Notes under the pieces: generated by a model
Databases searched by the model: none
What the model was told of the DNA's origin: nothing
The model's input: the letters and a program-made list of their open reading frames with translations, nothing else
Shown: positions 1 through 64,000 of the stretch, one piece after another
Layout of the letters: the number at the start of each line of letters is the position of its first letter
Position numbering within the stretch: the first letter of the stretch is position 1
Translations under genes and position numbers: made by a program
NCBI GenBank assembly: GCA_903857825.1
Contig: CAIOGI010000010.1
Coordinates: 46,542 to 110,541, forward strand
Origin: Candidatus Tayloriibacteriota bacterium
Lineage (GTDB): Bacteria > Patescibacteriota > Minisyncoccia > Phycocordibacterales > PALSA-1337
Direction of reading: 5' to 3'
DNA: 64,000 nucleotides

Positions 1-86
1 TGAATGAACAAGGACCAATACCAAAAACAGTCGAGTCAGAAATAACAACAGAACAAATAATAGCTTTATCAAGGAAAGTTACTGTT

Positions 87-560
87 TTGATGACAAAGCC
101 GGAGAATACTGGTACCAAGGCGCCTTTGTTGTTATTTTTGAAAAATAAAGGGTTAAATGCCCTAAAATATAGATTTACTCTTGATGAAGATAGATTGAAT
201 AGTCTTTATCCTATGATGAAAGACTGGATTGCTACGGTTCAGATGGCCACTGAACAACACATGGAAGACAAAGAAGTTGAGGTGTTCTTGGTGACCTCTG
301 AAGATGGTGAATGTAAGGATGTTAGAGAAGAAGTGCTTAAGCTACGTGGATTGGATCGTGTAGCTTCGAATAATCCAGTTGGCACTTTGAGAAATGAGCT
401 TCCAGGACAAACAATATTTTATGCTGGCACTGAGGCTGATAGCACTGTTCAATACTCTAGAAACGGTTTCCACTGCTCAACTACACCAGAGGAAGTATTA
501 AGTAATTTAAAGACATTTGGTTTGCTTGATGAGGCGAAGAGGTTGGTGGGAGTGGAGTAA
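87..560 (+). CDS. hypothetical protein; GC-elevated relative to neighbours; reading frame is open back to position 1, so the gene may be 5'-truncated by the window edge (listed start is a TTG)
   Basis: ORF track; no stop codon in frame between nt 3 and 86; no recognisable motif; local GC visibly higher than flanking DNA. Confidence 0.4.
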   Translation: MMTKPENTGTKAPLLLFLKNKGLNALKYRFTLDEDRLNSLYPMMKDWIATVQMATEQHMEDKEVEVFLVTSEDGECKDVREEVLKLRGLDRVASNNPVGTLRNELPGQTIFYAGTEADSTVQYSRNGFHCSTTPEEVLSNLKTFGLLDEAKRLVGVE

Positions 561-576
561 TTTGCGTAAAAGAAAA

Positions 577-629
577 CCGGGCACTGCTGTCCGGCTTCGG
601 GGGGGGTCATGAACACGTCATTTTTTTTT
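577..629 (+). terminator. putative weak intrinsic terminator after ORF 87-560 (7-bp stem ccgggca/tgtccgg, a G8 run, short second stem, then T9)
   Basis: hairpins and T-run read directly; stem and T-run are not tightly juxtaposed. Confidence 0.3.
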
Positions 630-832
630 CTTATTCTCGAAGTAAGGCTGGAGTATCACGAAGAATATGATGACTACCGCGAATAGCACGATACCGCAAA
701 CCGTGTCGATTGTTCTCATACTTTGATAGTATATCATCTATTACCATATCTGTCAACCATTTTTAATACCCAAATACCCCATAAATACTGGGGTATTTTG
801 CTACTATTATTAGATAATCCTATCTATTGGTC

Positions 833-2242
833 TTACTTTTCCTCCTCCACTATCTCTATCCCCAATTCTTTCAATTGCTTATCCATTACCTTCCCTGGTG
901 CATTCATCATTGGATCTCTTCCTTCTCCGTTCTTTGGAAATGCTATTACTTCTCGAATATTCGGTTCTACTTCTAGGAAAGTCATAAGTCTATCAAATCC
1001 CCAAGCTATACCTCCGTGTGGTGGTGTGCCTGAACCTAGTGCATTTAACATGTGACCGAAGTTTCTTTCAATTCTCTCATCTTCATAACCCATGATTTTA
1101 AATACAGCCTTAAGAGCTTCTGGATTATGATTTCGTATACTTCCTCCACCGATTTCAGAACCATTGAGAACAATATCGTACTGAGTTGTAAAAATGTTCT
1201 CAATGTTCTTTTGATTCATCAAATCATCCATGAATTCTGGAGTAGGTGAAGAGAAAGGATTGTGTGTGAATGTCCAGCCTTTTGTATCAATATCCTTTTC
1301 AAAGAAAGGCCAGTCGATAACCCAAAGGAAAGCCAAAAGATCAGGATCATTCTTATCAGTACGAATATCAGGTTTATCAACACCATACTTTTCCATTACT
1401 TCTTTATAAGTCAATACTGGGAATGGAACTTGTTGAATCTTCTTGTTTGGATATAGAGTGGTAACAAGGTCTATAAGAATCTTTTCGTTTATCGCCATTA
1501 CATCTTTTCTTTCAACAAAACTCATTTCCATGTCCATTTGTGTGAACTCTGGCTGTCTATCACCGCGACTGTCCTCATCACGCATACATCTAGCAAATTG
1601 AAAATACTTTTCAAAGCCAGATGACATAAGAAGTTGTTTGTATTGCTGAGGACTCTGAGGAAGTGAATAGAATGAACCTCTCTCTAGACGAGAAGGAACA
1701 ATATAGTCTCTTGAACCTTCTGGTGTTGTAGCAGAAAGAAGTGGAGTTTCAATCTCGGTGAAGCCTTCTTTTGCTAAAGCATTTCTAACATGAAGCATGA
1801 CCTTGTGGCGATTTATAATATTCTTCTGAAGTCTAGGTCTTCTGAGATCCTGGTATCGATATTTTAGTCTCACCTCTTCATTAATTTCTTTTCCATCACC
1901 GCGAATATCAATAGGTGGAGTAGTGGCCTCATTTAGCACCTTGATTTCTAAAATCTCAAGCTCTATTTCCCCATTCTGCTTATCCTTCTGTACATTCTTT
2001 GGTGGTCGAGGATTTACTTTACCCTTAACGCAAACAACCCATTCTGGTCTTAGAGTAAAACCTACTTCATGAGCTGCTGTGGCATTTGGTAATATAACTC
2101 CTTGCACCTTTCCTGTGACATCGCGAAAATCAAGGAAAATAAGCTTTCCCTGATCTCGGCGAATATCAACCCAGCCTTTTATAGTTACTTCTTGTCCAAC
2201 TTTTGCACTTAAATCTTTAATATATGTTCTTTCCATGAACAT
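833..2242 (-). CDS. aspS: aspartate--tRNA ligase, compact form without the bacterial GAD insertion
   Basis: class II aaRS motifs: QSPQQYKQLLM, CMRDEDSRGDRQPEFTQMDMEMSF (AspRS-type motif 2), GGGSIRNHNPE; N-terminal OB anticodon-binding region; 469 aa. Confidence 0.85.
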   Translation of the reverse strand: MFMERTYIKDLSAKVGQEVTIKGWVDIRRDQGKLIFLDFRDVTGKVQGVILPNATAAHEVGFTLRPEWVVCVKGKVNPRPPKNVQKDKQNGEIELEILEIKVLNEATTPPIDIRGDGKEINEEVRLKYRYQDLRRPRLQKNIINRHKVMLHVRNALAKEGFTEIETPLLSATTPEGSRDYIVPSRLERGSFYSLPQSPQQYKQLLMSSGFEKYFQFARCMRDEDSRGDRQPEFTQMDMEMSFVERKDVMAINEKILIDLVTTLYPNKKIQQVPFPVLTYKEVMEKYGVDKPDIRTDKNDPDLLAFLWVIDWPFFEKDIDTKGWTFTHNPFSSPTPEFMDDLMNQKNIENIFTTQYDIVLNGSEIGGGSIRNHNPEALKAVFKIMGYEDERIERNFGHMLNALGSGTPPHGGIAWGFDRLMTFLEVEPNIREVIAFPKNGEGRDPMMNAPGKVMDKQLKELGIEIVEEEK

Positions 2243-2248
2243 ATCATA

Positions 2249-2479
2249 CTATATATCGAATTCATCTTCAAACTCGTCACTCATTTTTTCTACTGCCTTA
2301 TCTATATAGTGACTATTGTATTGTTTAAGCTCTGAAATATCAGCTCTTGCCTCATCTATATCTTCTTTCATATGGATGAGCTCAATTTTTACCTCTTGAA
2401 AACTCTCATTCATAATATCGACCTTTTTATCTATTCTTGCCAATGCCCCAAGCACAAAAGTATATTGTTCTTCTTGCAT
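2249..2479 (-). CDS. hypothetical small acidic coiled-coil protein
   Basis: ORF track; no motif recognised; sits between aspS and trpS on the same strand. Confidence 0.4.
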   Translation of the reverse strand: MQEEQYTFVLGALARIDKKVDIMNESFQEVKIELIHMKEDIDEARADISELKQYNSHYIDKAVEKMSDEFEDEFDI

Positions 2480-2588
2480 ATATAAATTACATTTTACAAA
2501 ATCCCTTTCGAGGATTTCTAATAATGTAGAAAGTATAGAAAAAAGTTATTAAGAAATTCTAAAGGAATTCTTAAGAAATGATAAAGAT

Positions 2589-3539
2589 TTAGTTTACGCC
2601 AATATTTTTCTTTACTGTCAAAAGCTTGGCATCAGCACGTGTCTTAGCTCGAGATGCTCCGTCTGCAAGAATGGCTTTAATTTCCTCAACATTTTTACTT
2701 AACTCTTCTCTCTTTTCTCTCAATGGTTTTATAAATGCGTCAAGGTCTTCTATAAGAGTTTCTTTCAATATTTTATACTTGCCCTTATTTTGATCATAAA
2801 TAGCCTTCAATTCCTCGTCTGAGCGTAGTAATTTATGAATGTTATATACATTTACCGGTGTCTCGCCACTTGAATCTGTGACAATGCTCATAACAGCTTT
2901 TGTTATTTCCTCTCGAGTAGCAAAAAGTGGAATTGTATTCTTATAACTCTTACTCATTTTCTGTCCATCTGTGCCGGGTACCACCGCAACCTCTTTCATT
3001 ATGAAAGGCTCAGGAAGTTTGAAAGTTTCTCCGAAGGTATTGTTGAACTTTTGAGCTGTATCGCGTGTATATTCTATGTGTTGTTTTTGATCCTGACCAA
3101 CTGGAACTGTGTCCACATCGTATAAGAGAATATCAGCAGCCATAAGCATAGGATAATTAAATGTACCAACACTAATCTCCTTATCCTTCGCTTCTGCGTC
3201 CTTGAAGGCATGCGCACGCATAAGGTAAGGCATGGTGGTGATAGTATCAAAGATCCAAGCTAGCTCAGTGTGTGCAGATACGTCTGACTGTTTAAAAATG
3301 GTTGAGGTTTTTGGATCAAGTCCAATGGCAAGATAATCCAAAATAAAATCTAAGGTATATTCGCGCATCTCCTTGGCGTTTTGAACAGTATTTAGAGCGT
3401 GATAATCAGCAATCATGAAGAAACAATCATACTTACCACTATTTTGTAATTCAACCATCTGTTTCATCGCACCAAAATAGTTTCCAATATGCAATTTACC
3501 TGATGGCTTTAATCCTGATAGTAATGTTTTTTTTGACAT
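2589..3539 (-). CDS. trpS: tryptophan--tRNA ligase
   Basis: class I HIGH-type motif GKLHIGN near N-terminus, GQDQKQH, KMSKS; 316 aa typical for TrpRS. Confidence 0.9.
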   Translation of the reverse strand: MSKKTLLSGLKPSGKLHIGNYFGAMKQMVELQNSGKYDCFFMIADYHALNTVQNAKEMREYTLDFILDYLAIGLDPKTSTIFKQSDVSAHTELAWIFDTITTMPYLMRAHAFKDAEAKDKEISVGTFNYPMLMAADILLYDVDTVPVGQDQKQHIEYTRDTAQKFNNTFGETFKLPEPFIMKEVAVVPGTDGQKMSKSYKNTIPLFATREEITKAVMSIVTDSSGETPVNVYNIHKLLRSDEELKAIYDQNKGKYKILKETLIEDLDAFIKPLREKREELSKNVEEIKAILADGASRAKTRADAKLLTVKKNIGVN

Positions 3540-3571
3540 GCATTAAATATAGCAGAAAAAGAAAAAGGGGG

Positions 3572-4453
3572 CTATAGCCCCTCCTTCTTCAATTCCTCAA
3601 TTAGTTTCTGGGCGGTTTTCGATACTTTCTTTGGCATTTCAACCTTTGTAACTATTAGCAAATCACCTCTCCGACCTCTTTCGTCCGGAACACCCTTTTG
3701 TCTAACTCTCAATATTTCATTATGCGTTGTTCCTGTTGGTATCTTCAATTCAATTTTTCCATCAAGTGTTTCAACATCCAATGTAGCTCCTAGTAGTGCC
3801 GTTGTAAGTTTGAGCTGTAATTCCATTACTATGTTGTAACCCTCTTTTCTAAATACAGAATGTTCCTCCACCCAGATACGCACAATGAGATCACCTTTTC
3901 CTCCAGGACCATCCTCGCCTTTTCCTTGAACTCTTAACCCCTGACCGTTCTCGATACCAGCAGGAATAGTAACGACTATTTTTTCTTTATTAATATTTAA
4001 TTCTTTCTCAAGTCCAAAAACTGATTCCTTGAAAGAGAGTTGCACATCTACAGTAATATTTGCTCCTCTACGAGGTCGTCTACCTCCTCCAAAAAAATCT
4101 CCGAATAGATCCCCAAGATCGAATTCAAAGCTTTGGCCTCCTCCTTGTGCTTGCTGTCTCGCAAATCCAGAAAAGTCGAAGCCACCGAATCCTTGACCTC
4201 CATTAAATCCATTGAAGCCACCTTGCCCACCACCGAAACCATTTGGTTCAGCTGGACCAAATGTATCGTACTGCTGTCGCTTCTGATCATCAGAAAGTGT
4301 TGTGTAAGCTTCGTTTATCTCTTTGAATTTCGCATCGTTTCCATTATTTTTGTCAGGATGATGTTCATGAGCAAGCTTTCTAAAAGCTTTCTTTATATCG
4401 TCTTTTGAAGCGCTCTTTTCAACGCCGAGTATTTTGTAATAGTCTTTTGACAT
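3572..4453 (-). CDS. dnaJ: J-domain chaperone of the DnaJ/CbpA class (J-domain, Gly/Phe-rich linker, C-terminal substrate-binding domains; no CxxCxGxG zinc finger)
   Basis: YYKILGV...HPDKN J-domain with HPD, long GGFGG/GF repeat linker, no cysteine repeats; 293 aa. Confidence 0.85.
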
Positions 4454-4486
4454 GGCTGTGATTATAGCAAAAATGAGGTTTTTTTG

Positions 4487-5233
4487 CTATTTCAACCCAT
4501 CAACATATTTTTCTGCAGACTTTAACACAGCTTCCAACATAAAATTCTCATAATCATCTTTACCTCCTCCAGTCTGAGCCTTTTCAAGTGATGTAACGTA
4601 AATCCTGCGATCTTCAGGATGAATGACTACTGGAGGATAATCGTTCTGCATTAGTATAAGGTTAAGCAATAGTCTAGCTGTTCTTCCATTGCCATCTGTA
4701 AACGGGTGTATGGAAACCAGGCGATAATGCGCTTCAATTGCTGTCAGCACAGGATGCTCAGTTGTTTTGCTAATCCATTTTACAAATTCTGTCATAAGAT
4801 CTGGTACTGAAGCTGGGTTTGGCATGATAGATGTAGAACCGGTAATGCGTACAGGTATTGTACGCAATCTTCCAGAGTTTACGTCGTCATTCTTTTGCAA
4901 AAGAATTCTATGTATATCGAGAATAACAGCCAGGGTAATATCACTTAGCTTTTTATTATTTTCAGCAAACTTTTTTATATATTCTACTGCTTCAGAATGA
5001 TTCTTTGCTTCTATAAGCTCTCTAAGTTGTTTACCTTCTATGCTTATATCCTTTTCTACTACTAAGGCTGTTTCTTGGCGAGATAGAGTGTTTCCTTCGA
5101 GAGCATTAGAAGTATAAGTAAGCTCAATACGATACCATTCATCTAGGTTCTTTACGAGTGCTGGGTCAATAATTCCATGACTAGCAATTTTTGCTTTAAT
5201 TTCATCGATTTTACTAAGTAATTCTTGTTTCAT
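4487..5233 (-). CDS. Fic family protein (canonical AMPylation motif)
   Basis: HPFTDGNGRTARLL matches Fic core HxFx(D/E)GNGRxxR; 248 aa. Confidence 0.85.
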   Translation of the reverse strand: MKQELLSKIDEIKAKIASHGIIDPALVKNLDEWYRIELTYTSNALEGNTLSRQETALVVEKDISIEGKQLRELIEAKNHSEAVEYIKKFAENNKKLSDITLAVILDIHRILLQKNDDVNSGRLRTIPVRITGSTSIMPNPASVPDLMTEFVKWISKTTEHPVLTAIEAHYRLVSIHPFTDGNGRTARLLLNLILMQNDYPPVVIHPEDRRIYVTSLEKAQTGGGKDDYENFMLEAVLKSAEKYVDGLK

Positions 5234-5323
5234 TTGACATTATCATAACAGATAAATGAAATTTAAATAACCCTTGACCTCATCGAGTATTTATGCTTAA
5301 ATAGAGTAAACAAGAACGGGGGG

Positions 5324-5572
5324 GTGATATGTTGTGATTACCCACTGTTCTTCACACAAACACACAACAAGAATTGGATTACCATGATAGCGTTTGGACT
5401 TTTAAACATCGGCTTCTCGATTATGGCTTTGGCCATATGTTTTGCGAATTTAGTGCGTAAATCGCAAGAACAGTTTGGGCCAATGCAAGTCGCATGTTTT
5501 GGTTTAACCTGCACAACTTTGTTACTGGTTTTGTGCAAGGGATGCTCAGTTGCGATGGATATTTGGCACTGA
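5324..5572 (+). CDS. GC-rich small Cys-rich hydrophobic ORF (62 aa from the internal ATG at 5384, 82 aa from the GTG at 5324); could instead be a structured ncRNA
   Basis: ORF track; two predicted hydrophobic helices, 8 Cys; about 47% GC in a roughly 30% GC context; followed immediately by a strong intrinsic terminator; no convincing RBS. Confidence 0.3.
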   Translation: MICCDYPLFFTQTHNKNWITMIAFGLLNIGFSIMALAICFANLVRKSQEQFGPMQVACFGLTCTTLLLVLCKGCSVAMDIWH

Positions 5573-5573
5573 C

Positions 5574-5617
5574 CGAAGTCGGCCCCCACTTACGTGGGAC
5601 AAGCCGGCTTCGTTTTT
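5574..5617 (+). terminator. intrinsic terminator (outer 8-9 bp stem cgaagtcg/ggcttcg enclosing inner stem cccac/gtggg, then T6)
   Basis: hairpin and T-run read directly from sequence. Confidence 0.6.
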
Positions 5618-5628
5618 TATATTTAGTA

Positions 5629-5883
5629 TTATGCATATTTTGCATAATACTCGTTTGTAATGTGCATTATTTGCACTTTCCTTTTGAACTTGTAGGGATT
5701 ACTTACAAGTTGAGTATGTTACAAATTGGAACTACCTTATACAAGTATTCCGGAATTTCCGGATAACTGCCGAACCGTTGCATTATTTGCAACAGTTGCC
5801 TGGGCCTCAACTTGTTCCAATATGGAAACAGTAGTAAAGGATTTCTTTACCACTCATCCAGTTGTTGCATTATTTGCAACAAC
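5629..5883. promoter_or_regulatory. array of four inverted repeats with core TGCA-N5-TGCA: ATGCA-tattt-TGCAT (5630-5644), GTGCA-ttatt-TGCAC (5661-5675), GTTGCA-ttatt-TGCAAC (5777-5793), GTTGTTGCA-ttatt-TGCAACAAC (5861-5883); operator-like
   Basis: read directly; the last site has perfect 9-bp arms; sites lie 110-370 bp upstream of the PemK/MazF-like gene; a TTGACA at 5926-5931 lies between the array and the gene. Confidence 0.5.
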
Positions 5884-5995
5884 TGAATCTTGCTAAAATA
5901 TATTCTATATGTTTGAATGCTGTTTTTTGACAAAATCTTTAGAACTTCTTAAGAACTTTTTGTTACATTATGCAAATTATTAGCATAATTTAAAT

Positions 5996-6385
5996 ATGAT
6001 GATTAAAAATTTTGATAAATGGAATAAAAACAAGAAGATTATTAATAACTCAAAAACATATCCACTGTATAATCAAAGAGAAATCTGGTGGTGTTCGCTC
6101 GGTGTAAATATTGGCTACGAACATGACGGGGACAAAGTAGAATATCAGAGGCCTGTACTTATATTGAAAGGTTTAAGTAAATATACGTGTTTTATAGTTC
6201 CTTTAACATCATCTTTACATAGGCATAAAATGAGAATCCCCTTAGGAATAATTAATGACAAAAGTGCTAGTGCTGTGATTTCTCAATTTCGAACTATTGA
6301 TACAAAGAGATTAACCGAGAAAATTTGCTATCTTGACGAAACTGTATTTGAATTAACGAGAAAAGCTACCAAAGACCTGCTCTGA
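5996..6385 (+). CDS. PemK/MazF-family toxin (endoribonuclease fold) with no adjacent protein antitoxin of 60 aa or more
   Basis: REIWWCSLGVNIGYEHDG...RPVLILKG...CFIVPLTS and C-terminal RTIDTKRL...ETVFELTRKATKDLL resemble PemK/Kid/MazF conserved blocks (RPxLVV, PRTID); 129 aa. Confidence 0.75.
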   Translation: MMIKNFDKWNKNKKIINNSKTYPLYNQREIWWCSLGVNIGYEHDGDKVEYQRPVLILKGLSKYTCFIVPLTSSLHRHKMRIPLGIINDKSASAVISQFRTIDTKRLTEKICYLDETVFELTRKATKDLL

Positions 6386-6525
6386 TAGCTTTTCCTCACT
6401 AATCCCCTCATTTAAGAGGTAAGCCCGAAGGCACTGTTTTTCTTTTCTCCCCTCTTTCGAGAGGCGTTTGCTCGCGTAGAGCATTTTATGACATTATATT
6501 ATCATATTTAACTCTAAACGCAACC

Positions 6526-8439
6526 CTACTTCTTTTCTTTGAATTCAGCATCCTTCACATCTCCCTCTGGTCCTTTTTGCTCGCCTGCTCCGCCTGTTGG
6601 ACCACCTGCTGGTGGTGTTTGCTTTGCTGCTTCAGCCTGAGCTTTTGATAGTATTTCACCTATCTTTGAAAGCTCACTTGAAAGTGCTTCTGTAGACTTC
6701 TTTAGTAAAGCTGGATCTGTTCCTTCCTTTGAAGTTTTTACATCAGCGATTTTGTCTTCAATGGACTTTCTCAAATCTGCTGGGACCTTGTCACCTGCGT
6801 CTTTCAATGATTTCTCTGAAGTATAGATGAGCTGCTCTGCAATATTCTTTGCTTCAATCATTTCTTTTTTCTTTGCATCTTCTACTGCATGCATTTCAGC
6901 TTCTTTTGTCATCTTTTCAACTTCTTCTTTTGAAAGACCTGAGCTTGCTGTGATCTTTATGCTATTTGTCTTTCCTGTTGTCTTATCCTTTGCAGTAACA
7001 GAAAGGATACCATTAGCATCTAGATCAAATGTAACCTCGACTTGTGGCATACCGCGAGGTGCAGGGGCAATACCATCAAGTATAAATCTACCTAGAGACT
7101 TATTATCACCTGACAATGGTCTTTCACCCTGAGTAATATGAATTTCTACGGATGTTTGATTGTCAGCTGCTGTAGAGAAGATTTGAGACTTCTGGGTAGG
7201 GATAGTAGTGTTCTTCTCAATGAGTTTTGTAGCAACTCCACCCATTGTTTCAATTCCTAGAGAAAGAGGAGTAACATCTAGTAGAAGTACGCCTTTTACG
7301 TCTCCTGCCAAGATACCTCCTTGAATAGCAGCACCCACCGCAACCACCTCGTCAGGATTTACACCAAGGTGCAACTCCTTTCCGAAGAAATCCTTCACAG
7401 CCTTTTGCATAGCCGGCATACGTGTCTGTCCTCCGACAAGAACAATCTCATTTATATCTGCAATCTTGAACGGAGAAGCTTCCATAGCTCTCTTGGTGAT
7501 TTCCATTGCACGATCAATGAACTCTTTTGTAAGTTCCTCAAGCTTTGCTCGAGTCATGGTAATAAGTAAGTGCTTTGGACCATCTGCGCCTGAAGTAAGG
7601 AATGGAATATTCACTTCTGTTTGAACTGCTGTTGAAAGCTCTATCTTTGCCTTTTCTGCTGCTTCATCTAGTCTCTGAAGTGCTAGTGCATCCTTTCTAA
7701 CATCAATTCCCTCTTGCTTCTTGAATTCATCTGCAAGCCAATTGATAATCTTCTGATCAATATCCTTTCCTCCAAGGTGTGCATCTCCGTCTGTAGACTT
7801 TACTTCCACTACATCATCTCCAACCTCTAGTACTGATATATCGAATGTTCCTCCACCGAAGTCAAAGACTACTATTTTCTCGTCCTTTTTCTTGTCGAAT
7901 CCATAAGCCAATGCTGCTGCCGTTGGCTCATTTATAATTCTTTTTACATCTAGTCCCGCTATCTTTCCTGCATCTTTTGTTGCTTGTCTTTGTGCATCGT
8001 TGAAGTATGCGGGTACAGTAATAACTGCCTCTGTGACTGGTTCTCCAAGACGTGACTCCGCATCAGCCTTTAGTTTTCCAATGATCATTGCTGAGATCTC
8101 CTCTGGTCTATACCATTTATCTCCCATCTTTACTTCTATTCCTCCTGATGCAGACTTTTGCATTTCGAAAGGTACAGAAGCTCTATCCTTTTGTACTGCA
8201 GGATCATCGAAGTTGTGACCGATGAATCTCTTGATCTGATAAATAGTATTCTTTGGATTTGTAACTCCTTGTCTCTTGGCTAATAGACCCACCATTCTAT
8301 CGCCTGTTTTTGATTGCGCGATAATAGACGGTGTGGTTCTAGCACCTTCTGCGTTTTCTAATATTTTAGGTGTACCAGCTTCCATCACAGCGACGGCAGA
8401 GTTGGTAGTACCTAGGTCGATTCCTATAATTTTGGACAT
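6526..8439 (-). CDS. dnaK: molecular chaperone DnaK (Hsp70)
   Basis: [22 protein letters not shown], full-length Hsp70 architecture, 637 aa. Confidence 0.97.
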
Positions 8440-8493
8440 GGTTAATTATTTGATTAATTTAGTAATTTTGCTATTGTTATCTTGAAGGAGGTG

Positions 8494-8499
8494 ATTATA
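8494..8499 (-). promoter_or_regulatory. candidate -10 box TATAAT for dnaK (minus strand), about 55 nt upstream of the dnaK ATG; same bases form an apparent GGAGGTGA SD on the plus strand
   Basis: minus-strand reading ...gtgattcaTATAATcacctcc...; a weak -35-like tgactg lies 15-18 bp upstream. Confidence 0.35.
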
Positions 8500-8618
8500 T
8501 GAATCACTGGACATCAGTCAGTTGGGCGCTACCTGTTGTGGCGCGCTACATGGTCGGAGCCATGCTTGGGCGAGGAAACCAGTCTGGGAGTACTCGCCCT
8601 TTATATTTATACTATTAG
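8499..8618 (+). other. GC-rich (about 55% GC) island upstream of the dnaK promoter: 39-aa ORF (MNHWTSVSWALPVVARYMVGAMLGRGNQSGSTRPLYLYY) with an apparent perfect SD GGAGGTGA; alternatively a structured regulatory element
   Basis: ORF hand-translated; 7-bp inverted repeat gggcgag(8568-8574)/ctcgccc(8593-8599); direct repeat ggcgctac x2; the apparent SD is the reverse complement of the putative dnaK -10, so the ORF may be fortuitous. Confidence 0.25.
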
Positions 8619-8917
8619 ACTACAAATGCCGGAGCTCTTGTTGGTTGACTCATAAAAAATTCTAATAAAAAGTAAGGTGAAAGTATTGATTCAAATTCAG
8701 CAAAGCTGGTTTCAATAATAACTTTACTTTCTTTAATGCATGGCAAGCAAATAACATCCTCAGCTGGCACTACGAACGGAATAGCGGAAATGATCTGAGC
8801 TTGGAATTTGCCATTTACTTCAACAACGGTAAAACGAATACGAACTAAAAGCCCGTTCTTGTCCTTAACAATTCTTTCAAAGATGCTATTAAGTTGTTTA
8901 TTTTGAAGGGATAGCAT
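8615..8917 (-). CDS. hypothetical protein, last gene of the HEPN/MNT operon
   Basis: ORF track; same strand and 25 bp downstream of the MNT gene; no motif recognised. Confidence 0.4.
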   Translation of the reverse strand: MLSLQNKQLNSIFERIVKDKNGLLVRIRFTVVEVNGKFQAQIISAIPFVVPAEDVICLPCIKESKVIIETSFAEFESILSPYFLLEFFMSQPTRAPAFVV

Positions 8918-8942
8918 ATTAATTAAGATATTATATTAAACT

Positions 8943-9257
8943 TTATTTATTATTCAAGTTTTTATAAAACAATTTTCCTTCTTCATCTATATGCTTCTTT
9001 AATTCAATATTTGAAATACTATTATAATCAAGAACATCAACTTTATATGGGAACCTTGGTGCATTATCAAGCATATTTCTAAAATCTGATGCTGTGTTTG
9101 TATTTAATATTCCTTTTAAGGCAATATCTATATCTGATGCAGGTTTATAATTTCCCATTGCTCTTGAACCAAAGATAATAAGTTCGTCAACATCTGGAAA
9201 GACTTGAACATATCTTGAAATAATTTCTAAAATATCATCATTTAATCCAAATTTCAT
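8943..9257 (-). CDS. minimal nucleotidyltransferase (MNT, HI0073-like) antitoxin-type protein
   Basis: Pol-beta-type NTase motif ...LIIFGSRAMGNYKPASDIDIAL... (GS-x9-DxD); 104 aa; start overlaps upstream HEPN gene by 4 bp. Confidence 0.8.
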   Translation of the reverse strand: MKFGLNDDILEIISRYVQVFPDVDELIIFGSRAMGNYKPASDIDIALKGILNTNTASDFRNMLDNAPRFPYKVDVLDYNSISNIELKKHIDEEGKLFYKNLNNK

Positions 9258-9652
9258 AGTGATTTCTTGAAATATACATAAAGATCAGCAAAAATCTTTG
9301 CGTACGATTCTCTAATTAGCTTCTCGGCCTTTATACTAAGTATTTCATCATAAATATGAGATAATTCGTTTCTCTTATCTAGTGCTTCTAACCACATTTC
9401 TCCATTTTCAATATAGCCTGTTTGTAAAGCTTGCTTAAGCGTATCGCGTGGAGTTTTTAATATAAATCCTTCAAATTCTAGTTTATCATTCATTGTTTTC
9501 CAGGATAATTCAAAAAGAAATTCAAATGTCTGAATTAGCGCAGCACGAAACAAGTCATCGTTTGTTGTATCTTGTTTTAGAGCTCTTAAAAATTGAGAAT
9601 ATGCTTTCTCAAAATTTGAAAATCTTTGTTTCCATCTTTTTTCATTTTTCAT
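9254..9652 (-). CDS. HEPN-domain protein of the HI0074 / nucleotidyltransferase-substrate-binding family (toxin-type partner of MNT)
   Basis: RNELSHIYD fits the HEPN Rx4-6H motif; 132 aa all-helical; ATGA 4-bp overlap with the MNT gene. Confidence 0.75.
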   Translation of the reverse strand: MKNEKRWKQRFSNFEKAYSQFLRALKQDTTNDDLFRAALIQTFEFLFELSWKTMNDKLEFEGFILKTPRDTLKQALQTGYIENGEMWLEALDKRNELSHIYDEILSIKAEKLIRESYAKIFADLYVYFKKSL

Positions 9653-9846
9653 ATCAATACTTTATTATAATTATTAGCTGGTAATACGTGCATAAATACT
9701 GCTTTATCTTGACACGTTTTTTTCTTTAAACTAATAAGAGACCCAGATGATGCAAGAATTTTTTTATAATCAATAGACAAAGCTACCCATTTATTTTCAT
9801 GAGATTTATTAATTAGGCTTAGATTTGGTGCTTTTACTAGTTCCAT
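9649..9846 (-). CDS. small hypothetical protein (65 aa), first gene of the HEPN/MNT operon
   Basis: ORF track; 4-bp overlap with HEPN gene start; family not recognised. Confidence 0.4.
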   Translation of the reverse strand: MELVKAPNLSLINKSHENKWVALSIDYKKILASSGSLISLKKKTCQDKAVFMHVLPANNYNKVLI

Positions 9847-9904
9847 GATGTTATATTATACTATTTTTCAAGTAATTTCAAGCCAAGTATGCTACACTTA
9901 CCTT

Positions 9905-10195
9905 ATGGAAAGCCTTATTCATGCAGACATATTCTTCTTCGTAACAACAGTTATTGTTATTATGCTTGGAATCATACTTGTAGTCATCCTTATCTACATT
10001 GCCATTATACTTGCTGATATTCGTGCAATATCACGTATCGCAAGATCTGAGAGTGCTGATATAGCAGATGATATACATATGATTCGAAGTGAAGTGCAAT
10101 CTGAACTTAGAAGAGGATCATCTGTTATCGCTTCCCTAGTGCGGGTTATTCGTGGTCTCTTTCGTCGAAGAAAGTCACGAATTAATAAAGGTTAA
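9905..10195 (+). CDS. small single-pass membrane protein (listed ORF starts at 9845; ATG at 9905 preferred)
   Basis: one strongly hydrophobic helix (FFFVTTVIVIMLGIILVVILIYIAIIL) then a charged helical tail. Confidence 0.4.
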   Translation: MESLIHADIFFFVTTVIVIMLGIILVVILIYIAIILADIRAISRIARSESADIADDIHMIRSEVQSELRRGSSVIASLVRVIRGLFRRRKSRINKG

Positions 10196-10247
10196 TTCTC
10201 TATTTAATATGAAAAAAGTAAATATAAAGGAAGCGGGAGGTCACAAG

Positions 10248-10580
10248 ATGGCCTTGGGTGTAGGTATTGCTGCAGCAGTAGCGGCTGCTGCAGGTGCATA
10301 CTTTCTGTATGGTTCAGCAAAAGGACCAGCTAGAAGAAAAGCAATCAAGACTTGGTCTATCAAGATGAAAGCAGAAGTAATGGAAGAAGTAGAAAAAATG
10401 CAGGATATAAGTGAGGAAGTATATCATTCAGCGATAGATAAGGTATCAAAGAAATATGCAGACATGAAAGGAATAGATGTAAAGGAGCTGGAGACTACGG
10501 TAAAGCAATTAAAGGGACATTGGAAGGATATAAAGAAGGAAGCGGAGAAGGCAATAAAGAAAGGAGCGAAGCTGGTCTAA
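10248..10580 (+). CDS. YtxH-like small membrane-anchored protein (Gly/Ala-rich TM helix plus coiled coil)
   Basis: MALGVGIAAAVAAAAGAYFLYGSAKGPARRK... resembles the YtxH N-terminus; strong SD gggagg 7 nt before the ATG at 10248 (listed ORF begins at 10152). Confidence 0.55.
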   Translation: MALGVGIAAAVAAAAGAYFLYGSAKGPARRKAIKTWSIKMKAEVMEEVEKMQDISEEVYHSAIDKVSKKYADMKGIDVKELETTVKQLKGHWKDIKKEAEKAIKKGAKLV

Positions 10581-10628
10581 ATATATATGTGCGACAAAAA
10601 ACAAGGCCTTATAATGAGGCTTTTGTTT

Positions 10629-11489
10629 TTACTTATCACTTTTCTTAACAAAATCCTTAGCGAAATTTACCAGATATGTGTATGAAGACTCTGACTCAGC
10701 TATAAATTCTTTTATCTTGTTGAATCTCAAGTCTAAATACTCATGCGCTAAGATGTTTCTAATTTTAGCAAATCTACCTAGAACTTTTGCTTTTTCAAGA
10801 TCAAATCCATTTACTTCAATTAAATTTTCTAATATCGATTTATAAGTATTTGGAATAAGCTTCTTTTCTGAAGCTAAAATAATCTTTGATATGTCGACAC
10901 TTGAATTTACAATATTTTCTACCCACCTTTCCATACTTCTTTTTACATCTCTATCTGTTTGATATTTTATTTGATCCACCTTTTTAAATTTTGAGAAATC
11001 TTTAATTTCTTGTTCTAAAAATTCCACGATCTTTATTAGTCTTTCCTTGTCTGTAAGGCTGAGTGAATTTGACCTCTCTTTGATTTTAATAAAATCATCC
11101 ATATAATCTCTATAATATTCTGCAGCTTCATTTATTACATTTGAAAATCTAGCAAAATATTTAGGGTCTTTCATTATAAGCAATTTCCCATCATTTATGA
11201 TTGAATCGGCAAGGGTTGAAGAAGCCCTATTGAGAACAACCATATCTGTTTTTATTTCAAGAATTTTCTCAATCTCAGACCAAAGCTCATCCTCGCCTTT
11301 ATATGATTTCTCTTCCTCATATTCAACGTCACTAGTCGTTGGCTTAAAATATACAGCAATATCAATATCTGACTCTCTATGCGTCATATCTTTTGCGTAA
11401 GAACCAAAGAGAAAAGCAGCTAGGACATTGTCTTGGGTCTCTAGAAATACTTTTAATTTATCTAGTTTTTCTAGGATTTCTTTGCTCAT
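10629..11489 (-). CDS. fused nucleotidyltransferase (MNT) + HEPN (DUF86/HepT-like) protein
   Basis: N-terminus LFGSYAKDMTHRESDIDIAV (NTase GS...DxD); C-terminus RNILAHEY (HEPN Rx4HxY); 286 aa. Confidence 0.75.
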   Translation of the reverse strand: MSKEILEKLDKLKVFLETQDNVLAAFLFGSYAKDMTHRESDIDIAVYFKPTTSDVEYEEEKSYKGEDELWSEIEKILEIKTDMVVLNRASSTLADSIINDGKLLIMKDPKYFARFSNVINEAAEYYRDYMDDFIKIKERSNSLSLTDKERLIKIVEFLEQEIKDFSKFKKVDQIKYQTDRDVKRSMERWVENIVNSSVDISKIILASEKKLIPNTYKSILENLIEVNGFDLEKAKVLGRFAKIRNILAHEYLDLRFNKIKEFIAESESSYTYLVNFAKDFVKKSDK

Positions 11490-11558
11490 AGTGTAATTCT
11501 ATCGTAATATCATTGTGCATAATAGCTTGACAAGTACTAAATACAGTGTATTATTTAA

Positions 11559-11783
11559 ATGTCAGAGTTCCAAGCAAAATACAATATCATGAAAAGAACA
11601 TTCGCTAATGTCCTACAAGAAGCCAAAGACAAGGGTGCAAAAGTGACAATTTGGTACGTTGCGGGTACGGGGTTGGATTATAGCAATACAATGGAGGTTG
11701 CCGAGGTCGGTAAGGATTTCTTCTCCTCCACTGAGGGTGTCTACATTCCATTCACGGCCATTGCACGCTTATATGTGATGTAA
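11559..11783 (+). CDS. hypothetical small protein (74 aa)
   Basis: ORF track only; no motif. Confidence 0.3.
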   Translation: MSEFQAKYNIMKRTFANVLQEAKDKGAKVTIWYVAGTGLDYSNTMEVAEVGKDFFSSTEGVYIPFTAIARLYVM

Positions 11784-11869
11784 AACTGTACAGGCTAGGT
11801 AACGATGCCTAATAACGAATTTTCGTTACTCGAGGGTGTGCCACATAGTGTGACCGCCTTTTCTTTTAC

Positions 11870-12460
11870 TCAATTTTTATTTCCTCCACCCCCCACCTTC
11901 ACCTTCGGTGCCTTTAGAACCTTACCGTTAAGCTCATATCCTTTTTGTATAACAGTCGTGACCGTATTATTTTTACTTTCATCATCCACCGGTTCATGCT
12001 CTATAGCCTCATCTCTCATTGGATCAAAAGGCTTGCCAGTAGGATCAATTTCTTTCAAACCAAATTCACCTAGAACCTTACTTAGTTGATTAGCTATATA
12101 CTCAACTCCCACTCTCCAATTCTTATCTACCTTTTCCCATACATCTTTATTCCCCATTGCCATATTGAAACTATCTAGAACAGGAATAAGCTCAGAAATT
12201 AAACTTTCATTTGAAAAACGAGCAAAGTCCTTTTGAGCTTCTTGATCTCTTCGGCGAGCATTCACAAATTCAGCCTTATCCTTTTGCCAATTATTAAGAT
12301 ACTCCTGCTTTTCTTCAGTAACTTTCTTTAGCTTTTCTTTTAGGCTTTTTATAACATCAAGACCAGTTTCTTCCTCAACTATTTCATCGACTTCCTTGTC
12401 CACTTCAGTATCTGGCTCTATCACTACATCATCACCATTTGTATTTTTATCTTTATTCAT
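11870..12460 (-). CDS. grpE: nucleotide exchange factor GrpE
   Basis: acidic N-terminus, long coiled coil, C-terminal ...FDPMRDEAIEHEP...VIQKGYELNGKVLKAPKVKV typical of GrpE. Confidence 0.9.
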   Translation of the reverse strand: MNKDKNTNGDDVVIEPDTEVDKEVDEIVEEETGLDVIKSLKEKLKKVTEEKQEYLNNWQKDKAEFVNARRRDQEAQKDFARFSNESLISELIPVLDSFNMAMGNKDVWEKVDKNWRVGVEYIANQLSKVLGEFGLKEIDPTGKPFDPMRDEAIEHEPVDDESKNNTVTTVIQKGYELNGKVLKAPKVKVGGGGNKN

Positions 12461-12623
12461 ATGTTTGTTCTTAGTATATCTATATAAGAAAAATCCGGCA
12501 AGTGCCGTGATTATTCTTTGAAAAGTAAAATTGGACTCGCTTGCTTGCGCTCGGGAGCACTTTATTTTTATACGCAGGCTAGTAAAAATAAAGTCTCCCT
12601 CACCGCGTCGAGTCTCAATTTTA

Positions 12624-13034
12624 CTATCTTTTACTCCACTGAGGAGATTTTCTTGCTTTCTTTAGACCGAACTTTCGGCGTTCCTTTGCTCTTGGATCTC
12701 TCATTAGAAGACCAGCTTTCTTCATTATACCTCTTAGCTCCTTATCGTATTCGATAATAGCTCTAGAAACTCCATGTCTGAATGCATCAGCCTGACCAGC
12801 TATTCCACCACCTTTAATTATTGCAGTAATAGAAAACTTTATTGTTGTAAGTTTTGATGTTGAATATGCTTCTGTTGCTGTATTTTGAAGTTCTTTTGTT
12901 GGAAAATATTCTTCAAGAGTCCTGCCATTTATTTCGTATGACATCTTTGCAGCTGGGGTAATTCTTATACGAGCTACCGCTGTCTTTCTTCGTCCAACTG
13001 TCTCTATGTATTTTTCTTCGTTATTTTTTATCAT
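12624..13034 (-). CDS. rpsI: 30S ribosomal protein S9
   Basis: C-terminus GGGIAGQADAFRHGVSRAI...RDPRAKERRKFGLKKARKSPQWSKR. Confidence 0.95.
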   Translation of the reverse strand: MIKNNEEKYIETVGRRKTAVARIRITPAAKMSYEINGRTLEEYFPTKELQNTATEAYSTSKLTTIKFSITAIIKGGGIAGQADAFRHGVSRAIIEYDKELRGIMKKAGLLMRDPRAKERRKFGLKKARKSPQWSKR

Positions 13035-13035
13035 A

Positions 13036-13404
13036 TTATTCAGTAATAGTTAAATTTTTCATTATTTCCTTCCTAAGGCTATTTGAAGGTAACATTCTGT
13101 ATACAGCTCTTTCGAATACTTCACTAAATCCCTTTCTAGCTATAAGGTCAGAAAGCTTTTCTGAATATATACCACCACGAAAACCAGTATATGTAACATA
13201 CTCTTTATCATTCTTCTTTTTTATATCAATATTTGCCTTTGATGTATTTACAATAGTTACCTTCACTCCAGAAACCTTATTTCTAACAAAAGATGTAGTT
13301 CTTTTTCCCATGAGCAAGGTAGCTGCTTCGCTAGCAACTCTTCCCAATTTCTTATCTTGTGCATCAATAGTATGATTCATAATATTTATTTTATACAAAT
13401 TCAA
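13036..13404 (-). CDS. rplM: 50S ribosomal protein L13 (true start probably the internal Met of MNHTIDAQ...)
   Basis: conserved L13 sequence; ORF track. Confidence 0.93.
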   Translation of the reverse strand: MNLYKINIMNHTIDAQDKKLGRVASEAATLLMGKRTTSFVRNKVSGVKVTIVNTSKANIDIKKKNDKEYVTYTGFRGGIYSEKLSDLIARKGFSEVFERAVYRMLPSNSLRKEIMKNLTITE

Positions 13405-13741
13405 TCACAGCCATCTCTGCTGCATCGAGCACTCGGCGTGAAGTCTTAATAATTCTAGTATAACCACCCTTTCTTTCCTTATACTTAGGTGCGATTGTTT
13501 CGAAAAGAACCTTTGTCTCTTTCTCTCCACCAATCTTCGAAATGACCAATCTTCTTGATGCTGGTGTGCCTGAAATAGCCTTAGTAACCAACTTTTCTAT
13601 ATATGGTCGCAATTCCTTTGCCTTAGCAAGGGTTGTTGAAATCTTACCCTCATTTACAAGATTTCTAGCAAGAGAACGCATCAAAGCGTTTCTCTGATCC
13701 TTCTTCAATCCAAATTTTCTTGTTACTGAATGATGTCGCAT
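13391..13741 (-). CDS. rplQ: 50S ribosomal protein L17
   Basis: MRHHSVTRKFGLKKDQRNALMRSLARNLV... L17 N-terminus. Confidence 0.95.
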   Translation of the reverse strand: MRHHSVTRKFGLKKDQRNALMRSLARNLVNEGKISTTLAKAKELRPYIEKLVTKAISGTPASRRLVISKIGGEKETKVLFETIAPKYKERKGGYTRIIKTSRRVLDAAEMAVIEFV

Positions 13742-13752
13742 GTTATTTAATA

Positions 13753-14721
13753 TTATTTAAGCGTAATACCATAATTAGACAAAACTTTCTTTATTTCCTG
13801 AACCCCCTTACCTCCCAAACCTTCAACATCAAGAATATCAACTTCCTTCTTGCGTGCTAGTCCTCCAACCGTTCTAATATTAGCATTTGAAAGTGCCTTT
13901 ACTGTCCTTGGTGAAAGACCTATAGCATCAATTCTTGTTTTTAAAAATTCAACATCAAGTTCTGGCTTAGTCTCCTCATCTACTGGACTCTCTATGCTTT
14001 CCTCTTTTTCTGAAACAACAACTTCTTCCTCCTTAAATCCAACCATTGCCTTTAGTTGATGAATCATTAGAGTAATTGATTCCTCCAATGCTACCTTTGG
14101 TGTAATAGTACCATCTGTCTCTACAGTTATGCGTAGACGATTGAAATCTGTTCTGTCTCCAACACGCATATTTTCAACTTCGTAGTTTGCCTTCTTTATG
14201 GGTGTAAAAGTAGCATCAAGAGAAATAGTTCCAATATCCACTCTATCTTTTCTTAAAATGTCTTTAGAAACATATCCTAGACCCTTTTCTAATGTTACTT
14301 CAATATCAACATCTGAATTTTTATCTGTAAGTTCAACAATGTGTAGTTCTGGATTCAATATTTCTACTTGACCTGGGATTTCAGCATCTCCTGCTGTTAG
14401 TTTCTTTACACCCTTTGCCTTTAAAGTGATTGTTTGAGGCTCATCTGTGATAAGTTTGATTCTCAATTTCTTAAGATTCAAAAGAATAGTAATAACGTCC
14501 TCCTTTACACCATCAATAGAAGAGAATTCATGCTCAACTCCCTTTATTTTTACTTGTGTTACAGCTGCACCAGGAAGAGAAGAAAGAATTATTCTTCTAA
14601 GAGAATTTCCTAAAGTGTGCCCATAGCCAGGATAAAGACCATCAATTTCATAAGTACCAATAAAGCCATCTTCTCTAATGACCTTTGGTTTTGACGGAAC
14701 TACAATAGCATGATTTGACAT
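13753..14721 (-). CDS. rpoA: DNA-directed RNA polymerase subunit alpha
   Basis: N-terminal alpha dimerisation domain and C-terminal alpha-CTD; 322 aa; position between rpsD and rplQ. Confidence 0.95.
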   Translation of the reverse strand: MSNHAIVVPSKPKVIREDGFIGTYEIDGLYPGYGHTLGNSLRRIILSSLPGAAVTQVKIKGVEHEFSSIDGVKEDVITILLNLKKLRIKLITDEPQTITLKAKGVKKLTAGDAEIPGQVEILNPELHIVELTDKNSDVDIEVTLEKGLGYVSKDILRKDRVDIGTISLDATFTPIKKANYEVENMRVGDRTDFNRLRITVETDGTITPKVALEESITLMIHQLKAMVGFKEEEVVVSEKEESIESPVDEETKPELDVEFLKTRIDAIGLSPRTVKALSNANIRTVGGLARKKEVDILDVEGLGGKGVQEIKKVLSNYGITLK

Positions 14722-14750
14722 ATATTTTTTATTAAAATTAATTATTTATT

Positions 14751-15356
14751 TTAACGGCTATAAAATTCCAAGACTGCACCAGGACTAAATAGGAGTTCTG
14801 AATTTGCAACCTGAGGTAAACCGTCTATTACAATTTCTTTCTTTTCAAAGTTTAATTTTAACCATGCGGGAATCTTTACTATTTTTAGTCTTTCATCAAG
14901 ATTAGCGAATAGACCTTTTTTCTTACTACCTTCTCTGATACTTATAACATCACCAACTTTTACTTGATATGAAGGAATAGTAACAATCTTACCGTTGATT
15001 GTTAGATGACCGTGACATGTCATTTGTCTTGCTGCTTGTCTAGTCGTAGCAAATCCAGCACGAAGAGCAACATTGTCAAATCTACTCTCAAGTAAGGTAA
15101 CAAGTAATTGAGCTGAGTTTCCCTTTTTTTCTGTGGCTTTGTTTACGTAATTTGTAAATTGCTTACTAGTTATTCCATAGCTATATCTTGCCTTTTGTTT
15201 TTCCATTAGACCTATACCGTAATCACTCTTTGCCTTTGGCTTCTTTTTTGAAAATGTTTTATTCTCTGATCTCAAAGCAAACTTCTGAGTTTGAGTTTTC
15301 TCAAATACTGGTGCTCCTAATCTTCTTGCTATCTTGTATCTTTTTTTGATTATCAT
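14751..15356 (-). CDS. rpsD: 30S ribosomal protein S4 (start taken at MIIKKRYKIARRLG, nt 15356; listed ORF runs to 15428 and overlaps rpsK)
   Basis: S4 N-terminal RYxxxxxRRLG motif and S4 domain. Confidence 0.9.
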   Translation of the reverse strand: MIIKKRYKIARRLGAPVFEKTQTQKFALRSENKTFSKKKPKAKSDYGIGLMEKQKARYSYGITSKQFTNYVNKATEKKGNSAQLLVTLLESRFDNVALRAGFATTRQAARQMTCHGHLTINGKIVTIPSYQVKVGDVISIREGSKKKGLFANLDERLKIVKIPAWLKLNFEKKEIVIDGLPQVANSELLFSPGAVLEFYSR

Positions 15357-15372
15357 ATAAAAATGTAATTTA

Positions 15373-15801
15373 TTATACTCTTCGTGGCTTCTTTGGCTGA
15401 GGACCATTAAATGGTACTGGAGTTTCATCCTTTATTGATGAAATAGTAACTCCTTTTGATATAAAACCTCTTATTGCTGATTCTCTTCCTGAACCAACAC
15501 CTTTAACTACTACGTCTATTTCTCTTAGACCTAGAAGTGCAGCCTTAACAGCCAATACCTCTCCGACTTTAGCAGCTGCAAATGGTGTGCCTTTCTTTGC
15601 ACCCTTAAAACCTAATGTTCCGCTAGATGACCACATGACGATATTGCCCTGTTTGTCACCTAACTGTACTTTTGTATTGTTATAAGTAGATTGAACAAAA
15701 AGAATTCCTGTATCTAGATTTTTACGAGAAGAAGAGGTCTGCTTTGGTGCAGATTCTTTTTCTGTCTTATTTTCTTTTGTTGCAATTACTTTTTTTGCCA
15801 T
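15373..15801 (-). CDS. rpsK: 30S ribosomal protein S11
   Basis: conserved S11 core ...GILFVQSTYNNTKVQLGDKQGNIVMWSSSGTLGFKGAKKGTPFAA... Confidence 0.95.
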   Translation of the reverse strand: MAKKVIATKENKTEKESAPKQTSSSRKNLDTGILFVQSTYNNTKVQLGDKQGNIVMWSSSGTLGFKGAKKGTPFAAAKVGEVLAVKAALLGLREIDVVVKGVGSGRESAIRGFISKGVTISSIKDETPVPFNGPQPKKPRRV

Positions 15802-15845
15802 TTTATTTATCTGTGTGTTTTTAGTTATAATTCAATCATTTTAGA

Positions 15846-16226
15846 CTATTTCTTCTCTTCCTTCTTTCTTCCAGATCCCATTGTCTTTCTTGTATTTCCA
15901 CGAATAGTTCTAGAATTAGTCTTTGTTCTCTGTCCTCTAGCGGGTAACCTTTTTGCATGTCTAGATCCTCTATATGTTTTAATGTCCTTTAATCTTTTTA
16001 TATTTGAAGCCACTTCACGTTTCAAGTCGCCCTCTATTTTTAGAGACTCAATAATTTTTCTTATATCATTTTCCTGATCAACTGTTAGATCCTTTGCTTT
16101 TATAGATGGATCAATTTTTGCTTTCTTTAAAATATCAATAGCTCTAGATCTACCTATACCATATAAAGTGGTGAGTGAAATCTCTAATCTTTTTGTATCT
16201 GGAATTGTTATACCTAGTATTCTCAT
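15846..16226 (-). CDS. rpsM: 30S ribosomal protein S13
   Basis: MRILGITIPDTKRLEISLTTLYGIGRSRA... S13. Confidence 0.95.
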   Translation of the reverse strand: MRILGITIPDTKRLEISLTTLYGIGRSRAIDILKKAKIDPSIKAKDLTVDQENDIRKIIESLKIEGDLKREVASNIKRLKDIKTYRGSRHAKRLPARGQRTKTNSRTIRGNTRKTMGSGRKKEEKK

Positions 16227-16240
16227 AAAATTATTATTAA

Positions 16241-16357
16241 TTATCCTTGTCTTTGTTTATGACGAGGGTTTGATTTACAAATTACAAAAATGCAGTTCTT
16301 TCTTCTAACTACACTGCACTTAGGACAAATTTTTTTTACTGAAGCTTTTACTTTCAT
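16241..16357 (-). CDS. rpmJ: 50S ribosomal protein L36 (38 aa; below the ORF-track length cutoff)
   Basis: hand translation of the minus strand: [38 protein letters not shown]; canonical position between infA and rpsM. Confidence 0.85.
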
Positions 16358-16378
16358 TCTTAAATATTATTATAAAAA

Positions 16379-16618
16379 TTATAAACGCTTTACAATACGA
16401 GCTCTACCCCCATAAGAATCTAAAGTAAGCTCTACTTTATCTCCTATTAAAACCCTTATTCTATGCATCCTCATCTTACCAGCTAAATATGCAAGGACAA
16501 TCTCATCTTTACCATCAAGCTTTACTCTAAACAATGTATTTGGCAGTGCCTCTGTTACTACTCCAAATGTATTTTGAACAGTACTTTGCTTTATGTTATT
16601 AATTGTGTTTTTGTCCAT
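16379..16618 (-). CDS. infA: translation initiation factor IF-1 (start at MDKNTINN...; listed ORF extends to 16666)
   Basis: ...[45 protein letters not shown]... S1-like IF-1 fold. Confidence 0.9.
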
Positions 16619-16708
16619 TCTTTTGCTCGTTAGAACATAGTAGCAGAAATACCATAATAAAGTCAATACCCCTTGCCATATAATGCAGTTAAATATTGTA
16701 TACCTTTT

Positions 16709-18067
16709 CTATTTATAGTCAATCGTAATATTGTCTGATGAATTTGGAAAACTACGCATCCAGAAGGGTGTGAGTAGAACTTTGACATATTTTATTGACG
16801 GATCATCTTTAATAACAGAGTCAACTTCCTTTAATTTAAGGCCAAGAAGCTTGTTCTTTAGTGTATCTTCTTTAATTATTCCAATTACATTGGCAGGGCC
16901 AGTAAGAGTAAAGCTTAGTGCTGTACCTTTCTTAGCAGAAAAGTCTTTTGTGTTTATTATTGTAAACTTTAGTGACTCCAGACCCTCTATTTTATAATCA
17001 ATTAAACCACTTGTCTGTATCTCTTTTTTAGCAATATAGTTTATTAAGGATTTAGTATTAAATACTACAGCATAAAGAGTACCTTTTGATCCTATATCTG
17101 CAGTATTATCTTGAGCTGTACTTGTTGATGTTTGCAGATACTCAATATTATATGCATTATCAAACATTACAAAACCACTCGGGATTATTGTCTTGATCTT
17201 ATTCAACAACATGGTTTTTAAAGTATTTTCTACTTCTACCATTGTTGATTTTGCTAATTCAGGAGAAATAGTTTTCTTTTTTCCTGAATATCCTCCAATT
17301 ATATCAGTTTTTAATTTTGCGCTAAAAGTATCGTACTTGCTTGTCCCTTTGTATCCTATAAATTTATATGTATCACCTGTGGATACTTTGGCATTATATT
17401 GTTCACCATATTGGTCAGCAATAACTACGACAGAAATTGCTCCTGGAGTTACTTTACCTTGTATTGTTTTCTTACCTGGTATGGTAACTGATGTTAGTGT
17501 TTTATATATGAGTCCATTGCTCGATGACAATCTCGATCCAGCTACAATCTTTTGAGTGGTTGTGCTGTATGAATTGTACAATATAACAGTTCCTTTGGCT
17601 TTTGTTTGTACTAATGCACCATCTACAGCTGGTATTTTCTTATGGAATTCATCAGTTATCGTTATTACCTGATATCCTAGTAAATCTGTATTATTTATGT
17701 CTTTTTTTGCAATAAATTTGCCATCAATATTTAAACTTAACTTTTCTGAAGTTATTGTCACTATAGCTTTAGAATATATAAGTGACAGAGCAAACCCAAT
17801 CATTACAATACATGCTAAGATTCCAAGAAAAATAAATAATTTTTTGAATCTTTTAAGAGGTTTTTCAGAGGACTTTTCTCTTGCTAATGGCTTTAAGCTA
17901 GATATTTTTACTTTTTCCTCTTTACTTAACTCTATTTCATCAAGAGTATCGTCCTCTATCTCGTGTTTTTTTATTTTTTTTCTATCTTCTGTATTCGTCA
18001 ATGGAACCAATCTTATCGATCGTCTTGATGAAGGAATAATATCTTGTACAACTCTTTTTGGTACCAT
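16709..18067 (-). CDS. hypothetical membrane-anchored protein (charged N-terminus, one TM helix, large Ser/Thr/Lys-rich extracytoplasmic domain)
   Basis: ORF track; TM segment LFIFLGILACIVMIGFALSLIY; occupies the position where secY-adk-map usually precede infA. Confidence 0.5.
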   Translation of the reverse strand: MVPKRVVQDIIPSSRRSIRLVPLTNTEDRKKIKKHEIEDDTLDEIELSKEEKVKISSLKPLAREKSSEKPLKRFKKLFIFLGILACIVMIGFALSLIYSKAIVTITSEKLSLNIDGKFIAKKDINNTDLLGYQVITITDEFHKKIPAVDGALVQTKAKGTVILYNSYSTTTQKIVAGSRLSSSNGLIYKTLTSVTIPGKKTIQGKVTPGAISVVVIADQYGEQYNAKVSTGDTYKFIGYKGTSKYDTFSAKLKTDIIGGYSGKKKTISPELAKSTMVEVENTLKTMLLNKIKTIIPSGFVMFDNAYNIEYLQTSTSTAQDNTADIGSKGTLYAVVFNTKSLINYIAKKEIQTSGLIDYKIEGLESLKFTIINTKDFSAKKGTALSFTLTGPANVIGIIKEDTLKNKLLGLKLKEVDSVIKDDPSIKYVKVLLTPFWMRSFPNSSDNITIDYK

Positions 18068-18076
18068 ATTATTTTA

Positions 18077-19228
18077 TTATATCATACCATCTAGTGCGTA
18101 CGCATACATTTCTATTAATTGATTTTTATCTGAGGTCTTTTCATAAGATATAGCTGAATTAATTTTCTCAATTGCGAAATCAGTTATTCGTATTTCGTAT
18201 CCAATTTTAGTGTTTAATATATCTTTATATATTTCTATATGACTGTGTGTTGATAGGAAATAGATTCTAGGTATGTTAGTTGCTATATCTGCCACCTCTA
18301 ATGTCTTTTTGTACTGTGAAAACCATTCTTCTGAATAATCTCCTATTATCCTTCCTATTTTTTTCTCTTCTAAGCTTTCTAGTTTTTTCCCTTGATACAA
18401 AGAGATCATCGAGTCTGTAACTGTATCATTCTGAGTCATTCTTCTTGATATTTTTCTAATAAGATTTGCTGTACCGATGGGAAAAGATGAAAAATGTGAA
18501 CAAAGACCTTTCTGAACAACGATTATATCTGTTAGTTCACTATGTACATGCATATAAACATAATTATTTATATCAGGCATTATTTTCCTTAAGGCAATAT
18601 AATTGAGAAGCAAGCCTGAACTGAACTTTATTTCTTTTGCTTTGATAAATCTACTTATAACCTTATTGAGTCTATTCAATATAATCTTTGAACTTAATGT
18701 CATAGAGAATGAAACTTCAATATCTCTAGCTTTTTTACCAATATAATCACTTATCTCATATCCATTGAGCTTAACATCAAAAACTTTTTGTTCTATGTAT
18801 TGTAGATCAGAATAAATATTTTCGGTTGTATCAATATCTGATTTTTTATATATATCTTCTAGCTTATTTCTTTCATCATCTATTATTTTTAATACCATTT
18901 CTTCTGTGACTTCTTTCTCGTCAGTAAAATCAATTTTTATAGTTTTGGAATGAGATAGTATCCATGGTGATGATAATATTATATTGATTGATTCCACATG
19001 ATTTGTCTCAGTAAGCATGTGCATTATCTCAGAAAATGTTTTGAGCATCATCTTATTCAAATAATGACTATTGGTATGATTCTTTCTTGGAATATCTCTT
19101 GTGATTAGTTTTGAAATAACTGGATTGCTATTTTCTTTCTGAGATATGAGACATCCTCTAATAAGTCCACTTTGAATATCAATAAGTAGTGAAGTCTTTT
19201 CTTTTTCTTTTTTAAAGAATGAGAACAT
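18077..19228 (-). CDS. hypothetical protein, possibly a divergent actin-like ATPase (FtsA/PilM/MreB superfamily)
   Basis: N-terminus LLIDIQSGLIRGCLIS and later IIVVQKGLCSHFSSFPIGTANLIRKI loosely resemble the phosphate-1 and phosphate-2 motifs of actin-fold ATPases; weak. Confidence 0.35.
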   Translation of the reverse strand: MFSFFKKEKEKTSLLIDIQSGLIRGCLISQKENSNPVISKLITRDIPRKNHTNSHYLNKMMLKTFSEIMHMLTETNHVESINIILSSPWILSHSKTIKIDFTDEKEVTEEMVLKIIDDERNKLEDIYKKSDIDTTENIYSDLQYIEQKVFDVKLNGYEISDYIGKKARDIEVSFSMTLSSKIILNRLNKVISRFIKAKEIKFSSGLLLNYIALRKIMPDINNYVYMHVHSELTDIIVVQKGLCSHFSSFPIGTANLIRKISRRMTQNDTVTDSMISLYQGKKLESLEEKKIGRIIGDYSEEWFSQYKKTLEVADIATNIPRIYFLSTHSHIEIYKDILNTKIGYEIRITDFAIEKINSAISYEKTSDKNQLIEMYAYALDGMI

Positions 19229-19231
19229 GAT

Positions 19232-19285
19232 AAATTATTATACCACAAGGGTACTTCTATTTCACTAATTCGCTGGGTACAGCTC
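19232..19285 (-). promoter_or_regulatory. 54-bp repeated promoter / 5'-leader module, copy 1 (minus strand carries TGGTATAAT extended -10 about 12 nt before the ATG of ORF 18077-19228)
   Basis: 52/54 nt identity with 28383-28436; both copies end 3-4 nt from a minus-strand start codon. Confidence 0.5.
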
Positions 19286-19336
19286 ATGTGAAATAAGTCG
19301 TACCATCAATATTTGTTTTATGTTTGTTGGGCTGTT

Positions 19337-19369
19337 GAAAAAAAAGAAACGTAGCGGGGGGCTACGTTT
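19337..19369 (-). terminator. intrinsic terminator of the alaS transcript (9-bp stem aaacgtagc/gctacgttt, G5 loop, then T-run on the minus strand)
   Basis: read directly; on the minus strand the A-run 19337-19345 becomes the poly-U tract. Confidence 0.6.
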
Positions 19370-19496
19370 AGATACCGAGGATGGTGCGCTTGATACCATC
19401 CTTCACTGATACTCCGACTGCCATAAGAATAGCTCTTAGTACCATGAAGGCATGACCAAACACAACCAATGCATTGACAAAATTATTGTTTTTCAT
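19368..19496 (-). CDS. possible 42-aa hydrophobic small protein (MKNNNFVNALVVFGHAFMVLRAILMAVGVSVKDGIKRTILGI) between alaS and its terminator
   Basis: hand-translated; stop codon lies inside the terminator stem; no RBS evident. Confidence 0.2.
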   Translation of the reverse strand: MKNNNFVNALVVFGHAFMVLRAILMAVGVSVKDGIKRTILGI

Positions 19497-19543
19497 TGTG
19501 TGCTATTAATATTTTTATCACAAATATGTCACATTTACAAGTA

Positions 19544-21340
19544 CTATTGAAGCACTCCCTTTATTCTCCTCACTCCTTGAGATGAAGCTTCCTCCTTTTG
19601 GATTTTAAACATGGCCTTCCCTTCTGGACCAGCTAATTCTGAAGTGTTTTTCACATGAGGTCCTCCACAAAATTCTTTTGAAAATGCATTTTCTAAAGTG
19701 TCACCAATATAGTAAATAGAAATTTCATCACCATACTTTTCACCAAAGAAATGTCTAGCACCAGTTTTTTCTGCTTCTACTCTAGGCATTAATACCTGAT
19801 TTACAGGCAAAGCCTTCTTGATTTGCTCATTTACAATTTCTTCAACATTTTTCTTCTGCTCATCAGTCATCTTTGAATCATAGGAAAAGTCGAAGCGAAG
19901 ACGTTCAGGTGTAATATTTGATCCTTTTTGACCAACTCCATCACCAAGCACAATGTGCAATGCTTGATGCAATAAGTGAGTAGCTGTGTGGTATTTAATA
20001 ACCATAGGATCATTGGCGTCTGCTAAACCACCTTTGAACTTCTGTTCTGCGCCCGTACGAGAAAGCTCCTGATGCTTCTTGAACTCCTCATTGAACTTAT
20101 CCACATCTATCTTTATTCCCTTTTCCTTGGCGAGTTCTAGAGTAAGCTCAATTGGAAAACCATAACTTGAAAACAAGACGAAAGCATCTGTTCCTTTTTC
20201 AAATTCTTTTAAACCTTTTTCTAATGTTTTTCTGAATCTTTCTTCTTCAAGATTTATCTCATTTTTTATTATCTCAAGCTTTTCTGCAATATTTGGATAT
20301 ATTTCTTTATAGACTTCTGCGTAGATACTTACAAGTTCCTTCAATGTAAACTCGGCCATTTGCATGCCGTTAGCATTTACTATTGCTTTTCTCAATAGTC
20401 GTCGCAAAATGTAACCTCTGTCAGTATTACTTGGAATAACTCCATCACCAATCAAAAATATTGATGAACGAATATGGTCTGCGACTATCCTTGCTGATTT
20501 TAAATTCCAATTTTTAGATAATTCCTTGATCTTGTTCATTGCAGTCATGTGCAGATCAGTATCATAAATATTATCCACACCCTGAAGTGTCATGAGTAAA
20601 CGCTCAAGTCCAGCTCCAGTATCCACAGAAGGCTTTGGTAATTTACCAACTATCTTTCCATCTACTTTCGCGTATTGCATAAACACATCATTCCACACCT
20701 CTAGAACATCTCTAACATCATCTGCCTTAACAAATTCTTCATGTGTAAGACCTCTCCCATTAAATTTATTCAGTACGTCATAAAACATTTCAGAATCTGG
20801 ACCACATGGACCATTATCACCTGCTTGCCACCAATTATTCTCTGCTGGTAAATAGAAAATTCTATTACCTTCAATTTTATTTTTATCAAAAATTTCCTGC
20901 CATATCTTAGCAGCCTCCTCATCTCTTGGTGCCACATCATCACCTTCAAATACAGTTACGTGGAGACGCTTTGGATCTAAACCGAGTCCTTCACTTTTAT
21001 CAGTTAAAAATTCATAACTCCAATTTATCGCTTCTTTCTTGAAATAATCTCCAAGTGACCAGTTACCCAACATCTCAAAAAACGTCGCATGAGTATTATC
21101 ACCTATACCATCAAAATCAACTGTTCTAAGGCATTTTTGAACGTCTGCAAGGCGTGTACCCTGTGGATGTGGTTCCCCGAGAAGATATGGTATCAATGGC
21201 TGCATCCCTGCAGTATTAAAAAGTGTAGAGTTTGTAACTCCTTTACTATCAGGTGTCACAAGAGAAGCGGAAGGAATGATGACATGTCCCCTTTTCTCAA
21301 AAAACTTTAAAAACCTTGATCTAATATCTGATGATTTCAT
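19544..21340 (-). CDS. alaS: alanine--tRNA ligase, short form (catalytic, tRNA-recognition and editing domains present; no C-terminal C-Ala domain)
   Basis: class II AlaRS N-terminus (...FNTAGMQPLIPYLLG..., WNDVFMQY), editing-domain HTATHLLHQALHIVLG and CGGPHV; 598 aa versus about 870 for canonical AlaS. Confidence 0.9.
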   Translation of the reverse strand: MKSSDIRSRFLKFFEKRGHVIIPSASLVTPDSKGVTNSTLFNTAGMQPLIPYLLGEPHPQGTRLADVQKCLRTVDFDGIGDNTHATFFEMLGNWSLGDYFKKEAINWSYEFLTDKSEGLGLDPKRLHVTVFEGDDVAPRDEEAAKIWQEIFDKNKIEGNRIFYLPAENNWWQAGDNGPCGPDSEMFYDVLNKFNGRGLTHEEFVKADDVRDVLEVWNDVFMQYAKVDGKIVGKLPKPSVDTGAGLERLLMTLQGVDNIYDTDLHMTAMNKIKELSKNWNLKSARIVADHIRSSIFLIGDGVIPSNTDRGYILRRLLRKAIVNANGMQMAEFTLKELVSIYAEVYKEIYPNIAEKLEIIKNEINLEEERFRKTLEKGLKEFEKGTDAFVLFSSYGFPIELTLELAKEKGIKIDVDKFNEEFKKHQELSRTGAEQKFKGGLADANDPMVIKYHTATHLLHQALHIVLGDGVGQKGSNITPERLRFDFSYDSKMTDEQKKNVEEIVNEQIKKALPVNQVLMPRVEAEKTGARHFFGEKYGDEISIYYIGDTLENAFSKEFCGGPHVKNTSELAGPEGKAMFKIQKEEASSQGVRRIKGVLQ

Positions 21341-21374
21341 GGAAAGCAGTTTAGCATATTTGCTTAATAATTTC

Positions 21375-23150
21375 CTATTTTATCAACCTCTCCAGCCTCT
21401 TTATATCCTCAGCAATTTGGTCGATTCCTTCCTGGAAAAGCTGTCCCGAAGTAACGTCTATGCCTATTTCTTTTAATATGTTCTCAGGTGTGTCCTTTCC
21501 GCCAGCTGAAAGGAATTTTTCGATTGATTTTATGAAGCCCTTGTCCTTCTTGTATCTTCTAAGAAGAGCTTTACTTACTAATTGTCCATACGCATATGAA
21601 TACACGTAAAAGAATTGTCTAATGTGCCACCATTGAACGAAAGAATATCCATCGTCATGATTCATCTTAAATACTGGTCCAAGATATGCCTTCATGTTCT
21701 TGTTGTGTAAGTCAGCCAATTCTTCCTTTGAAATATATCCATTTTTTCTAACTATATTATGTATATCGTTTTCAAAGTTAAAACATGCAACTTGTCTAAA
21801 TATCGTAGAAATATCATCATCAATTTGATTGTGAAGTGCAATAACTCTCTGTTTTTCTGGAAGACTTTCCACAATTTCTTCGAATGCCAGTGATTCAAAA
21901 AATGTACTTGCCGTTTCTGCAAGTGAGAAAGAGTAGGACGAATATATCGGTCCTTGTGGTTTTGATAGCTCAGTATGAAATGCATGTCCCATTTCATGAG
22001 CGATGGTCAAGTAGCTATGCAAACTATTGGTATGATTCAACAAGACAAAGGTTGGGGTTTGGAATGTTCCCCAACAATACGCACCACCCATCTTTCCTTT
22101 CTTTGCATACACATCGATTTGTCCATTTTTAATATAGTTTTTCAATATTTCTGAATATTTGCTGTCAAAATTACCAAAAGTTTTAGTCAGTGATTTTATT
22201 GAGCTTTCAAAGGGAAAATCACCATTCACTTTTGCATACTTTGCACTTCTGTCTGAGTAGCTCAGCGTTTTAAGTTTAAGAAGCTTGGCCTTTAACTTAT
22301 AAAATTTTTGTGGGACATTAAAACTTTTTGTAACTATTTCAACAAGTTTTTCTACCGTTTTTGGATCGTTGCGATATCTCCTAATAGTATCATCATACGG
22401 CCTAGTATATCCTCTTAACTCATCATCAATCTTTTTATTTGTCACTAGGGCATTCATTTCAGCCTCTGAAAACACTGAAATCTTTTTCAGTTCAGTAGCA
22501 ATAAGTCCCGATAGGCTATCTCTGTTTTTTTTATTACTCTCTCCAACCATGCCTTGTGCCTGTGCAAGTGGTATATCCTTACCTTTCCATTTAATGGTAA
22601 CTGAGGTTAGTATTTTATTGTGTCCGATATCCCACATTTGTGATGCAGGAAGGCTTTTCAAGTTCATTATTCTCTCCTCAGCTTCAGAAAGATTGTACTT
22701 TGCATCAGAAAACACACAAGTCAAAAAGAATTTATATTTTGCTAATTGAGGATCACTTAAAAATTCGCTCTGCTTGTTAATTGAAATTTTGCCAAGATCG
22801 ATATAATAAAATGCGAGCTTGTTTAATGCTTTAGTTGCTCTGTTATTCATCAAGTTCAAAAGTGATTGGGCCTTAATATTTGAACTGTCTTTGTGAATAG
22901 TGAAAGTCAAGAACATGATGGGTTTTGGTGTAAGTAGTCCATCAATTCCATCAATATAGAAAAACTTCTCTAGTGACTCAACAAGCTCCTTCTTGTCAGT
23001 TAAAAACTTTCTATCCGCAGTCGCATACTTTTTATTAAAATCTTCACAAAGATTTTCAAGACTCGTCATGTCCTTCTCGATTTGTTTGTCGTTTATTGAT
23101 GAATACAATAACCCTAGATTCCACTCATTCTTTTTAAATTTATTAGTCAT
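21375..23150 (-). CDS. pepF: M3B-family oligoendopeptidase F
   Basis: HEMGHAFH zinc-binding HExxH, about 590 aa, PepF-like layout. Confidence 0.85.
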   Translation of the reverse strand: MTNKFKKNEWNLGLLYSSINDKQIEKDMTSLENLCEDFNKKYATADRKFLTDKKELVESLEKFFYIDGIDGLLTPKPIMFLTFTIHKDSSNIKAQSLLNLMNNRATKALNKLAFYYIDLGKISINKQSEFLSDPQLAKYKFFLTCVFSDAKYNLSEAEERIMNLKSLPASQMWDIGHNKILTSVTIKWKGKDIPLAQAQGMVGESNKKNRDSLSGLIATELKKISVFSEAEMNALVTNKKIDDELRGYTRPYDDTIRRYRNDPKTVEKLVEIVTKSFNVPQKFYKLKAKLLKLKTLSYSDRSAKYAKVNGDFPFESSIKSLTKTFGNFDSKYSEILKNYIKNGQIDVYAKKGKMGGAYCWGTFQTPTFVLLNHTNSLHSYLTIAHEMGHAFHTELSKPQGPIYSSYSFSLAETASTFFESLAFEEIVESLPEKQRVIALHNQIDDDISTIFRQVACFNFENDIHNIVRKNGYISKEELADLHNKNMKAYLGPVFKMNHDDGYSFVQWWHIRQFFYVYSYAYGQLVSKALLRRYKKDKGFIKSIEKFLSAGGKDTPENILKEIGIDVTSGQLFQEGIDQIAEDIKRLERLIK

Positions 23151-23155
23151 ATTTA

Positions 23156-23656
23156 TTATCTTAAATTTAATGCTTTTATTAAAAGTTCCTTTGATAAATA
23201 CTTTTTTTCAATTCCCCATCTTTCACAATTTTCATTTTCCCACCTTGCACTTGTTGATGATTCCCAATTATGGATAAAGTGAAGGACTTTAACCTTACCA
23301 CTTGAAAATAGCGGTTCATAAAAGTCATCAAGTATTGGTCTACAATATTTCTCGTTTGGATTATTCTTGAACCATTCCTTATACAATTTAACCATTTTCT
23401 CCTCGAAAGGCATTTGGCTAAAAATATTAATCCCTTGATCCTTTATTAGTATTTCTATAATATTTGCAAATACTTTTCCATTACCCTCGACGGTTCCGAC
23501 TCCTCCTGTTGATATAGGACCAGAAACCATATGTGCGTCTCCAGTCATCCTAGAAATAATCGCTAAGGCTATATTTACCAATTGCTTAAAATCAGTAGCG
23601 TCATCGAGGGCCTTTTTATCTTCCATATTCCATAATTTCCATTGTATTTCATTCAT
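23156..23656 (-). CDS. hypothetical protein, possibly a nucleoside 2-deoxyribosyltransferase-like (DUF4406-like) fold
   Basis: MVSGPISTGG...EGNGKVFANIIEIL recalls the NDT/DUF4406 ISGPxTG motif; weak, motif-level only. Confidence 0.35.
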   Translation of the reverse strand: MNEIQWKLWNMEDKKALDDATDFKQLVNIALAIISRMTGDAHMVSGPISTGGVGTVEGNGKVFANIIEILIKDQGINIFSQMPFEEKMVKLYKEWFKNNPNEKYCRPILDDFYEPLFSSGKVKVLHFIHNWESSTSARWENENCERWGIEKKYLSKELLIKALNLR

Positions 23657-23662
23657 AAAGTT

Positions 23663-24556
23663 TTATACTTGCAATCCGCAAACCTCCTGTATTTCTGCAA
23701 TGACAGCTTTCTCTTCTACTTCCCCCATTCCAATCTCCTTTAATAGGGATAGACTTTTGTAAATATCTGTACACAAAACAACTCCTTTATTTAGTAATGC
23801 TCTTTTGTGCTGATTAGACAATGTCATCAAACAAGTAAATGGGTGTAGTCTATGTTCCTCTATAATGTCTTGCAAATTACCTTTTGCTGGATAATTCCAT
23901 CCGATCATCTTTATCCCCTGACACTCTCCATAGCGAATAGCTTGCTCTGTGAACTTTGTATTCGTGATTATCCATCCTTCGTCAAGCCTCCTCACTATTC
24001 CTCCATAATTAAACATATTTCCTCGTAGGTCATCGAAACGAGCTTTCATATATAATGCAACTTTCACATCTGATTTCATACCAAGCTCATTATGAAATTT
24101 TGCCTCTGCCATCATGAGTTTGTCCTTATTCCACGCCACAACATCTACCTCATGAGTAACACAAGCTCCTAGTATGGTTTGATCAGTTAAAGTCTCGTAT
24201 CCCCATGATTGAAATATTCTGGCTACATATTTTTCAAAAGGGAAACCATCTGGCCCAAGTTCTGAAAGGGCTCGGCGAAGTGAATACTTGATAGCCATTG
24301 GCATTGAGTGCTTTCTAAGTAAAGTAAAAGCATGCCCATATATCTCGCTTGTAGGCATACCGTCTTTCATTTCAGACTCAACTTTAGTCAAAATTTGCTC
24401 GATAATTTCCTCACTTCCGCCTGCATTTTGAAGCGATTCTATAAGCTTACTCTCTTCGAAAAGCTCTCTTGTTCCATCAGCTTTTGTTATTGTTATTAAA
24501 TGATTCATACTTAGTATATTAGATGTAATAGTATATCTATGCAAATCGTGATTCAA
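23663..24556 (-). CDS. ATP-cone domain fused to a PD-(D/E)xK (Mrr-like) nuclease domain
   Basis: N-terminus ITKADGTRELFEESKLIESL...EEIIEQILTKVESEM (ATP-cone as in NrdR/RNR); then GFPFEKYVARIFQSWGYE...HEVDVVAW...MAEAKF (D...ExK nuclease core). Confidence 0.7.
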   Translation of the reverse strand: MNHDLHRYTITSNILSMNHLITITKADGTRELFEESKLIESLQNAGGSEEIIEQILTKVESEMKDGMPTSEIYGHAFTLLRKHSMPMAIKYSLRRALSELGPDGFPFEKYVARIFQSWGYETLTDQTILGACVTHEVDVVAWNKDKLMMAEAKFHNELGMKSDVKVALYMKARFDDLRGNMFNYGGIVRRLDEGWIITNTKFTEQAIRYGECQGIKMIGWNYPAKGNLQDIIEEHRLHPFTCLMTLSNQHKRALLNKGVVLCTDIYKSLSLLKEIGMGEVEEKAVIAEIQEVCGLQV

Positions 24557-24980
24557 GACGTATTACTCTCTTTTTTACATCCAAAAGCTCAGTTTTATCT
24601 GCTTTCTCCTTTAATGTTTCTTTGATATTTAAAACATCTCCGCCTATTAATGTCAGCTTATGATCCATCTTTGAAAAGTCAATTTGTAGACTAGAAACTT
24701 TTTCATCTATAGAAGCAACGTGATCACATACGCCCCTTATCTTTTCATTAAAACCAGAAGTAAGGTCAGTTACATGTCGCTTAAAGTCTGTCTCCATTAA
24801 TTCAAGATCAGCTTTTGTTGCGTACTTTTTATCAGCATCATCAAATCTCTTATCGACTTGTTCAAATCTCTTATCTATATGCTTTCTAAACTCTTTAAAA
24901 TATGCCGGTTCATAATTCTCGATTTTATTATCGATATGCTTTCTAAACTCTTTGAAATATAGTGGTTCTTTTTCTGGCAT
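24537..24980 (-). CDS. hypothetical coiled-coil protein with internal duplication (YFKEFRKHID x2)
   Basis: ORF track; 20-bp overlap with the nuclease gene start; tandem DNA duplication atatgctttctaaactcttt(a/g)aaatat at about 24880-24960. Confidence 0.4.
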   Translation of the reverse strand: MPEKEPLYFKEFRKHIDNKIENYEPAYFKEFRKHIDKRFEQVDKRFDDADKKYATKADLELMETDFKRHVTDLTSGFNEKIRGVCDHVASIDEKVSSLQIDFSKMDHKLTLIGGDVLNIKETLKEKADKTELLDVKKRVIRLESRFA

Positions 24981-25096
24981 AATATATTATTTGTTAATAT
25001 TTATTAATGATTAGTTGTAATTTATAAAAGAAATTATACTCCTCCAAATATGCTTGTGAAGTTCCAAAAGATAATTTTTTGTGTTGTACTTATTAA

Positions 25097-26149
25097 TTAG
25101 ACAATAATTCCTCCACCAAGACAAATATCTCCATCATAGACCACCAATGACTGCCCAGGGGATAGCGTATATTGTGGTTTAGAAAAAGTAACTTTATTGT
25201 CGACAGAAATAGTAATTTCTTGCAATTCCTCTCTGTATCGTGAACGAGCCCTTAACAACAATCCAGAGGGCACACTTCCTTGATTCCAATTTACGTCTTT
25301 CAATTCAATTTCATTTTTTGCACATGGCAAATACCCTTCTATATCTTTATTCGCGACCGTTATTGTATTTTTATCAATATCTTTGGAAACTATATAATAC
25401 GGTTCCTCATTTGGAGTTTTCTTTGTTATATTGAACCCATGTCTTTCACCAATAGTAAAGAAATATGAGCCATTATGTTCTCCAATAATCTCACCCGCCT
25501 CATTTAGCACATCTCCCATTTTGTGATCAATATAATGTGACAGAAATTCCTTTACATCAATTTTTCCAATAAAGCAGAGACCTTGGCTATCTTTTTTTTC
25601 TGCTGTTGGAAGACCAAATTTCTTGGCAAGCTTTCGAACTTCAGGTTTAATAATATTCCCAATAGGAAAAAGTGTTTTAGAGATTTGCTCGGCAGTTAAT
25701 GTCCAAAGAAAATATGACTGGTCTTTATTCTTATCATGTCCTGCTATTAATCTACCATTTTTAATCTGAGCGTAATGTCCTGTAGCCACAAAGTCAGCAC
25801 CATTTTTCATTGCCCAATCATAAAAGCCGCCAAACTTTACATGACGATTACACATAACATCAGGATTTGGAGTCTTACCAGCTTTATATTCTCTTATCAT
25901 ATAATCGACAACCTCTTCTTTGTATTCCTTTTCTAAATCAAGTGTTATAAATGGAATATCAAGCTTTGCAGCGACTCTCATTGCATCTATCCTTTCTTCT
26001 TTCCATGTGCATTTTATCCAATCAGGTTGCCATACCTTTATAAATACACCAGTTACATCATAACCAGCCCTTATTAATAAGGCGGCAGAAACTGAGCTAT
26101 CTACTCCGCCTGACATGCCTATATATACTTTTTTATTTTTATTAATCAC
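25097..26149 (-). CDS. mnmA: tRNA-specific 2-thiouridylase MnmA
   Basis: PP-loop SGGVDSSV at N-terminus; MnmA-like length and layout. Confidence 0.9.
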   Translation of the reverse strand: MINKNKKVYIGMSGGVDSSVSAALLIRAGYDVTGVFIKVWQPDWIKCTWKEERIDAMRVAAKLDIPFITLDLEKEYKEEVVDYMIREYKAGKTPNPDVMCNRHVKFGGFYDWAMKNGADFVATGHYAQIKNGRLIAGHDKNKDQSYFLWTLTAEQISKTLFPIGNIIKPEVRKLAKKFGLPTAEKKDSQGLCFIGKIDVKEFLSHYIDHKMGDVLNEAGEIIGEHNGSYFFTIGERHGFNITKKTPNEEPYYIVSKDIDKNTITVANKDIEGYLPCAKNEIELKDVNWNQGSVPSGLLLRARSRYREELQEITISVDNKVTFSKPQYTLSPGQSLVVYDGDICLGGGIIV

Positions 26150-26150
26150 C

Positions 26151-27107
26151 TTAATTCAAATATATATTTTTATTTTGAATATGTCCATCATACGTAGAAG
26201 CATATCTCATCTTGCCATCTTTACCTGTTAAATAAAAATAATATTTTGTTTTTACAGGATTGATAGCGGCCATTATAGATTCGAGTCCAGGATTGCTAAT
26301 AGGCCCCTTGGTTAAACCTTTATAGAGGTAAGTATTGTAAGGTGAATCAATTTTTAAATCATCAAGTGTAAATGAACCTTTCTTTGCTGTTAAGTAATAA
26401 AATGGAGCATCTACTTGTAATAACATATTATCGTCCAATCTTTTCCACAAGATACCTGCTACTATCTTTTTATCTTCCAATCCCCTGGCTTCTTCTTCTA
26501 CTATCGATGCCATTATTATTATATCTTTTAATGTTCTACCTCCTGGCTTTGTATCTAGAGTTAATGTACTAATTTTTTTGTCGAAATTTGCACGCATTTC
26601 TTTTATTATTGCTTCAGGCTTTGTATTTGAAAAAAAGAAATAAGTATCTGGGAATAGGTAGCCCTCTTCTCTTAATGCTAAAGCAACAAATTTAGGAGCA
26701 TTAAAATTTGTAAGTTTAGTTAAATATATATATGCCATATCATACACATTTGTACCTTCTGGAATAGTAATTTTAACTTTAGGTAATCCATGCTGACCGG
26801 CAGTTAACCTACTTGCTATAGTAAACGCGTTCTGTCCTTCCGTAAATCGATAATCTCCAGCAAATATTCCATCTCCCCCTCCAAATATTACTATCAAAAC
26901 TTTAAATAAAAAGGGTGAGCTAATTATCCTTTTTGATTCTAGTTTATTACTTATATTGTCTAATGAACTACTTAGTGGAATATTGATATCAAATTGTCCA
27001 ATTGGAAAATTCTTTGGCACACGACTTGCTGCTACTATCATACCTATTAATGTAATTAAAAAAAAGAAACCTAAACCAAATATGAATTTTTTTGTAGAAA
27101 TCGTCAT
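26151..27107 (-). CDS. mltG: endolytic murein transglycosylase MltG (YceG family)
   Basis: N-terminal TM, YceG-like domain with conserved ...LQVDAPFYY...GLYKGPISNPG... block. Confidence 0.8.
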   Translation of the reverse strand: MTISTKKFIFGLGFFFLITLIGMIVAASRVPKNFPIGQFDINIPLSSSLDNISNKLESKRIISSPFLFKVLIVIFGGGDGIFAGDYRFTEGQNAFTIASRLTAGQHGLPKVKITIPEGTNVYDMAYIYLTKLTNFNAPKFVALALREEGYLFPDTYFFFSNTKPEAIIKEMRANFDKKISTLTLDTKPGGRTLKDIIIMASIVEEEARGLEDKKIVAGILWKRLDDNMLLQVDAPFYYLTAKKGSFTLDDLKIDSPYNTYLYKGLTKGPISNPGLESIMAAINPVKTKYYFYLTGKDGKMRYASTYDGHIQNKNIYLN

Positions 27108-27110
27108 GTA

Positions 27111-28379
27111 TTATATAGGTAAATTTGAAGGGGCTTGGCCTTTCTTTGAAGGAACACGATAAAGAGTAGGTGCAGCAGCCACCTGACCAGGAAAATGAAA
27201 GATTGTGGCAAGTTCTTCTGAATTTAATACAAAATACTTTTCTACATATGGTTCATAGAAATATGCTCTTCTCTTGTATGCTTCTAGAGCTAGTTTTGAA
27301 ATTCTATTGTATCTGAAACTATTATAATCCTGCCAAGGGTAATTCATTTTTGGATGATGTTTTTTTGCATCAGGAATAATAGTATTTAAATGTTCAGATC
27401 CAAATTGTTTAAAGCTTCCTAGAATGCCACCTTTATTTGAAGCATCAAAAAATTCTTTCTTTGCTATATACATAACTCTTATACCGACATCGAATGCCAT
27501 TTTTGTAATACTTCTTTCTAATGCCTCTACTATATCTTGCTCTCCTTTAGAAATACTTGGCAATTTTGTAAATCCCGTAGCTTCATCCTTTGCTCCAGCA
27601 ACCTTTGTCTTCGGATCTCGCAATAATATTTTATTAACCTCAGCCCTCGCTTGATCTTTCCACTTATCTTCTTTACTAAAAGTCAATAAAAAGCCTTTTT
27701 GTTCAACTCTATGCGATCTAACTAATATTTGTATCCAAACCTGTTGATTATATCCAACACCACCAAGATACTCTATGAGTGGTGCAAGTGGATCAACTTT
27801 GTACTCTTCCTTTGGGTCTTTATCTAGACCGTAATCAACATACGTCTTTATAGGATATGGATCTGGATTCAATAATTTCATCGTAGCCGTCCATATCTTT
27901 GTCTCTTTTGGATCAAAATGTACTGATTTTGCATAATCTTCAGCCTCAGCAACTTCTATTCCAGGAAATTGCGCGTAAAGACTACTTTGAACAAAGTTTT
28001 TTTGATCTGCTCTTGTCCATATGTAAAATCGTACTTGACCTTCTATTGATACCATTTCAAGGGAATACCATGGTCTAGTACCACCACCCCATATTCTATC
28101 AAATGCATTACCCTCACCAGCCCACTGACTTAGTGAAGTTATAAAGAGTTCCATTGCCATCGGAGACTTGATAGTTTCCTTTGGCAATTTGATTTCTAGC
28201 AAAACCGTTTTCTTCTTGAAAATTGCTTCTGATCTAACATAGTTTATCCACAATGGCCAAAAAATAATAAAAAGAATAATAACCAAAATTACAGGAGAAA
28301 AAGTTATTAAAAATAAATATATAGTTCGTATTACTCCAGGATCAATCTGAGATGATAATAATGAAAAAAAGTCACTCAT
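27111..28379 (-). CDS. hypothetical membrane protein (N-terminal double TM plus large soluble domain)
   Basis: ORF track; preceded by copy 2 of the 54-bp promoter module. Confidence 0.5.
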   Translation of the reverse strand: MSDFFSLLSSQIDPGVIRTIYLFLITFSPVILVIILFIIFWPLWINYVRSEAIFKKKTVLLEIKLPKETIKSPMAMELFITSLSQWAGEGNAFDRIWGGGTRPWYSLEMVSIEGQVRFYIWTRADQKNFVQSSLYAQFPGIEVAEAEDYAKSVHFDPKETKIWTATMKLLNPDPYPIKTYVDYGLDKDPKEEYKVDPLAPLIEYLGGVGYNQQVWIQILVRSHRVEQKGFLLTFSKEDKWKDQARAEVNKILLRDPKTKVAGAKDEATGFTKLPSISKGEQDIVEALERSITKMAFDVGIRVMYIAKKEFFDASNKGGILGSFKQFGSEHLNTIIPDAKKHHPKMNYPWQDYNSFRYNRISKLALEAYKRRAYFYEPYVEKYFVLNSEELATIFHFPGQVAAAPTLYRVPSKKGQAPSNLPI

Positions 28380-28382
28380 ACG

Positions 28383-28436
28383 AAATTATTATACCACAGA
28401 GGCACTTCTATTTCACTAATTCGCTGGGTACAGCTC
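28383..28436 (-). promoter_or_regulatory. 54-bp repeated promoter / 5'-leader module, copy 2 (TGGTATAAT about 12 nt before the ATG of ORF 27111-28379)
   Basis: 52/54 identical to 19232-19285. Confidence 0.5.
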
Positions 28437-28446
28437 ACTTCTCTCT

Positions 28447-29499
28447 TTATTTTACTGCTGATGTCATTGAGTCTAAGAGGTGATACTTACTATCCTTGTC
28501 TTTCTTAAAGTATTTCTGATTCTGTAAATTAACCATTATTGTATTATCCTTTACATATCTTTCCTTTAATACCTTTTCAATAATTTCATCTTTTGTTAGT
28601 GGACCATACTTTTCTATAATGTTTTTTATAACATCTTTGACAACTCCTGCCATATATCCCCATTCCTTTAGAGCATAAAGACCTCGTCCTACCAAAACAA
28701 ATCTCTTATCTTTTATTAATTCATTATGAGTTGTGGCTACATGAGCTTTCTTTTTGAAGATCTGAGTGATTTGCTGTGCTACTTCCTTGAAGTGTATAGG
28801 TGAACCATGCTTTCTAATAACTAGGAAAGCGTAATCTCTCATACCTTTTGTCTTCACATTTGATGAACTAGCAACACCCCACTCTCCCATAGCATTCTTT
28901 CCTATCATTTTTGATATAGACAACCATCTTTTTATGATTTCTTGATTTTTGTATTTTTCTGAAACACCCTCTAGATGTTCTAGAAACTTGTTGACAATTT
29001 CTGATTCTAAAAGTAGATCCTGATCTGAAAGATTTGAATATAATTTCTTTAATGAAGACTCTACATTCATTGCCAATTCTTCATTCAAATGCCATCTATG
29101 TTTGAACTCTGTATCCTCTTTTCTTTTTTCAAATATATCACCAATAACCAATATAAAATGAATATGATTTTGTAATGATTTATCCTTTGATACATGTCCC
29201 AAAAAATCATCCTCAACGACAATTCCACCCAGTGTATGCAACAGTTCCTCAACTTCTGCGAAAGTAGCCTTCTCACCCTTATATGCATCAGATTTTCTTA
29301 TATTTGCTAGAGCATAATTTTCTATTTGGCGAACACGTTCACGGGTTATTCCGTAAACTTTCCCTATAGAATCAAGGGTCATTTTTTCTGTTTTCTTTCC
29401 AAGTCCGTATCTACTTATAAGAACCTCCTTAGCACGATCTGGTAAGACTGAGAGTAGTCTCTTTGTTGTTTGTTTTGGCTTGAATTGAATTGTTGCCAT
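28447..29499 (-). CDS. sigma-70 region-4-like HTH DNA-binding protein
   Basis: N-terminus ...RAKEVLISRYGLGKKTEKMTLDSIGKVYGITRERVRQIENYALANIRK resembles sigma-70 region 4.2; rest unassigned. Confidence 0.6.
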   Translation of the reverse strand: MATIQFKPKQTTKRLLSVLPDRAKEVLISRYGLGKKTEKMTLDSIGKVYGITRERVRQIENYALANIRKSDAYKGEKATFAEVEELLHTLGGIVVEDDFLGHVSKDKSLQNHIHFILVIGDIFEKRKEDTEFKHRWHLNEELAMNVESSLKKLYSNLSDQDLLLESEIVNKFLEHLEGVSEKYKNQEIIKRWLSISKMIGKNAMGEWGVASSSNVKTKGMRDYAFLVIRKHGSPIHFKEVAQQITQIFKKKAHVATTHNELIKDKRFVLVGRGLYALKEWGYMAGVVKDVIKNIIEKYGPLTKDEIIEKVLKERYVKDNTIMVNLQNQKYFKKDKDSKYHLLDSMTSAVK

Positions 29500-29561
29500 G
29501 ATTTTTGTTTGATTAATGATTAGATATTACATCAGTACCAATATATTGTCAATAGAACCCC

Positions 29562-32468
29562 TTAAATGACTATATTTATAAGTTTTCCTTTGATAAAAAT
29601 AACCTTTTTTATCTCTTTATCCACAAGCCACTTATTAATCTCTGAAATTTTCTTTATCTCCTCTCTTACAAAACTTTCATCTGCTTCTATATTCGCCTCT
29701 ATCATTCCCCTCACTTTACCATTAATTTGTACCATTATTGACACTGTGTCGCTTACAAGTTTCTTCTCATCATACTTTGGCCATTTTTCAGTGTGAATTG
29801 ATTTTTTGTTTTTTAGATTTGCCCATATTTCTTCTGTAAAATGTGGGGCAAATGGTGATAACAGTCTTAGTAATATTTCATAATGCTCTTTGCTTACAGC
29901 TTTTCCCTTTTCTATTTCATTTACAAGTATCATCATTCCACTAATTGCTGTATTAAACTTCATGTCCTCAATATCTTCAGTGACTTTCTTTATAGTTTTA
30001 TGAACTAATATATTCAGACTATCACTGTGTCCTCTCAGCGACAATGGATCTGTCTTCGTGGCATAGCCAGTCGACAGACCATAGTCGCTTGCGGACACAT
30101 TACCAAATACAACTTTTTCCTGCAATTTCCAAACCTTTTCTATAAATCTTCTTGCTCCTGCTATGTTATTTGTATCCCAAGCAATAGCTTGATCGAAGGG
30201 TCCCATAAACATTTCATATATTCTCAAGGTATCCGCTCCGACAGTCTTAACAATATCATCTGGATTTATTACATTTCCTCGAGATTTTGACATTTTCTCA
30301 CCCCCCTCAGCTAGAATCATACCGTGAGATGTGCGCTTTTTGTACGGCTCACTGGTAGGTACTAGACCTTGATCAAAAAGGAATTTATGCCAAAAACGAG
30401 AGTATAACAAGTGTAGTGTTGTATGTTCCATACCACCGTTATACCAGTCTACCTGACCCCAATATTTCAACTTTTTCTTGTCTGCAAAAGCCTTATTATT
30501 TTTCGGATCCATATAGCGTAAATAGTACCAGCTTGAGCCTGCCCAATTTGGCATTGTATCTGTTTCTCTCTTTGCCTTTCCTTTACACTTTGGGCACTTC
30601 GTATTTACCCATTTATCAATTGATGCGAGCGGACTCTCACCACTCTCTGTTGGTGCATAATTTTTAACCTTTGGTAATTTCAAAGGTAATTCTTTGTCTG
30701 GCAATGGAACAATCCCACATTTTTCACAATGAACAACAGGAATAGGCTCACCCCAATAACGTTGACGTGAGAATATCCAGTCGCGGAGTTTAAATTTGGT
30801 AACCCACTTACCTCCGACAAATTCGGTGATTTCTTGCTTTACTGACTCAGAATCCTTGCTGTTGAATTTGCCAGAATTAATTAAAAGACCTTTTTCAGTA
30901 CTCGCATTATTTAGATTGTTTAAGCGGTGTAACCAAATATCTAACTCTCCACAACGCATTGTGTCTGGACGAATATCTTTTAGATCTAGCCAAATTGGCT
31001 CATGTTTTTCAGATTCATCTTTACTTACAGTTCCAGAAGCATCGCCGTCCAATTCGAACAATGCAACATTAAAATATGCCACTCTATTTTCATCCTTATG
31101 CGCGGCGAAGAATTCACTTTTTACTGGACCACCAAGTATTCTAATGAATTTTAAATCTTTAATTCCAGTCTCTTCCAATATTTCTCTTCGAGCCGCTGTT
31201 TCAACGTTTTCACCTTCCTCAACTCCCCCAACAACAAAAGTGGTCCATGGTTGCTTTTTCCACTTCAGACACAAGATTTTGCCATTTTTAGGGTTTCTAA
31301 TTATTGCTTGAATGGCTTTTCTTTCTACAACTTTCTTTCCAGCAACATGAGGATTTATATAATCAATTCTTACTGGCATTACTACGTCTCGTATTTCAAG
31401 TCTATATTTCTTCGCAAAGTCCCAGTCTCTTTCATCATGTGCTGGTACAGCCATTACTGCTCCCGTTCCGTAGTCTGCTAAAACATAGTCAGCAAGCCAA
31501 ACTGGCACCTCTTCATTGTTTGCTGGATTTATAGCTTTTACACCCTTTAGTTCAACTCCAGTTTTTTCAGTCTTTGCATCTGTTCTATCAATTTCACTCT
31601 TTGTCTTTGATTCTTTAATATATTTTTCAACATCAGCCTTGTTCGAAACTTTAGCAATTAATTCACCAACAAATTCATGTTCTGGTGCAAGAACTACATA
31701 AGTAACTCCAAACAACGTATCTGGCCTAGTCGTAAATACCTTAATTTTTTTATCATTACCTTTTATTTGAAAGTCAATTTCAGCTCCCTCACTCTTTCCT
31801 ATCCAATTCCTCTGCTGTATCTTTATCTTTTCAAGAAAATCTGTTTCATCTAGGTCTTTATCAAGTCTTTCGGCGTATTTTGTAATAGCAAGCATCCATT
31901 GCTCCTTTTCCTTTTTCTCTACTTTCGTTCCACATCGCTCACAGCAACCATTTATAACCTCTTCATTAGCAAGACCAGTCAAATCCTTTGGACACCAATT
32001 GATAGTCATTTTTTTCTTGTAAGCCAAACCTGCTTTCAAGAATTGTAAGAAAATCCACTGTGTCCATTTATAGTATTTTGGATCAGTAGTATCTATTTCA
32101 CGAGACCAGTCAAAAGAAATACCGAGAGATTTTATTTGCTTTTTAAATGTATCAGAATTTTTCTTTGTAATTATTGCAGGGTTAATACCTGTCTTTATCG
32201 CATAATTCTCTGCTGGCAAACCGAAAGCATCCCAACCTATCGGGTACATTACATTAAGACCCTCTGCACGCTTTTTGCGGGCAATAATATCCATTCCCAC
32301 GTATGATCTAGGATGTCCTATATGAAGTCCTGCTCCAGAGGGATAAGGAAACTCAATCAGGGCATAAAACTTTTTCTTTTTGCTATCCTCTTTGACTTTA
32401 TTTGGCTTTTTCTTCTCCCAAACTTTCTGCCATTTCGTTTCTATTTTTTTATGATCATATTCATTCAT
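29562..32468 (-). CDS. leuS: leucine--tRNA ligase carrying an inserted Nudix hydrolase domain
   Basis: HIGH (GLHIGHPRSY), editing-domain TTRPDT and GTGAVMAVPAHD, KMSKS; Nudix box GGVEEGENVETAARREILEETGI at residues about 414-436. Confidence 0.95.
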   Translation of the reverse strand: MNEYDHKKIETKWQKVWEKKKPNKVKEDSKKKKFYALIEFPYPSGAGLHIGHPRSYVGMDIIARKKRAEGLNVMYPIGWDAFGLPAENYAIKTGINPAIITKKNSDTFKKQIKSLGISFDWSREIDTTDPKYYKWTQWIFLQFLKAGLAYKKKMTINWCPKDLTGLANEEVINGCCERCGTKVEKKEKEQWMLAITKYAERLDKDLDETDFLEKIKIQQRNWIGKSEGAEIDFQIKGNDKKIKVFTTRPDTLFGVTYVVLAPEHEFVGELIAKVSNKADVEKYIKESKTKSEIDRTDAKTEKTGVELKGVKAINPANNEEVPVWLADYVLADYGTGAVMAVPAHDERDWDFAKKYRLEIRDVVMPVRIDYINPHVAGKKVVERKAIQAIIRNPKNGKILCLKWKKQPWTTFVVGGVEEGENVETAARREILEETGIKDLKFIRILGGPVKSEFFAAHKDENRVAYFNVALFELDGDASGTVSKDESEKHEPIWLDLKDIRPDTMRCGELDIWLHRLNNLNNASTEKGLLINSGKFNSKDSESVKQEITEFVGGKWVTKFKLRDWIFSRQRYWGEPIPVVHCEKCGIVPLPDKELPLKLPKVKNYAPTESGESPLASIDKWVNTKCPKCKGKAKRETDTMPNWAGSSWYYLRYMDPKNNKAFADKKKLKYWGQVDWYNGGMEHTTLHLLYSRFWHKFLFDQGLVPTSEPYKKRTSHGMILAEGGEKMSKSRGNVINPDDIVKTVGADTLRIYEMFMGPFDQAIAWDTNNIAGARRFIEKVWKLQEKVVFGNVSASDYGLSTGYATKTDPLSLRGHSDSLNILVHKTIKKVTEDIEDMKFNTAISGMMILVNEIEKGKAVSKEHYEILLRLLSPFAPHFTEEIWANLKNKKSIHTEKWPKYDEKKLVSDTVSIMVQINGKVRGMIEANIEADESFVREEIKKISEINKWLVDKEIKKVIFIKGKLINIVI

Positions 32469-32515
32469 AAGTAGACAATATCATACAATACTTTTTGAAA
32501 AATTAAAAGAAAAAA

Positions 32516-32539
32516 CCCGGTAGCTGTGAGCTGTCCGGG
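32516..32539 (-). terminator. minus-strand intrinsic terminator located upstream of leuS (stem cccgg...ccggg then T-run on the minus strand)
   Basis: read directly; no annotated minus-strand gene ends just upstream, so the terminated transcript is unknown. Confidence 0.45.
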
Positions 32540-32940
32540 TGTCAATGTAGGAATACTGACAAATGGGTTCCGACCCATAAGAGTATTATGAAGGGAAACC
32601 AGATTTTACTACTCATTTGTTATTTCTACCACACTATTTACATTAATCATAATCTTAGTCATAATTACACCATCTATTGACAGACTTGTAAATGAGGTAT
32701 ACTCTTATGTTAGATATATTCTATATAGCTTTTTGACATCAGGCTCGTCTGTCTCAATGTACATCTCTCTGTATGTAACACAGTCTTTTTTCGGAAAGGC
32801 GCACATCGAGACAGGCAAGCTAATAAAGATCCTTAGATCCTAAGGCTACTTTTGCAGTGTCAACTAGCTTGATAATGTCACGTATCAAGTTGGTAGAAAA
32901 AAACTAAAAAATACAGAGTGACGAGAACACGGTAATACAG

Positions 32941-34092
32941 ATGAATAAAAACATGCATTTGGTCCTCTCTCTACTGCCCATGCTGATTGCGGCGGGAATT
33001 CTTTTTTTTGGTAAGTTTGAAAGCAGCAGCATGATGATGGGCATTATGGGAATCATAATAGGTATAGCTGGGCTATCAGGAACAGCGATCATCTACTTCA
33101 AACCAAAATGGTTGAAAATCCCAATAATAATTTTTCTGTGTTCGTTTTTTGCGATCTACTCCCCTAGCGGGATGGGTCAGCAAATCCAACAGAGATCAAT
33201 TGATAGCAGCAAGAGTACCATTGTGAATGAAAGCGTTCCTGTTTCCTTCACGATGCTATCTCATCCTACCAATTCGGTAGTGATTACTAGTCTCGACAAT
33301 ACAAACAACACTCGCGTCATCGATGCGGGAGCAGAAGTAATTCAATCAGCAGATGGTGTAATTCAGGTCTTGGTATCTAGGGACGTCACATACACCATCC
33401 TCAGTATTGATGGGGAATCAATATTCCTGATAGATGACGTCACAAATGAGGTCTTCAGGGGACCGAAGGTAGATCTATGCAAGGTCTTGTTCTTGCTGAT
33501 AGTGATCGCCGCTGGAGTCTATGTGCTTGTGAAGGTTGTGAAATGTGGTAGTAGGGTTGTTTCAACTTATGTATCAAACCTGAATAAAGCAATGTTGGAT
33601 CCAGAAGATTGCCCTCCACCAAAACAACCTCCGCTCACTAACAGCACAATGACCCTGATAACACCTGCAGGATTTGTTGCAATGATTGATGAAGATGGTG
33701 GGGACTATTACCACACGACGACCAGTGTAACAAATGGTGCAGTTGACTGGCGCGGAAATCCGATTCTCTACAAGATCGGCACGGCTATAGGGCCAAATGC
33801 GATTGTGGCCGTTGATGCCATGGGAAATATGCACCCATATCCTACGTGTTATTCCACCAACAACACTGATTGGAAGAAAATCGGGCCACAATACCATGTC
33901 TCATGGCTTGGATATTCCACCAATCTCGAGGATGTGGTCACGCACACGACAATCAGCTTCACAAGCGAATGTAAAGCTTTTTCCACAAATTGGTTTTGGA
34001 AAGTCAACGGTGCTTGGAGGGAAATGCGAGTAGGTGACCTAAGGAATTATTTTCCCAAAAGTCCCCAAATGTACTTCAGGGCTGGCCAGTGA
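32941..34092 (+). CDS. hypothetical multi-pass membrane protein, GC-elevated (probable horizontally acquired gene)
   Basis: three N-terminal TM helices, a fourth TM near residue 185, Cys/Trp-containing C-terminal domain; local GC about 45-48% versus about 30% flanks; sits between terminators. Confidence 0.55.
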   Translation: MNKNMHLVLSLLPMLIAAGILFFGKFESSSMMMGIMGIIIGIAGLSGTAIIYFKPKWLKIPIIIFLCSFFAIYSPSGMGQQIQQRSIDSSKSTIVNESVPVSFTMLSHPTNSVVITSLDNTNNTRVIDAGAEVIQSADGVIQVLVSRDVTYTILSIDGESIFLIDDVTNEVFRGPKVDLCKVLFLLIVIAAGVYVLVKVVKCGSRVVSTYVSNLNKAMLDPEDCPPPKQPPLTNSTMTLITPAGFVAMIDEDGGDYYHTTTSVTNGAVDWRGNPILYKIGTAIGPNAIVAVDAMGNMHPYPTCYSTNNTDWKKIGPQYHVSWLGYSTNLEDVVTHTTISFTSECKAFSTNWFWKVNGAWREMRVGDLRNYFPKSPQMYFRAGQ

Positions 34093-34118
34093 GAGCCAAC
34101 CTTCTGAGAACCAACACG

Positions 34119-34150
34119 CGCTTCGGAACTCTTCCGAAGCGTGCTTTTTT
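34119..34150 (+). terminator. strong intrinsic terminator (10-bp stem cgcttcggaa/ttccgaagcg, loop ctc, then tgcTTTTTT)
   Basis: read directly. Confidence 0.7.
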
Positions 34151-34165
34151 ATACAAAAAAATAAA

Positions 34166-34184
34166 GGGGAGTTTAAGCTCCCCC
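34166..34184 (-). terminator. intrinsic terminator for the zinc-ribbon gene (stem ggggag/ctcccc then T-run on the minus strand)
   Basis: read directly; forms a bidirectional terminator pair with 34119-34150. Confidence 0.55.
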
Positions 34185-34192
34185 GTTCCGTG

Positions 34193-34390
34193 TCATGTCT
34201 TACAAATCCAATTTAGAGACCTTTCTCTAACCTTAGATTTTCGAAGTTCTTCAGACTCAGCATACTGACCAGCACAATCATCATCACAAAATGCTTTCCC
34301 TCCTTTGTTACGAACATGATGCTCACCCAAATTCTTACCGCAATTTACACAACCAAACTTAGTTCTAGAGAATGAATAATGTCGTATCAT
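34193..34390 (-). CDS. small zinc-ribbon protein (CxxC...C...C)
   Basis: GCVNCGKNLGEHH...AFCDDDCAGQY; 65 aa. Confidence 0.45.
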   Translation of the reverse strand: MIRHYSFSRTKFGCVNCGKNLGEHHVRNKGGKAFCDDDCAGQYAESEELRKSKVRERSLNWICKT

Positions 34391-34648
34391 ACTTTCCTTT
34401 CTGTTTATATATTATACACAAGCCCAAAATATATACAAAAAAGGCGAGAAGAAGGCGACGTGTCCTCCAACTCGCCCAAAGGTTTACGAGCCTACCGAAC
34501 ACTCGTTCAATCCTTTCTCCTTAAGCAACTAGGGAAATCGTGTGAGCGCACAGTTCCGATTTCTTATTCCTGATTTCTGAGACAAAGCGAACTGTCTTGT
34601 CCGTTCAGGAACGCTGCTAGTTAAATTGTAACATTAAAGTAATTAAAT

Positions 34649-34667
34649 CCTAAACTCCATCACATCC
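34649..34667. repeat. 19-bp direct repeat ctaaactccatcacatccc (left copy; 22/23 when extended), a duplicate of the ychF 3' end, immediately downstream of the Fic gene
   Basis: exact 19-mer also at 35829-35847, where it encodes the ychF C-terminus (DGDVMEFRI*). Confidence 0.75.
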
Positions 34668-34688
34668 CGTAAAATAATTCTTCGTATT

Positions 34689-35753
34689 TTAACTTTTTGC
34701 AATAACCGCATAATTCTTTGCAGCAAAAATATATTGCTCTATAAATATCTTTTTAAACGAGATTAAAGAATTTAATTCGTAAAATACTAATATCGCTTCT
34801 TTGTACTCATTCTCATCGACACTACGATATGATAGTGGAGCAAATCCATGAGCAAGTAAAATTGAATTCGCTATCAATCTTGAAGTTCTTTTATTTCCAT
34901 CCTCGAATGGCTGAATGTAACTCAAACCAAGTAACATTACTAAGGCCTTTGAATATGGAGACTTCATTTTATTCACTATCTCACAGAGTGTTTCAATAGC
35001 TTCTTTTATTTGATGAATATTATCAAGTGGTCTATATATGGAACCTGTAACTCCAACAGCTTTATTACGAAGACCATGATCAATATTTAAGTCCTTTATC
35101 AAAATTTTATGTATTTCTTCTATTACTGACAATTTAATATTCATAAATTCATGAATATTTTCTCTTATTTTTTTAAATGCATACTTATGATTAAGAATCA
35201 TCGAAGCCTCAAGCTTATTATGACCCTCTGCTTCTATGCCCTTACTTATAAGTTTCTCAGTGTCTAATAATGTATATGTATTTCCTTCTATTTTTGAAGA
35301 TTTCCATGATAGTTCAATAATAAATCTCTCTAGCTCTTTCTCCTCGAGTGTATTTGAAATCGACTTTATATTATTTTTATATATTTCTGTAGCTTTATTT
35401 AATTCATCTATTTCAAAGTCTAGAAAAATATCCTCATTGATATGGTTAAATAAATCAAAATTATAGCTCTTTAGACCAATTCGTTTATCTGGTTCAATAT
35501 TACAATATTCATGAGCATTAAGATTCGAATATATCCTACCCTTTGTACTTATTGAATACACAATTGACCGACCTGCACCAGATAATGCTAAGAGATTGAG
35601 TGATTTTAATTCAGTCAATTCACGCTTGACTGTAACAAGCGAAACTTCACTTTTACTTTCAAGTAGTTTGTTGTAAACATCAGACGAAGACAACTCTTCA
35701 TTATTAAGAAAAAAACTCAATATTATTTGTTGATTTTGAGCAATTTTTATCAT
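34689..35753 (-). CDS. Fic family protein with N-terminal winged-HTH-like region and a degenerate Fic motif (QPFEDGNKRTSRL: Gln replaces the catalytic His, Lys replaces the second Gly)
   Basis: motif read from translation; start preferred at MIKIAQ (35753) because the operator palindrome would otherwise lie inside the longer ORF-track coding region (to 35786). Confidence 0.7.
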   Translation of the reverse strand: MIKIAQNQQIILSFFLNNEELSSSDVYNKLLESKSEVSLVTVKRELTELKSLNLLALSGAGRSIVYSISTKGRIYSNLNAHEYCNIEPDKRIGLKSYNFDLFNHINEDIFLDFEIDELNKATEIYKNNIKSISNTLEEKELERFIIELSWKSSKIEGNTYTLLDTEKLISKGIEAEGHNKLEASMILNHKYAFKKIRENIHEFMNIKLSVIEEIHKILIKDLNIDHGLRNKAVGVTGSIYRPLDNIHQIKEAIETLCEIVNKMKSPYSKALVMLLGLSYIQPFEDGNKRTSRLIANSILLAHGFAPLSYRSVDENEYKEAILVFYELNSLISFKKIFIEQYIFAAKNYAVIAKS

Positions 35754-35798
35754 AATCGTATCATTTAATACTCTTAATCGTATCAAAATGATACGATT
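35754..35798. promoter_or_regulatory. operator-like element: perfect palindrome AATCGTATCA-aaa-TGATACGATT (35776-35798) plus an extra half-site AATCGTATCA (35754-35763) abutting the Fic start codon
   Basis: read directly; 10-bp arms; lies between the Fic gene start and the ychF stop. Confidence 0.55.
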
Positions 35799-35820
35799 AG
35801 TGCAATGTCCAATATTTGGT

Positions 35821-36918
35821 TTATATTCTAAACTCCATCACATCCCCATCTTTCACTATATATTCCTTCCCTTCTGTCCTTAGCAACCCTTTCTCCCTTG
35901 CAGCACCAAAAGATCCTGACTCTATCAACTTATCCCATTCTATAACTTCAGCTCGTATAAATTTATCCTTAAAGTCTCCATGAATAGCCGTTCCTGCTTC
36001 TGGTGCTGTCCAACCACGTCCAATAGTCCATGCGCGAGTTTCCTTTTCACCAGTTGTAAAATATGTAATCAAATTCAAAAGCTCATAACCTTTCTTTATT
36101 AAGTCATCAATACCATCATCCTTAGCGCCCAGTCCTTCTCGTAACTCCTTTTTTTCACTGTCATCAATATCTTTTAGCTCATGCTCTATACCAGCATCAA
36201 CTATGACCCACTTGGCTTTGTTTTCATCAAAAAAATTCATTAGAGCTTGATATCTTTCGTCTTTAATTTCATCAAGGTTCTTTCCTCCTGCTTTTTTATT
36301 CAAAATATACATGAAAGGCTTAGAAGTAAGCAGGTGTAGAGACTTTATAAATGGTTTTTCAAACTCATCTGCAATCACAGTAGAAGCTAGTCTTCCCGCA
36401 TCAAGAGCTGTCTTTATTTTCTCAAGCAAACCATTTTCGATAATTGCCTCCTTTTTTGCTTGTTGTATTTCTCTTCCGAGATTTGAAAGACGCTTCGTGA
36501 CAGTTTGTAGGTCAGCAAGTATAAGCTCAAGGTTAATAACTTCAATGTCCTTCAATGGATTAATCTTTCCATCAACGTGGATAATATTGTCATCTTCAAA
36601 AATACGAACCACTTCTGCGATAGCATCAGTCTCGCGAATATTTGTTAAAAATTGATTACCAAGACCTTCACCATCAGAGGCACCTTTCACGAGTCCAGCA
36701 ATATCTACGAACTCTACAACAGCCGGTACAGTCTTTTGTGTCTTAGAAAAGTCAGAAAGCTTGTATAGTCTATCATCAGGAACAGCCACAACACCCACAG
36801 ACGGGTCAATAGTTGCAAAAGGATAATTAGCAACAAGTACACTCTTTTTTGTAAGAGCGTTGAATAATGTACTTTTCCCCACGTTTGGTAAACCTACAAT
36901 TCCAATTGAAAGTGACAT
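35821..36918 (-). CDS. ychF: ribosome-binding ATPase YchF (Obg-family GTPase)
   Basis: [18 protein letters not shown] (G1), ...[10 protein letters not shown]..., C-terminal TGS domain; 365 aa. Confidence 0.9.
35829..35847. repeat. 19-bp direct repeat (right copy) within the 3' end of ychF
   Basis: identical to 34649-34667. Confidence 0.75.
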
Positions 36919-36972
36919 ACTAGAAATCTAACATGAAATAAGTCAAAATAAAAGTTAATTATATTATTTAAA

Positions 36973-37362
36973 CTATTCGGCTAACTTTTTCTTTATTTTC
37001 TCAATCACCTGCTCTAGCTTAACTTCAGACTTAATATAATATTCAAATGATTCATGATCATTTATCTCTGCCATTTGCATAGCTAAGAACAGATGATCTA
37101 TATCATTTACATTTGTCAAAATAATGAAATGTGCTTTTTTACCCCATTCGTCCTTTCGTAGTTCTTTCAACATCGCCAAACCATTCATTTTTGGCATTAA
37201 AATATCAACTAAAATTAAATCTGGATGCTCCTTTAATGAAATATTTAAACCTTCTTCACCATTTTTTGCATCAAAAACCGTAAAACCTTCGTTTTTCAAC
37301 TTTATATGCAATGCATTTCTTAGAGACTGATCATCTTCTGTAATTAGTACAATTTTTTTCAT
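36973..37362 (-). CDS. response regulator receiver-domain protein (CheY-like, stand-alone)
   Basis: ITEDD...LILVDILMPKMNG...receiver fold, 129 aa. Confidence 0.8.
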   Translation of the reverse strand: MKKIVLITEDDQSLRNALHIKLKNEGFTVFDAKNGEEGLNISLKEHPDLILVDILMPKMNGLAMLKELRKDEWGKKAHFIILTNVNDIDHLFLAMQMAEINDHESFEYYIKSEVKLEQVIEKIKKKLAE

Positions 37363-37363
37363 A

Positions 37364-37747
37364 TTATTTTATGTTTGAAAGAGTTGATAATACTTTCTCG
37401 AGAACAGTATCGATTTTCCAATCTGTTTTCACTAAATAATCTATAATGCCAAGCTTTTTTGCTTCTTCTAATCTTGATGAATCGCTAAGATTACTCAACA
37501 TTATAATTTTAGAATTTTTTCCCCATTCATCATTTCTCAATCTAGTTAATACCTCTATACCATCCATTTTAGGCATTATTATGTCCAATAAAATTAGATC
37601 TGGATGTTGTTCTAATGCTATCTTAAGACCTTCCTCCCCATTCCTTGCTTCTATACATGAGAAATTTTGTCCACTAAATTTTTCTCTCATTATTTTCATC
37701 AATGATGATTCATCTTCGATTATTAACACTCTTTTTATATTATTCAT
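37364..37747 (-). CDS. response regulator receiver-domain protein (CheY-like, stand-alone)
   Basis: IIEDE...LILLDIIMPKMDG..., 127 aa. Confidence 0.8.
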   Translation of the reverse strand: MNNIKRVLIIEDESSLMKIMREKFSGQNFSCIEARNGEEGLKIALEQHPDLILLDIIMPKMDGIEVLTRLRNDEWGKNSKIIMLSNLSDSSRLEEAKKLGIIDYLVKTDWKIDTVLEKVLSTLSNIK

Positions 37748-37756
37748 ATTTTTTAA

Positions 37757-38251
37757 TTATAAAGTGGTTATTATATCTACTAAACCATTTTTAAGATTGA
37801 AGGTAATCGCTTTTCCTGAATTACCACCCGTGTCTTCATTGTCTATTCTTATACCATTTTTTTTAAGCTGGTTCCTGGCGGATTCTATATTTTGGAAGCC
37901 AATACCATTTTTATCACCCATCAACTTTCTAAACATAGAAGCACCTCCAACAAGCTTAGCTTCCATATTCTCTATTTTAGCACCTATTTTTTTTAAACCG
38001 TATATCAGATTATCCACAGATTCATCGGCATATTTACCAGAGGTATTATGTGGGCTGAAATCAACAGAACCTAATTCAACTTTTTGACTATCTCTTCTCG
38101 TTGGTAGCATGGAATGCGCTAGACCTCCTATTTTAGCCTCCTTATCGTATATACATATAACTATACAGGACCCTATACTACCTGTCCTTATAATTTTATC
38201 ATCTCTTTCTACAATCAATTCACCAGTTTTTATTTGAATTTCATTTTCCAT
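37757..38251 (-). CDS. cheD: chemoreceptor glutamine deamidase CheD
   Basis: ...IRTGSIGSCIVICIYD...GGLAHSMLP... CheD conserved Cys/His block; 164 aa. Confidence 0.8.
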   Translation of the reverse strand: MENEIQIKTGELIVERDDKIIRTGSIGSCIVICIYDKEAKIGGLAHSMLPTRRDSQKVELGSVDFSPHNTSGKYADESVDNLIYGLKKIGAKIENMEAKLVGGASMFRKLMGDKNGIGFQNIESARNQLKKNGIRIDNEDTGGNSGKAITFNLKNGLVDIITTL

Positions 38252-38259
38252 TAAGAATA

Positions 38260-38877
38260 TTACTTAATTTTAATTTTTATCATTTCAAGTATCTTTGAAC
38301 TAGAAACTGGATCAAAAAGATAAAAGAAATCGCCTTCCATATTTTCTTCTTTTATATCTAGTTTAACCTTAAATACCAAGATATCTCCACTAACTGAACC
38401 CATTTCAGCAAGAACACTATCTAGCACCGCTCCAGATCTATCTATTGATATATCTGGAATTGAATGTATCAAATTTAAATTTAAAAATTTATTTATAGCT
38501 GTAATAGAAGCACCCAAAAGAATATTGCCCATTTCCTGCAATGCTGATTTATCATTTTCACTAATTCCTTCTACATTATCATTTTTTGAATTATTTAAAA
38601 TACTTATAAAATTTAATGCACTCTTTGGAGAAAGTATCATTACCATTGCACCTTTAAATTCACCTGTAAACTTTAGAAAAGTTGCAATGACTTTTTCATC
38701 ACTTTTTCCTATTATTCTCTGTACCTCCTCTATTCCACCTGTATATGATTCTGGGACTGTCATTGTGACTTTTTTCCCAATCATTGTAGAAAGTGCTGTG
38801 GAAGCGTTACCTATTCCTATGTTGGTAATCTCTTTTAATTGATCATTCTCTTCCTCAGTTAATATTTGTTTAATCAT
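38260..38877 (-). CDS. cheC: CheY-P phosphatase CheC (CheC/CheX/FliY family)
   Basis: two CheC-type repeats (...EITNIGIGNASTALSTMIG... and ...QEMGNILLGASITAINKFL...). Confidence 0.75.
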   Translation of the reverse strand: MIKQILTEEENDQLKEITNIGIGNASTALSTMIGKKVTMTVPESYTGGIEEVQRIIGKSDEKVIATFLKFTGEFKGAMVMILSPKSALNFISILNNSKNDNVEGISENDKSALQEMGNILLGASITAINKFLNLNLIHSIPDISIDRSGAVLDSVLAEMGSVSGDILVFKVKLDIKEENMEGDFFYLFDPVSSSKILEMIKIKIK

Positions 38878-38905
38878 ATAAGTTTATTAATATTATAATC
38901 AAATT

Positions 38906-40621
38906 CTACAAAAAGCTAGTTGCATCTAAAATCAAAATAGTATCTCCATCTCCCAATATTGTAGAGCCAGAGAAGCCTTTTGCACCTTTTAATACTGATG
39001 GTAATGGTCTTACAATAATTTCCTCTTCGCCAATGAGCTTATCTATTATCAAACCAGCTGTTTCATTACCTTTTTCTATTAAAACTGCAAGTCTTTTTTT
39101 ATCTTGAGTATTTGAATTTTCGACTGAAATTGAAAGTATTTTTTTTAAAGATATAAGAGGAATATCATTACCATCTATTACAGCCATATCTGTTTCAGCA
39201 ACACTTTTAATATCGGAATTATCAATATATACAGAACGAATAATACTTGAAAAGGGAATTGCAAAAGTCGAATTATTTATTTTAACCAATAAAACTTTTA
39301 TAATAGCGAGTGTTAAAGGTAAATTTAATGTAAATCTAGTACCACCATTATTATTTACGGGAGAAACAACTTCAATATCGCCACCTATTTGATCCACAAA
39401 TTCCTTAATAACGCTAGTTCCAACTCCCCTTCCTGAAGTTTCAGTCACGCTATCATTTGTTGATAATCTAGGATTATATAGTAAATCCTTCTCTAAAATC
39501 GGTTGCCAGATACTTTGAGGATTCATTTCAATTGAAGACAAGTATTCATTACTTTTTTCTGCATTAATTATTTCTCTTTTGAGAGCTGCATTTACTAATT
39601 CTTTCCATCTTATACCAAAGCCATTATCCTCAATAATGATAGAAGCATGGTCCTTACTATGCTTGGCTTCAAGTCTAATAATTCCTTTTTCTTGAATGCC
39701 ATGATCAACTGCATTTCTCAATAAATGCCCTAGTGGTTCTGCAAGCTTATCGATTATACTTCTATCCATTTCTATATCTTCTCCAGTGATGATAAGGTCA
39801 ATTTCCTTATTTGACTTGTTTGCTAAATCACGAATCATTCTAGGAAATCTAGCAAAGATTTGTCCTGCTGGAACAAGTCTTGATTGCATTACCGAATATT
39901 GTAAATTAGAAATTAATAAGTTTAAATGTTCTACTGCAGGTTTTAATGAGCTTAGTATATCCTCTTTATTTAAAAATGATGAATTTTCAATTTTTGAATC
40001 TAAAATGGAATTTAATCTCATCTTCTCTGCTAATAATTCTTCACTGAGGTCCATTAAACTATCTAACCTTTTTATAGGAACCTTTACATGAGAAATATTT
40101 TCAGTCTCATTAGATTTTATTTTATAAACAGGAATGTCTGTTTCTTTTTTTATACTTTCATCCTTTTTTATATCTTGGACCTTTTTTACTTTAACCATCT
40201 CATCTGTTTTTGTACCAAATAATTCTTTTATTCTTAGTGAGTAACTCTCCAAATCAGATTCTATATTGTTATCTTTAATATTCCTTAAAGATTCAGAAAG
40301 CATATCAACAGACTCGAATATAACTTCGAAGGTATCTACTGATATTTTAGATATTCCATTTCTTACATTATCAAAAACATCTTCTAGAACATGTGTTAAA
40401 AAAGCCATTTTTGTATAGCCCATTGTTGCCGAGGAACTTTTCAATGTATGTGCAGAGCGCATAAGTGAATCAAAAACTTCTCTATACTTTTTCTCATCAA
40501 CTTGATCACCTGCCTGTTTTTGCTTTAAAAGTTTTTCTCCAAGTAAAAGATTTTCATTAATTTTTTGTAAATTATCTTCTACTTCACTTATAAAAATATC
40601 TTTAAACTTGTTTATGTCCAT
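38906..40621 (-). CDS. cheA: chemotaxis histidine kinase CheA
   Basis: Hpt domain (RSAHTLKSSSATMG), dimerisation region, HATPase_c (IIEDNGFGI ... GRGVG), C-terminal CheW-like domain. Confidence 0.9.
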   Translation of the reverse strand: MDINKFKDIFISEVEDNLQKINENLLLGEKLLKQKQAGDQVDEKKYREVFDSLMRSAHTLKSSSATMGYTKMAFLTHVLEDVFDNVRNGISKISVDTFEVIFESVDMLSESLRNIKDNNIESDLESYSLRIKELFGTKTDEMVKVKKVQDIKKDESIKKETDIPVYKIKSNETENISHVKVPIKRLDSLMDLSEELLAEKMRLNSILDSKIENSSFLNKEDILSSLKPAVEHLNLLISNLQYSVMQSRLVPAGQIFARFPRMIRDLANKSNKEIDLIITGEDIEMDRSIIDKLAEPLGHLLRNAVDHGIQEKGIIRLEAKHSKDHASIIIEDNGFGIRWKELVNAALKREIINAEKSNEYLSSIEMNPQSIWQPILEKDLLYNPRLSTNDSVTETSGRGVGTSVIKEFVDQIGGDIEVVSPVNNNGGTRFTLNLPLTLAIIKVLLVKINNSTFAIPFSSIIRSVYIDNSDIKSVAETDMAVIDGNDIPLISLKKILSISVENSNTQDKKRLAVLIEKGNETAGLIIDKLIGEEEIIVRPLPSVLKGAKGFSGSTILGDGDTILILDATSFL

Positions 40622-40626
40622 TATGA

Positions 40627-41670
40627 TTATTTTACCAGACTTATTATACGATTAGAAATTTCTTTTGGTGTCAAGATTTCATCTGCCAATCCTTCATCAA
40701 TTATTGCCTTAGGCATAGAATCTATCACTGTAGTCTCTGGAGTTTGAGCTATTATTATACCACCAGCTTGCTTTATTTTCCTTGCACCTAGAAGACCATC
40801 ATTACCCATACCGCTTAAAATAATACCAACAACTTTATCTTTATAAACTTTTACCACAGATTCCATTACAAAATTAATACAAGGTCTTGCACCACCATAA
40901 CTACTTTTTTTATTTAATTTTAATCTTTTACTTTCTAACATCTCAAATTCAAAATCGGTTGGAACAACATATACTCTCTTTGTAATCATATAGTCACCAT
41001 CCTTTGCTTCTACAACTTGCAAAGGACTTATCTTATTTAAACGTTCTGCAAACTTGGGTATAAAATATGCTGGCATATGCTGTACTACAATAATAGTAGA
41101 GAGAAGATCATTTGGAAGTAATCTAATAATGTCTTCAACTATAGGAGGACCTCCGGTAGATGAACCTATAACTATTACTTTTTCAGAAAGAACCAGTGAG
41201 TCTTTTTTTGTTTCTGATACTTTGTGTATACCTTTAGAGTAAACTTTTACATTTGCCAGTGAAGCAACGTGCACCTTTAATATAATCTCATCTTTAATTG
41301 AATCAATATCTATAGATATTTCCCCTGAAGGTTTAGTAATAAAGTCAATTGCTCCAGCTCTAAGGCTATCTAATACAATATCAGAACCGGCTAATGCATG
41401 AGCTGATATCATTATTATTGAGGGCTTCTTAAGATTAGAAAAAGAAAAAATCTCAGTTATTGTATCAATACCATTTCTATCTGGAAGATTATAATCCATA
41501 GTTATCACGTCTGGTGATAATTGTTTACTTTTTACCACTGCCTCATCGCTATTTTGTGCCGTACCAACAACTTCTATCTGATTATCAGATTCCAAAATCT
41601 CCCTCAAGAGTTTCCTCATGAAAAAAGAATCGTCAACAACTAAGACGCGAATTTTATTTTTTAGAGACAT
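40627..41670 (-). CDS. cheB: chemotaxis response regulator protein-glutamate methylesterase CheB
   Basis: N-terminal receiver (VLVVDDS...VITMDYNLP) plus C-terminal CheB methylesterase (VIGSSTGGPP..., ...HMP...). Confidence 0.9.
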   Translation of the reverse strand: MSLKNKIRVLVVDDSFFMRKLLREILESDNQIEVVGTAQNSDEAVVKSKQLSPDVITMDYNLPDRNGIDTITEIFSFSNLKKPSIIMISAHALAGSDIVLDSLRAGAIDFITKPSGEISIDIDSIKDEIILKVHVASLANVKVYSKGIHKVSETKKDSLVLSEKVIVIGSSTGGPPIVEDIIRLLPNDLLSTIIVVQHMPAYFIPKFAERLNKISPLQVVEAKDGDYMITKRVYVVPTDFEFEMLESKRLKLNKKSSYGGARPCINFVMESVVKVYKDKVVGIILSGMGNDGLLGARKIKQAGGIIIAQTPETTVIDSMPKAIIDEGLADEILTPKEISNRIISLVK

Positions 41671-41683
41671 TTTGTCTTACATA

Positions 41684-42046
41684 TTATCCTAATATCTTCA
41701 GTATCTCGTCTTCAACCTGACGATTATCAAATGGCTTAACAAGATAACCTTTTGCTCCAAGCTTCATAGCTTCTTCTATTATCTTTTCCTGACCTACAGC
41801 GCTAATCATGATTACTTTTGTACTTGTACCTATCTCCTTTAGAACATCCATTCCCCCTTTTTCAGGCATTATAATATCCATTAAAACTAAATCAGGTTTT
41901 TCAGAACTAATCTTCTCGATCGCCTCATTACCATTTGCTGCTTCAATAAAGTTTTTACATCCTACATTTTCAAGAATATTCTTTAGAACTGTTCTCATGA
42001 AAGCAGAGTCGTCAACTATAAGTATTTTTTGAGTTATTGTATTCAT
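41684..42046 (-). CDS. cheY: chemotaxis response regulator CheY
   Basis: KILIVDDSAFMR...LVLMDIIMPEKGG...KGYLVKPF; 120 aa. Confidence 0.85.
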   Translation of the reverse strand: MNTITQKILIVDDSAFMRTVLKNILENVGCKNFIEAANGNEAIEKISSEKPDLVLMDIIMPEKGGMDVLKEIGTSTKVIMISAVGQEKIIEEAMKLGAKGYLVKPFDNRQVEDEILKILG

Positions 42047-42049
42047 TTT

Positions 42050-42637
42050 TTATTTATAAATTTCTATTAATTTTGCAATGTTCTTATTGAAAAGAATATA
42101 GAGCTGAGCGTTTATCTGATGTTTTGCTATTTTTAGTACAGTCTTAAAGACCAAGACACTATCTCCATTATCAATATTTTTACCCTTAAGATCTAGTATA
42201 ATATTTTCTATATTACTTGCAGTCATCATATATGGCTCCCCAAACATCAGATTCATCTCGGTATTCTTTGATAGATAATTTAAATATGAATTTGATAAAA
42301 TATTTAATGTTTCCTTTACGGCTGATTTATCGAGATCCATAAGTACTCCAGTAGTTCCAATTTCCTTTTGATTTAGCAAATCTACAAGAGTTAGGGCAAC
42401 CTCTCTAGGCATGAGCAGCATAGAAACACCCTCGGAATTACCAATTGTCTGCGTATATGTAATAATAGCTTGCTCATGTCCATCTTTTAAACTATTAATT
42501 AAAAAGTCATATGACATCACTTCTAGGACGGCAGTTTCAACACTTACATTTTCTCTTGATAGTTTTGAAAAAGCACGAGAGACCTCTTCACTACCATTTT
42601 TAGCAACTTTTTCTAAGAGTTCTTTTGAAAAAATCAT
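42050..42637 (-). CDS. second CheC/CheX-family protein (divergent)
   Basis: ...ETLNILSNSYLNYLS... CheC-like repeat; 195 aa; weaker match than 38260-38877. Confidence 0.5.
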   Translation of the reverse strand: MIFSKELLEKVAKNGSEEVSRAFSKLSRENVSVETAVLEVMSYDFLINSLKDGHEQAIITYTQTIGNSEGVSMLLMPREVALTLVDLLNQKEIGTTGVLMDLDKSAVKETLNILSNSYLNYLSKNTEMNLMFGEPYMMTASNIENIILDLKGKNIDNGDSVLVFKTVLKIAKHQINAQLYILFNKNIAKLIEIYK

Positions 42638-42646
42638 AATATATAA

Positions 42647-43204
42647 TTAATTATTCGCCTTAATAACAGAACCTAATGTTAATAAATCCTTATCTGACAA
42701 TAACTTCATTAAGTTTAACATGATAATTATTCTCGAGCTAGTTCCATCTTTACCCTCAAGAACTACCACACCATCAATATATTCTGCATGAATTTTATTT
42801 GATATAAGCTCGGGAGCTGTCTTTATATTTGTGACTGGAACATGCAAAACCTCTTTAACTCTATCGACAACAACACCAAAATCATTATTTTCTACTTCTG
42901 TAATAATAATATGCTTAGGACTAAGTTTATTGTTGCGTGAAAAGTTAAAACGTTTTTCCAAATCAACTGTAACAATTATCTTGCCTCTGAGATTGAATAT
43001 TCCCCTTATAAATTCAGGCGAATTTGGTATTGGTGTTATATTAGGAATATTAATAATCTCTCTAAGATCATTAATTTTCAATGCATATTCTTCATTATCT
43101 AATTCAAAAACAACTATTTGAATCTGCTCAATAATCTCCTTATTATTTTTATTGTTATTCGTACTTACACTATGAATTATATTTTGTATGTTTTCATCAT
43201 TCAT
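42647..43204 (-). CDS. cheW: chemotaxis coupling protein CheW
   Basis: single CheW-like domain (...IVVFELDNEEYALKINDLREI...IRGIFNLRGKII...). Confidence 0.85.
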   Translation of the reverse strand: MNDENIQNIIHSVSTNNNKNNKEIIEQIQIVVFELDNEEYALKINDLREIINIPNITPIPNSPEFIRGIFNLRGKIIVTVDLEKRFNFSRNNKLSPKHIIITEVENNDFGVVVDRVKEVLHVPVTNIKTAPELISNKIHAEYIDGVVVLEGKDGTSSRIIIMLNLMKLLSDKDLLTLGSVIKANN

Positions 43205-43220
43205 ATATTGTAATAATTAA

Positions 43221-45008
43221 TTATTCTTTTTTATCATCTTGTATTTTGACATCAGATATCTTTTTTGACTTTATAGCATTGCTTAATGAACTATGAACTA
43301 TTGTTTTTTGATTTTTAACAACTCCAGCAAGTACCTGTAGGTCTAGTGATAATGCTTCTAGTTGTTGCGCTGATGCTGCTATTTGCTGATTTGCAGCACT
43401 TTCTTGTTGAGTAGAAGCGGAGAGTTGCTGTGCTCCTGAAGAGTTTTGTTCTGCAACCGCAGCGATAGAGTCCATAGTTTTTGCAATTTGCTTTATTGAT
43501 GCAGCTTGTTGCTGTATAGCTGCTGCCACTTCTTGAATTTTACTAGAGACTTCTTGAGTTGATTTGAAGGTTCCAGTCATTGATGTGTCTATTTGATTTA
43601 CAATATTTCTAATCTCCCCAGCAGAAACCGATGATGTTTCTGCCAACTTTCTAACTTCGTCTGCAACAACAGCGAAACCTCTACCAGCTTCTCCTGCTCT
43701 AGCTGCTTCTATAGCTGCATTGAGGGCCAACATATTCGTTTGCTCGGCTATAGTCGTGATTGTTTGTACCATTTGGCCTATTTTTTCTGCATCTTGCCCA
43801 GTTTTCTGCATTAGTTGAGAGGAATTTGATGCTGCTGATGAAACCTCTTGTGCAGATGCTGACATTTGTTGTATTGCTGCTGACATTTGAGAAATGGCTT
43901 GTGATATTTCCTCAGCTTGTTTGGATTGTTGTGTAGCTCCTGATGCCACTTGTTGAGATATAGAAGCATTCTGCTGTGATGAAGCAGATGATTGTTGTGA
44001 TGTTGCGGATAGTTGAGTGGCTGCATTACTTAATTGCTCGACTATTTTTCTAATAGGTCTCTTTATGAATTCACCCATTGATTTTGATGCAAAAATTGAT
44101 ACCAATGCAACAAGAACCAAAGTAATAAATAGTATAAATAAAATAATATTAAGTAACTGGGCAGTTGAAGCAAATGCTTCATTGCTATTTATTTCTGAAA
44201 CTATACACCAATTTTTACCTAAACTATTTTTTACATGAGTATTTGAATAACTACCGACAACCTCATTGCCCATATAATCAGTTGTAATGCCAGAAAATTC
44301 TGTACCCGCCAAGCAATCTGCAACGGCCCTGGATGAATTTTTGGTCTTTAGAATTGCATCATTAATATATTTTGAATTAGTAATGAAATAACCATCACTA
44401 TTAATAATATATGTTTCTTTTGTCTTTAGTTCACCAGTATACTTTACAACATCAGATAATCTACTATTCTTCGATCGAGCAGCGATAACTCCGACAAATT
44501 CACCTGTTTTTGTATATATTGGAGCAGAAACAACATATCCAATTTCATTTGTTGTTTCTGATAAATATGTATCCTTCAAATATGCTTTTTTCGTGAGAAA
44601 TGGCTTACTAAATAATAAATCGTCGTATTTATTCAAACCAACATTTTTTAACTCTGTAGATGCAACAATTTTACCAGATGAATTCATTAAAAATATCTCA
44701 AAAAAATTTGAATTATCAGCAAATATTTTATCAATGCTGGAATTGATTACCGCTAAATTTGTCAAATTAAGAAATGCATCGTTATGAGCCAGAATATCAA
44801 TCATGCCCAGTTCGCCATTAAAAAATATTGTCGTAATATGTTCTAATTCTTCAGAAGTGAATTTTGCAGTATCGACTGTCTTTGTCTGAAGTGCTTTTTG
44901 TGAGGAGTTGTAACTCAAGTAACTGATTACTAGAGTTGGTATAAGACCTATAAACAAAAACCAACCTAAGAAACGACCAGTTAGACCTAAATTTTTAAAT
45001 GACTTCAT
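43221..45008 (-). CDS. methyl-accepting chemotaxis protein with periplasmic Cache-type sensor
   Basis: N-terminal TM, sensor, TM, HAMP, then MCP signalling domain (...[36 protein letters not shown]...). Confidence 0.85.
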
Positions 45009-45072
45009 TTCAATGATATTTAATAAATAATAATATTTAATATTAACTCAATTATTATAACACATTCTTATT

Positions 45073-47886
45073 TTATACACCTATCGGCTTACTTCCACTT
45101 TTAGGTTTCATTCCATTTTTTGGTAAAGTAAAGTAGAAAGTCGTACCTTTATTTTCTATAGACTCAAACCATATTTTACCACCACTCGATTTCTCAATAA
45201 TTGATTTGATAATATATAAACCTAGACCAGTACCAGAAGTATCATTTGCTTTCGCATTATCAGCACGGAAAAGCTTTGTGAAGATCTCTCCTTGTTGACT
45301 TTGTGGTATACCATAACCATTATCAGATACAGAGACTAGTAAATCATCTTTTACTATTTTTATTTCTAATACAATACTTCCACCTTCATTTGTATACTTT
45401 AATGCATTGGTAAGTAAGTTTTGAAAAACCATCCTTATTAATTTACCATCTAAACTAATCTTCTCTAATCCTTTCTCATAGATAGCTTTAACCTTCATTT
45501 TCTTTTCAAGGATGATTGGTTTAAGTTCATTCAATACACTTTCTGAAATTTCAGTAATATCTGACATAGTAGGCTCCACTGCGAATGTACCTAATTCAAT
45601 TCTCGAGACATTTAATAATGATCCCACCAAATCAATCATATGCTTATTACCTATATATATTTCATCTATAAACTCTTTTTGTTTTTTATTTAATTTTCCA
45701 GCATCACCAGAAAGAAGCATTTCTGAATACCATCCGATGGTAGAAAGAGGTGTTCTAAGCTGATGAGAAGCAAGCGAAACGAATTCAGTCTTTGCTTTGT
45801 CAATATCCTTCTCAATCGTAACATCTCTAAACACCTCTATTGTTCCTATTATTTTACCGTTAAAAAGAAACGGGGTTACTGTAGAATTTATAGGGAATTT
45901 AGAACCATCCTTTCTACAATAGTAATGCGATTGACCACTAGGTGTTACGGTTTTTTCTCCTGTTGACAGAGCCATGATAACAGGACGACGAGATAGTGGT
46001 ATGTCTTGATTATTTTCATCTACTGTTCGAATAATATTTATAATTGGCTTATCTATAAGTTCTTCACTGGCATACCCCAGCATTTGCATTGTAGAATTAT
46101 TTGCAAATGCAATTATACCATCTTGATTTGTTGTTATAACTCCATCTCCTATACCAGCCAATACAGCTTCATCTTTAGCTTTTTCTATAGTCAATTTTTG
46201 AGCCTGCTCTTGCATACTATTTAATACTTTTCTAATTTGATCTTCAGCTTCTATTCTTTCTGTTATGTCTCTTTCAATTGCCACAAAGTATATAACTTCA
46301 CCCTTATCATTTAAAACTGGAGAAATACTTATCATAGCTGTGTATGATTCACCATTTTTTCTCTTATTTTTTATCTCACTTATAAATGGCTTCTTGTCTA
46401 TTTTAATAGTATCCCAAAGCTTTTTGTAATACTCAACTGGCATCGGAAGTCTCCAAAGAACTGCAGCTTTTTTTCCAAGTGCCTCCTCGGGCTTGAAACC
46501 GGTAATTTTTTCTACTGTACTGTTTCCATAAATAACTATACCCTCTGGATCTGTTATGACTACTTGATCTGAAGCATTATCTACTGCCAGTTTAAATTTT
46601 TGCAAATCATTTGCTAAATTTTCTACATTTTTCTTCTCCTTTTGTATATCCTCAAGAACATTGAGCATGGCAATTTGCCTTCCATGAAGTTCCAAGGCCT
46701 TATTATTGATATCTTTTGTCTGTTCAGCTACTTTTGCATCGACTTCTTTCTTCGATTCTCTTACAGATATCATCATATCATTAAATGCCCTAGAGACGTC
46801 TGCAATTTCATCTTTAGTATCAATAATTAAGCTGTAATTTAAATTGCCATTTTTTATATTTTCAGCAGCTATTCTCAAATACTTTATTGAACGAGTAATC
46901 TTTTTTGACAAAAATAAGCCAATAACATAGTACATGAGTATCGCAATTAAAAAGATAATCGCAAATATTTTCAGCATATCAATTCTAAAGGACATCAAGT
47001 CAGCTTTGTCGGCTTTTGTAATCAAACACCAGCCAGTTTCTGGTATATATGCGTGAGTTGTTATTACATCTATATTTCTATAGTCTTTTGATTCTATAAT
47101 TTCGTTACTGCCAAGAAAATTATTTAATCCTGAATATCCATTTTCTTTTACATAATTCACTAACCTGTCACTGAAGCAATTCCTAGCATTTTCAGTATCA
47201 TTTTTTTCTTTTAGAATAACCTCATTACCCAAAAAGATTGATGGGGTAATAAAATATTTATCTTTATTTATTAAAAAATTCTCCTCAGTTCTTCCAAGCC
47301 CATTTTCATTCTTAACAATATTAAAAAAGTATTCTGGTGAATATACAAGTACAGATAATCCTATAAAATTGCCACTATCATCTTTAACTGGAGCTGAGAT
47401 TGCGAAGTTCAAATCTTTATTTGGCTCTGAATAATTCAAGTCTTTTATGTATACGCCGTTTTTTGCCTGCGTAAAGTACAAATCATTCGACTTGTCTAAA
47501 CCCTCATTTTCTGGATTTGATGAGGCTATTATCTTACCCTTCGAGTCAATAATCATCGACTCAATAATTTGTTTTTGAATTTGTGTATTACTTATCAGAC
47601 GTTTGGTTGCTTTTTGCTTTATCTCCGAATACAGCTTGCTAGTTGTAGACTCTTTTAACAGCTCTCTATACACAACACCGACAGAAAGGATCTCAGCGGT
47701 TTTTATTTGTTCCTGTATAAAGGTTCTTATGTGCTCTGCTCTAGCTCTATTACTTGAACTTAGATACGAATCAATATTCTTTCTCACAAGATTTGTAGAA
47801 TATGAACTTAGAAATATAGCCAACAGAATCAAAATGACTATGAAGGTTGTTAAGTAGCTAAAATTAATTTTATTTCTAATTCTCAT
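45073..47886 (-). CDS. multi-sensor histidine kinase (Cache sensor, HAMP, 2 x PAS, HisKA, HATPase_c; no receiver)
   Basis: ...FVSLASHQLRTPLSTI... H-box; ...DNGYGIPQ...GTGLGLYI... ATPase; 937 aa. Confidence 0.85.
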   Translation of the reverse strand: MRIRNKINFSYLTTFIVILILLAIFLSSYSTNLVRKNIDSYLSSSNRARAEHIRTFIQEQIKTAEILSVGVVYRELLKESTTSKLYSEIKQKATKRLISNTQIQKQIIESMIIDSKGKIIASSNPENEGLDKSNDLYFTQAKNGVYIKDLNYSEPNKDLNFAISAPVKDDSGNFIGLSVLVYSPEYFFNIVKNENGLGRTEENFLINKDKYFITPSIFLGNEVILKEKNDTENARNCFSDRLVNYVKENGYSGLNNFLGSNEIIESKDYRNIDVITTHAYIPETGWCLITKADKADLMSFRIDMLKIFAIIFLIAILMYYVIGLFLSKKITRSIKYLRIAAENIKNGNLNYSLIIDTKDEIADVSRAFNDMMISVRESKKEVDAKVAEQTKDINNKALELHGRQIAMLNVLEDIQKEKKNVENLANDLQKFKLAVDNASDQVVITDPEGIVIYGNSTVEKITGFKPEEALGKKAAVLWRLPMPVEYYKKLWDTIKIDKKPFISEIKNKRKNGESYTAMISISPVLNDKGEVIYFVAIERDITERIEAEDQIRKVLNSMQEQAQKLTIEKAKDEAVLAGIGDGVITTNQDGIIAFANNSTMQMLGYASEELIDKPIINIIRTVDENNQDIPLSRRPVIMALSTGEKTVTPSGQSHYYCRKDGSKFPINSTVTPFLFNGKIIGTIEVFRDVTIEKDIDKAKTEFVSLASHQLRTPLSTIGWYSEMLLSGDAGKLNKKQKEFIDEIYIGNKHMIDLVGSLLNVSRIELGTFAVEPTMSDITEISESVLNELKPIILEKKMKVKAIYEKGLEKISLDGKLIRMVFQNLLTNALKYTNEGGSIVLEIKIVKDDLLVSVSDNGYGIPQSQQGEIFTKLFRADNAKANDTSGTGLGLYIIKSIIEKSSGGKIWFESIENKGTTFYFTLPKNGMKPKSGSKPIGV

Positions 47887-49202
47887 AGAGCTTTCTTTGA
47901 TGACTTTAATTCTTCAATCTCCTTCTTTAGTTTTATCATTTCCAACTCTCTTCCAACCATGAGTTTGTTGGTACGCTCAGATTCAGATAAATTATTTTTT
48001 AATTCAATCTCCTTTTTACTTAATTCTTCAGTTCTTTCTCTAACCTTATTGTCAAGATTATTATAAAGATCAGCCAATTTACTTGCCATTATATTAAATG
48101 ATCCAGCAAGTTCTGAGAATTCATCATTCTGACCAACATCAATCTTTTTATTGAAATTACCATCACTGATCTCTTTAGAAAAAACTTTTAACTTGTTTAG
48201 CGGACTAATAATCCTAGTAACAGTTTTGAATATAATCAAAATCATAGCTATAAGACCAATGAGAATGAGGACTATGAGCATTATGGTTATATTTATGACT
48301 GTACCTGTTATGCTTTCAATTCCTATTTCAGTTACCAAAAAAAACGGAAGATTGTTTATTCTAGAAACACTGATGATTTCATCCTCGCTTTCTTTTTCAT
48401 CATAAATCTTAATGGTTGTTGGTGCTTTATAATTACGCACAAGCTCCTGCGCCTCGGTATATTGAATGGGGAGTATTTCTTTTCCAAGATATTTATCCGT
48501 CTTAGATATTTTTTCTTTTTCTATATCTGATAATTCACCAAGACTCTTTAGAAATCTTTTTTCTTTATTAGAATAAATAATAACTCCATTTTCATCTGTA
48601 AGCATAACTGTACTTTCTTTTGCAGCCTCACTGTACATGAGAGAATTATTTATTTCCTTTACATCAACTTTGACAACCATTACACCCAGAACATCTTTAT
48701 TTTTGTTAATGACAGGATAGGAGAAATAATAGCCAAATTCATTTGTAGTTTTTCCAAGAAAATGATCTACGAAATGTTCGCCTTTAAGGCCTTTTTTGAA
48801 ATAATCTCTAAAAGAGTAGTTTTGACCACTCAGACGTGGATCTGTAGATATAAGAGTATTGCCCTCTTTATCTAATAAATATATTGATAAGTACTTTTTA
48901 TCATCAGAAGCATAATCAGAAAATATTCCAAGAAGTTCAGTTCTTTTTGCCTCTGTTTTGTTTAAAAGATATTCCAATACCCTTGTACGAGTTCCTAGCA
49001 TTTTCACAAATAGTTCATTATTTGTGAAAATCTGAGCAGACTCATGTGTCTGTTCTATGTTTAATTGTCCTATAGACTTTATTTTTTGTTCTATAAGTAC
49101 ATTATTCAAATAAAAATAAGTAGAAAAGCTAAAAATAATACAAAATAGTAAAGAAATTAATGATAATGATATTATAATCTTTTTTCTTATTGTATATTTC
49201 AT
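47883..49202 (-). CDS. Cache-sensor + HAMP + coiled-coil protein with no output domain; 4-bp overlap with the downstream histidine kinase gene
   Basis: TM, sensor, TM, HAMP (ISPLNKLKVFSKEISDGNFNKKIDV...DEFSELAGSFNIM...), then coiled coil; 439 aa. Confidence 0.6.
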   Translation of the reverse strand: MKYTIRKKIIISLSLISLLFCIIFSFSTYFYLNNVLIEQKIKSIGQLNIEQTHESAQIFTNNELFVKMLGTRTRVLEYLLNKTEAKRTELLGIFSDYASDDKKYLSIYLLDKEGNTLISTDPRLSGQNYSFRDYFKKGLKGEHFVDHFLGKTTNEFGYYFSYPVINKNKDVLGVMVVKVDVKEINNSLMYSEAAKESTVMLTDENGVIIYSNKEKRFLKSLGELSDIEKEKISKTDKYLGKEILPIQYTEAQELVRNYKAPTTIKIYDEKESEDEIISVSRINNLPFFLVTEIGIESITGTVINITIMLIVLILIGLIAMILIIFKTVTRIISPLNKLKVFSKEISDGNFNKKIDVGQNDEFSELAGSFNIMASKLADLYNNLDNKVRERTEELSKKEIELKNNLSESERTNKLMVGRELEMIKLKKEIEELKSSKKAL

Positions 49203-49237
49203 TTTTTTAAATTAACTTTAACCATTATACCAAGATA

Positions 49238-49645
49238 TTAAATTTCTTGCCATGAAGATATAACCAGTGGATTGAATGAGCTCGTATTTATATTTAATTT
49301 CCTTATGACACCAGCAGATTCTCCGGATATAACTATACTTCTTGTGCCTCCACCTGTATTGATTATATTGTAATTACAAGAATCACCATCTAAAGTGATA
49401 TTATCAGTACCAGTATAATTGTTATTTTCTCTGATAGTTTCTAGAGCAACTTCAGCACACGCCATTGTCAAACTTTTTGCCTTGTTAGCATTTTTTGTAT
49501 CAGTACTTCCTTTTATTGACCAGAGACTACTGGTTGATAGTGTTAAGGCTAATGACAGTGCAACGGTTCCGATGATAATAACTATAAATAAAGTAGAAAA
49601 ACCTTTTTTGTTTATAAAGTTATTATATTTTTTAGTGTTAATCAT
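49238..49645 (-). CDS. pilin-like protein (prepilin-type N-terminal hydrophobic segment, lacks Glu+5)
   Basis: KKGFSTLFIVIIIGTVALSLAL; 135 aa; in the pilus gene cluster. Confidence 0.5.
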   Translation of the reverse strand: MINTKKYNNFINKKGFSTLFIVIIIGTVALSLALTLSTSSLWSIKGSTDTKNANKAKSLTMACAEVALETIRENNNYTGTDNITLDGDSCNYNIINTGGGTRSIVISGESAGVIRKLNINTSSFNPLVISSWQEI

Positions 49646-49660
49646 ATATAAATTTGTATA

Positions 49661-50176
49661 TTATTTTCTCAATCCCCCACTACCGAAGAAAGTAAAGGAG
49701 TAAGCTCCTCCAGGACTAGTAGTTGTCGATATGCTAGAAAGTTTAAAGGAAATTTTAATAATATTTGGAGTACTAGGTCGTGATAAGTTTGAAAATATTA
49801 AATCACTAGCTATAACCTTGTTATTAGTTAAAGCAATCTCTGCTCCAGATCCTTCTTTCATATAAATAACTCCGTTGTTTTCAGAAAATATGGTTGGATT
49901 TTTAATTGATGTATATGTTACTAAATTTAAATTTAATGCTGTATTCCCTATTGTAGGACTATTTACCTGACTTGCATTACGTAATGTCTGAGTAATAGTC
50001 TTCATTACTCTCGCACCTTGATCATTTACTTCAAGTACTATTTGATTGTGCAATCTCGAAGAGGATAAACTACTCATAAAAGTAGTAACCGAAAGTATGA
50101 AGATAGAAAATATGCTTATATATATAAGTGTTTCAACTAAACTAATTCCTTTTTTGAATTCAAATGTTTTAAACAT
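49661..50176 (-). CDS. type IV pilin / pseudopilin (prepilin-type cleavage and methylation N-terminus)
   Basis: KKGISLVETLIYISIFSIF (G^xxxxE); 171 aa. Confidence 0.6.
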   Translation of the reverse strand: MFKTFEFKKGISLVETLIYISIFSIFILSVTTFMSSLSSSRLHNQIVLEVNDQGARVMKTITQTLRNASQVNSPTIGNTALNLNLVTYTSIKNPTIFSENNGVIYMKEGSGAEIALTNNKVIASDLIFSNLSRPSTPNIIKISFKLSSISTTTSPGGAYSFTFFGSGGLRK

Positions 50177-50186
50177 ACATTTTCAA

Positions 50187-52328
50187 TTATTGTGGCCTTA
50201 GATTAACACCGAATGCGTGTTTTACAGTAGTTCCACTCGTACCTATACTATCAATATCACCTATCACACCAGTATTTGAAATAAACTTTCTATATCCTGC
50301 CCTTGAAAAGTCAGAACTAGTATTTCCATGGTCATAGTCCTCGGTCCAGCCGCCAGACTGCGTAAGCGGTGCAGCAAATGTTCTAACTGTTGTTGTATAC
50401 ATACTCGGGAACATCAAAACAGTTGAACTTGCAAACGATGCATTTATCGAAGCTGCTCTATATGTTGTATTATTTGCTACATACTCTACATTTGTTGATG
50501 TCGCAATTGGATTTGCTGTGTTGAAGCATCCTCTATATGCAGATATTGTCACTGCTAATTTTGAACTTGAAGTCAGACCAAATGTATAATTTGAACCCTC
50601 TCCAGCCTGAGCAACTTTATAATACAAAGCTTGATTATTTACATTATTTTTATGACGTCCTATTAATGTCCAACCTGCTGGTATAGTAGAAAGTCGGTCA
50701 GAAGAATTTGAATGCAGAATATGAGCAAACATAATATCATTGGTTGTGACACCTGTAGGTTTATTAACAATTGCTGATGTGGCTCCAGATGAATCAAATA
50801 ACGTAGGTGTACCAACCAAAGCTGAGGCAACCGAACATGATGGGGCTACTATTTGTTCATTTGTAATTAAACAGCTTTTAGAACTTCCAGCAATAAGCGT
50901 TACTGCGCCACTAGAATTACAATCCCCAGTAAATGTTCTTGTATAATTTGCATCATTTGCCTCAGAAACTGAATATGTGCCTGAGTCCATTAATGTTGAT
51001 GCTGCTAGAGTAACTGTAGTCGTTCCATTTGCATTTCCAACTCTAAACGGAGCAAAGTCAGAAGCAACTTTTGTACCTCCATGATTTATAACAGTTTTGT
51101 TTACCGTGATGTATGCTGGTTTTTCTTCATTAATTAATGTGCAGTATTTTGTCGCTCCAGATGTTAAAACCACCGTACTTGTCGCATTACAATCACCACT
51201 AAAACTGAGTGAGTAAAGTGTGCTTGTAGCTTCAGATACCACATGAGATCCAGAATCTAGTGTTGTGGTTGCGCCTAGTGTAACCGTATTTCCATCAATC
51301 TTATATGGAGCAAAGTCTGCTGCAACTTTTGAGCCTCCATGATTTATAACAGTTTTATTTAAAACAATTGAAGAAAGTTTCTCTTCGTTTGTTATAGTGC
51401 AGTTTTTTGTATTTCCTGCTGTCAGAGTTACCAGTCCACCAGAATCACAATCACCACTAAATGATCTATCGTATAGTGAATCATTTACTTCAGAAACTGT
51501 ATGTAGTCCTGAATTAAAAGTATTAAGCGCTCCAGAAATAACAGGGTTAGAATCAATCAGTAGTGTAAAATCAGAGGCGATTTTGGAAAGTCCATGATTA
51601 ATAACAGATTTAGTGACCACAATTTTAGATGGTTTTTCTTCATTTGTTATAGTACATGAGTTTGTTGTACTTGCGACTAGATTGATGTCACCATTTGTAT
51701 CACAATCACCACTAAACGTAGTTGTGTAACTCGCATCGTTTGATTCAGAGATACTATATACACCTGGTGGGAATTCATTGGCAATACCGATATTTACTGT
51801 CGTTGTACCTACTTGATATGGAGCAAAGTCTGCTGCTACCTTAGAAGCTCCATGATTAATAACACTTTTGTTTACTGTTAACCCAGCATTTGTATTCAAA
51901 ATTGCACGCCAATTGGTTAGATATGTACTTAGCTTTAAAGTATTAGTCGCAGATATTTGATCTGCCCAGTTTATAGTCACATCAACTCTTTTTTGATTAT
52001 CATTTATTGTAGTAATATTCAATGTCCTGCTAAAAATATCACTTAGATCAGAAACTCCAGAAAAGCTCCACTGATTAGTCGATGTAGATAGTCCGTATGT
52101 ACCGTCAATTAGATTGTTAAAATTTTCATCTCTTATATTTCTAGATGCCTCTATCGCTTCTTCTGCAAGTACCGCTGCCCTTTGTTTGTTTGCAGAGTTT
52201 CTGACCTCCTTACTTACATTACCTGTAACATTTGTAGTAGCTATAATAAATACAAGAAAAATAGAGACCGATACTAGTAATTCTACCAGTGAAAAACCTT
52301 TTTTAATATGTAACAGTTCCTTTTTCAT
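50187..52328 (-). CDS. large type IV pilin-like protein (713 aa) with four tandem ~85-aa Cys-pair repeats
   Basis: KKGFSLVELLVSVSIFLVF prepilin N-terminus; repeats VINHG(A/G/L)(S/T)K(V/I)A(A/S)DF...FSGDC...C(T/L)ITNEEK at residues ~151-234, 235-320, 321-404, 405-492. Confidence 0.65.
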   Translation of the reverse strand: MKKELLHIKKGFSLVELLVSVSIFLVFIIATTNVTGNVSKEVRNSANKQRAAVLAEEAIEASRNIRDENFNNLIDGTYGLSTSTNQWSFSGVSDLSDIFSRTLNITTINDNQKRVDVTINWADQISATNTLKLSTYLTNWRAILNTNAGLTVNKSVINHGASKVAADFAPYQVGTTTVNIGIANEFPPGVYSISESNDASYTTTFSGDCDTNGDINLVASTTNSCTITNEEKPSKIVVTKSVINHGLSKIASDFTLLIDSNPVISGALNTFNSGLHTVSEVNDSLYDRSFSGDCDSGGLVTLTAGNTKNCTITNEEKLSSIVLNKTVINHGGSKVAADFAPYKIDGNTVTLGATTTLDSGSHVVSEATSTLYSLSFSGDCNATSTVVLTSGATKYCTLINEEKPAYITVNKTVINHGGTKVASDFAPFRVGNANGTTTVTLAASTLMDSGTYSVSEANDANYTRTFTGDCNSSGAVTLIAGSSKSCLITNEQIVAPSCSVASALVGTPTLFDSSGATSAIVNKPTGVTTNDIMFAHILHSNSSDRLSTIPAGWTLIGRHKNNVNNQALYYKVAQAGEGSNYTFGLTSSSKLAVTISAYRGCFNTANPIATSTNVEYVANNTTYRAASINASFASSTVLMFPSMYTTTVRTFAAPLTQSGGWTEDYDHGNTSSDFSRAGYRKFISNTGVIGDIDSIGTSGTTVKHAFGVNLRPQ
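50853..51878. repeat. four tandem ~255-bp DNA repeats inside the giant pilin gene
   Basis: recurring blocks e.g. ...ctccatgat(t/a)(t/a)ataaca(g/c)(t/a)ttt(g/a)tt... at about 51100, 51340, 51600, 51850. Confidence 0.6.
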
Positions 52329-52764
52329 TTATATTAATATTTTTACTACCATATTCATTTGTAAGGGTCATTGTACCTGTCATACTTGTTTCTCCATTTA
52401 GCTTTTCAAATACAATTTCAGAAAGACCGCCGTTACTCATATTACCAGAGAAACTTAATGATTGTTCGAAATCCAAATCTCTACTATCGTAACTATCACC
52501 CTTAAAAACCAAAACCTTATCTGCAAACACTTTTACCCCCCATTTCGAATCAAATTTTCCAGACTCTGCACTTGCTTGTGCAAAACGTATTGCTTCCACC
52601 AAACCATTGGTGGCCAATTCTAAATTTGTATGTGACTTATAATTATAATATGAAGCAGTAGATATACTTGCGACAATAGCAAAAATACCAATAACAATTA
52701 GTACTTCCAAAAGAGAAAAACCCTTTTTATGAGATTTGTTCTGATAAACCATATATTGGTCCAA
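52303..52764 (-). CDS. type IV pilin / pseudopilin (GspH/FimT-like)
   Basis: KKGFSLLEVLIVIGIFAIV prepilin N-terminus; 153 aa. Confidence 0.6.
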   Translation of the reverse strand: MDQYMVYQNKSHKKGFSLLEVLIVIGIFAIVASISTASYYNYKSHTNLELATNGLVEAIRFAQASAESGKFDSKWGVKVFADKVLVFKGDSYDSRDLDFEQSLSFSGNMSNGGLSEIVFEKLNGETSMTGTMTLTNEYGSKNININEKGTVTY

Positions 52765-53869
52765 TTACTGCTAATACAATAAATCCTACAACTATTCCCA
52801 CAACTATTAATATTATTGGTTCAAGGACCGTCGCCAAGTCTCTAGACATGGCTTCAGTTTTTTCTTCAAAGATCACGCCAACCTTTATGGATGTTTCGGA
52901 CAAGCGACCTGATTTTTCTGCAGAAAGAATTAATTGTTGAATAGGTATCGGAACAAATCTCTCAGGCTTGTGATAGCTTGCTAAGGCAAGTTTAAATGAA
53001 TCACCATTCAATATAGATTCTTGTAAATGATTATAAAACTTTCTATATTGTGCATACGTTGTTCCTTTCTTCACTGATTCGAGGGCTTCATTTACTTGAA
53101 ATCCTGCTTGGAGTAATACTCCGAAAATATAGCCAAATCTTGCAAGCTCAACTCCTTGTATAAGATTTTTGACTCCTGGTATAGAAAATAGTATATAATC
53201 GCCGATAAATTTGGTTTTTTTAAATACAAAAACTAAATACACTAAAACAAATAAACCTACAATCACAGCAGGTACAGCCACAACTCCATAAACAGTAAGG
53301 AAATTACCAATCCAAAGCAAAATTCTTGTTGATACTGGCAATGTACCACTAGATGCTTGGAACATGGAAACCAGTCTTGGTAATACTACCCAGGAGCTTA
53401 CAACTCCCACAACAAATGCAAGTATCAATACTATGCCAGGATATAGAAGTGCAGAACGTAATCTAGAATTAAACATCTTTTCTTTGTGTTGCTGAAGGGT
53501 AACTAGATTTAGATGTTCAGGCAATCTACCTCCTTCTTCACCAGATCTTATGAGAGAAACAACTCTCTCAGAAAGAAAATTTGTCGCTTCAAAAGCTTTC
53601 CATAATGGTATCCCGTCATTTACCATATTTTCAATAGCTAATGTAGTTTTTTTCAAGGCTCTTCCTTTTATAGAAAGATTTAATGCTGAAAGTGCATTTG
53701 AAATACCCATACCAGAAGCTACGAGCAAACTAAGATTTTCAATAAAATAATCCTGTTCATCTCCAAATCCAATACTGATATATGGCCAGTCTGGTCTATA
53801 CTCAAAAACTGGCCTACTAAAACCTTTTTTTTCAAATGACTCTCTTAATTCAATCTTTCTATTTTGCAT
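52727..53869 (-). CDS. pilC: type IV pilus / T2SS platform protein (PilC/GspF family)
   Basis: two T2SS-F repeats, three TM segments, about 380 aa. Confidence 0.85.
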   Translation of the reverse strand: MQNRKIELRESFEKKGFSRPVFEYRPDWPYISIGFGDEQDYFIENLSLLVASGMGISNALSALNLSIKGRALKKTTLAIENMVNDGIPLWKAFEATNFLSERVVSLIRSGEEGGRLPEHLNLVTLQQHKEKMFNSRLRSALLYPGIVLILAFVVGVVSSWVVLPRLVSMFQASSGTLPVSTRILLWIGNFLTVYGVVAVPAVIVGLFVLVYLVFVFKKTKFIGDYILFSIPGVKNLIQGVELARFGYIFGVLLQAGFQVNEALESVKKGTTYAQYRKFYNHLQESILNGDSFKLALASYHKPERFVPIPIQQLILSAEKSGRLSETSIKVGVIFEEKTEAMSRDLATVLEPIILIVVGIVVGFIVLAVIGPIYGLSEQIS

Positions 53870-53896
53870 AATATTATTAAAATTAACGCATTAGAA

Positions 53897-55546
53897 TTAT
53901 TGAGGAACTACTACTCTCAAGAGTTCTTCAATTGTAGTTACTCCTTCCTTAATTTTATCTACCCCATCTTCAAACATTGTTTTAAATCCCTGACTTCTAA
54001 CAAGGGTGTATACGTCTTTTGTTGAAGGACTCTTACCGATCAAATCTTGTAATTCTGGAGATGTTTTCAAAAACTCAAATACTCCTATACGCCCCTTAAA
54101 GCCTGTATGTGAGCAAGAATCACATCCCTTTCCTTTATAAAAGTTAAATGTCTTGCCAACAAAATATTTACTTACCTCTGGTCCAAATTTACTGATTTTG
54201 CTTTGTGTATATGACTGACTAACCTTGCAAGAATCACATATTTTTCTAACCAATCTTTGTGCTATCAATAATTCTATTGTAGAACCCGCTAGAAATGGTT
54301 CAATTCCCATATCAATAAATCTTGGTATTGCTGCTGTGGCATTATTGGCATGAAAAGTAGACAAAAGTAGGTGCCCAGTAAGCGCTGCATTTACAGCTAT
54401 ATCTGCAGTTTCAAGATCTCGAATTTCACCTACGAATATTGTATTTGGATCCTGTCTGGTAATAGCTCTCAGACCTTTTGCAAAAGTAAGATTTGTTTGT
54501 TGATTTACTTGAATCTGATTTATACCTTGAATCTTATATTCAACTGGATCCTCGATCGTGGTAATGTTTGTTCTTTGGGTGTTAATAACTTTAATTATTG
54601 AGTAAAGGGTAGTTGTCTTTCCAGATCCAGTAGGACCGGTGACCAAAATCATTCCAAAAGGTTTCTTAGAGCTTACCTCGATCTGATCTTGTAGGCTTTT
54701 TGATAATCCAATGTCACTTAATGTTAGATCACGAACGTATGATGACAAGACGCGTATAGCGACTTTCTCTCCATCCAGCGTTGGGACAATTGATACTCGC
54801 AGATCAACTGGATGTGGATAGTTTTTTGAAATATAACGAATAGCTCCGTCTTGGGCACTAAAATGTTCATCTATGCGAAGTTTTGCCTGAACTTTTATAC
54901 GATTTACAATGTTTTCATAATATTCTTTTGGTAATTCACCAGCATCATGTAGTATTCCATCAATTCTAAAACGAATAGCAACTTTATTTTCTTGTGGTTC
55001 ACAGTGTATGTCTGAAGTTTTAAGCAATAAAGCATCTTCGAAAATCTGATCAAGTATTTCTGGTGCGACTCGCCCTTTTGACTCAATTATTTTTGAAAAT
55101 TTAGTTTTTAGTCCTTGTTGATAATTTACAAAAATAGAATCGATTTCATCAGACAATGCATAGGTGATTTTTATCTTTTTCCCAGGAAAAATAGGTGAAA
55201 GTCCCTCCACCAATGCCTTGTTTAAAGGATCATCAGTTGCTATCACTATTTCAGAATTTGTTTGAGAGAAAACAATAACACGAAGCTTTCTAGCGATTTC
55301 TTCAGGTATTAGCAATACCTGCTCTCTATTTGGTTGTTTTATACTTAAATCTGAATATTGAATTTTTAAAGATTCAGCAATTGCTTGACCAATAATATCT
55401 GTACTAGTAAGTCCTTCTAATAACAAATATTCTGTTGGCAACACTCTATGATCTTCAGCATAGTCTCTCGCTTTTTTAATATCTTCTTCAGTAATATAAT
55501 TTCCATCTAGTAGAATCTTTATTATTGTTTCTTGATCAAATTTCAT
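53897..55546 (-). CDS. pilB: type IV pilus assembly ATPase (PilB/GspE family)
   Basis: Walker A GPTGSGKTTT, Asp box, His box, tetracysteine CDSC...CSHTG; 549 aa. Confidence 0.9.
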   Translation of the reverse strand: MKFDQETIIKILLDGNYITEEDIKKARDYAEDHRVLPTEYLLLEGLTSTDIIGQAIAESLKIQYSDLSIKQPNREQVLLIPEEIARKLRVIVFSQTNSEIVIATDDPLNKALVEGLSPIFPGKKIKITYALSDEIDSIFVNYQQGLKTKFSKIIESKGRVAPEILDQIFEDALLLKTSDIHCEPQENKVAIRFRIDGILHDAGELPKEYYENIVNRIKVQAKLRIDEHFSAQDGAIRYISKNYPHPVDLRVSIVPTLDGEKVAIRVLSSYVRDLTLSDIGLSKSLQDQIEVSSKKPFGMILVTGPTGSGKTTTLYSIIKVINTQRTNITTIEDPVEYKIQGINQIQVNQQTNLTFAKGLRAITRQDPNTIFVGEIRDLETADIAVNAALTGHLLLSTFHANNATAAIPRFIDMGIEPFLAGSTIELLIAQRLVRKICDSCKVSQSYTQSKISKFGPEVSKYFVGKTFNFYKGKGCDSCSHTGFKGRIGVFEFLKTSPELQDLIGKSPSTKDVYTLVRSQGFKTMFEDGVDKIKEGVTTIEELLRVVVPQ

Positions 55547-55576
55547 AATATTTATTATATAAAAGAACTTTACTAA

Positions 55577-55957
55577 TTATAATGTTTTTATTCTTTGTTT
55601 AATCTTTTCAACAACCTCAGAAATTGGTGTGTTTGATTTAATAAAAAATTCAACAGCTCCCAGCTCTCTCACTCTTTTTTCATCTTCACTTTGGCTTAAA
55701 TTTGTCAAAACAATAACGGGGATCTTTATATTTTTATCTTTTAGTAATTGAAGAACTTGGAATCCATCAAATCTAGGCATCAACATATCACAAACAATTA
55801 ATTGACAATTAACGCTATTCAATGTTGACTCAAAATCTTCACCATTTGATAAAACTTTTACATCAAAACCTTCATGGGTAAGTTTCAGCTCTAATGCGCG
55901 AGCTAATGGCCTCTCATCTTCTAATACAATTATGATTTTCTTTTTTATTGATTCCAT
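55577..55957 (-). CDS. response regulator receiver-domain protein (PilH/CheY-like)
   Basis: IIIVLEDE...LIVCDMLMPRFDG...; 126 aa. Confidence 0.8.
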   Translation of the reverse strand: MESIKKKIIIVLEDERPLARALELKLTHEGFDVKVLSNGEDFESTLNSVNCQLIVCDMLMPRFDGFQVLQLLKDKNIKIPVIVLTNLSQSEDEKRVRELGAVEFFIKSNTPISEVVEKIKQRIKTL

Positions 55958-56013
55958 TATTTTAAGATTTCAGTATTTTGCATATTTATTATACTACATA
56001 AAACGTAACAAGC

Positions 56014-56241
56014 CTACTTCCCCATCACAGTCTTCAATTCTTGCTCATGTGCTTTCATTACAGCCATCATAGCATCTTGCTGAGACATACCTCCTTGTAT
56101 CTTTTCTTGAGCTTCCTTTGCAATTTTCATAAAAAAATCAGGATTCTTTTCAATCATAGCAAAGATCTGATCTTGCTGTTCCTGGGGCACACCCTTCATT
56201 TGCTTCTTCAACATTGTTTTCATCAAAAAGTTTTGAAACAT
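56014..56241 (-). CDS. hypothetical small Met/Gln-rich helical protein
   Basis: ORF track only. Confidence 0.35.
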   Translation of the reverse strand: MFQNFLMKTMLKKQMKGVPQEQQDQIFAMIEKNPDFFMKIAKEAQEKIQGGMSQQDAMMAVMKAHEQELKTVMGK

Positions 56242-56271
56242 CGTATTTATATTAAATATTAATTTTAATGA

Positions 56272-57654
56272 TTATATCACATCTACAGAACCCCTTTTAT
56301 ATATTCCTAGCGGCACAGAACTCCAATTGGATATTATAGATGTTATATACTTCCATGAATATATGACTTCATCTGTACTCGCGAACAATGTTTGATCTCC
56401 GATAATTGCATCGTGCAATACTCTTTCATACGCATCAGGAATTACCAGAAATGATTTTGAATCAGCATACTTAAACTTTAGATTTTTTGGTTCAACATTC
56501 ATACCAAATCCGGGTGACTTAACCAAAAATCTTATTTTAATACCTTCATCAGGCTGAATTCTAAATGTAAGCACATTTTGTCCATTTTCTTCATTATCCT
56601 TATTTATGTTTTTAAAATATATGTCAATTTCAGTCTTTGATTCAGCCAAAGCCTTACCACTTTCTAGATAAAAAGGTACATTTTTCCATCGAAGATTATC
56701 TATGTAGGTCTGAAGTCTAAAATACGTCTCTGTATGAGTATGCTGTCGAACACCAAATTCATTTTTGTACCCTTCGTATTGAGCCCTTACCACATTATTC
56801 ATCACAGTCTTTTTATTATTTAATTTCAACACTTGAAAAACCCTTGCACGCTCTTTTCTAAGTGAATTTGAATTGAAATTTTTTGGTCTTTCCATTGTTA
56901 CCAAAGATAACATCTGCAATAAATGATTTTGTCCTACATCTCTCAATGCACCAATATGATCATAAGTAGAACCCCTATTATCCACTCCATTCTTTTCAAA
57001 AAGCTTAATATGAACCTTCTCTATATGATTTCTATTCCATAATGGTTCAAAGAGTGAATTTGAAAATCTAAAAGCAAGAATATTCTGTAAGGCTTCTTTT
57101 GCTAAATAATGATCAATTCTAAAAATTTGACTTTCATTGAACAGTTGACCTAGCTTTTTATCAAGCTTTTTTGCTGTTTCTATATCATATCCAAAAGGTT
57201 TTTCTATTAAAACTCTTGTCCAACCACCATTTCCACCGCAGGGGATTGTTAAACCTGATACTGATAGATTTTCAAGTATACCTTCGTTTAGAGTGGGTGG
57301 GATGGATAAATGAAATAATTTATTTGAACAAGAGTTGAAACCGTCATCAATTTTCTTTAATCTTAATGCAAGATTTTTATATGATTCCGGCTTGTCGAAA
57401 AATCCTTGTTCATAATATATATGATCAATAAAATGCTTAACATCTTCTTCTCTATATTGACCCATCTTAATTTCCATATGATCACGTATTAGTTCTCTGA
57501 ATTCCTCTCTATCAAAATGTCTACGTGAAAAACCAACAATAGCAAACTTTGATGGTAATTGTTTGTTTACATACAAGTTTAAAATTGCTGGAAGTACCTT
57601 TTTACCAGCTAGATCACCTGTAATCCCGAAAATTATAAACGTTGTTGGTAACAT
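56272..57654 (-). CDS. zwf: glucose-6-phosphate 1-dehydrogenase
   Basis: FGITGDLAGKKVLPA (NADP-binding), RIDHYLAKE active-site motif; 460 aa. Confidence 0.9.
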   Translation of the reverse strand: MLPTTFIIFGITGDLAGKKVLPAILNLYVNKQLPSKFAIVGFSRRHFDREEFRELIRDHMEIKMGQYREEDVKHFIDHIYYEQGFFDKPESYKNLALRLKKIDDGFNSCSNKLFHLSIPPTLNEGILENLSVSGLTIPCGGNGGWTRVLIEKPFGYDIETAKKLDKKLGQLFNESQIFRIDHYLAKEALQNILAFRFSNSLFEPLWNRNHIEKVHIKLFEKNGVDNRGSTYDHIGALRDVGQNHLLQMLSLVTMERPKNFNSNSLRKERARVFQVLKLNNKKTVMNNVVRAQYEGYKNEFGVRQHTHTETYFRLQTYIDNLRWKNVPFYLESGKALAESKTEIDIYFKNINKDNEENGQNVLTFRIQPDEGIKIRFLVKSPGFGMNVEPKNLKFKYADSKSFLVIPDAYERVLHDAIIGDQTLFASTDEVIYSWKYITSIISNWSSVPLGIYKRGSVDVI

Positions 57655-57678
57655 ATATGCATTCTATCTTAAATATCA

Positions 57679-58356
57679 TTATTTTGCCTTAAAGTCATTT
57701 ATTATCTTGCCATCAGAAAGTTCTATGACTCTATCGGTCAAAGATGCATAATCTTTCTCATGTGTGACCATAACTATAGTCTGTCCTTCTTTGTGAAGTT
57801 TAATAAATACCTCAAAAACCATAGCGGATGTCTCTGTATCAAGATTTGCTGTAGGTTCATCTGCAAAAATTATCCTAGGCTCATGCGCAATAGCACGAGC
57901 AATAGCAACTCTTTGCTGTTGACCTCCAGAAAGCTGGGATGGATAATTCCCCGTTTTATCTATCAGTCCCACTCTTTCGAGAGCGTACTCAGCTTTAATT
58001 TTTGCATTTTTTGAATCAACTCCTATCATTAACAATGGTAGCATTACATTTTCAACGGAGGTTAAAGATGGCAAAATTGCATAATCCTGAAATACATAAC
58101 CCAATTCAGAAAGTCTCATATATGTTCTTTCTTCTTCTGACATAGCGAGTACATCATGACCTTCTATATGAATTGATCCAGAATTCGGCCGATCCAGAAG
58201 ACCCAATTGATATAGTAAGGTACTTTTTCCTGATCCCGAACGGCCTGTAATAGCTAGAAATTCACCCTCTTTTAATTCAAAAGACACATTATTCAGAGCA
58301 ATCAATTCCCCTGCACCGCTTTTATATTTCTTTGTAAGATTATGTGTTTTTATCAT
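57679..58356 (-). CDS. ABC transporter ATP-binding protein (FtsE/LolD/MacB-type)
   Basis: Walker A GRSGSGKST, signature LSGGQQQR, Walker B IFADEPT; 225 aa. Confidence 0.85.
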   Translation of the reverse strand: MIKTHNLTKKYKSGAGELIALNNVSFELKEGEFLAITGRSGSGKSTLLYQLGLLDRPNSGSIHIEGHDVLAMSEEERTYMRLSELGYVFQDYAILPSLTSVENVMLPLLMIGVDSKNAKIKAEYALERVGLIDKTGNYPSQLSGGQQQRVAIARAIAHEPRIIFADEPTANLDTETSAMVFEVFIKLHKEGQTIVMVTHEKDYASLTDRVIELSDGKIINDFKAK

Positions 58357-58361
58357 GGTAT

Positions 58362-59651
58362 TTATCTTCCTAGTATTGCATCTAATGTATTTTGTTTTAC
58401 AACAATTCTTGCAGGAATATAACCCGCAATCAAGGTTGCAATAAATAATATTATTCCTCTAACTACGGTACCTATAAAAGTGGCGACGAGTATACCATCA
58501 CTAAAAGGAAAGTCTATGGGGTTTGCTGCTAGATATGGTTTTAATACAAGAAAGACTAGAATTGAGCCGAGAATTATTCCAAATAGTGCATAAAATAGTG
58601 ATTGTATAATATATGAAATTTCAATAACTGAAGCCCTAATACCAATTCCTTTTAATATACCTATGTATCTTCGACGAGTAATAGCATTCACAAAGATAAT
58701 AATAAATATGGTAATGGAAGCTACTACAAGACCTATAGAACCGATAATATTACCCAGCAAACCAAATGTCTTTTTCATATCATCTAGAAACTTTGGTTGT
58801 GCATCAATATATGTCTGAACTTTAGCATATTGGTCTATACCTTGATTAATTAAGTCTTGTTTTAATACATTCGGATCTGTATTTGCCTTCATCTTTACTG
58901 CAAAAAAATCTACATTATTATCGTCTCTACCTATTATTTTCTTTAGTTCCCTACCATTCATAAAAATTCCCTGATCAAGATCTGCTTTGCTCTTTATTAT
59001 TCCTTTTACCGTCATTTCTCTTGTGGTACCTGATACTACAACTCTAACCTTAGAACCGACTTCAACATTTTTTAAAGTAGAAAATCCTGGGGCTTCTATT
59101 GGAGTATATTTAAATAGTAAATTTGCTCCGAGAAGAATCTTATCAGTATCAGATGGGTCTAAATATTCACCTTCTATAAGATACTTTGAAATATTTGTAA
59201 CTTTGTCTTCAGCAACAGGATCAATTCCAAAAACAGATCCTCCTGCAGTATCCACAGCGTCAGTAAGTCTTGTTCGATTTTTGTAATTTGCCTCTATTGC
59301 TCCACCTTCTTGATATCGCATTGAGAAATTTTCAACATAAGGGTGATTCTCCAATAGGCTTCTAATATAGTCACTTCTTTCAATATAGGTTTTCTTTTGT
59401 AATGTAGAAATCAATAACTCTCCAGTATATCTATTTTTATTTGCATCTGTTGCGCCCTCAAGGAGGCCCACTAATATTCCACTAACCACTATTAGATTTA
59501 GAAACGTCAAACTCATAACCACAATAATCAATAATGTAGTCCATTTATTAGCCTTTTTTATCTCTCTAAATGCAAGGAAAAAACCAATTTTGATAGACTG
59601 TAACAAATTTAATATCTTATGTTTATTTGTAGGGTAAAGTCCTTGTTTCAC
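58362..59651 (-). CDS. ABC transporter permease, FtsX/MacB-like (N-terminal TM, large extracytoplasmic domain, three C-terminal TM helices)
   Basis: topology and conserved C-terminal FtsX-like TM bundle; 429 aa. Confidence 0.8.
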   Translation of the reverse strand: MKQGLYPTNKHKILNLLQSIKIGFFLAFREIKKANKWTTLLIIVVMSLTFLNLIVVSGILVGLLEGATDANKNRYTGELLISTLQKKTYIERSDYIRSLLENHPYVENFSMRYQEGGAIEANYKNRTRLTDAVDTAGGSVFGIDPVAEDKVTNISKYLIEGEYLDPSDTDKILLGANLLFKYTPIEAPGFSTLKNVEVGSKVRVVVSGTTREMTVKGIIKSKADLDQGIFMNGRELKKIIGRDDNNVDFFAVKMKANTDPNVLKQDLINQGIDQYAKVQTYIDAQPKFLDDMKKTFGLLGNIIGSIGLVVASITIFIIIFVNAITRRRYIGILKGIGIRASVIEISYIIQSLFYALFGIILGSILVFLVLKPYLAANPIDFPFSDGILVATFIGTVVRGIILFIATLIAGYIPARIVVKQNTLDAILGR

Positions 59652-59673
59652 AATACGATAATAATATCATACT

Positions 59674-60825
59674 TTATTTAAACTTTTTTAATTTTTGGGA
59701 AATCGTCTTGGCAATATTTCTATCAAGCACGCTTGGCAGTATCTTATTAACATTCAATTCACTTTTTTTAATATAACCAGCAAGTGTCTCTGCAACTGCA
59801 ATCTTTATCTCATCTGTGACAATTTTAATTTTATTATCAAGTAGCCCTCTGAATAATCCTGGGAAAGCCATTACATTGTTGATTTGATTTGGGAAATCAC
59901 TTCTTCCAGTACCGACTATATATGCACCAGCTTTCTTTGCTATATCTGGCATTATCTCTGGTGTCGGATTGGACATGGCAAAGATAATTGGTTTATCTGA
60001 CATTGTCTTTATGAATTCTGGTTTAAAGACTCCAGGAGCGCTAACACCGACAAACACATCCGCATCTCTGACTGCTTCAGCCAAATCCCCGCTTTTGTTT
60101 TCTGGATTTGTAAACTCCAGCATCTTTAGTTTTACCTCATTCAAATTTGTTCTATCTCTCGAAACAATACCTTTTGTATCTACAAGTAGAATGTTTTTTA
60201 CTCCGTACTTTAGCAGAAGTCTCGTGATAGATATACCAGCTGCACCCGCACCACATACTACAACCTTCACTTTTTCTTTTTGTTTTTTAGCAAGCTTCAG
60301 ACTATTTATCATAGCAGCAAGTACCACTATAGCAGTACCATGTTGATCGTCATGAAAGACTGGAATATCCAATTCCTTTATTAATCTTTCCTCAATCTCA
60401 AAACATCTAGGTGAAGAAATATCTTCTAGATTTATACCACCAAATGTTGGCGAAATTGCCTTTACAATTTTTATTATCTCTTCCGTGTCTTGGGTATTTA
60501 ATACTATGGGATATGCATCAACTCCACCAAATTCTTTAAATAGCAGAGCTTTACCCTCCATTACAGGCAAAGCGCCGTACGGACCAATATTTCCTAAGCC
60601 AAGCACAGCAGAACCATCAGAAATAACGGCGATGGTATTGCCCTTTATAGAATATTCATTAGCCTTGGCTGGATTCTTGGCTAAAAACGACGATACTTCT
60701 GCCACCCCGGGAGTATATGCCACACTTAGGTCATCTCGATTCTTCAATGGTGGGAATTTGCTTTTTATTTCAATTTTTCCCTTATACTTTAAATGTCTTT
60801 TCAGCGATTCTTTTTTGTAGTCCAT
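59674..60825 (-). CDS. NAD(P)-dependent malic enzyme (short, MaeB N-domain type)
   Basis: ...YTPGVAEV..., ...GSAVLGLGNIGP..., ...FHDDQHGTAIV..., ...VVCGAGAAG... malic-enzyme blocks; 383 aa. Confidence 0.85.
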   Translation of the reverse strand: MDYKKESLKRHLKYKGKIEIKSKFPPLKNRDDLSVAYTPGVAEVSSFLAKNPAKANEYSIKGNTIAVISDGSAVLGLGNIGPYGALPVMEGKALLFKEFGGVDAYPIVLNTQDTEEIIKIVKAISPTFGGINLEDISSPRCFEIEERLIKELDIPVFHDDQHGTAIVVLAAMINSLKLAKKQKEKVKVVVCGAGAAGISITRLLLKYGVKNILLVDTKGIVSRDRTNLNEVKLKMLEFTNPENKSGDLAEAVRDADVFVGVSAPGVFKPEFIKTMSDKPIIFAMSNPTPEIMPDIAKKAGAYIVGTGRSDFPNQINNVMAFPGLFRGLLDNKIKIVTDEIKIAVAETLAGYIKKSELNVNKILPSVLDRNIAKTISQKLKKFK

Positions 60826-61083
60826 GTTTTTTGTGATTAGTTAGTATGAGGGTATTTTAACATATTAATAGGGTCAGTATACAAAAATACCACAGCTTTA
60901 AACTATGGTATTTTTGTTTGATTGCTATTACATCTTCCTAAAAATCCTCTCCCCACTTCTCCCATCTTGGATACATGGTTGTGGCAACAAAAACACAAGG
61001 TAGTATGAATATTGCACCAAGAGCCCAAAAGAAGAAGTTGATAATTTTCATTTTAGTAATTTCGCAAAATTACTGATAATCAA

Positions 61084-63069
61084 TTAAAGAATAAAAGAAA
61101 CAATAAGTAGCGCAACAATGTTTAGAATCTTGATCATTGGGTTGATAGCTGGTCCAGCTGTATCCTTGTAAGGATCTCCTACTGTATCTCCAGTAACAGC
61201 AGCCTTGTGTGCATCTCCACCCTTTCCACCATGATTACCCTGCTCAATATGCTTCTTAGCATTGTCCCATGCACCTCCTCCAGATGTCATTGAGATAGCC
61301 ACGAACAATCCAGTAACTATAGAACCTACTAGCAAACCTCCTAGAGCAACTGGACCAAGGATAAATCCTACAAGTATAGGAACGACGACTGGAATAAGAG
61401 CTGGAACTATCATTTGCTTTATAGCAGCAGAAGTAACAATATCTACACAACGAGCATAATCAGGCTTAGCAGTTCCTTGCATAATTCCTGGAATCTCTCT
61501 GAACTGTCGTCTAACCTCTTCTACAACCTGACCAGCAGCCTTACCTACAGCTTCCATTGATAGAGCAGCGAAATAGTATGGTAGAAGACCTCCGATAAAT
61601 AGACCGACGATGACCAATGGATCTCCAAGTTCAAATTTCAAACCGTGAGTTTCCTGTGTGTATGATGCGAAGAGCACTAGAGCTGCGAAACCAGCAGAAC
61701 CAATGGCATAACCCTTTGTAACTGCCTTTGTAGTATTTCCAACAGCATCTAGAGGATCAGTAACATCTCGAACCTCCTTTGGCATATTTGACATCTCTGC
61801 AATACCACCAGCATTATCTGTGATAGGACCATAAGCATCAATAGCGACGATAATACCAGCCATTGAAAGCATACTCATAGCTGCGACTGCAATACCGTAA
61901 AGACCAGCAAGATGATATGTAGCAAGAATACCAACTACTATAGAAAGTAGAGGCCAAGCTGTAGACTTCATTGAAATAGCTAGACCTTGAATAATATTTG
62001 TTCCGTGACCAGAGTTTGAAGCCTCAGCGATAGACTGAACTGGAGCATATTTTGTAGATGTATAATATTCAGTAATCAATACTAGAGCAGCAGTTACTAG
62101 TAAACCAACTATTGCACAACCGAACAAATTTAGAACTGAGAATTGTCCATTTCCTGCCATCATAAACCTAGTAACAAAGTAAAATGCTATAGCTGAAAGA
62201 ATACCTGCGATTGCAAGACCTTTGTACATTGCTCCCATAATATCTTTTGACTTACCAAGCTTCACAAACCATGTACCGATAATTGAAGCGATGATAGCTA
62301 CACCTCCTAATACTAGTGGGTATAGAATTGCATTTGTATAATCAGCCCCGAAAGTAACTACAGCGAGCATCATAGCTGCGATAGTCGTAACAGCATAAGT
62401 TTCGAATAGATCAGCTGCCATACCTGCACAGTCACCGACATTGTCTCCAACGTTATCAGCGATAACTCCTGGGTTTCGAGGATCATCTTCTGGAATATTT
62501 GCCTCTACCTTACCTACTAGATCTGTACCAACATCGGCTGCCTTTGTGAAAATACCTCCACCAAGTCTAGCAAATACTGAAATAAGAGAGGAACCGAATG
62601 CAAGACCAATCAAAGATCCTACATCGTGTGTAATAGCGTAGAAACCAGATACTCCAAGAAGAGCTAGGCCTACTACAAGAAGTCCTGTAACCGCCCCTCC
62701 ACTAAAAGCTAGTGATAGTGCCTGAGATAAACCAGATCTAGCTGCTTCAGCAGTACGAATATTTGCTCTGACTGAGACATTCATACCGATATAGCCTGCA
62801 AGTGCTGAGAAAACTGCACCAACTAGAAATCCGATAGCAGTCTCAATTCCTAGTGCTGGTATAAGAATAATAAATAATATGATAGCTATGATAGCAATAG
62901 TCTTGTATTGTCTATTGAGATAAGCCTTTGCACCTTGCTGAATAGCGAGAGCAATTTCCCTCATTTTGTCGTTTCCATCTGACTTTTTTAAAATTTTTCT
63001 AGCCAAAAGTAGTCCGTAAACAATAGCAAGAACAGAACAAACAATCGCAAAAATTATCGAAGCATTCAT
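61084..63069 (-). CDS. hppA: membrane-bound proton (or sodium)-translocating pyrophosphatase
   Basis: 16-TM V-type PPase with conserved GGG..DNAKK..., ...DNVGDNVGD..., ...[14 protein letters not shown]... motifs; 661 aa. Confidence 0.95.
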
Positions 63070-63194
63070 ATTTAAATTTAATTATCTAATACACTATTAA
63101 TAATATCAGGATACTAGCATATATATAGCCGTATTTCAATACATAACATACATACATAACATACAATTTTTATTTTACAATTTTGTATTTTGAA

Positions 63195-64000
63195 TTATTT
63201 ATTACTGAAATTATCCTGATCATATTGCTCCAAATATGTTGTAAGTTGTCTATTAACCCTAACGAACGTCGCTCTCTTTGAAAATTCCTTTAACTTTCTT
63301 GCTCCTATATATGTGCCAGCACTTCGTATACCTCCAAACAAGTCTTGGATAAATGGATGAATGCTTCCTTTGTGTGGCATAAGAACATATCGCCCCTCGG
63401 ACGCTCTATGAGAGTCTTTCTTACCATAAAATTCCTCAAGTGCTTTATTTGAAGATGATCCAAAGTATTCTTTATACTTTTTACCATTTCTTTCTACTGT
63501 TTCTCCTCCGCTTTCTTCAAAACCAGAGAACAGTGATCCACAAAGGTTAAAATCCGCCCCGGCACAAAATGCCTTTACCACACAGGCTGGATCTCTCTGA
63601 CCGCCATCCGCTATCACCAAGCCACAATTCCCTTTTTCATTTGAAATACCATGAGCAGCATCTGCACATTCAATAACTGCACTTATTTGTGGATATCCAA
63701 CCCCAGTCATTCTTCTTGTAAGGCATGCAGATCCACAACCGATACCGACTTTTACTATATCTGCTCCACATAAAATTATTTCTTCTGCCATCTCATTTGT
63801 CACAACATTTCCAGCAATAATTATATGACTTGGGCAGAGAGAGCGAACTAGTTTTATAGTTTCTACAAATCTTTGCAAATATCCATTAGGCACATCAATA
63901 CATATAAAAGAAAAGTTATTAATCAACTTTTTCTTTATCATTATCTTCAACTTCTTTATATCATCTTCACGTATACCAAGTGTGTATACAATAAAATCTG
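63195..64000 (-). CDS. guaC: GMP reductase / IMPDH-family enzyme, 5'-truncated by the window edge (frame stays open through nt 64000)
   Basis: ...FICIDVPNGY..., IIAGNVVT, ...VKVGIGCGSACLTR...GVGYPQISAV... align with the GuaC catalytic core; no in-frame stop between 63950 and 64000. Confidence 0.8.
   Translation of the reverse strand, partial: DFIVYTLGIREDDIKKLKIMIKKKLINNFSFICIDVPNGYLQRFVETIKLVRSLCPSHIIIAGNVVTNEMAEEIILCGADIVKVGIGCGSACLTRRMTGVGYPQISAVIECADAAHGISNEKGNCGLVIADGGQRDPACVVKAFCAGADFNLCGSLFSGFEESGGETVERNGKKYKEYFGSSSNKALEEFYGKKDSHRASEGRYVLMPHKGSIHPFIQDLFGGIRSAGTYIGARKLKEFSKRATFVRVNRQLTTYLEQYDQDNFSNK

Follow-up and report, generated by a model that had tools for sequence, protein, structure and literature searches.

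Accessory genes between grpE, dnaK and dnaJ of a Candidatus Taylorbacteria locus: variable slots on a conserved backbone

The chaperone genes grpE, dnaK and dnaJ in the 64,000-nucleotide stretch of DNA analyzed here (the window) are separated by accessory genes, and the arrangement is probably a gene-transfer hotspot of known kind, in which a conserved backbone carries permissive slots that are filled by turnover. The HEPN-MNT genes, a fused MNT-HepT gene and a solo PemK gene look like mobile cassettes. The YtxH-like/membrane protein pair and the Fic gene with its divergent promoter are older residents inherited with the lineage.

Pfam searches confirm grpE, dnaK and dnaJ on the minus strand as given in a preliminary description of this DNA, and the intervening blocks reported there as 3.4 kb and 2 kb correspond to 3430 bp between grpE and dnaK and 2072 bp between dnaK and dnaJ. 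Features of the region are as follows.

3572-4453, minus strand: dnaJ, with J domain, G/F region and DnaJ_C C-terminal domain (Pfam)
4487-5233, minus strand: Fic, 248 aa, Pfam Fic 7e-24
5234-5369, no strand: divergent promoter region that separates Fic from the cargo on the plus strand; also conserved in L173
about 5312-5620, plus strand: orphan GC-rich element, GC 0.447, RNA fold z=-3.7
5620-5995, plus strand: structured non-coding stretch, RNA fold z=-7.8
5996-6385, plus strand: PemK/MazF-like gene, 129 aa, Pfam PemK 5e-12, with N-terminal extension
6526-8439, minus strand: dnaK, 637 aa, Pfam HSP70 E=2e-244
8615-8917, minus strand: hyp100, a 100-aa conserved protein of unknown function, just upstream of dnaK
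8943-9257, minus strand: MNT, Pfam Polbeta 3e-14, GS...DxD
9254-9652, minus strand: HEPN, Pfam NTase_sub_bind 8e-31, RNELSHIY (Rx4HxY)
9649-9846, minus strand: hyp65, a 65-aa gene, first of the three-gene HEPN-MNT cassette (8943-9846)
9905-10195, plus strand: single-pass membrane protein, paired with the YtxH-like gene
10209-10580, plus strand: YtxH-like protein, weak Pfam YtxH match (18.6 bits, below the cut-off of 37.5)
10629-11489, minus strand: fused MNT-HepT, 286 aa, Pfam Polbeta 2e-20 and HepT-like 4e-13
11559-11783, plus strand: hyp74, an orphan 74-aa ORF of atypical composition (GC3 0.51, z=4.3)
11870-12460, minus strand: grpE, 196 aa, Pfam GrpE PF01025 E=1e-38, directly downstream of rpoA-rplQ-rplM-rpsI

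Most of the island genes named in the preliminary description (MNT-HepT, HEPN/MNT, PemK and Fic) are real, with only the YtxH assignment weak. The description listed the blocks on the minus strand, but the plus strand carries PemK, both genes of the YtxH-like/membrane pair and the 11559-11783 ORF. The blocks are mostly toxin/antitoxin-like as described, except that hyp100 is a core gene and Fic is not the toxin of a two-gene toxin-antitoxin pair. The premise that the three chaperone genes are contiguous in most bacteria was overstated; in E. coli, grpE lies elsewhere in the genome, apart from dnaK and dnaJ. The canonical Firmicutes-type operon is hrcA-grpE-dnaK-dnaJ with a CIRCE operator. The window shares the order grpE, dnaK, dnaJ on one strand and differs in having rpsI instead of hrcA upstream, no CIRCE anywhere in its 64 kb, hyp100 between grpE and dnaK, and cargo separating the genes. 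The dnaJ product had no zinc-finger domain in the Pfam search.

Comparison with the loci of 80 related species (numbered L001, L002 and so on) reveals a conserved backbone of rpoA-rplQ-rplM-rpsI, grpE, hyp100-dnaK, dnaJ and trpS(-aspS). Gaps inside the ribosomal block reach at most 171 bp (52 loci); the S9/grpE, grpE/hyp100, hyp100/dnaK, dnaK/dnaJ and dnaJ/trpS junctions range from about 10 bp to 8.4 kb, with cargo unrelated between species. The gap spans 341 to 9165 bp for grpE/dnaK, 10 to 4430 bp for dnaK/dnaJ and 14 to 5933 bp for dnaJ/trpS, and L068 and L074 carry compact grpE-hyp100-dnaK-dnaJ-trpS arrays. The cargo is heterogeneous, its 291 ORFs falling into 218 clusters that include enolase, iPGM, efflux pumps and surface proteins besides toxin-antitoxin genes. 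The earlier proposal of a preferred integration site at the chaperone locus holds in a wider sense: variability is a property of every transcription-unit boundary here and is not confined to the chaperone locus. Toxin-like cargo does concentrate at the two dnaK-flanking junctions, with 15/138 ORFs versus 0/68 at neighbouring variable junctions (p=0.002, not corrected for phylogeny), and among the variable junctions compared dnaK/dnaJ is the only one with Fic/Doc-type genes, which are of three architectures. Neither pattern is predicted by a purely neutral permissive-gap model.

The hyp100 gene is a clade-wide core gene, not cargo: tblastn places it upstream of dnaK in 58/80 loci, and phmmer adds a further 9. 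A Pfam domain was found in 0/111 homologues, the C-terminal QPTRAP is invariant, and the predicted structure, a three-strand beta meander followed by a low-confidence tail, gave no match in a structure search.

Inspection of the closest relatives separates older from younger cargo. The nearest species, L001 (DnaK 97%), aligns across all core genes and lacks exactly positions 4475-6525 and 8904-11891 of the window, i.e. both islands. L173 (DnaK 91%) has the YtxH-like gene (86%), the membrane gene (81%), Fic in the same position (79%) and the 136 nt of DNA upstream of Fic, and lacks HEPN-MNT, MNT-HepT and PemK. The alignment of 4487-5369 with L173 (74.8% nucleotide identity) ends at the border of the divergent promoter region, in which TTGACC-18 nt-TAAATA can be read off the sequence at about 5274-5305. 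The YtxH-like/membrane pair, whose gene starts are database gene calls and which adjoins a terminator-like site at 10603-10623, occupies the same slot and orientation in L002, L006, L009, L019, L024 and L173 (58-86% identity). The spacer between the membrane gene and hyp100 is occupied by HEPN-MNT in the window, by PemK in L009 and by other ORFs in L006 and L024; in L002, L019 and L173 it is empty. The two gaps are real, but neither is a single insertion: in each, a core gene, long-standing residents and younger cassettes form a mosaic.

Each cassette is a compact module, complete in itself, whose catalytic motifs are intact. In the grpE-dnaK interval, hyp65-HEPN-MNT is a putative type VII-like HEPN-MNT toxin-antitoxin module, with 4-bp overlaps between hyp65 and HEPN and between HEPN and MNT and a PADLOC match to PDC-S09. 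It resembles type VII HepT/MntA (PMC7641770, PMC11586414) in its overlapping MNT/HEPN genes, GS...DxD motif and Rx4HxY motif with acceptor tyrosine; unlike that system, its HEPN is of the HI0074/NTase_sub_bind type, lies upstream of MNT and is preceded by the 65-aa gene. The closest HEPN-MNT homologues (80, 67 and 63%) sit at H+-PPase/nusA, PD-(D/E)XK/large ORF and murB/secA, and none was found in the 80 nearest species loci. GC is atypical in some cassettes: MNT (0.257) and hyp65 (0.273) fall below all 51 genes outside the region (minimum 0.283) and are lower than every other gene of the window. The fused MNT-HepT carries nucleotidyltransferase (GSYAKD...DIDIAV) and RNase (RNILAHEY, Rx4HxY) motifs and is, like FhepTA (PMC13000451), a single MNT-HepT polypeptide; its lack of cysteines rules out the FhepTA redox switch. 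An orthologue was found in no related locus, the only match being a weak one to the unfused MNT and HepT pair that occupies the same slot in L018. By homology, MNT-mediated AMPylation would keep the HEPN RNases off. A near-consensus promoter, TTGACA-16-TATTAT (11527-11554), stops 5 nt before the ATG of hyp74, for which no homologue was found among related loci.

In the dnaK-dnaJ interval, PemK would adopt an endoribonuclease fold by homology. It resembles MazF/PemK type II toxins in its PemK_toxin domain and weak matches (about 1e-3) to MazF/EndoA structures in the PDB, and differs in having a 30-residue N-terminal extension, a 375-nt hairpin-rich stretch before it and no antitoxin ORF upstream. 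The module, including its own terminator (6386-6445), is 70% nucleotide-identical to L019:18166-18620, where it lies at another locus, likewise solo; neither PemK nor MNT-HepT has a positional orthologue among related loci. The hairpin-rich stretch (5620-5995) contains seven near-perfect hairpins, of which 4/7 share a GCA-(U)UAUU-UGC loop motif, its two ends are complementary to each other, and the repeat scan lists D9, I19 and I20 there. Three exact copies of TGCATTATTTGCA occur, all within this stretch and on the plus strand only, with no second site in 64 kb; at up to 2 mismatches there are 16 matches versus 5.0 expected, and one exact match in L029 is the only one found in other loci. The adjacent orphan element was previously described as a GC-rich small gene; no protein homologue was found among 1.84 billion representatives and no Rfam, tRNA or tmRNA match was obtained. 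A hydrophobic 62-aa ORF with two helices may lie within it (5384-5572), and a terminator-like hairpin with T-run forms its 3' end (about 5573-5618); the terminator (5572-5625) alone is common to L002.

Compared with an arrangement like that of L173, the window would require no fewer than three distinct cassette events, the direction of each (gain here versus loss in relatives) being based on a handful of genomes: fused MNT-HepT with hyp74 into the grpE/YtxH spacer, hyp65-HEPN-MNT into the membrane-gene/hyp100 spacer, and PemK with about 700 bp of orphan structured DNA into the dnaK/Fic spacer. The short spacers between the chaperone genes would serve as permissive slots for accessory genes, and insertion would be tolerated because no chaperone gene is parted from its promoter-proximal DNA. 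A separate promoter for each chaperone gene is probable. Promoter-like sites lie 5' of grpE, hyp100, dnaK (CTGACT-16-TATAAT, 8494-8521), Fic and dnaJ, the last with an extended -10-like TGCTATAAT at 4461-4469 as its own candidate element; these are consensus matches only, and such matches are not strongly enriched in the window (42 found versus 31 expected). The 21 nt 5' of the dnaJ ATG are conserved also in relatives without Fic (nucleotide alignment), and the terminator scan places a terminator-like hairpin (3568-3581) over the dnaJ stop codon. The cassettes in the window have no integrase, tRNA or flanking repeat, in agreement with the preliminary description, which found no scars or repeats; gain or replacement would therefore most likely have proceeded by uptake of DNA and its homologous recombination with the conserved core genes on either side. 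The best homology arm of the neighbourhood would be dnaK, its most conserved gene at the nucleotide level (78-87% to relatives versus mostly 65-82% for flanking genes). Of the transfer hotspots known between core genes, many carry no recognisable mobile-element genes, and homologous recombination at their flanks is frequent (Oliveira et al. 2017, PMC5635113). As in those hotspots, gene turnover is concentrated in few core-gene intervals and cargo varies among relatives; in contrast to them, the comparison here is among species of an uncultured small-genome clade, not strains, and the intervals split what many other bacteria keep as an operon.

A functional tie of the toxins to proteotoxic stress, as raised in the preliminary description, finds no backing for HEPN-MNT and PemK, whose closest homologues lie at unrelated loci, and could apply to Fic alone. 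Fic is predicted to be a FICD-like class II, self-inhibited enzyme, on which ground we rejected it as the toxin of a two-gene toxin-antitoxin pair. Its catalytic loop HPFTDGNGRTAR and cis inhibitory motif TSNALEGN, with the inhibitory glutamate, are invariant in 23 homologues. The best solved relative is human FICD (7.6e-37, residues 6-223), with C. elegans FIC-1 second, ahead of BtFic (9e-27) and far ahead of SoFic (about 1e-5). FICD/HYPE, with which Fic shares its catalytic loop and its inhibitory glutamate helix, is the class II Fic of metazoans and both adds AMP to the Hsp70 BiP and removes it (PMC4739761, PMC8373988, PMC8065156), and it is conceivable, if somewhat doubtful, that Fic is kept beside dnaK and dnaJ because it acts likewise on DnaK or DnaJ. 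Members of the Fic subfamily (at least 56% identity) beyond the window lie just downstream of dnaK in 6/9 contexts (5 proteins; L173/L174, L084/L085, L166, L167 and L168), 12-91 bp upstream of dnaJ in 4/5 of these lineages. Two further Fido architectures occupy dnaK/dnaJ, RhuM-Fic (L007, L010, L019, L050 and L061) and wHTH-Fic (L018); 7/8 Fido ORFs in 1.37 Mb fall within this gap, which is 4% of the sequence, and the per-junction excess is 5/58 ORFs versus 0/148 in other variable junctions (p=0.0016, or p=0.02 when collapsed to three types). DnaK Thr488 is the position equivalent to BiP Thr518, but Thr or Ser is present there with or without Fic. Three close Fic homologues (79-80%) lie at rpoC/dnaG instead, 0/80 broader homologues (37-54%) have DnaK, DnaJ or GrpE within 6 kb, and a Fido gene is absent from the slot in about 64/70 related species. 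Fic-dnaK synteny is limited to some Paceibacteria. The three architectures probably differ in chemistry, given the Doc-like GNKR loop of the RhuM-Fic proteins and the Q that replaces the catalytic His in the L018 protein. Fic identity is flat (56-69%) and incongruent with the core genes, e.g. 63% between L084 and L168 at 92% for DnaK. Unlike FICD, which uses its TPR domain for BiP binding (PMC8065156, PMC8373988), Fic has neither TPR domain nor membrane anchor. It matches the AMP-transferase core of SoFic, a single-gene anti-phage system whose C-terminal domain is reported critical for toxicity (PMC12249575), with PADLOC hits to SoFic (1e-31) and PDC-S04; the SoFic match is limited to model positions 58-269 of 361, and Fic, in contrast to SoFic, has no C-terminal domain. 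There is no small AS1-like gene downstream because dnaJ follows. Coupling of Fic to Hsp70 would be compatible with the hotspot model for the remaining genes and, if true, Fic might regulate the chaperone, which makes it one testable lead.

Old, fixed organization would be expected to leave the same interrupted order in relatives, and the distant L084 (also L085) has a compact grpE-HEPN-MNT-hyp-dnaK-Fic-dnaJ array with overlapping or close stops and starts, which fits an old organized array better than chance re-insertion and counts against the hotspot reading. Its HEPN (57% for HEPN-MNT at grpE/dnaK in L084), MNT and Fic are 57-62% identical to those of the window, similar to S9, L13 and L17 at 50-53%. 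An ancestral, co-regulated chaperone-plus-toxin supra-operon lost by most relatives is nevertheless quite unlikely: the closer HEPN-MNT homologues lie at the three unrelated loci, HEPN-MNT is absent from the 80 nearest loci, MNT and hyp65 are outliers in GC, MNT-HepT and PemK lack positional orthologues, and the nearest species has neither island. Cassette trees incongruent with species trees are already suggested by these identities. Site-specific integration by mobile elements that recognize a sequence near dnaK, as in a classical integrative island, is also unlikely; an 8.4-kb element with a large serine recombinase does occupy grpE/hyp100 in L011, and the complementary ends of 5620-5995 recall a MITE, but the window holds no recombinase, transposase or tRNA, cassette borders show no direct or inverted repeats beyond chance-level 14-27-nt matches, the insertion points differ (three separate spacers across the two islands), and the hairpin motif occurs nowhere else in the window. 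Because the genome was derived from a metagenome and GC is atypical in some cassettes, foreign fragments misjoined by assembly or binning were weighed as well. Such an artefact is highly improbable, since 12 contigs with identical DnaK (up to 91 kb, at least 2 ENA assembly records) share the gene order; the sequence collection indexes this same DnaK in 43 blocks, and the borders fall exactly at gene ends in an otherwise collinear backbone. The host of the locus is Candidatus Taylorbacteria (Patescibacteria/CPR), which has a small genome.

The preliminary description placed grpE, dnaK and dnaJ on the minus strand with two toxin/defence islands between them, and ORF listing together with Pfam searches confirmed this split at the coordinates listed here. 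The grpE-dnaK gap spans 3430 bp and the dnaK-dnaJ gap 2072 bp.

Features of the grpE-dnaJ region, in window coordinates
11870-12460, minus: grpE (Pfam GrpE, 1e-38)
11559-11783, plus: hyp74, an orphan ORF of 74 aa
10629-11489, minus: fused MNT-HepT gene
10209-10580, plus: weakly YtxH-like gene
9905-10195, plus: gene for a single-pass membrane protein
9846-8943, minus: three-gene cassette hyp65-HEPN-MNT with 4-bp overlaps (hyp65, an ORF of 65 aa)
8615-8917, minus: hyp100, a gene of 100 aa
6526-8439, minus: dnaK (Pfam HSP70, 2e-244)
5996-6385, plus: solo PemK/MazF-like gene
5234-5995: stretch of ~760 bp without a convincing gene
4487-5233, minus: Fic gene, ending 33 bp from dnaJ
3572-4453, minus: dnaJ (Pfam J domain and DnaJ_C, without a zinc-finger domain)

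This gene order is recorded on 12 contigs with identical DnaK from at least two assembly records, so an assembly artefact is unlikely. Strand bias is extreme, with about 58 of the 67 window ORFs densely packed on the minus strand, and the plus-strand genes are grouped in variable regions at 5.3-11.8 kb and 32.9-38.1 kb. The window contains no tRNA and no Rfam family at gathering score. Control of the locus by CIRCE/HrcA was rejected because the CIRCE inverted repeat, TTAGCACTC-N9-GAGTGCTAA, has no match at up to 3 mismatches in the 64 kb; whereas an HrcA/CIRCE operon has hrcA 5' of grpE, rpsI (S9) holds that place in the window and in 51 relatives. A near-consensus promoter, TTGACA-16-TATTAT, stops 5 nt short of the hyp74 ATG (window 11527-11783), implying a putatively leaderless transcript, and dnaJ resembles hyp74 in its very short leader. 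The dnaJ product lacking the zinc finger has 293 aa; in relatives the dnaJ position is filled by this short type or by a zinc-finger DnaJ of 365-373 aa (the latter in L084, L166 and L168, three of the numbered relatives' loci).

A DnaK scan of species-representative genomes yielded 80 loci, all from Patescibacteria and many labelled Candidatus Taylorbacteria or Paceibacterota, with DnaK identities ranging from 97% to 75%, and the window proteins were placed on these loci by tblastn. Inspection of the alignments reveals a backbone that is kept across the relatives, consisting of rpoA-rplQ-rplM-rpsI, grpE, hyp100, dnaK, dnaJ and trpS, and spacers between its members that differ widely in length.

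Lengths of junctions between core genes in the relatives' loci
Inside the ribosomal block: at most 171 bp; medians 2-28 bp
S9-grpE: -8 to 2124 bp; median 306 bp
grpE-dnaK: 341 to 9165 bp; median 1008 bp
dnaK-dnaJ: 10 to 4430 bp; median 510 bp
dnaJ-trpS: 14 to 5933 bp; median 454 bp

At the compact extreme, grpE-hyp100-dnaK-dnaJ-trpS is uninterrupted in L068 and L074, with gaps of 20-114 bp. Across the 80 species loci the gap cargo is highly heterogeneous, its 291 ORFs falling into 218 similarity clusters. That is to say, intervals of 10 bp to 9.2 kb bounded by core genes hold content that differs among relatives, as is characteristic of hotspots of horizontal gene transfer. Since all transcription-unit boundaries in this neighbourhood vary, the variability is not specific to the chaperone genes. 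The locus is a gene-transfer hotspot of known kind in an uncultured small-genome lineage, and the apparent invasion of a chaperone operon by two defence islands is just how these small, highly syntenic genomes ordinarily store accessory genes, confining them to a few permissive gaps that separate conserved transcription units. We know of few hotspot analyses for uncultured Patescibacteria, and the locus provides a worked example in which the parts can be dated as core, old resident or recent cassette.

Comparison with individual relatives separates these parts. The two blocks had been taken for two islands, and the nearest species, L001, which is 80-86% identical in nucleotides along all core genes, indeed lacks exactly window positions 4475-6525 and 8904-11891, a ClpP-like ORF standing in place of the window cargo in its dnaK-dnaJ gap. 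Each block is nevertheless a mosaic. The metagenomic relative L173 (DnaK 91%, GrpE 83% and S9 76% identical) has positional matches to the YtxH-like gene (86%), the membrane gene (81%), Fic (79%) and 136 nt of DNA upstream of Fic, and no HEPN-MNT, MNT-HepT or PemK was found in it; the YtxH/membrane pair also sits in an unchanged slot in L002, L006, L009, L019 and L024. Compared with the L173-like arrangement, the window has three additional segments, separate from one another. MNT-HepT and hyp74 lie within the 45-nt spacer between grpE and the YtxH-like gene, while hyp65-HEPN-MNT lies within the ~57-nt spacer between the membrane gene and hyp100, which elsewhere holds PemK (L009) or unrelated ORFs (L006, L024). 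The third, at 5370-6436, comprises an orphan element, hairpins and PemK and replaces a 563-nt segment bearing an unrelated 137-aa ORF. Base composition agrees with mixed ages: MNT and hyp65 have GC contents of 0.257 and 0.273, lower than in any of the 51 genes beyond the region (minimum 0.283), hyp74 deviates the opposite way (GC3 0.51, z=4.3 vs the rest of the window), and the values of Fic, hyp100 and the YtxH/membrane pair are unremarkable. In the slots, a single core gene is accompanied by some older residents and by several mobile toxin-antitoxin cassettes that belong to known families.

The core gene is hyp100, which immediately precedes dnaK in nearly all related genomes (58 loci by tblastn and, as divergent copies recovered by phmmer, nine more); it belongs to the core of the clade and not to the island cargo. 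A Pfam domain is absent from all 111 homologues in its unannotated family of ~100-aa proteins. The structural model shows a confident N-terminal three-strand beta meander (pLDDT ~90) and a low-confidence C-terminal tail carrying an invariant QPTRAP motif. Searches for a function gave no Pfam or PADLOC match and no Foldseek match in the PDB below E=0.1. The protein could be a clade-specific DnaK-associated factor and is a second, small lead. A 39-aa ORF at 8499-8618 (plus), with a strong GGAGG Shine-Dalgarno sequence, runs divergently from dnaK and overlaps the end of hyp100; small hydrophobic ORFs divergent from dnaK were read from the sequences of several relatives in the equivalent spacer.

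No mark of site-specific integration was seen in the window. The preliminary description reported no integration scars by eye, and a repeat search at the borders likewise returned only short repeats at chance level; Pfam detected no integrase or recombinase domain in the island ORFs. A site-specific integrative island was consequently rejected for the window, which has neither a tRNA, nor border repeats above chance, nor a recombinase domain. Exchange mediated by recombination has been described for hotspots without mobile-element genes (PMC5635113). With 78-87% nucleotide identity to relatives (neighbours, mostly 65-82%), dnaK is the best-conserved DNA of the area and would offer the best arm for such exchange. 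Among the relatives, a serine recombinase occurs in the slot in L011 alone, where an 8.4-kb insert between grpE and hyp100 (1275-8223) is a genuine integrative element: besides the large serine recombinase, of 531 aa, its products are a Schlafen/AlbA_2-HATPase protein, a decarboxylase, a methyltransferase and a MerR-like protein.

Variability of boundaries is general, and the content of the gaps beside dnaK is distinct, so the chaperone locus is special in part. Gap ORFs of at least 85 aa were typed by Pfam. Cargo of the grpE-dnaK gap includes PemK, HepT, MNT, NYN and Schlafen-type genes and that of the dnaK-dnaJ gap Fic, PemK and YafQ, whereas the S9-grpE and dnaJ-trpS gaps carry efflux pumps, PPK2 and the like. 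Toxin-like ORFs account for 15 of 138 in the two gaps flanking dnaK vs 0 of 68 in the other two (Fisher p=0.002, shared ancestry ignored). The strong conservation of dnaK, which would make it the preferred arm for exchange, is a plausible cause of this difference. In the dnaJ-trpS slot, a ~5-kb pair of HlyD-like and AcrB-like efflux genes recurs in eight relatives (L003, L008, L010, L013, L020, L053, L056, L067) and is conserved non-toxin cargo of this neighbouring slot.

Of the toxin-like genes, HEPN (9254-9652; NTase_sub_bind, 8e-31) and MNT (8943-9257; Polbeta, 3e-14) overlap by 4 bp, as in type VII HEPN-MNT systems, where MNT AMPylates a Tyr beside the RNase motif (PMC7641770, PMC11586414, PMC13000451). 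The translated MNT contains the GSx(9-13)DxD motif as FGSRAMGNYKPASDIDIAL, and HEPN contains the Rx4-6H motif with its adjacent Tyr as RNELSHIY. The 286-aa fused protein (Polbeta, residues 11-109; HepT-like, residues 159-266) carries FGSYAKDMTHRESDIDIAV and RNILAHEY, so that the catalytic motifs, GS...DxD and Rx4HxY in both HEPN domains, are all intact. Such motifs fit the type VII mechanism, in which MNT-dependent AMPylation of HEPN neutralises its toxicity. The fused protein resembles FhepTA in joining MNT, at the N-terminus, and HepT, at the C-terminus, in one chain; the redox switch of FhepTA depends on two cysteines in the HEPN domain (PMC13000451); in contrast to FhepTA, it has no cysteine, and the redox switch therefore cannot apply. 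No positional orthologue of the fused gene was found in the relatives, and L018 alone has an unfused MNT and HepT pair in the equivalent slot.

The proposal that the locus is a preferred integration site, or its toxins tied to proteotoxic stress, was half right, in that the hotspot stands and a tie of HEPN-MNT to chaperones does not. The closest HEPN homologues (80, 67 and 63% identical), each with an MNT partner, are at three unrelated places: the H+-PPase/nusA interval, beside a PD-(D/E)XK gene, and the murB/secA interval. One distant genome (L084/L085, DnaK 75%) has a compact grpE-HEPN-MNT-hyp-dnaK-Fic-dnaJ array with overlapping stops and starts, in which HEPN and MNT are 57% identical to those of the window; either the array is old or one hotspot was hit a second time. 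The closer homologues elsewhere favour a mobile HEPN-MNT.

The PemK/MazF domain is clear (PF02452, 5e-12, 46 bits vs a cut-off of 23). MazEF/PemIK systems have a co-transcribed cognate antitoxin gene directly upstream, whereas PemK here is solo: no ORF abuts its start, and upstream ORFs of at least 25 aa have no family match where tested. The module with its terminator recurs in L019 at 70% nucleotide identity; the L019 copy lies beyond aspS and is likewise without an antitoxin gene. The terminator region is kept at the two genomic locations (window 6386-6445; L019 18567-18620), with an apparent compensatory change, seen by eye, in its first hairpin (CCTC/GAGG vs TCTC/GAGA).

Upstream of PemK, 5312-5620 (plus) is GC-rich (0.447) and folds more stably than shuffles (z=-3.7); a promoter-like site before its start is conserved in L173, and it ends in a clear terminator, of which the final 50 nt recur 3' of dnaK in L002. 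Rfam searches of the window at gathering thresholds and of 5200-6000 at E<=10 gave only chance-level matches, and ARAGORN found no tRNA or tmRNA; a tmRNA-like impression (GGGGG...CCCCC) was not upheld. The segment holds a 62-aa two-helix hydrophobic ORF with no homologue in related loci and no real homologue among 1.84 billion representatives, the three matches being long repetitive proteins. A recognisable protein gene was rejected because this ORF stays an orphan; the segment may encode a small membrane protein or correspond to a new RNA. The following 375 nt (5620-5995, plus) are exceptionally structured (RNA fold z=-7.8), with seven near-perfect hairpins, mutually complementary ends and three exact copies of the 13-mer TGCATTATTTGCA in the hairpins, found nowhere else in the window and solely on the plus strand. 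They could serve PemK as a structured leader or be what is left of a decayed MITE-like element. Type III toxin-antitoxin systems have a tandem direct-repeat array before the toxin that ends in a terminator, whereas these hairpins are irregularly spaced (31, 116, 87 nt) with one exact repeat pair, of 18 nt, and are not conserved upstream of the PemK homologue in L019; a type III system was rejected on both counts.

The part most worth pursuing is Fic. Its motif HxFx(D/E)GNGRxxR is present as HPFTDGNGRTAR, and an inhibitory motif, TSNALEGN, lies in cis at residues 41-48 and aligns to TVAIEGN of FICD, the human Fic; both are invariant in 23 homologues. The catalytic loop and cis inhibitory motif therefore assign the protein to class II, and by these motifs it is predicted to be a self-inhibited enzyme, not a toxin with a separate antitoxin. 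It has 248 aa, 35 of them before the inhibitory helix, and Fic as sole Pfam match. None of ten neighbouring small ORFs of Fic loci, inspected for a conserved partner, has a Pfam family. A PADLOC SoFic match covers model positions 58-269 of 361, whereas SoFic needs for toxicity a C-terminal domain outside this match, and the solved SoFic aligns at ~1e-5 over ~80 residues. Of all solved structures, human FICD matches best (7.6e-37, residues 6-223) and C. elegans FIC-1 comes next, both ahead of bacterial Fic structures. FICD AMPylates and deAMPylates the Hsp70 BiP (PMC4739761, PMC8373988).

Placement of Fic beside dnaK/dnaJ is the sole feature of the locus that could be new biology. Eight proteins of the subfamily (at least 56% identity) were examined for context, and five are directly 3' of dnaK (L173/L174, L084/L085, L166, L167, L168), with the Fic end 12-91 bp before dnaJ in four of these five lineages and miaA, not dnaJ, following Fic in L173/L174; the remaining three (79-80% identical) are without exception at the rpoC-dnaG junction. 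Two further architectures with a Fic/Doc-type (Fido) domain, unrelated to the window Fic, occur in the dnaK-dnaJ slot: RhuM-Fic in L007, L010, L019, L050 and L061, and wHTH-Fic in L018, whose window orthologue is elsewhere (34689-35786). Seven of eight Fido ORFs fall in the dnaK-dnaJ gap, which makes up 4% of the 1.37 Mb of loci; counted by junction, Fido ORFs are 5 of 58 there vs 0 of 148 in other variable junctions (p=0.0016, or 0.02 for three independent types). Co-orientation of Fic with dnaK/dnaJ was discounted as evidence of linkage because nearly all genes of this genome are on one strand.

The recurrent position of an FICD-like Fic raises the prospect that a subfamily of such small, TPR-less class II enzymes in Paceibacteria is a dedicated Hsp70 regulator that reversibly AMPylates DnaK or DnaJ, its retention beside dnaK/dnaJ then reflecting that function. 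We consider this unlikely, though worth weighing for Fic alone among the components. The candidate AMPylation site would be DnaK Thr488 in loop L7,8, which we take to be the equivalent of BiP Thr518 (position checked by residue count); this residue fails as a discriminator, however, as Thr or Ser holds the position in nearly all relatives regardless of Fic. The window Fic also lacks the TPR domain with which FICD docks to Hsp70, and among the matches listed in a metagenome scan with the Fic alignment, which served as a negative control, none of 80 broader homologues (37-54%) has a gene for a chaperone component within 6 kb. The dnaK-dnaJ slot is free of Fido genes in most relatives, and where other Fido architectures occupy it, their catalytic loops are Doc-like or degenerate. 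Identity among the Fic proteins is flat and does not follow that of core genes (L084 vs L168: DnaK 92%, Fic 63%), and a conserved promoter-like element of dnaJ, TGCTATAAT, is kept with or without Fic. The literature searched contained no report of DnaK AMPylation. A weaker version holds that unrelated Fido enzymes converge on the dnaK-dnaJ slot through an activity tied to the chaperone cycle.

To our knowledge, physiological targets are not known for most bacterial class II Fic proteins, FICD being the only well-understood member. The placement makes regulation of DnaK by a bacterial Fic a directly testable biochemical question; dedicated regulation of Hsp70, if true, would give the FICD-BiP switch its first bacterial counterpart and possibly its evolutionary origin.

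Other slots of this kind exist in these genomes. The rpoC-dnaG junction is variable among related genomes: in L081 (6519-7098) it contains Fic alongside a methyltransferase and a PemK module of two genes, and in L169 (1123-5410) a copper-resistance cluster. The second Fic gene of the window (34689-35786, minus) lies beside ychF, and its 365-aa product has a winged-helix (FUR-like) region at the N-terminus; a close homologue occupies the dnaK-dnaJ slot of L018, and Fic genes therefore move between junctions.

Follow-up and report, generated by a model that had tools for sequence, protein, structure and literature searches.

The PemK/MazF-type toxin gene of the window (the whole stretch of 64,000 nucleotides analyzed here, from a Candidatus Tayloriibacteriota bacterium) is accompanied by a conserved RNA gene of ∼80 nt, which lies on the minus strand, converges on the toxin gene and overlaps its 3′ end. 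In ∼140 related loci of Patescibacteria, the MazF-type toxin is almost always coupled to this convergent RNA. The conservation of the RNA, its structure, strand and promoter, and its two-way linkage with the toxin are observed. The reading favored here, to which a probability of about 0.6 is given, is that the locus forms a module of ∼0.5–0.6 kb in which a leaderless MazF/PemK mRNA is combined with a convergent RNA that would replace MazE/PemI. The small RNA is probably the antidote of the toxin. The first-pass annotation had proposed that hairpins upstream of the toxin gene might constitute an RNA antitoxin; this idea is probably right in kind, but the location was wrong, as the RNA lies downstream and on the opposite strand.

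The identity of the window ORF (5996–6385, plus strand) as a PemK/MazF endoribonuclease is genuine, with Pfam, PDB profile and predicted fold in agreement, and the initial assignment is thus upheld. The ORF encodes 129 aa from 5996; the second ATG, at 5999, is the start shared with the toxin family and yields a protein of 128 aa. It matches Pfam PF02452 (PemK_toxin) with an E value of 5.2e-12 and 46.4 bits, the cut-off being 23.1 bits, and B. subtilis EndoA/YdcE in a PDB profile search (E 1.5e-6). The AF2 model has a pLDDT of 78.5, and its top Foldseek matches are MoxT, YdcE and S. aureus MazF. The catalytic arginine (R51 in RPVL) and threonine (T70 in PLT) align with those of EndoA/YdcE and are invariant; judged from these residues and the fold, the toxin is catalytically intact. 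An additional conserved N-terminal helix, FDxWNxxKK, spans residues 5–17. In an alignment of 55 family members, the length is highly uniform at 128 aa and 23 columns are invariant. No model covering this subfamily was found in NCBIfam or PADLOC. In species genomes of Patescibacteria, 297 toxin loci were confirmed by tblastn, and 80 homologous loci were fetched from GTDB species genomes for comparison. In the window, the neighbors of the toxin gene are MNT/HEPN-type pairs and a Fic gene (4487–5233), and this islet interrupts grpE-dnaK-dnaJ (dnaK stop at 6526–6528). Searches of the window for a CIRCE site (the heat-shock operator) and for tRNA and tmRNA genes found none.

A MazE/PemI-type protein gene adjacent to the toxin gene is absent at the window locus and at the 80 homologous loci. 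Gene callers place no gene between Fic and the toxin in three assemblies of the organism. When ORFs of ≥35 aa lying within 900 bp of the 80 homologues were clustered all against all, no recurrent neighboring protein family emerged, and the two largest “ORF clusters” proved to be spurious translations of a single conserved stretch of DNA immediately 3′ of the toxin gene. The earlier statement that there is no recognizable protein antitoxin is therefore confirmed: none is called in the three assemblies and none recurs in the 80 loci. A conventional antitoxin ORF in homologous loci would have pointed to a degraded module in this genome; none was found in the 80 loci, which argues against local decay. 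Because no protein recurs beside the 80 homologues, the orphan state is a property of the family. The further statement that the upstream region holds only 24-aa mini-ORFs was inaccurate, since mechanical ORFs of 56–90 aa exist, though without support. Those of 56 and 90 aa have no Pfam match, and the hydrophobic ORF at 5324–5572 (82 aa) was dropped as a gene because its 62-aa core has no homologue among 5.8 billion proteins. A distant homologue on a Nitratiruptor plasmid has a ribbon-helix-helix-like gene downstream, so that protein antitoxins encoded in reverse gene order may occur in the wider toxin family.

A promoter-like site precedes the toxin gene on the plus strand (5960–5989), with TTGTTA, an 18-nt spacer and CATAAT (5984–5989), the last ending 6 nt ahead of ATGATG. 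This short distance suggests that the toxin mRNA is leaderless. The leaderless appearance of the start, remarked on previously, gains comparative support: a −10-like hexamer ends 4–10 nt before the start codon in 46/73 homologues, versus 18/73 in a control window, and a Shine-Dalgarno-like motif is present in just 1 of the 73. The TTGACA at 5929–5934, previously remarked on upstream of the start, lies 49 nt from the −10, an excessive distance for a −35; TTGTTA at 5960–5965, with its 18-nt spacer, is the better candidate.

On the other side of the toxin gene, covariance model R1 delimits the core of the RNA at 6355–6438 on the minus strand, consisting of a 5′ ACAGUG, hairpins P1 and P2, a purine-rich linker and the P3 terminator. 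The minus-strand match, of 69.5 bits and E 9.4e-18, is the sole significant one in the window; the plus strand scores 13 bits, from the hairpin alone. P1 (6423–6432) is a GCC-UUCG-GGC hairpin with a cUUCGg tetraloop, and the UUCG loop is found in at least 59 of 79 aligned loci. P2 (6406–6419), a variable hairpin present in 75/79 minimum free energy folds, is here CCUC-UUAAAU-GAGG. P3 (6359–6395) is a 16-bp terminator hairpin common to both convergent genes; it contains the last ∼8 codons of the toxin and its stop codon TGA (6383–6385), and U-rich tails flank it on both strands. It is the only part of the RNA that overlaps the end of the interval first described, 5629–6385.

In this genome, the RNA has a possible 5′ extension (6439–6490, minus strand) with two extra hairpins, CCUCUC-GAAA-GAGGGG at 6449–6464 and a second at 6469–6483, which occupies the usual position of the family promoter; the long form is also found at two homologous loci (L009 and L029). 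The region 6352–6490 folds with −48.4 kcal/mol on the minus strand (z −4.2) and −35.0 kcal/mol on the plus strand (z −2.3). The window copy has no promoter at the canonical position. Two −10-like elements, TGaTAATAT (6504–6496) and TATAAT (6498–6493), are located on the minus strand at 6493–6504, 25–35 nt past the dnaK stop; they were missed by a consensus scan because the −35 is weak. The RNA may be made from this weaker site, ∼55 nt upstream of the canonical one, or by read-through from dnaK, and perhaps starts near 6489 with a length of ∼135 nt. A second promoter-like string, TATACT...ACAAATGCC at 8606–8630, was dismissed because R1 has no match there.

The downstream element could be aligned across 79 loci. 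In the family, a minus-strand promoter of the form TTGAC[T/A], 16–17 nt, TATA[C/A]T stops 6 nt short of ACAAGUG, and both hexamers have at least 4/6 matches in 63/79 loci. The order that follows is ACAAGUG, the cUUCGg hairpin P1, P2 with usually a GNRA cap, a purine-rich linker and P3, and the three-hairpin architecture is present in 75 of the 79 minimum free energy folds. The sequence of P2 varies while its pairing is retained (loops GNRA in 41 and UUCG in 4 of the 79 loci), and the middle pair of P1 changes from C-G to G-C in 21 sequences, corresponding to ∼13 separate switches on the toxin tree. Over the whole alignment, 96% of the cells are paired and compensatory changes occur in 14/17 pairs (143 cells); none of 500 shuffles equaled this, and slid controls were 41%–59% paired. 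For P3, compensatory changes are seen in 12/14 pairs, with 95%–99% of cells paired. The covariation, the excess of G-U over A-C pairs (125 versus 8) and the UUCG and GNRA loops, legible on the minus strand only, together place the RNA on the minus strand. No match at E ≤ 1 over the element was obtained with the covariance models of Rfam 15 in the window and eight homologous loci, and the palindrome region upstream of the toxin gene likewise had none; the lone Rfam match, to SprX, was sub-threshold (20.8 bits, gathering score 80). The literature searched holds no published description of the element. A paralogous subfamily (L015, 887–1372) has a shorter convergent RNA in which P1 is identical and P2 and P3 are merged. 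On plasmid homologues from Campylobacterota, R1 finds no match, and hairpins and −10-like boxes are visible there by eye.

It might be argued that the downstream element is the 3′ UTR of the toxin mRNA with a bidirectional terminator and that there is no separate RNA gene. P3 does resemble an intrinsic terminator in both directions, and the hairpin does form on the plus strand. Such a reading is nevertheless very improbable, given a conserved σ70-type promoter that faces the toxin gene at a constant distance of 6 nt from the start of the RNA, the minus-strand bias of the tetraloops and G-U pairs and the persistence of promoter, P1 and P2 at copies from which the toxin gene has been deleted.

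The linkage between RNA and toxin was observed from both directions. R1 detects the RNA in 78 of the 80 toxin loci, and in every locus the two genes converge and overlap, with the stop codon placed within P3. Conversely, a 17-mer from the RNA, ACAAGTGCCTTCGGGCT, retrieved 80 metagenome loci, 61 of which have an R1 match (57 of those at ≥66 bits). A convergent MazF-like match, full length in about 42 cases, is present in 48 of these, and ends 35–134 nt, mostly 49–66 nt, after the start of the motif. At least six distinct metagenome loci have the promoter and RNA without a toxin ORF, and at ∼4 further loci a C-terminal toxin fragment alone remains beside the RNA. This asymmetry, toxin lost and RNA kept, suggests the pattern expected of an antitoxin, for a comparison in which the two sets of loci were ascertained differently.

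These data also bear on whether the pair is a toxin-antitoxin system at all. The uniform length and invariant columns of the protein and its wide distribution in the phylum would suit a ribonuclease that has been domesticated for a cellular function in Patescibacteria and has an RNA dedicated to it as substrate or cofactor. This is considered unlikely: the genomic context differs between the 80 loci, multiple copies occur in certain genomes (a single MAG contains both L010 and L046), and toxin genes are found truncated and RNAs solo, which is typical of a module that is mobile and dispensable. The window copy, moreover, is in an islet of Fic and MNT/HEPN-type genes that breaks up a chaperone gene cluster.

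The feature that originally drew attention to the locus, a group of palindromes upstream of the toxin gene, is real but local. The 64 kb of the window contain six instances of the pattern TGCA-N5-TGCA, where 1.27 would be expected (six was reached in 0/100 shuffles), and four of the six sites are clustered within 250 bp, at 5632–5878. These are S1 (5625–5651, AGTATTATGCA-tattt-TGCATAATACT, also terminator-like on the plus strand), S2 (5662–5676, GTGCA-ttatt-TGCAC), S3 (5777–5793, GTTGCA-ttatt-TGCAAC) and S4 (5859–5885, CAGTTGTTGCA-ttatt-TGCAACAACTG, whose arms, over 5856–5888, reach 14 bp with one mismatch). The cluster of four thus stands as described, but the arm lengths given for it (5, 5, 6 and 9 bp) do not, the perfect arms being 11, 5, 6 and 11 bp; the last two sites do contain exact copies, 87 bp apart, of an 18-nt repeat, GTTGCATTATTTGCAAC(A), at 5777 and 5864. 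Unrelated hairpins lie in the same region (5687–5711, 5749–5763 and 5834–5850), and no other bin of the window is as rich in palindromes as 5600–6000. A compound GC-rich hairpin with a T-run (5575–5619, plus strand; inner hairpin 5585–5598) is terminator-like, closes the ORF at 5324–5572 and precedes the palindromes. A fifth palindrome, S5 (5967–5989, ATTATGC-N9-GCATAAT), lies over the toxin promoter; its half-site, ATTATGCA, is also that of S1, but its spacer is longer.

Could these palindromes be the regulatory partner of the toxin, either as hairpin units of an RNA antitoxin or as operators for a trans-encoded antitoxin or repressor? The cluster is statistically sound, S5 sits over the toxin promoter with a half-site in common with S1, and a local substitute is conceivable because the window copy of the RNA has lost its canonical promoter. 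The proposal is nonetheless improbable. None of the 80 homologues has a TGCA-N5-TGCA palindrome in its upstream region. Palindrome S5 has no conserved counterpart in homologues, whose toxin promoters carry palindromes in 33/76 cases versus 25/76 in the control, none of them conserved or enriched. The spacing is irregular (31, 116 and 87 bp), no tandem array was found by TRF in 5200–6600, and the region folds with z scores of −8.3 and −8.5 on the two strands, showing no strand preference. S1–S4 are also 110–370 bp away from the promoter, and the toxin family already has a conserved RNA partner.

The palindromes belong to a gene-free spacer of ∼760 bp between Fic and the toxin that is particular to this genome. 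The spacer (5234–5995) is unmatched in phage records and is not repeated anywhere else in the window. A blastx comparison with 9,134 ORFs, drawn from the rest of the window and from the genome, metagenome and plasmid loci that had been fetched, viral contigs excepted, also gave no match. A relaxed palindrome pattern gave extra matches scattered over the window; the exact-pattern site at 22233, the only other one checked, is within a 591-aa ORF. Among viral contigs, a palindrome 17-mer matched 103 stretches, nearly all of them single scattered matches. Relatives of Fic at 80% identity are found in other contexts (rpoC-Fic-dnaG) without TGCA-N5-TGCA sites and are therefore of no use for delimiting or dating the spacer. 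By these comparisons, S1–S4 are outside the toxin/RNA module and specific to the spacer of this genome; the preferred guess makes them protein-bound operators, hairpin terminators or both, in the toxin/defense islet that splits the dnaK-dnaJ cluster. The upstream palindromes are hence a local peculiarity, and the informative signal is on the opposite side of the toxin gene.

If the convergent RNA is indeed the antitoxin, the shared terminator offers a possible mode of action. Toxin mRNA and small RNA, perfectly complementary over P3 by the mere arrangement of their genes, would pair through their terminator loops and stems, and the P3 duplex would be cut, for example by RNase III. The cut mRNA would lack the stop codon and the protective 3′ hairpin, and as a result toxin would not accumulate while the small RNA is made. 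Pairing initiated at a terminator loop and RNase III cleavage near a stop codon both have precedents (reviewed in PMC6562991). As a counterpoint, a bidirectional terminator shared for the sake of compactness might by itself account for the overlap of the two genes.

A second counterpoint concerns the other end of the RNA. The 5′ ACAAGUG and P1 have the strongest sequence conservation in the RNA, and this conservation is, as far as the sequences can tell, unexplained by antisense pairing: against the cognate coding sequence, the first 45 nt of the RNA reach −27.0 kcal/mol, and shuffled versions of them do as well (−27.8 kcal/mol). The invariant ACAAGUG-P1-P2 module, without a pairing target in the mRNA, is probably a protein-binding or stabilizing platform, and its ligand might be the toxin itself. 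Three toxin residues, 50 (beside the catalytic R51), 80 and 107, go with the class of the linker (GAGAA or GCAAA); the association involves only ∼5 changes on the tree and may therefore merely mark a clade.

Such observations leave some room for a type III-like arrangement, in which the MazF-type nuclease would bind, and perhaps cut, the ACAAGUG/linker and P1-P2 portion, the 3′ overlap being incidental or secondary. This is a tentative alternative. The lack of an mRNA target for the most conserved part of the RNA, the retention of P1 in the paralogous subfamily with P2 and P3 merged, the association of linker class with the three toxin residues and the MazF/Kid-like fold common to ToxN-type toxins are all in its favor. 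It is weakened by the few changes behind the linker association, by an RNA that is single-copy with no repeat array, and by the conserved convergent overlap with the stop codon in P3, which protein binding alone does not need. Equally tentative is a hybrid type I/type III antitoxin of a classical type II toxin, which would pair with the mRNA through the terminator and bind and inhibit the toxin through ACAAGUG-P1-P2, and would be widespread in Patescibacteria and possibly diverged beside the orphan PemK of Campylobacterota plasmids.

At least half of the genes in large toxin families are “solo” (PMC2701414), which raises the question of why they are tolerated; here an orphan-looking MazF subfamily turns out to have a conserved, easily missed RNA partner. 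If this RNA is the antitoxin, the RNA-antitoxin principle would reach the best-studied type II toxin fold, in a compact module of ∼0.5–0.6 kb, and R1 would allow hundreds of “orphan” PemK genes in Patescibacteria to be re-annotated. The element also adds a covariation-backed structured RNA to a phylum for which few non-coding RNAs have apparently been described.

Among known systems, the architecture most closely recalls the B. subtilis pairs txpA/RatA, bsrG/SR4, bsrE/SR5 and yonT/SR6, in which, as here, a convergent antitoxin RNA has a complementary 3′ end and each gene has its own promoter. In bsrG/SR4, pairing begins at the terminator loop, and in bsrE/SR5, RNase III cleaves near the stop codon (PMC6562991). 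No similarity in sequence links the locus to these systems, whose toxins are small hydrophobic membrane peptides, whereas here the toxin is a soluble RNase of 128 aa with a MazF fold and a leaderless mRNA; the overlap here is essentially one shared terminator hairpin, and the RNA carries, outside the overlap, a 5′ module that is invariant. In its sequence architecture, the locus has the cis-antisense RNA gene with its own promoter and the P3 overlap that define type I architecture, but not the small hydrophobic peptide, typically <60 aa.

SymE and RalR are known exceptions to the small hydrophobic type I toxins. E. coli SymE is a protein of ∼110 aa associated with RNA cleavage and is controlled by the cis-antisense RNA SymR; symE is under SOS control. 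The likeness lies in a toxin that is an RNA-cleavage protein and not a membrane peptide, in the cis-antisense RNA and, with respect to SOS control, in a LexA-like gene directly upstream in four homologous loci; for the window, an SOS operator had been considered, and no LexA homologue is encoded in its 64 kb. In symE, however, it is the 5′ end with the Shine-Dalgarno region that SymR overlaps, whereas the RNA here lies across the 3′ end of the toxin gene, and the fold of SymE is AbrB/MazE-like. SymR is mentioned in PMC6562991.

With the type II MazEF/PemIK systems (B. subtilis EndoA-EndoAI, S. aureus MazEF), the locus has in common the toxin fold and the catalytic Arg and Thr, but it differs in the missing adjacent MazE/PemI-type gene (80 loci), in toxin promoters that, across the homologues, show no conserved palindrome (S5 covers the promoter of the window copy), and in the extra N-terminal helix. 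An antisense RNA, aMEF, is likewise associated with the mazF locus of E. coli; according to the abstract of PMC8749433, it modulates a complete type II mazEF operon, stimulating its synthesis and translation. The present locus is distinct in having no mazE and in an RNA that is conserved and structured and whose gene carries a promoter of its own. In type III systems (ToxIN, CptIN, TenpIN), the toxins are endoribonucleases of MazF/Kid-like fold and the antitoxin is an RNA, with a terminator between or shared, a likeness to the present pair. Type III antitoxins, however, are tandem direct repeats processed by the toxin and located upstream on the same strand, while the RNA here is single-copy, downstream and antisense, with no array in 5200–6600, and the toxin belongs to PF02452, not to ToxN/AbiQ. 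The invariant unpaired 5′ module and the linker/residue association, the latter confounded by phylogeny, are indirect hints of type III-like binding between toxin and RNA. On balance, the architecture of the module is read here as type I-like and its toxin as one of type II, and we infer both the transcription of the RNA and its function as an antitoxin.

The open reading frame at 5996-6385 on the plus strand encodes a PemK/MazF protein, as the first-pass annotation had proposed. It matches Pfam PF02452 (E 5.2e-12; 46.4 bits against a cut-off of 23.1), and a search of the PDB with its family profile returned B. subtilis EndoA/YdcE (E 1.5e-6), with which the catalytic arginine (R51, in RPVL) and threonine (T70, in PLT), both invariant across the family, are aligned. 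An AlphaFold model (pLDDT 78.5) has MoxT, YdcE and S. aureus MazF as structural matches; an extra conserved N-terminal helix carries the motif FDxWNxxKK. The family is a tight set of 128-aa proteins in Patescibacteria; GTDB species genomes yielded 297 confirmed loci, of which 80 were fetched for comparison. A -10-like hexamer ends 4-10 nt before the start codon in 46 of 73 loci (18 of 73 in a control window) and an SD-like motif lies upstream of the start in only one. These promoters back the leaderless-looking start noted earlier and indicate that it is a trait of the whole family. The TTGACA noted earlier is too distant; TTGTTA, 18 nt, CATAAT (5960-5989) fits as the promoter.

The source genome is low-GC and Paceibacteria-like, within Patescibacteria. 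The toxin gene is flanked by Fic (4487-5233) and DnaK (6526-8439), with DnaJ (3572-4453) and TrpRS (2589-3539) nearby, all on the minus strand. MNT/HEPN-type Nucleotidyltransferase/NTase_sub_bind gene pairs lie between dnaK and grpE (8943-9652 and 10631-11491, minus strand; one 286-aa fusion). Since toxin/defence-type genes sit amid grpE-dnaK-dnaJ, the chaperone cluster is split by an islet composed of Fic, the MazF module and the MNT/HEPN-type pairs. The Fic protein matches the PADLOC PDC-S04/SoFic models (E 1e-32 to 1e-33) and has, by eye, an S-x-x-x-E-G type motif (TSNALEGN) at its N-terminus; the MerR-type or HTH_17 N-terminal DNA-binding domain of many homologues (52-59% identity) is missing from it. 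Immediately upstream of dnaK and divergent from it, an unusually GC-rich region holds a 39-aa ORF, MNHWTSVSWALPVVARYMVGAMLGRGNQSGSTRPLYLYY (8499-8618, plus strand), with a perfect Shine-Dalgarno sequence, AAGGAGGTGAT, before it. The ORF may encode a small protein or belong to a structured dnaK leader; an Rfam search over the region gave no match. Elsewhere in the window, a 55-nt dispersed direct repeat (AAATTATTATACCACAAGGGTACTTC...; 95% identity) occurs at 19232-19286 and 28383-28437, with a partial third copy at 40751-40780, and four copies of a ~255-258-bp repeat (66-86% identity) at 51045-51874 are probably a repeated domain inside a coding region.

A recognisable protein antitoxin had been reported missing, and indeed no recurrent neighbouring protein family was found around the 80 fetched loci. 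The largest genuine neighbour clusters, among them ABC ATPases and LexA-like proteins, span 4-5 loci, and the two largest apparent ORF clusters are translations of one DNA element, not real proteins. In four loci (L032, L072, L078, L080) the toxin start lies 3-45 nt past the end of a LexA-like gene that has HTH and S24 peptidase motifs. The arrangement suggests that some lineages have lexA and the toxin in one operon or couple the toxin to the SOS response; in E. coli, SOS control also governs symE, tisB and dinQ (PMC6562991). PemK homologues of 35% identity with the same FDxWN N-terminus are present on plasmids of Nitratiruptor (NZ_AP023062; L312 1138-1620) and Helicobacter suis (NZ_AP019776; L313 1123-1600). 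Neither has an annotated upstream antitoxin; in Nitratiruptor, a 62-aa RHH-like gene comes after the PemK homologue. Downstream of both, inspection by eye shows two hairpins and a -10-like box on the minus strand; a search of these two loci with R1, our covariance model of the small RNA described below, gave no match.

The first-pass annotation had also pointed to four upstream palindromes as possible operators or RNA antitoxin units. They are real, TGCA-N5-TGCA occurring six times in 64 kb against 1.27 expected, with four within 5632-5878, but their perfect arms (11, 5, 6 and 11 bp) are longer than first counted. The last two are, as stated, exact copies (18 nt) 87 bp apart. Unrelated hairpins occupy the gaps, and 5600-6000 is the most palindrome-rich bin of the window. 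None of the 80 homologues has the motif in its upstream region (L062 has a single site at -496), nor was any conserved or enriched palindrome found in their promoter regions. Because both a recurrent neighbour protein and homologous palindromes are lacking, the lack of a protein antitoxin is a trait of the family and the palindromes are not. An RNA antitoxin made of these repeats is disfavoured by their lack of conservation, by the absence of tandem organisation and strand bias, and by the different conserved RNA partner in the family. With low confidence, they may be protein-binding sites: the four have TGCA-N5-TGCA and an AT-rich spacer in common, and a fifth palindrome carrying the S1 half-site, ATTATGC-N9-GCATAAT (5967-5989), spans the toxin promoter. 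No CIRCE site and no LexA gene were found in the window, and the first two sites score as terminator-like hairpins right behind a strong terminator. The palindromes are local. At low confidence, they probably serve the spacer of this genome as operators, hairpin terminators or both. In the 760-bp Fic-toxin spacer there is no supported gene: gene callers call nothing, and blastx, phage and intra-window repeat searches were all empty. An 82-aa two-helix hydrophobic ORF (5324-5572, plus strand), lies divergent from Fic and has the strong terminator behind it; its 62-aa core found no homologue in a search of 5.8 billion proteins. A Fic relative of 79% identity has, in the same divergent position, another hydrophobic ORF of 82 aa (L307 3613-3861), which is unrelated to this one.

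The conserved partner is the DNA element behind the two largest apparent ORF clusters. It lies downstream: it overlaps the toxin gene, starting within the final ~30 nt, and runs ~100 nt beyond the gene. On the minus strand its promoter reads TTGAC(T/A), 16-17 nt, TATA(C/A)T; in 63 of 79 loci each of the two hexamers agrees with this at four or more of its six positions. Six nucleotides past the promoter stands ACAAGUG, followed by P1, whose three base pairs are closed by cUUCGg. P2 comes next; its 4-10 bp vary in sequence, and its loop is GNRA in 41 loci and UUCG in 4. A linker rich in purines (GAGAAAA, GAGAACA or GCAAACA) leads to P3 at the 3′ end, a 15-20-bp hairpin with UUUUCUUAU behind it. 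The toxin's last eight codons and stop codon lie inside P3 and, since U-rich tracts lie beyond it on either strand, P3 is predicted to be a bidirectional terminator shared by both genes. By RNAalifold and pair counting, 96% of cells are paired, with compensatory double changes in 14 of 17 pairs (143 cells); 0 of 500 shuffles reached the observed values and slid controls were only 41-59% paired. The middle pair of P1 changes from C-G to G-C in 21 sequences, with ~13 switches on a neighbour-joining tree of the toxins, an approximate count as this tree is poorly resolved. Stable tetraloops form on the minus strand only, and G-U pairs outnumber A-C mismatches 125 to 8 in the minus-strand reading. 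R1 finds a sole copy in the window, at 6355-6438 (69.5 bits, E 9e-18 on the minus strand; 13 bits on the plus), folding at -48.4 kcal/mol (z -4.2) against -35.0 (z -2.3) for the plus strand. Rfam 15 holds no match, and no description was found in the literature searched.

P1 (6423-6432), P2 (6406-6419) and P3 (6359-6395) are intact in this copy. The position of the canonical promoter is taken by a second P2-like hairpin (6449-6464; CCUCUC-GAAA-GAGGGG), followed by an AGAAAAG linker, and by an additional hairpin at 6469-6483. The same extended arrangement occurs in two other loci (L009, L029), whose -10 box precedes P1 by ~50-55 nt. In the window, TGaTAATAT/TATAAT (6504-6493), 25-35 nt past the dnaK stop, could be the -10 element; dnaK read-through is another possible source.

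Of the 80 loci selected by their toxin, 78 give an R1 match to the RNA; one of the two exceptions is truncated by a contig end and the other has a different C-terminus. Conversely, the 17-mer ACAAGTGCCTTCGGGCT as sole query retrieved at least 80 metagenome loci and none in viral contigs. Among the loci listed, at least 61 have an R1 match, at least 57 of them full length at 66 bits or more, all independent of the training set except for the 17-nt seed. At least 48 have a convergent MazF-like match (at least ~42 full length); the distance from the motif start to the 3′ end of this match is 35-134 nt, mostly 49-66. At least six distinct listed loci retain the promoter, P1, P2 and P3 with no detectable toxin ORF. 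One of these, L223, keeps an N-terminal FDQWNE stub fused to the C-terminal codons, and at least ~4 further listed loci keep only C-terminal toxin fragments. Toxin without RNA thus seems rare and RNA without toxin not, the asymmetry that an antitoxin predicts, in two sets ascertained differently. In L228, L250 and L251 the 17-mer matches a different conserved element (…ACAAGTGCCTTCGGGCTTCGCAGGTGCAAGTCCTGCCGCACCCACC…), unrelated to this RNA and probably another structured RNA; a tRNA-like sequence follows ~100 nt downstream. L015 carries a tandem toxin paralogue with a longer C-terminus (887-1372, plus strand) and its own shorter convergent RNA (~1270-1365, minus strand), with TTGACA, N17, TATAAT, then GUGGCUUCGGCC (the same P1) and a single GCAA-capped terminator hairpin.

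We consider it rather probable (roughly 0.6) that the small RNA is an antitoxin or regulator of the toxin. The two genes converge on a single hairpin, and their predicted RNAs are perfectly complementary over ~35-40 nt, stop codon included. The terminator loops and stems of both RNAs would pair and the duplex would then be cleaved, leaving a toxin mRNA without its stop codon and 3′ hairpin. Such a course would resemble txpA/RatA, bsrG/SR4 and bsrE/SR5, where the terminator loop makes the first contact and RNase III cleaves close to the stop codon (PMC6562991). A leaderless mRNA offers no 5′ UTR as target, which would fit regulation at the 3′ end. ACAAGUG, P1 and the base of P2 are near-invariant, yet their pairing with the cognate coding region is no stronger than that of shuffled sequences. 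As pairing leaves this near-invariance unexplained and P1 is kept in the paralogous subfamily of L015, where the RNA is otherwise shortened, the 5′ module may be recognised by a protein, most obviously the toxin. Toxin residues 50 (beside catalytic R51), 80 and 107 co-vary with the class of linker, only a lead since there are just ~5 changes on the tree. Given a regulatory role, we somewhat favour antisense action over sequestration of the protein alone, and regard a combination of the two as quite possible.

If this is true, a seemingly orphan subfamily of the best-known toxin fold is an RNA-controlled module of ~0.5-0.6 kb of DNA. The toxin belongs to the MazF/PemK family of type II systems, whereas the adjacent protein antitoxin that defines them is missing. 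Unlike type III systems, the module has neither an upstream tandem-repeat RNA nor a ToxN-type toxin. With type I systems it shares, at the level of sequence, the cis-antisense RNA gene architecture, although its toxin, like SymE, is not a small hydrophobic peptide.

Follow-up and report, generated by a model that had tools for sequence, protein, structure and literature searches.

What is the near-identical sequence that lies just ahead of two unrelated genes in this DNA, and how did it come to be there twice? In a repeat search of the window (the whole stretch that we analysed, 64 kb), we recovered a 55-nt direct repeat, positions 19232-19286 versus 28383-28437, with 52/55 identical positions, and confirmed that it fronts an FtsA-like gene and a DUF8128 gene (Table 1). 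A sequence-only reading of this stretch had reported 52/54 identity; over those same 54 nt we counted 51/54. The distance to the start codons, given there as 3 to 4 nt, is 3 nt for both ATGs. The three mismatches are grouped in GTACCCTTG versus GTGCCTCTG, and a 34-nt core (TGAGCTGTACCCAGCGAATTAGTGAAATAGAAGT on the minus strand) is the same in both copies, with zero occurrences expected (100 shuffles). A genome-wide search for further copies had been suggested; within the 64-kb window, a covariance model (CM) recovered the two known copies and no third. The next match (12 bits; E = 0.5), at positions 40751-40780, falls within the coding sequence of cheB and is attributable to chance. We also rejected a reading of the repeats as attL/attR sites bordering a 9-kb island: the interval encodes AlaRS, MnmA, and MltG/YceG and is syntenic with relatives.

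Table 1. Features of the two repeat copies and of the genes behind them in the 64-kb window.
Feature	Positions	Strand	Details
Copy 1, complete cassette unit	19241..19300	-	CM score 77.8 bits, E = 5e-21; minus strand reads CGAC + hairpin H1 + GAAGTACCCTTGTGGTA
Hairpin H1 of copy 1	19257..19297	-	Arms TTATTTCAC / GTGAAATAG
Predicted extended -10 promoter TGTGGTATAAT of the FtsA-like gene	19237..19247	-	TATAAT at 19242-19237; 8 nt to ATG 19228-19226
Left flank of copy 1, putative displaced upstream half of ancestral promoter	19301..19345	-	TTCAACAGC...ATTGATGGTA, ends in TGGTA
Predicted intrinsic terminator of upstream 42-aa ORF	19338..19369	-	AAACGTAGCCCCCCGCTACGTTT + T-run
FtsA/PilM-like actin-fold protein gene, 383 aa	18077..19228	-	62 homologues, some labelled 'cell division ATPase FtsA' by JGI
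Copy 2, 5'-truncated unit	28392..28437	-	CM score just 28.7 bits; retains apex, right hairpin arm, and GAAGTGCCTCTGTGGTA; lacks left arm, CGAC, and upstream terminator
Predicted extended -10 promoter TGTGGTATAAT of the DUF8128 gene	28388..28398	-	TATAAT at 28393-28388; 8 nt before ATG 28379-28377
DUF8128 membrane protein gene, 422 aa	27111..28379	-	PF26449

Read along the coding (minus) strand, each copy has TGTGGTATAAT and then, after 8 nt, an ATG, which bears out the extended -10 element that had been noted close upstream of the start codons. Both copies, and every member of the family described below, carry TGTGGTATAAT, which has the layout expected of sigma-70 extended -10 promoters: TGn directly before a TATAAT-like hexamer whose second base is A and whose sixth is T. 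The gap of 8 nt falls within the 5 to 9 nt, free of a Shine-Dalgarno sequence, that separate the -10 box from the true start of a leaderless gene; between the copy 1 TATAAT and its ATG, we found no Shine-Dalgarno sequence. Both start codons are confirmed by homologue N-termini: MFSFF… is conserved in 16 homologues of the FtsA-like protein, which fixes its start codon, and the start of the DUF8128 gene agrees with homologues beginning MIxFSDIF…. This agreement supports leaderless or near-leaderless transcripts, as the sequence-only reading had proposed, and orthologous promoters of relatives keep TATAAT 6 to 9 nt from the same ATG. Judged from this geometry, the FtsA-like gene is predicted to be driven by the copy 1 promoter and the DUF8128 gene by the copy 2 promoter, probably with leaderless initiation at both.

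Extended -10 (TRTGn-TATAAT) sigma-70 promoters drive leaderless mRNAs in Actinobacteria and Deinococcus; the study by Cortes et al. in 2013 (cited in PMC12641261) is said to be one that mapped such promoters. The promoter at our locus resembles them in having TATAAT after TG/TRTG, no usable -35 element, no Shine-Dalgarno sequence, and a start codon 5 to 9 nt after the -10 box, so that the predicted transcription start site (TSS) would coincide with the ATG. Unlike the promoters of those groups, for which TSSs have been mapped, the one described here is known from its sequence, and its upstream half is a repeated hairpin cassette.

At copy 1, the conserved unit extends upstream to positions 19300-19304 and includes the left arm of a hairpin (H1), an arm that is absent from copy 2. 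It had been pointed out that the module might be part of a larger element, such as an IS end. The 54 bp of copy 1 do lie within a ~60-nt unit plus flank, but this unit is not an IS end, and no transposase gene was found in the window. Folded as DNA, copy 1 has -10.1 kcal/mol (z = -3.9; 0/200 shuffles as good). The apex of H1 reads GA-GCTG-TACC-CAGC-GA (19272-19283), and an outer 5-bp stem is formed by GGTAC (19300-19304) and GTACC (19250-19254). The junction between unit and flank lies between A19241 and T19240. Further upstream is a canonical terminator, which also precedes the unit in L008 and is predicted to insulate the copy 1 cassette from transcription coming from upstream.

Copy 2 has no significant fold (-3.5 kcal/mol; z = -0.9), and the stop codon of the upstream gene (28449-28447) is 9 nt away. 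At the DUF8128 site of relatives, a terminator is present, and L003 has a full unit; the right flank of copy 2, TAATAATTTCGTATG, is orthologous to TAATAATATTCGTATG of L065. Over the apex and right arm, which are lineage-specific here and variable in the family as a whole, the window pair agrees at 29/29 nt. Identity between the two copies begins inside the hairpin and runs 5 nt beyond TATAAT, and with these tract limits the event that produced the pair looks like gene conversion or deletion rather than clean transposition. Copy 2 may have arisen recently from copy 1, by copying within the genome or by gene conversion, and would then have lost the left hairpin arm and upstream terminator while keeping the promoter.

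A scan of GTDB species genomes with the pattern GAAGTNCNCTTGTGGTATAAT returned 16 loci. Twelve are from Patescibacteria (four from one metagenome-assembled genome [MAG]; two in one 4.7-kb stretch), and 10 of the 12 have an upstream hairpin. The other two are L012, which ends at a contig edge, and L020, in which no hairpin is recognisable. The remaining four, exact 21-mer matches in L013 (a Sulfurovum MAG), L019 (an Oscillospiraceae MAG), L021 (Hominibacterium), and L024 (a Cryomorpha MAG), are chance matches; a hairpin is absent from all four, as is any ATG within 12 nt, and their number is about that expected for 19 specified bases in 596 Gb. Where TATAAT terminates the Patescibacteria pattern match, 12 of 13 cases in other genomes have an ORF-opening ATG 6 to 9 nt downstream; 11 of these ORFs are of 113 to 714 aa, and the twelfth runs off the end of its locus. 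Besides the window, at least 12 Patescibacteria loci have the unit. On the coding strand, the family unit is ~46 to 62 nt long and consists of CGAC, a hairpin with variable complementary arms, and a near-invariant GAAGTRCYCTTGTGGTA. The unit is oriented in every case to drive the downstream gene. These genes are functionally unrelated and differ between genomes (FtsE, RmuC, sortase, MFS, PMM, etc.), and for RmuC, FtsE, PMM, and the response regulator we found no clear orthologues in the window. Units are sometimes in tandem, with the internal junction GTGGTA|CGAC. Copy number is low, at 2 per 64 kb in the window, at least 5 in one MAG, and a few per genome for the family; ~250 kb of related loci held no copies beyond those located by the pattern. 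Two units of the same MAG, L015a and L027, differ at 3/61 positions.

An exact 21-mer from the identical core, CCCAGCGAATTAGTGAAATAG, had 0 matches in genome contigs, and its two JGI metagenome matches (L001 and L002), in unrelated higher-GC context with different flanks, are chance. Viral contigs gave 37 matches to GAAGTNCNCTTGTGGTA, none with a hairpin, and CM scores of at most 29 bits that came from the 3' motif alone. A blastn search of the unit against plasmid and phage collections gave no match.

The hairpin is conserved as a structure. Across 13 units, RNAalifold and pair counts identified 13 pairs, of which 10 have compensatory changes, with 95% of cells paired. None of 500 shuffles reached the observed values, and slid controls fell to 37 to 51% paired. 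The hairpin is often capped by a GA-NN-GAA-N'N'-GA/GCGAAGC mini-hairpin, and its arms differ even among copies of one genome.

Orthologous sites with and without a unit place it inside the -10 box. Filled sites read TGNTA|unit|TAAT, in which the unit splits TA from TAAT. Three independent orthologous sites (FtsA-like, DUF8128, and FtsE) are unoccupied in some relatives, which there keep an uninterrupted TGNTATAAT with its spacing to the ATG unchanged (TGNTATAAT-N6-8-ATG). The FtsA-like site is filled in the window, L008, and L011 and empty in L003 (TGCTA|TAAT), L006, and L009; L011 and L003 are sister genomes, with 79% amino acid identity. The DUF8128 site is filled in L003 and empty in L065, L066, L067, and L006, and the FtsE site is filled by two tandem units in L015 and empty in L068 and L071. 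The left flank of copy 1 aligns to the unit-free FtsA-like promoter of L003 (…TTCAACAGC…ATAATGCTA|TAAT) with a score of 12 (shuffles, -7±4.5; 0/2000 as good). That unit-free promoter is not a decayed unit; its alignment to one was no better than shuffles (113/2000). In 11/14 arrays, TG occupies -5/-4 (TGNTA) to the left of the 5'-most unit, and a binomial test of ≥10/14 against the background TG frequency of 0.0645 gave P ~ 1e-9. Where units adjoin in tandem, the junction is CTTGTGGTA|CGAC, the sequence expected of re-insertion into a regenerated box. TA (or GGTA) flanks the unit on both sides (TGNTA|CGAC…GTGGTA|TAAT) and may be either a TA duplication or part of the element itself. The left junction, …TGNTA|CGAC, together with the intact empty sites, is compatible with insertion 3' of a fixed sequence, and the sites fit gain or loss of the unit alike.

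Taken at a probability of roughly 60%, our preferred explanation is that a small noncoding hairpin cassette spreads by being inserted or copied into -10 boxes and that the 54-bp repeat is its promoter-proximal end. This is close to the 'mobile promoter cassette' of the sequence-only reading: the family occurs before unrelated genes in many Patescibacteria, and orthologous sites are filled or empty. Movement itself we infer from these patterns. The cassette has presumably spread by insertion, and its hairpin would serve propagation rather than promoter activity. The 3' end of the cassette, TTGTGGTA, together with the resident TAAT, would rebuild the consensus extended -10 promoter TGTGGTATAAT, from which transcription would start at or within 1 to 2 nt of the ATG (5 to 9 nt downstream), giving a leaderless mRNA. 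A possible mechanism is single-strand, hairpin-dependent 'peel-and-paste' transposition as in IS200/IS605 or REP elements, with insertion 3' of …GTA; copy-choice between TGNTA microhomologies is an alternative. The insertion point, between -11 and -10, would be the upstream edge of the transcription bubble, where DNA is transiently single-stranded. More tentatively, and with odds that we put somewhat below even, the cassette could represent an undescribed class of tiny (46- to 62-nt) hairpin mobile element in Patescibacteria. Such an element would integrate between -11 and -10 of -10 hexamers and carry its own TTGTGGTA end, so that the promoter is regenerated and the gene expressed as a leaderless mRNA. 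It would be 'promoter-neutral' and selfish, mobilised by some HUH-type enzyme or by copy-choice, and shared horizontally among CPR lineages.

REP elements are mobilised by RAYT transposases and number tens to hundreds per genome, unlike the 2 copies of the cassette in 64 kb. With them and with the IS200/IS605-family single-strand transposons and their nonautonomous derivatives (PMC5027513, PMC3201880), the unit has in common that it is hairpin-centred and strand-asymmetric, with no terminal inverted repeats and no clear target duplication. A short fixed sequence, …GTA, directly precedes it on the 5' side and recurs at its 3' end; orthologous sites that lack the unit are undisturbed, as they would be if excision were precise, and some copies stand in tandem. 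A subterminal hairpin, as these elements have, is indicated by covariation in all full units, and the GTRCC of the unit is complementary to the GGTAC junction, which is reminiscent of IS200/IS605 guide/cleavage-site pairing. Unlike these elements, the unit is only 46 to 62 nt long with one major hairpin, has arms that are not conserved between copies, is low in copy number, always lies within a -10 box, and is always oriented toward the downstream gene. In addition, no Y1/HUH transposase gene was found in the DNA examined: Pfam scans of 40/65 window ORFs (all those of ≥150 aa) found no transposase, integrase, or HUH gene, and tblastn with an IS608 TnpA sequence as query had no match in the ~64-kb window or in any short locus from other genomes. 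The low copy number is also unlike typical MITE or REP families, and hairpin arms that differ within a genome are awkward for recognition by a single transposase.

Correia/NEMIS elements of Neisseria are 100 to 155 bp long, with ~26-bp terminal inverted repeats and an IHF site; they duplicate a TA target and are present in hundreds of copies. Like them, the cassette is a small noncoding intergenic repeat whose ends create or replace promoters of unrelated genes and whose presence varies among relatives. Unlike them, it is much shorter, lacks terminal inverted repeats, and splits the -10 hexamer itself. The terminal inverted repeats of a classical MITE are likewise missing, as the ends CGACTTATT… and …CTTGTGGTA are not inverted copies; the sole end-to-end pairing of the unit is the 5-bp GGTAC/GTRCC stem, which is partly flank. 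A further resemblance is to the mini-hairpin DNA GCGNAGC of single-strand initiation signals and to the hairpin promoters of phage N4 vRNAP; the d(GCGAAGC) motif is known at sites where single-stranded DNA hairpins are recognised for priming or transcription (PMC13037366). Most long units have the apex GA-GC-GAA-GC-GA, which contains the extraordinarily stable d(GCGAAGC). Unlike those signals, which are found in phage or plasmid single-stranded DNA, the unit motif caps a predicted chromosomal hairpin upstream of an ordinary sigma-70-type -10 element, and in the window units the apex is expanded (GCTG-TACC-CAGC). DnaA boxes, DNA-uptake sequences, and integron attC sites were dropped on sequence mismatch, copy number, and context.

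The main rival of a mobile cassette, which we consider unlikely, with perhaps a quarter of the weight, is a host cis-regulatory hairpin. Hairpin and 15-mer would then be the control element of a special promoter class, kept by selection at each gene, with new copies arising rarely by recombination. The structure could be a DNA cruciform or protein-binding structure over the -35 region or an RNA structure in read-through or alternative transcripts. The orthologous units at the FtsA-like site (copy 1, L008, and L011) are 90 to 97% identical, whereas 4-fold synonymous sites of the adjacent gene are saturated (32 to 48%) and the protein is just 54 to 57% identical; strong in situ purifying selection, and hence a host function, explains this no less well than recent lateral acquisition would. 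The strong covariation also favours a host element. In H1, the ratio of T·G wobbles to C·A mismatches is 13 to 1, and A-to-G or C-to-T changes in GTRCC preserve pairing on the sense strand only. The right arm lies at the -35 position, with GTGAAA 17 nt from TATAAT, and the 15-mer adjoining the -10 box, GAAGTRCYCTTGTGG, is near-invariant across distant Patescibacteria lineages. However, the target genes are unrelated and differ between genomes, sister genomes differ in whether a given gene has the unit, and tandem and truncated units exist. The gene behind copy 2 is highly conserved although this copy no longer has the hairpin. The terminator lies just upstream of copy 1, with no conserved upstream promoter to transcribe the hairpin, and the 15-mer is absent from the window's other predicted leaderless promoters. 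A search of Rfam 15 gave no gathering-level match in the window or in four unit-bearing loci and only noise (E > 2) at a relaxed threshold.

The sequence-only reading had also offered a shared regulator-binding region. We consider it improbable that the upstream sequence is a transcription factor or alternative-sigma site marking a regulon in which the two window genes are co-regulated. The identical 34-nt cores and the near-invariant 15-mer beside the -10 box would suit such a site, and a conserved gene for a sigma-70 region-4/HARE-HTH protein adjoins the DUF8128 gene in all relatives. A regulon calls for a duplex site at fixed spacing before a coherent, conserved gene set; here, the downstream genes are functionally incoherent, membership is not conserved between genomes, units occur in tandem arrays, and the conserved flanks are 21 to 40 nt apart, depending on hairpin length. 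The compensatory arm substitutions indicate that structure, not a recognition sequence, is conserved.

A single event confined to this genome (one segmental duplication, gene conversion between two promoters, or a chance or assembly artefact) would account for just two copies in the window and for tract boundaries that resemble gene conversion, but as a complete explanation it is refuted by the family distribution, with orthologous FtsA-like units in two other genomes and units at other genes in at least 10 further Patescibacteria genomes, zero copies expected by chance, and the same window gene order on contigs from several samples.

To our knowledge, almost nothing is known of transcription signals in the Patescibacteria/CPR, which are uncultured and have tiny genomes; a literature search for leaderless transcription, promoters, or MITEs in these bacteria found nothing relevant. 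Our comparisons brought to light a structured DNA cassette, conserved and lodged in the -10 box itself, and they suggest that extended -10 promoters give rise to leaderless mRNAs for many genes of these bacteria. A mobile cassette would be one that targets the melting region of a promoter and repairs the promoter that it interrupts; this would be a new way to survive in genomes with almost no spare DNA, and CPR genetics could use the cassette as a natural, portable strong promoter. Should it instead be a host regulatory hairpin, it would mark a new class of promoters that a large bacterial radiation has conserved. Apart from the two copies, seven further gene starts in the window have TATAAT + 7 to 8 nt + ATG; all seven lie on the coding strand, against zero on the opposite one, and the TATAAT counts of the two strands are equal. 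Gene callers extend ORFs into the cassette, reading TTG TGG TAT AAT… as 'LWYN…', which leaves wrong N-termini in public annotations.

A repeat search of the window found two copies of a 55-nt sequence in direct orientation, identical at 52 of 55 positions and each located before an ATG. A 34-nt minus-strand core (TGAGCTGTACCCAGCGAATTAGTGAAATAGAAGT) is the same in both and had 0 occurrences in 100 shuffles. Almost every gene of the window lies on this strand, where each copy has TGTGGTATAAT followed by 8 nt and an ATG. The first ATG opens the gene for a 383-aa FtsA/PilM-like actin-fold protein without a Pfam match, and the second opens that for a 422-aa DUF8128 protein; the sequence-only reading, which had described a repeated module before two unrelated genes, was thus correct on both counts. 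A covariance model of the unit (CGAC, hairpin H1, and a conserved 15-mer) scored the two copies at 77.8 and 28.7 bits and found no others in the 64 kb (next match, 12 bits). A weak third match, within cheB, was attributed to chance. The window has a GC content of 34% and carries housekeeping genes: AlaRS, LeuRS, MnmA, YceG/MltG, ribosomal proteins, RpoA, and DnaK/DnaJ/GrpE, along with a chemotaxis cluster and type IV pilus genes. For both downstream proteins, the homologues belong to MAGs labelled Patescibacteria, Paceibacterota, Taylorbacteria, or Parcubacteria.

Positions of features in the window and in loci of other genomes (L numbers), with orthologous promoters that lack the module
Feature	Coordinates	Strand	Detail
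Direct repeat, first member	19232-19286		
Direct repeat, second member	28383-28437		
Copy 1	19241-19300	-	complete unit
Left part of element	19287-19304		present in copy 1, absent from copy 2
Copy 2	28392-28437	-	5'-truncated unit
FtsA-like ORF	18077-19228	-	
DUF8128 ORF	27111-28379	-	
Rejected third match	40751-40780		
Gene start with TATAAT	55546	-	T2SSE/PilB-like ATPase
Gene start with TATAAT	37747	-	response regulator
Gene start with TATAAT	18067	-	452-aa gene after FtsA-like gene
Gene start with TATAAT	9846	-	65-aa ORF
Gene start with TATAAT	4453	-	DnaJ
FtsA-like promoter, L003			TGCTATAAT-AGTTCATC-ATG
FtsA-like promoter, L006			TGCTATAAT-TAAACC-ATG
DUF8128 promoter, L065, L067, L006			TGATATAAT-N7-8-ATG
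FtsE promoter, L068			TGCTATAAT-AATCCC-ATG
FtsE promoter, L071			TGGTATAAT-AATTTTT-ATG
ORF begun at TTG, L003	1358-2656		432 instead of ~422 aa
ORF begun at TTG, L015	1910-2620		236 instead of 226 aa
Fused truncated units, L023	~3894-4010	-	
ychF	35821-36918	-	last 26 nt, 35821-35846
Fic-domain gene	34689-35786	-	
Recurrence of ychF end	34643-34668		
Sigma-70 region 4/HARE-HTH gene	28447-29499	-	350 aa
Leucyl-tRNA synthetase	29562-32468	-	968 aa
Repeat-bearing ORF	50187-52328	-	713 aa
Tandem repeats	51045-51874		
Small hydrophobic ORF	19370-19498	-	42 aa

Orthologous elements before the FtsA-like genes of L008 and L011 (57% and 54% amino acid identity, respectively) reach ~20 nt further upstream than the window repeat, with the layout GGTACGAC-aTATTTCACA-TGAGCTGTTTACAGCGAAT-TGTGAAATA-GAAGTACCCTTGTGGTATAAT-N8-ATG. 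In a set of genomes with one representative of each GTDB species, the pattern GAAGTNCNCTTGTGGTATAAT occurred at 16 loci. Four were non-Patescibacteria, with neither a hairpin nor a nearby ATG, and were set aside as approximately the number expected by chance. The other 12 were from Patescibacteria MAGs (four from one MAG, GCA_964468845.1; two within one 4.7-kb stretch). A hairpin lies immediately upstream in 10 of these 12; L012 ends at a contig edge, and L020 has no recognisable hairpin. The consensus layout is (TGNTA) CGAC, hairpin H1, GAAGTRCYCTTGTGGTA, TAAT, 5 to 9 nt, and ATG. For 12 of 13 TATAAT-terminated Patescibacteria matches in other genomes, an ATG 6 to 9 nt past TATAAT opens an ORF, of 113 to 714 aa in 11 cases and leaving the locus end in the twelfth; in the exception, L025, the ORF lies 53 nt downstream. 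The downstream genes are unrelated, encoding a response regulator, RmuC, an FtsE-like ABC ATPase, an MFS transporter, an epimerase, a PD-(D/E)XK nuclease, a sortase, a META-domain protein, and a PMM/HAD hydrolase. The unit had no Rfam match, was not found in plasmid and phage collections, and had no true copy in viral contigs; no mention of such an element was found in the searchable literature. We have high confidence in the family and in its promoter, and we classify the unit as a small noncoding palindromic repeat supplying a promoter.

RNAalifold predicted a 13-bp hairpin from 13 aligned units, with compensatory double changes at 10 of 13 pairs. By pair counting in these units, 95% of cells were paired, and the observed covariation was reached by 0 of 500 shuffles; as a control, sliding the partners by 1 to 3 columns reduced paired cells to 37 to 51%. 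Long units have a cap, GA-NN-GAA-N'N'-GA (mostly GAGCGAAGCGA), whose two inner pairs covary (GC/GC, GT/AC, CT/AG, AC/GT), and short units have a plain AT-rich hairpin. Within the GAGCGAAGCGA-type apex is d(GCGAAGC), or "mini-hairpin DNA", a motif of extraordinary stability in DNA form that has been described at ssDNA initiation signals and in hairpin promoters of N4 (PMC13037366). Folded as ssDNA, copy 1 reached -10.1 kcal/mol (z = -3.9; 0 of 200 shuffles equally good), and the fold of copy 2 was insignificant (-3.5 kcal/mol; z = -0.9). T·G wobbles are common in H1 and C·A mismatches rare (13 versus 1), which is weak evidence that the hairpin, if formed, would be on the sense strand.

TGTGGTATAAT is a consensus -10 element with a TG/TRTG extension, paired in a promoter scan with a weak -35 element, GTGAAA, at a 17-nt spacer. 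No Shine-Dalgarno sequence is present in the 8 nt separating TATAAT and ATG in either window copy. Both ATGs are real starts, since the N-termini of homologues agree: MF(S/P)(F/L)… occurs in 16 of 16 FtsA-like homologues, and MSDFF in the window aligns with the MIxFSDIF… of DUF8128 homologues. Module-free orthologous promoters of relatives keep the same geometry (see the table). In the window, TATAAT followed by 7 to 8 nt and an ATG opening an ORF of at least 65 codons occurs 7 times on the coding strand and 0 times on the other, and TATAAT itself is equally frequent on both (59 versus 58). Because of this comparative geometry of promoters and starts, leaderless or near-leaderless transcription from the modules, as first proposed from sequence alone, is well supported. 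The 3' part of the unit is strongly supported as a strong extended -10 promoter, from which RNAP would start at or next to the ATG.

Five further minus-strand gene starts have TATAAT 7 to 8 nt before the ATG and no Shine-Dalgarno sequence, an arrangement of TATAAT and ATG found at no gene start on the plus strand of the window; leaderless geometry seems to be common in this genome. In L003 and L015, gene callers take the first codon of TTG TGG TAT AAT in the cassette as an ORF start, adding spurious N-terminal residues (LWYN…). This annotation artefact is a marker of cassette-bearing genes in public protein sets.

We compared sites with the unit (filled) and orthologous sites without it (empty) at the FtsA-like, DUF8128, and FtsE genes (slashes mark junctions). 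The FtsA-like site is filled in the window, L008, and L011 and empty in L003, L006, and L009. The left flank of copy 1, TTCAACAGC…ATTGATGGTA, aligns with the region upstream of the unit-free L003 promoter, TTCAACAGC…ATAATGCTA (score, 12 versus -7 ± 4.5 in shuffles; 0 of 2,000 equally good), and the alignment stops exactly at TGGTA/ versus TGCTA/TAAT. The DUF8128 site holds a full unit in L003 (left flank, …CTGCCT/CGAC) and is empty in L065, L066, L067, and L006 (…CTGATA/TAAT or …CTGCTA/TACT), with the same terminator before it. At the FtsE site, L015 has two tandem units, L068 (95% amino acid identity; TGTGCTA/TAAT) and L071 (93%; TATGGTA/TAAT) are empty, and all three have a common ATGATCTATTTCGAC… start. 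By our count, TG stands at -5/-4 of the left flank of the 5'-most unit (TGNTA, N variable) in 11 of 14 arrays; for at least 10 of 14, a binomial test against the background TG frequency of 0.0645 gave a P of ~1e-9. Within tandem arrays, units meet at CTTGTGGTA/CGAC, once in L015 and twice in L023. In the simplest description, the unit, CGAC…GTGGTA, would separate the TA and the TAAT of an extended -10 promoter that was there before it. Through its 3' end, the unit would re-create TGTGGTA/TAAT at the occupied promoter, and the new -10 box would be open to entry of further units. Position inside the -10 hexamer combined with regeneration of the hexamer is an unusual and apparently undescribed property.

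We put the probability that the cassette spreads by insertion into -10 boxes at roughly 0.6. The mobile promoter cassette of the sequence-only reading gains from the family before unrelated genes and from the filled and empty sites; its mobility is plausible, with no transposase found in the small part of each genome that was covered. A domain scan of 40 of the 65 window ORFs (all those of at least 150 aa) found no transposase or integrase domain. The promoter persists in copy 2 and in every unit-free orthologue, so the hairpin is probably dispensable for it; hairpin and invariant 15-mer may instead serve propagation. In architecture, the unit resembles both IS200/IS605 elements, with their "peel-and-paste" single-strand transposition (PMC5027513, PMC3201880), and REP/RAYT elements: it has one structured strand and no terminal inverted repeats, it lies on the 3' side of a short constant sequence that recurs at its own 3' end, sites without it are intact, tandem copies exist, and a GTRCC within it complements the GGTAC junction. 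Unlike those types, it lacks an identified transposase, high copy number, and a conserved hairpin sequence. Like Correia-type MITEs, it works as a promoter-carrying small repeat, but it fails their defining TIRs, size, and copy number. An enzyme-free route could be copy-choice or slippage between TGNTA/TGGTA microhomologies at hairpin-stalled forks. The main rival, a host regulatory hairpin of a special promoter class, draws on the extreme conservation of orthologous units, but the target genes are unrelated and not conserved, tandem and truncated units exist, and copy 2 is hairpin-less. A shared regulator-binding region, also suggested earlier, is disfavoured by the same unrelated, nonconserved targets.

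Copy 1 and the units of L008 and L011 are orthologues; these FtsA-site units are 90 to 97% identical, whereas the adjacent genes are 32 to 48% identical at 4-fold synonymous sites (saturated) and their proteins 54 to 57%. An NJ tree pairs L011, which has the unit, with L003, which is empty, as sisters (79% amino acid identity) and groups the unit-bearing window and L008 apart from them. From this conservation against gene divergence, and from the tree, either the unit is under very strong selection with several precise losses or the same promoter recently and independently gained closely related units. Copies 1 and 2 share a lineage-specific apex, GCTGTACCCAGC, and right arm, TTAGTGAAATAG (29 of 29 nt), in a region variable across the family, indicating recent sequence transfer between their loci. 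The full unit at the DUF8128 site of L003 (DUF8128 80% identical) differs in its hairpin. In relatives, a terminator separates the DUF8128 promoter from the sigma-r4/HARE-HTH gene upstream of it; in the window, terminator and left arm are both absent, and copy identity begins 9 nt past the stop codon. This state could result from a deletion bounded by two GAGC microhomologies, combined with gene conversion in which copy 1 was the donor. All three substitutions in copy 2 are within CYCTTG, which is invariant elsewhere.

An L023 array contains a unit similar to copy 2, cut off at the apex (GCGAAGCGAGTTAGGGATATAGAAGTGCCC…) and joined to a 3'-truncated one. Its breakpoint belongs to the same class as that of copy 2, which suggests that the hairpin apex may be a recurrent recombination or deletion point.

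The gene immediately upstream of DUF8128, in the window and in all relatives examined (L003, L006, L066, L067), encodes N-terminal sigma-70 region 4 plus a HARE-HTH domain, an unusual architecture and possibly an RNAP-associated factor. The leucyl-tRNA synthetase has a NUDIX domain inserted at residues 383 to 502, also present in L006 (946 aa) and absent from L003 (798 aa) and L066 (795 aa). Directly after ychF lies a Fic-domain gene, just past which the last 26 nt of ychF (GGGATGTGATGGAGTTTAGAATATAA) recur with 24 of 26 identities; it looks like a cassette inserted at the ychF 3' end with duplication of the target's end. An ORF adjoining the type IV pilus genes, without a Pfam match, contains four tandem ~258-nt repeats (66 to 86% identical) and probably encodes a repetitive surface or pilus-associated protein. 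A small hydrophobic ORF (MKNNNFVNALVVFGHAFMVLRAILMAVGV…) separates alaS from the cassette; it has its own strong intrinsic terminator and is called as a gene in public contigs.
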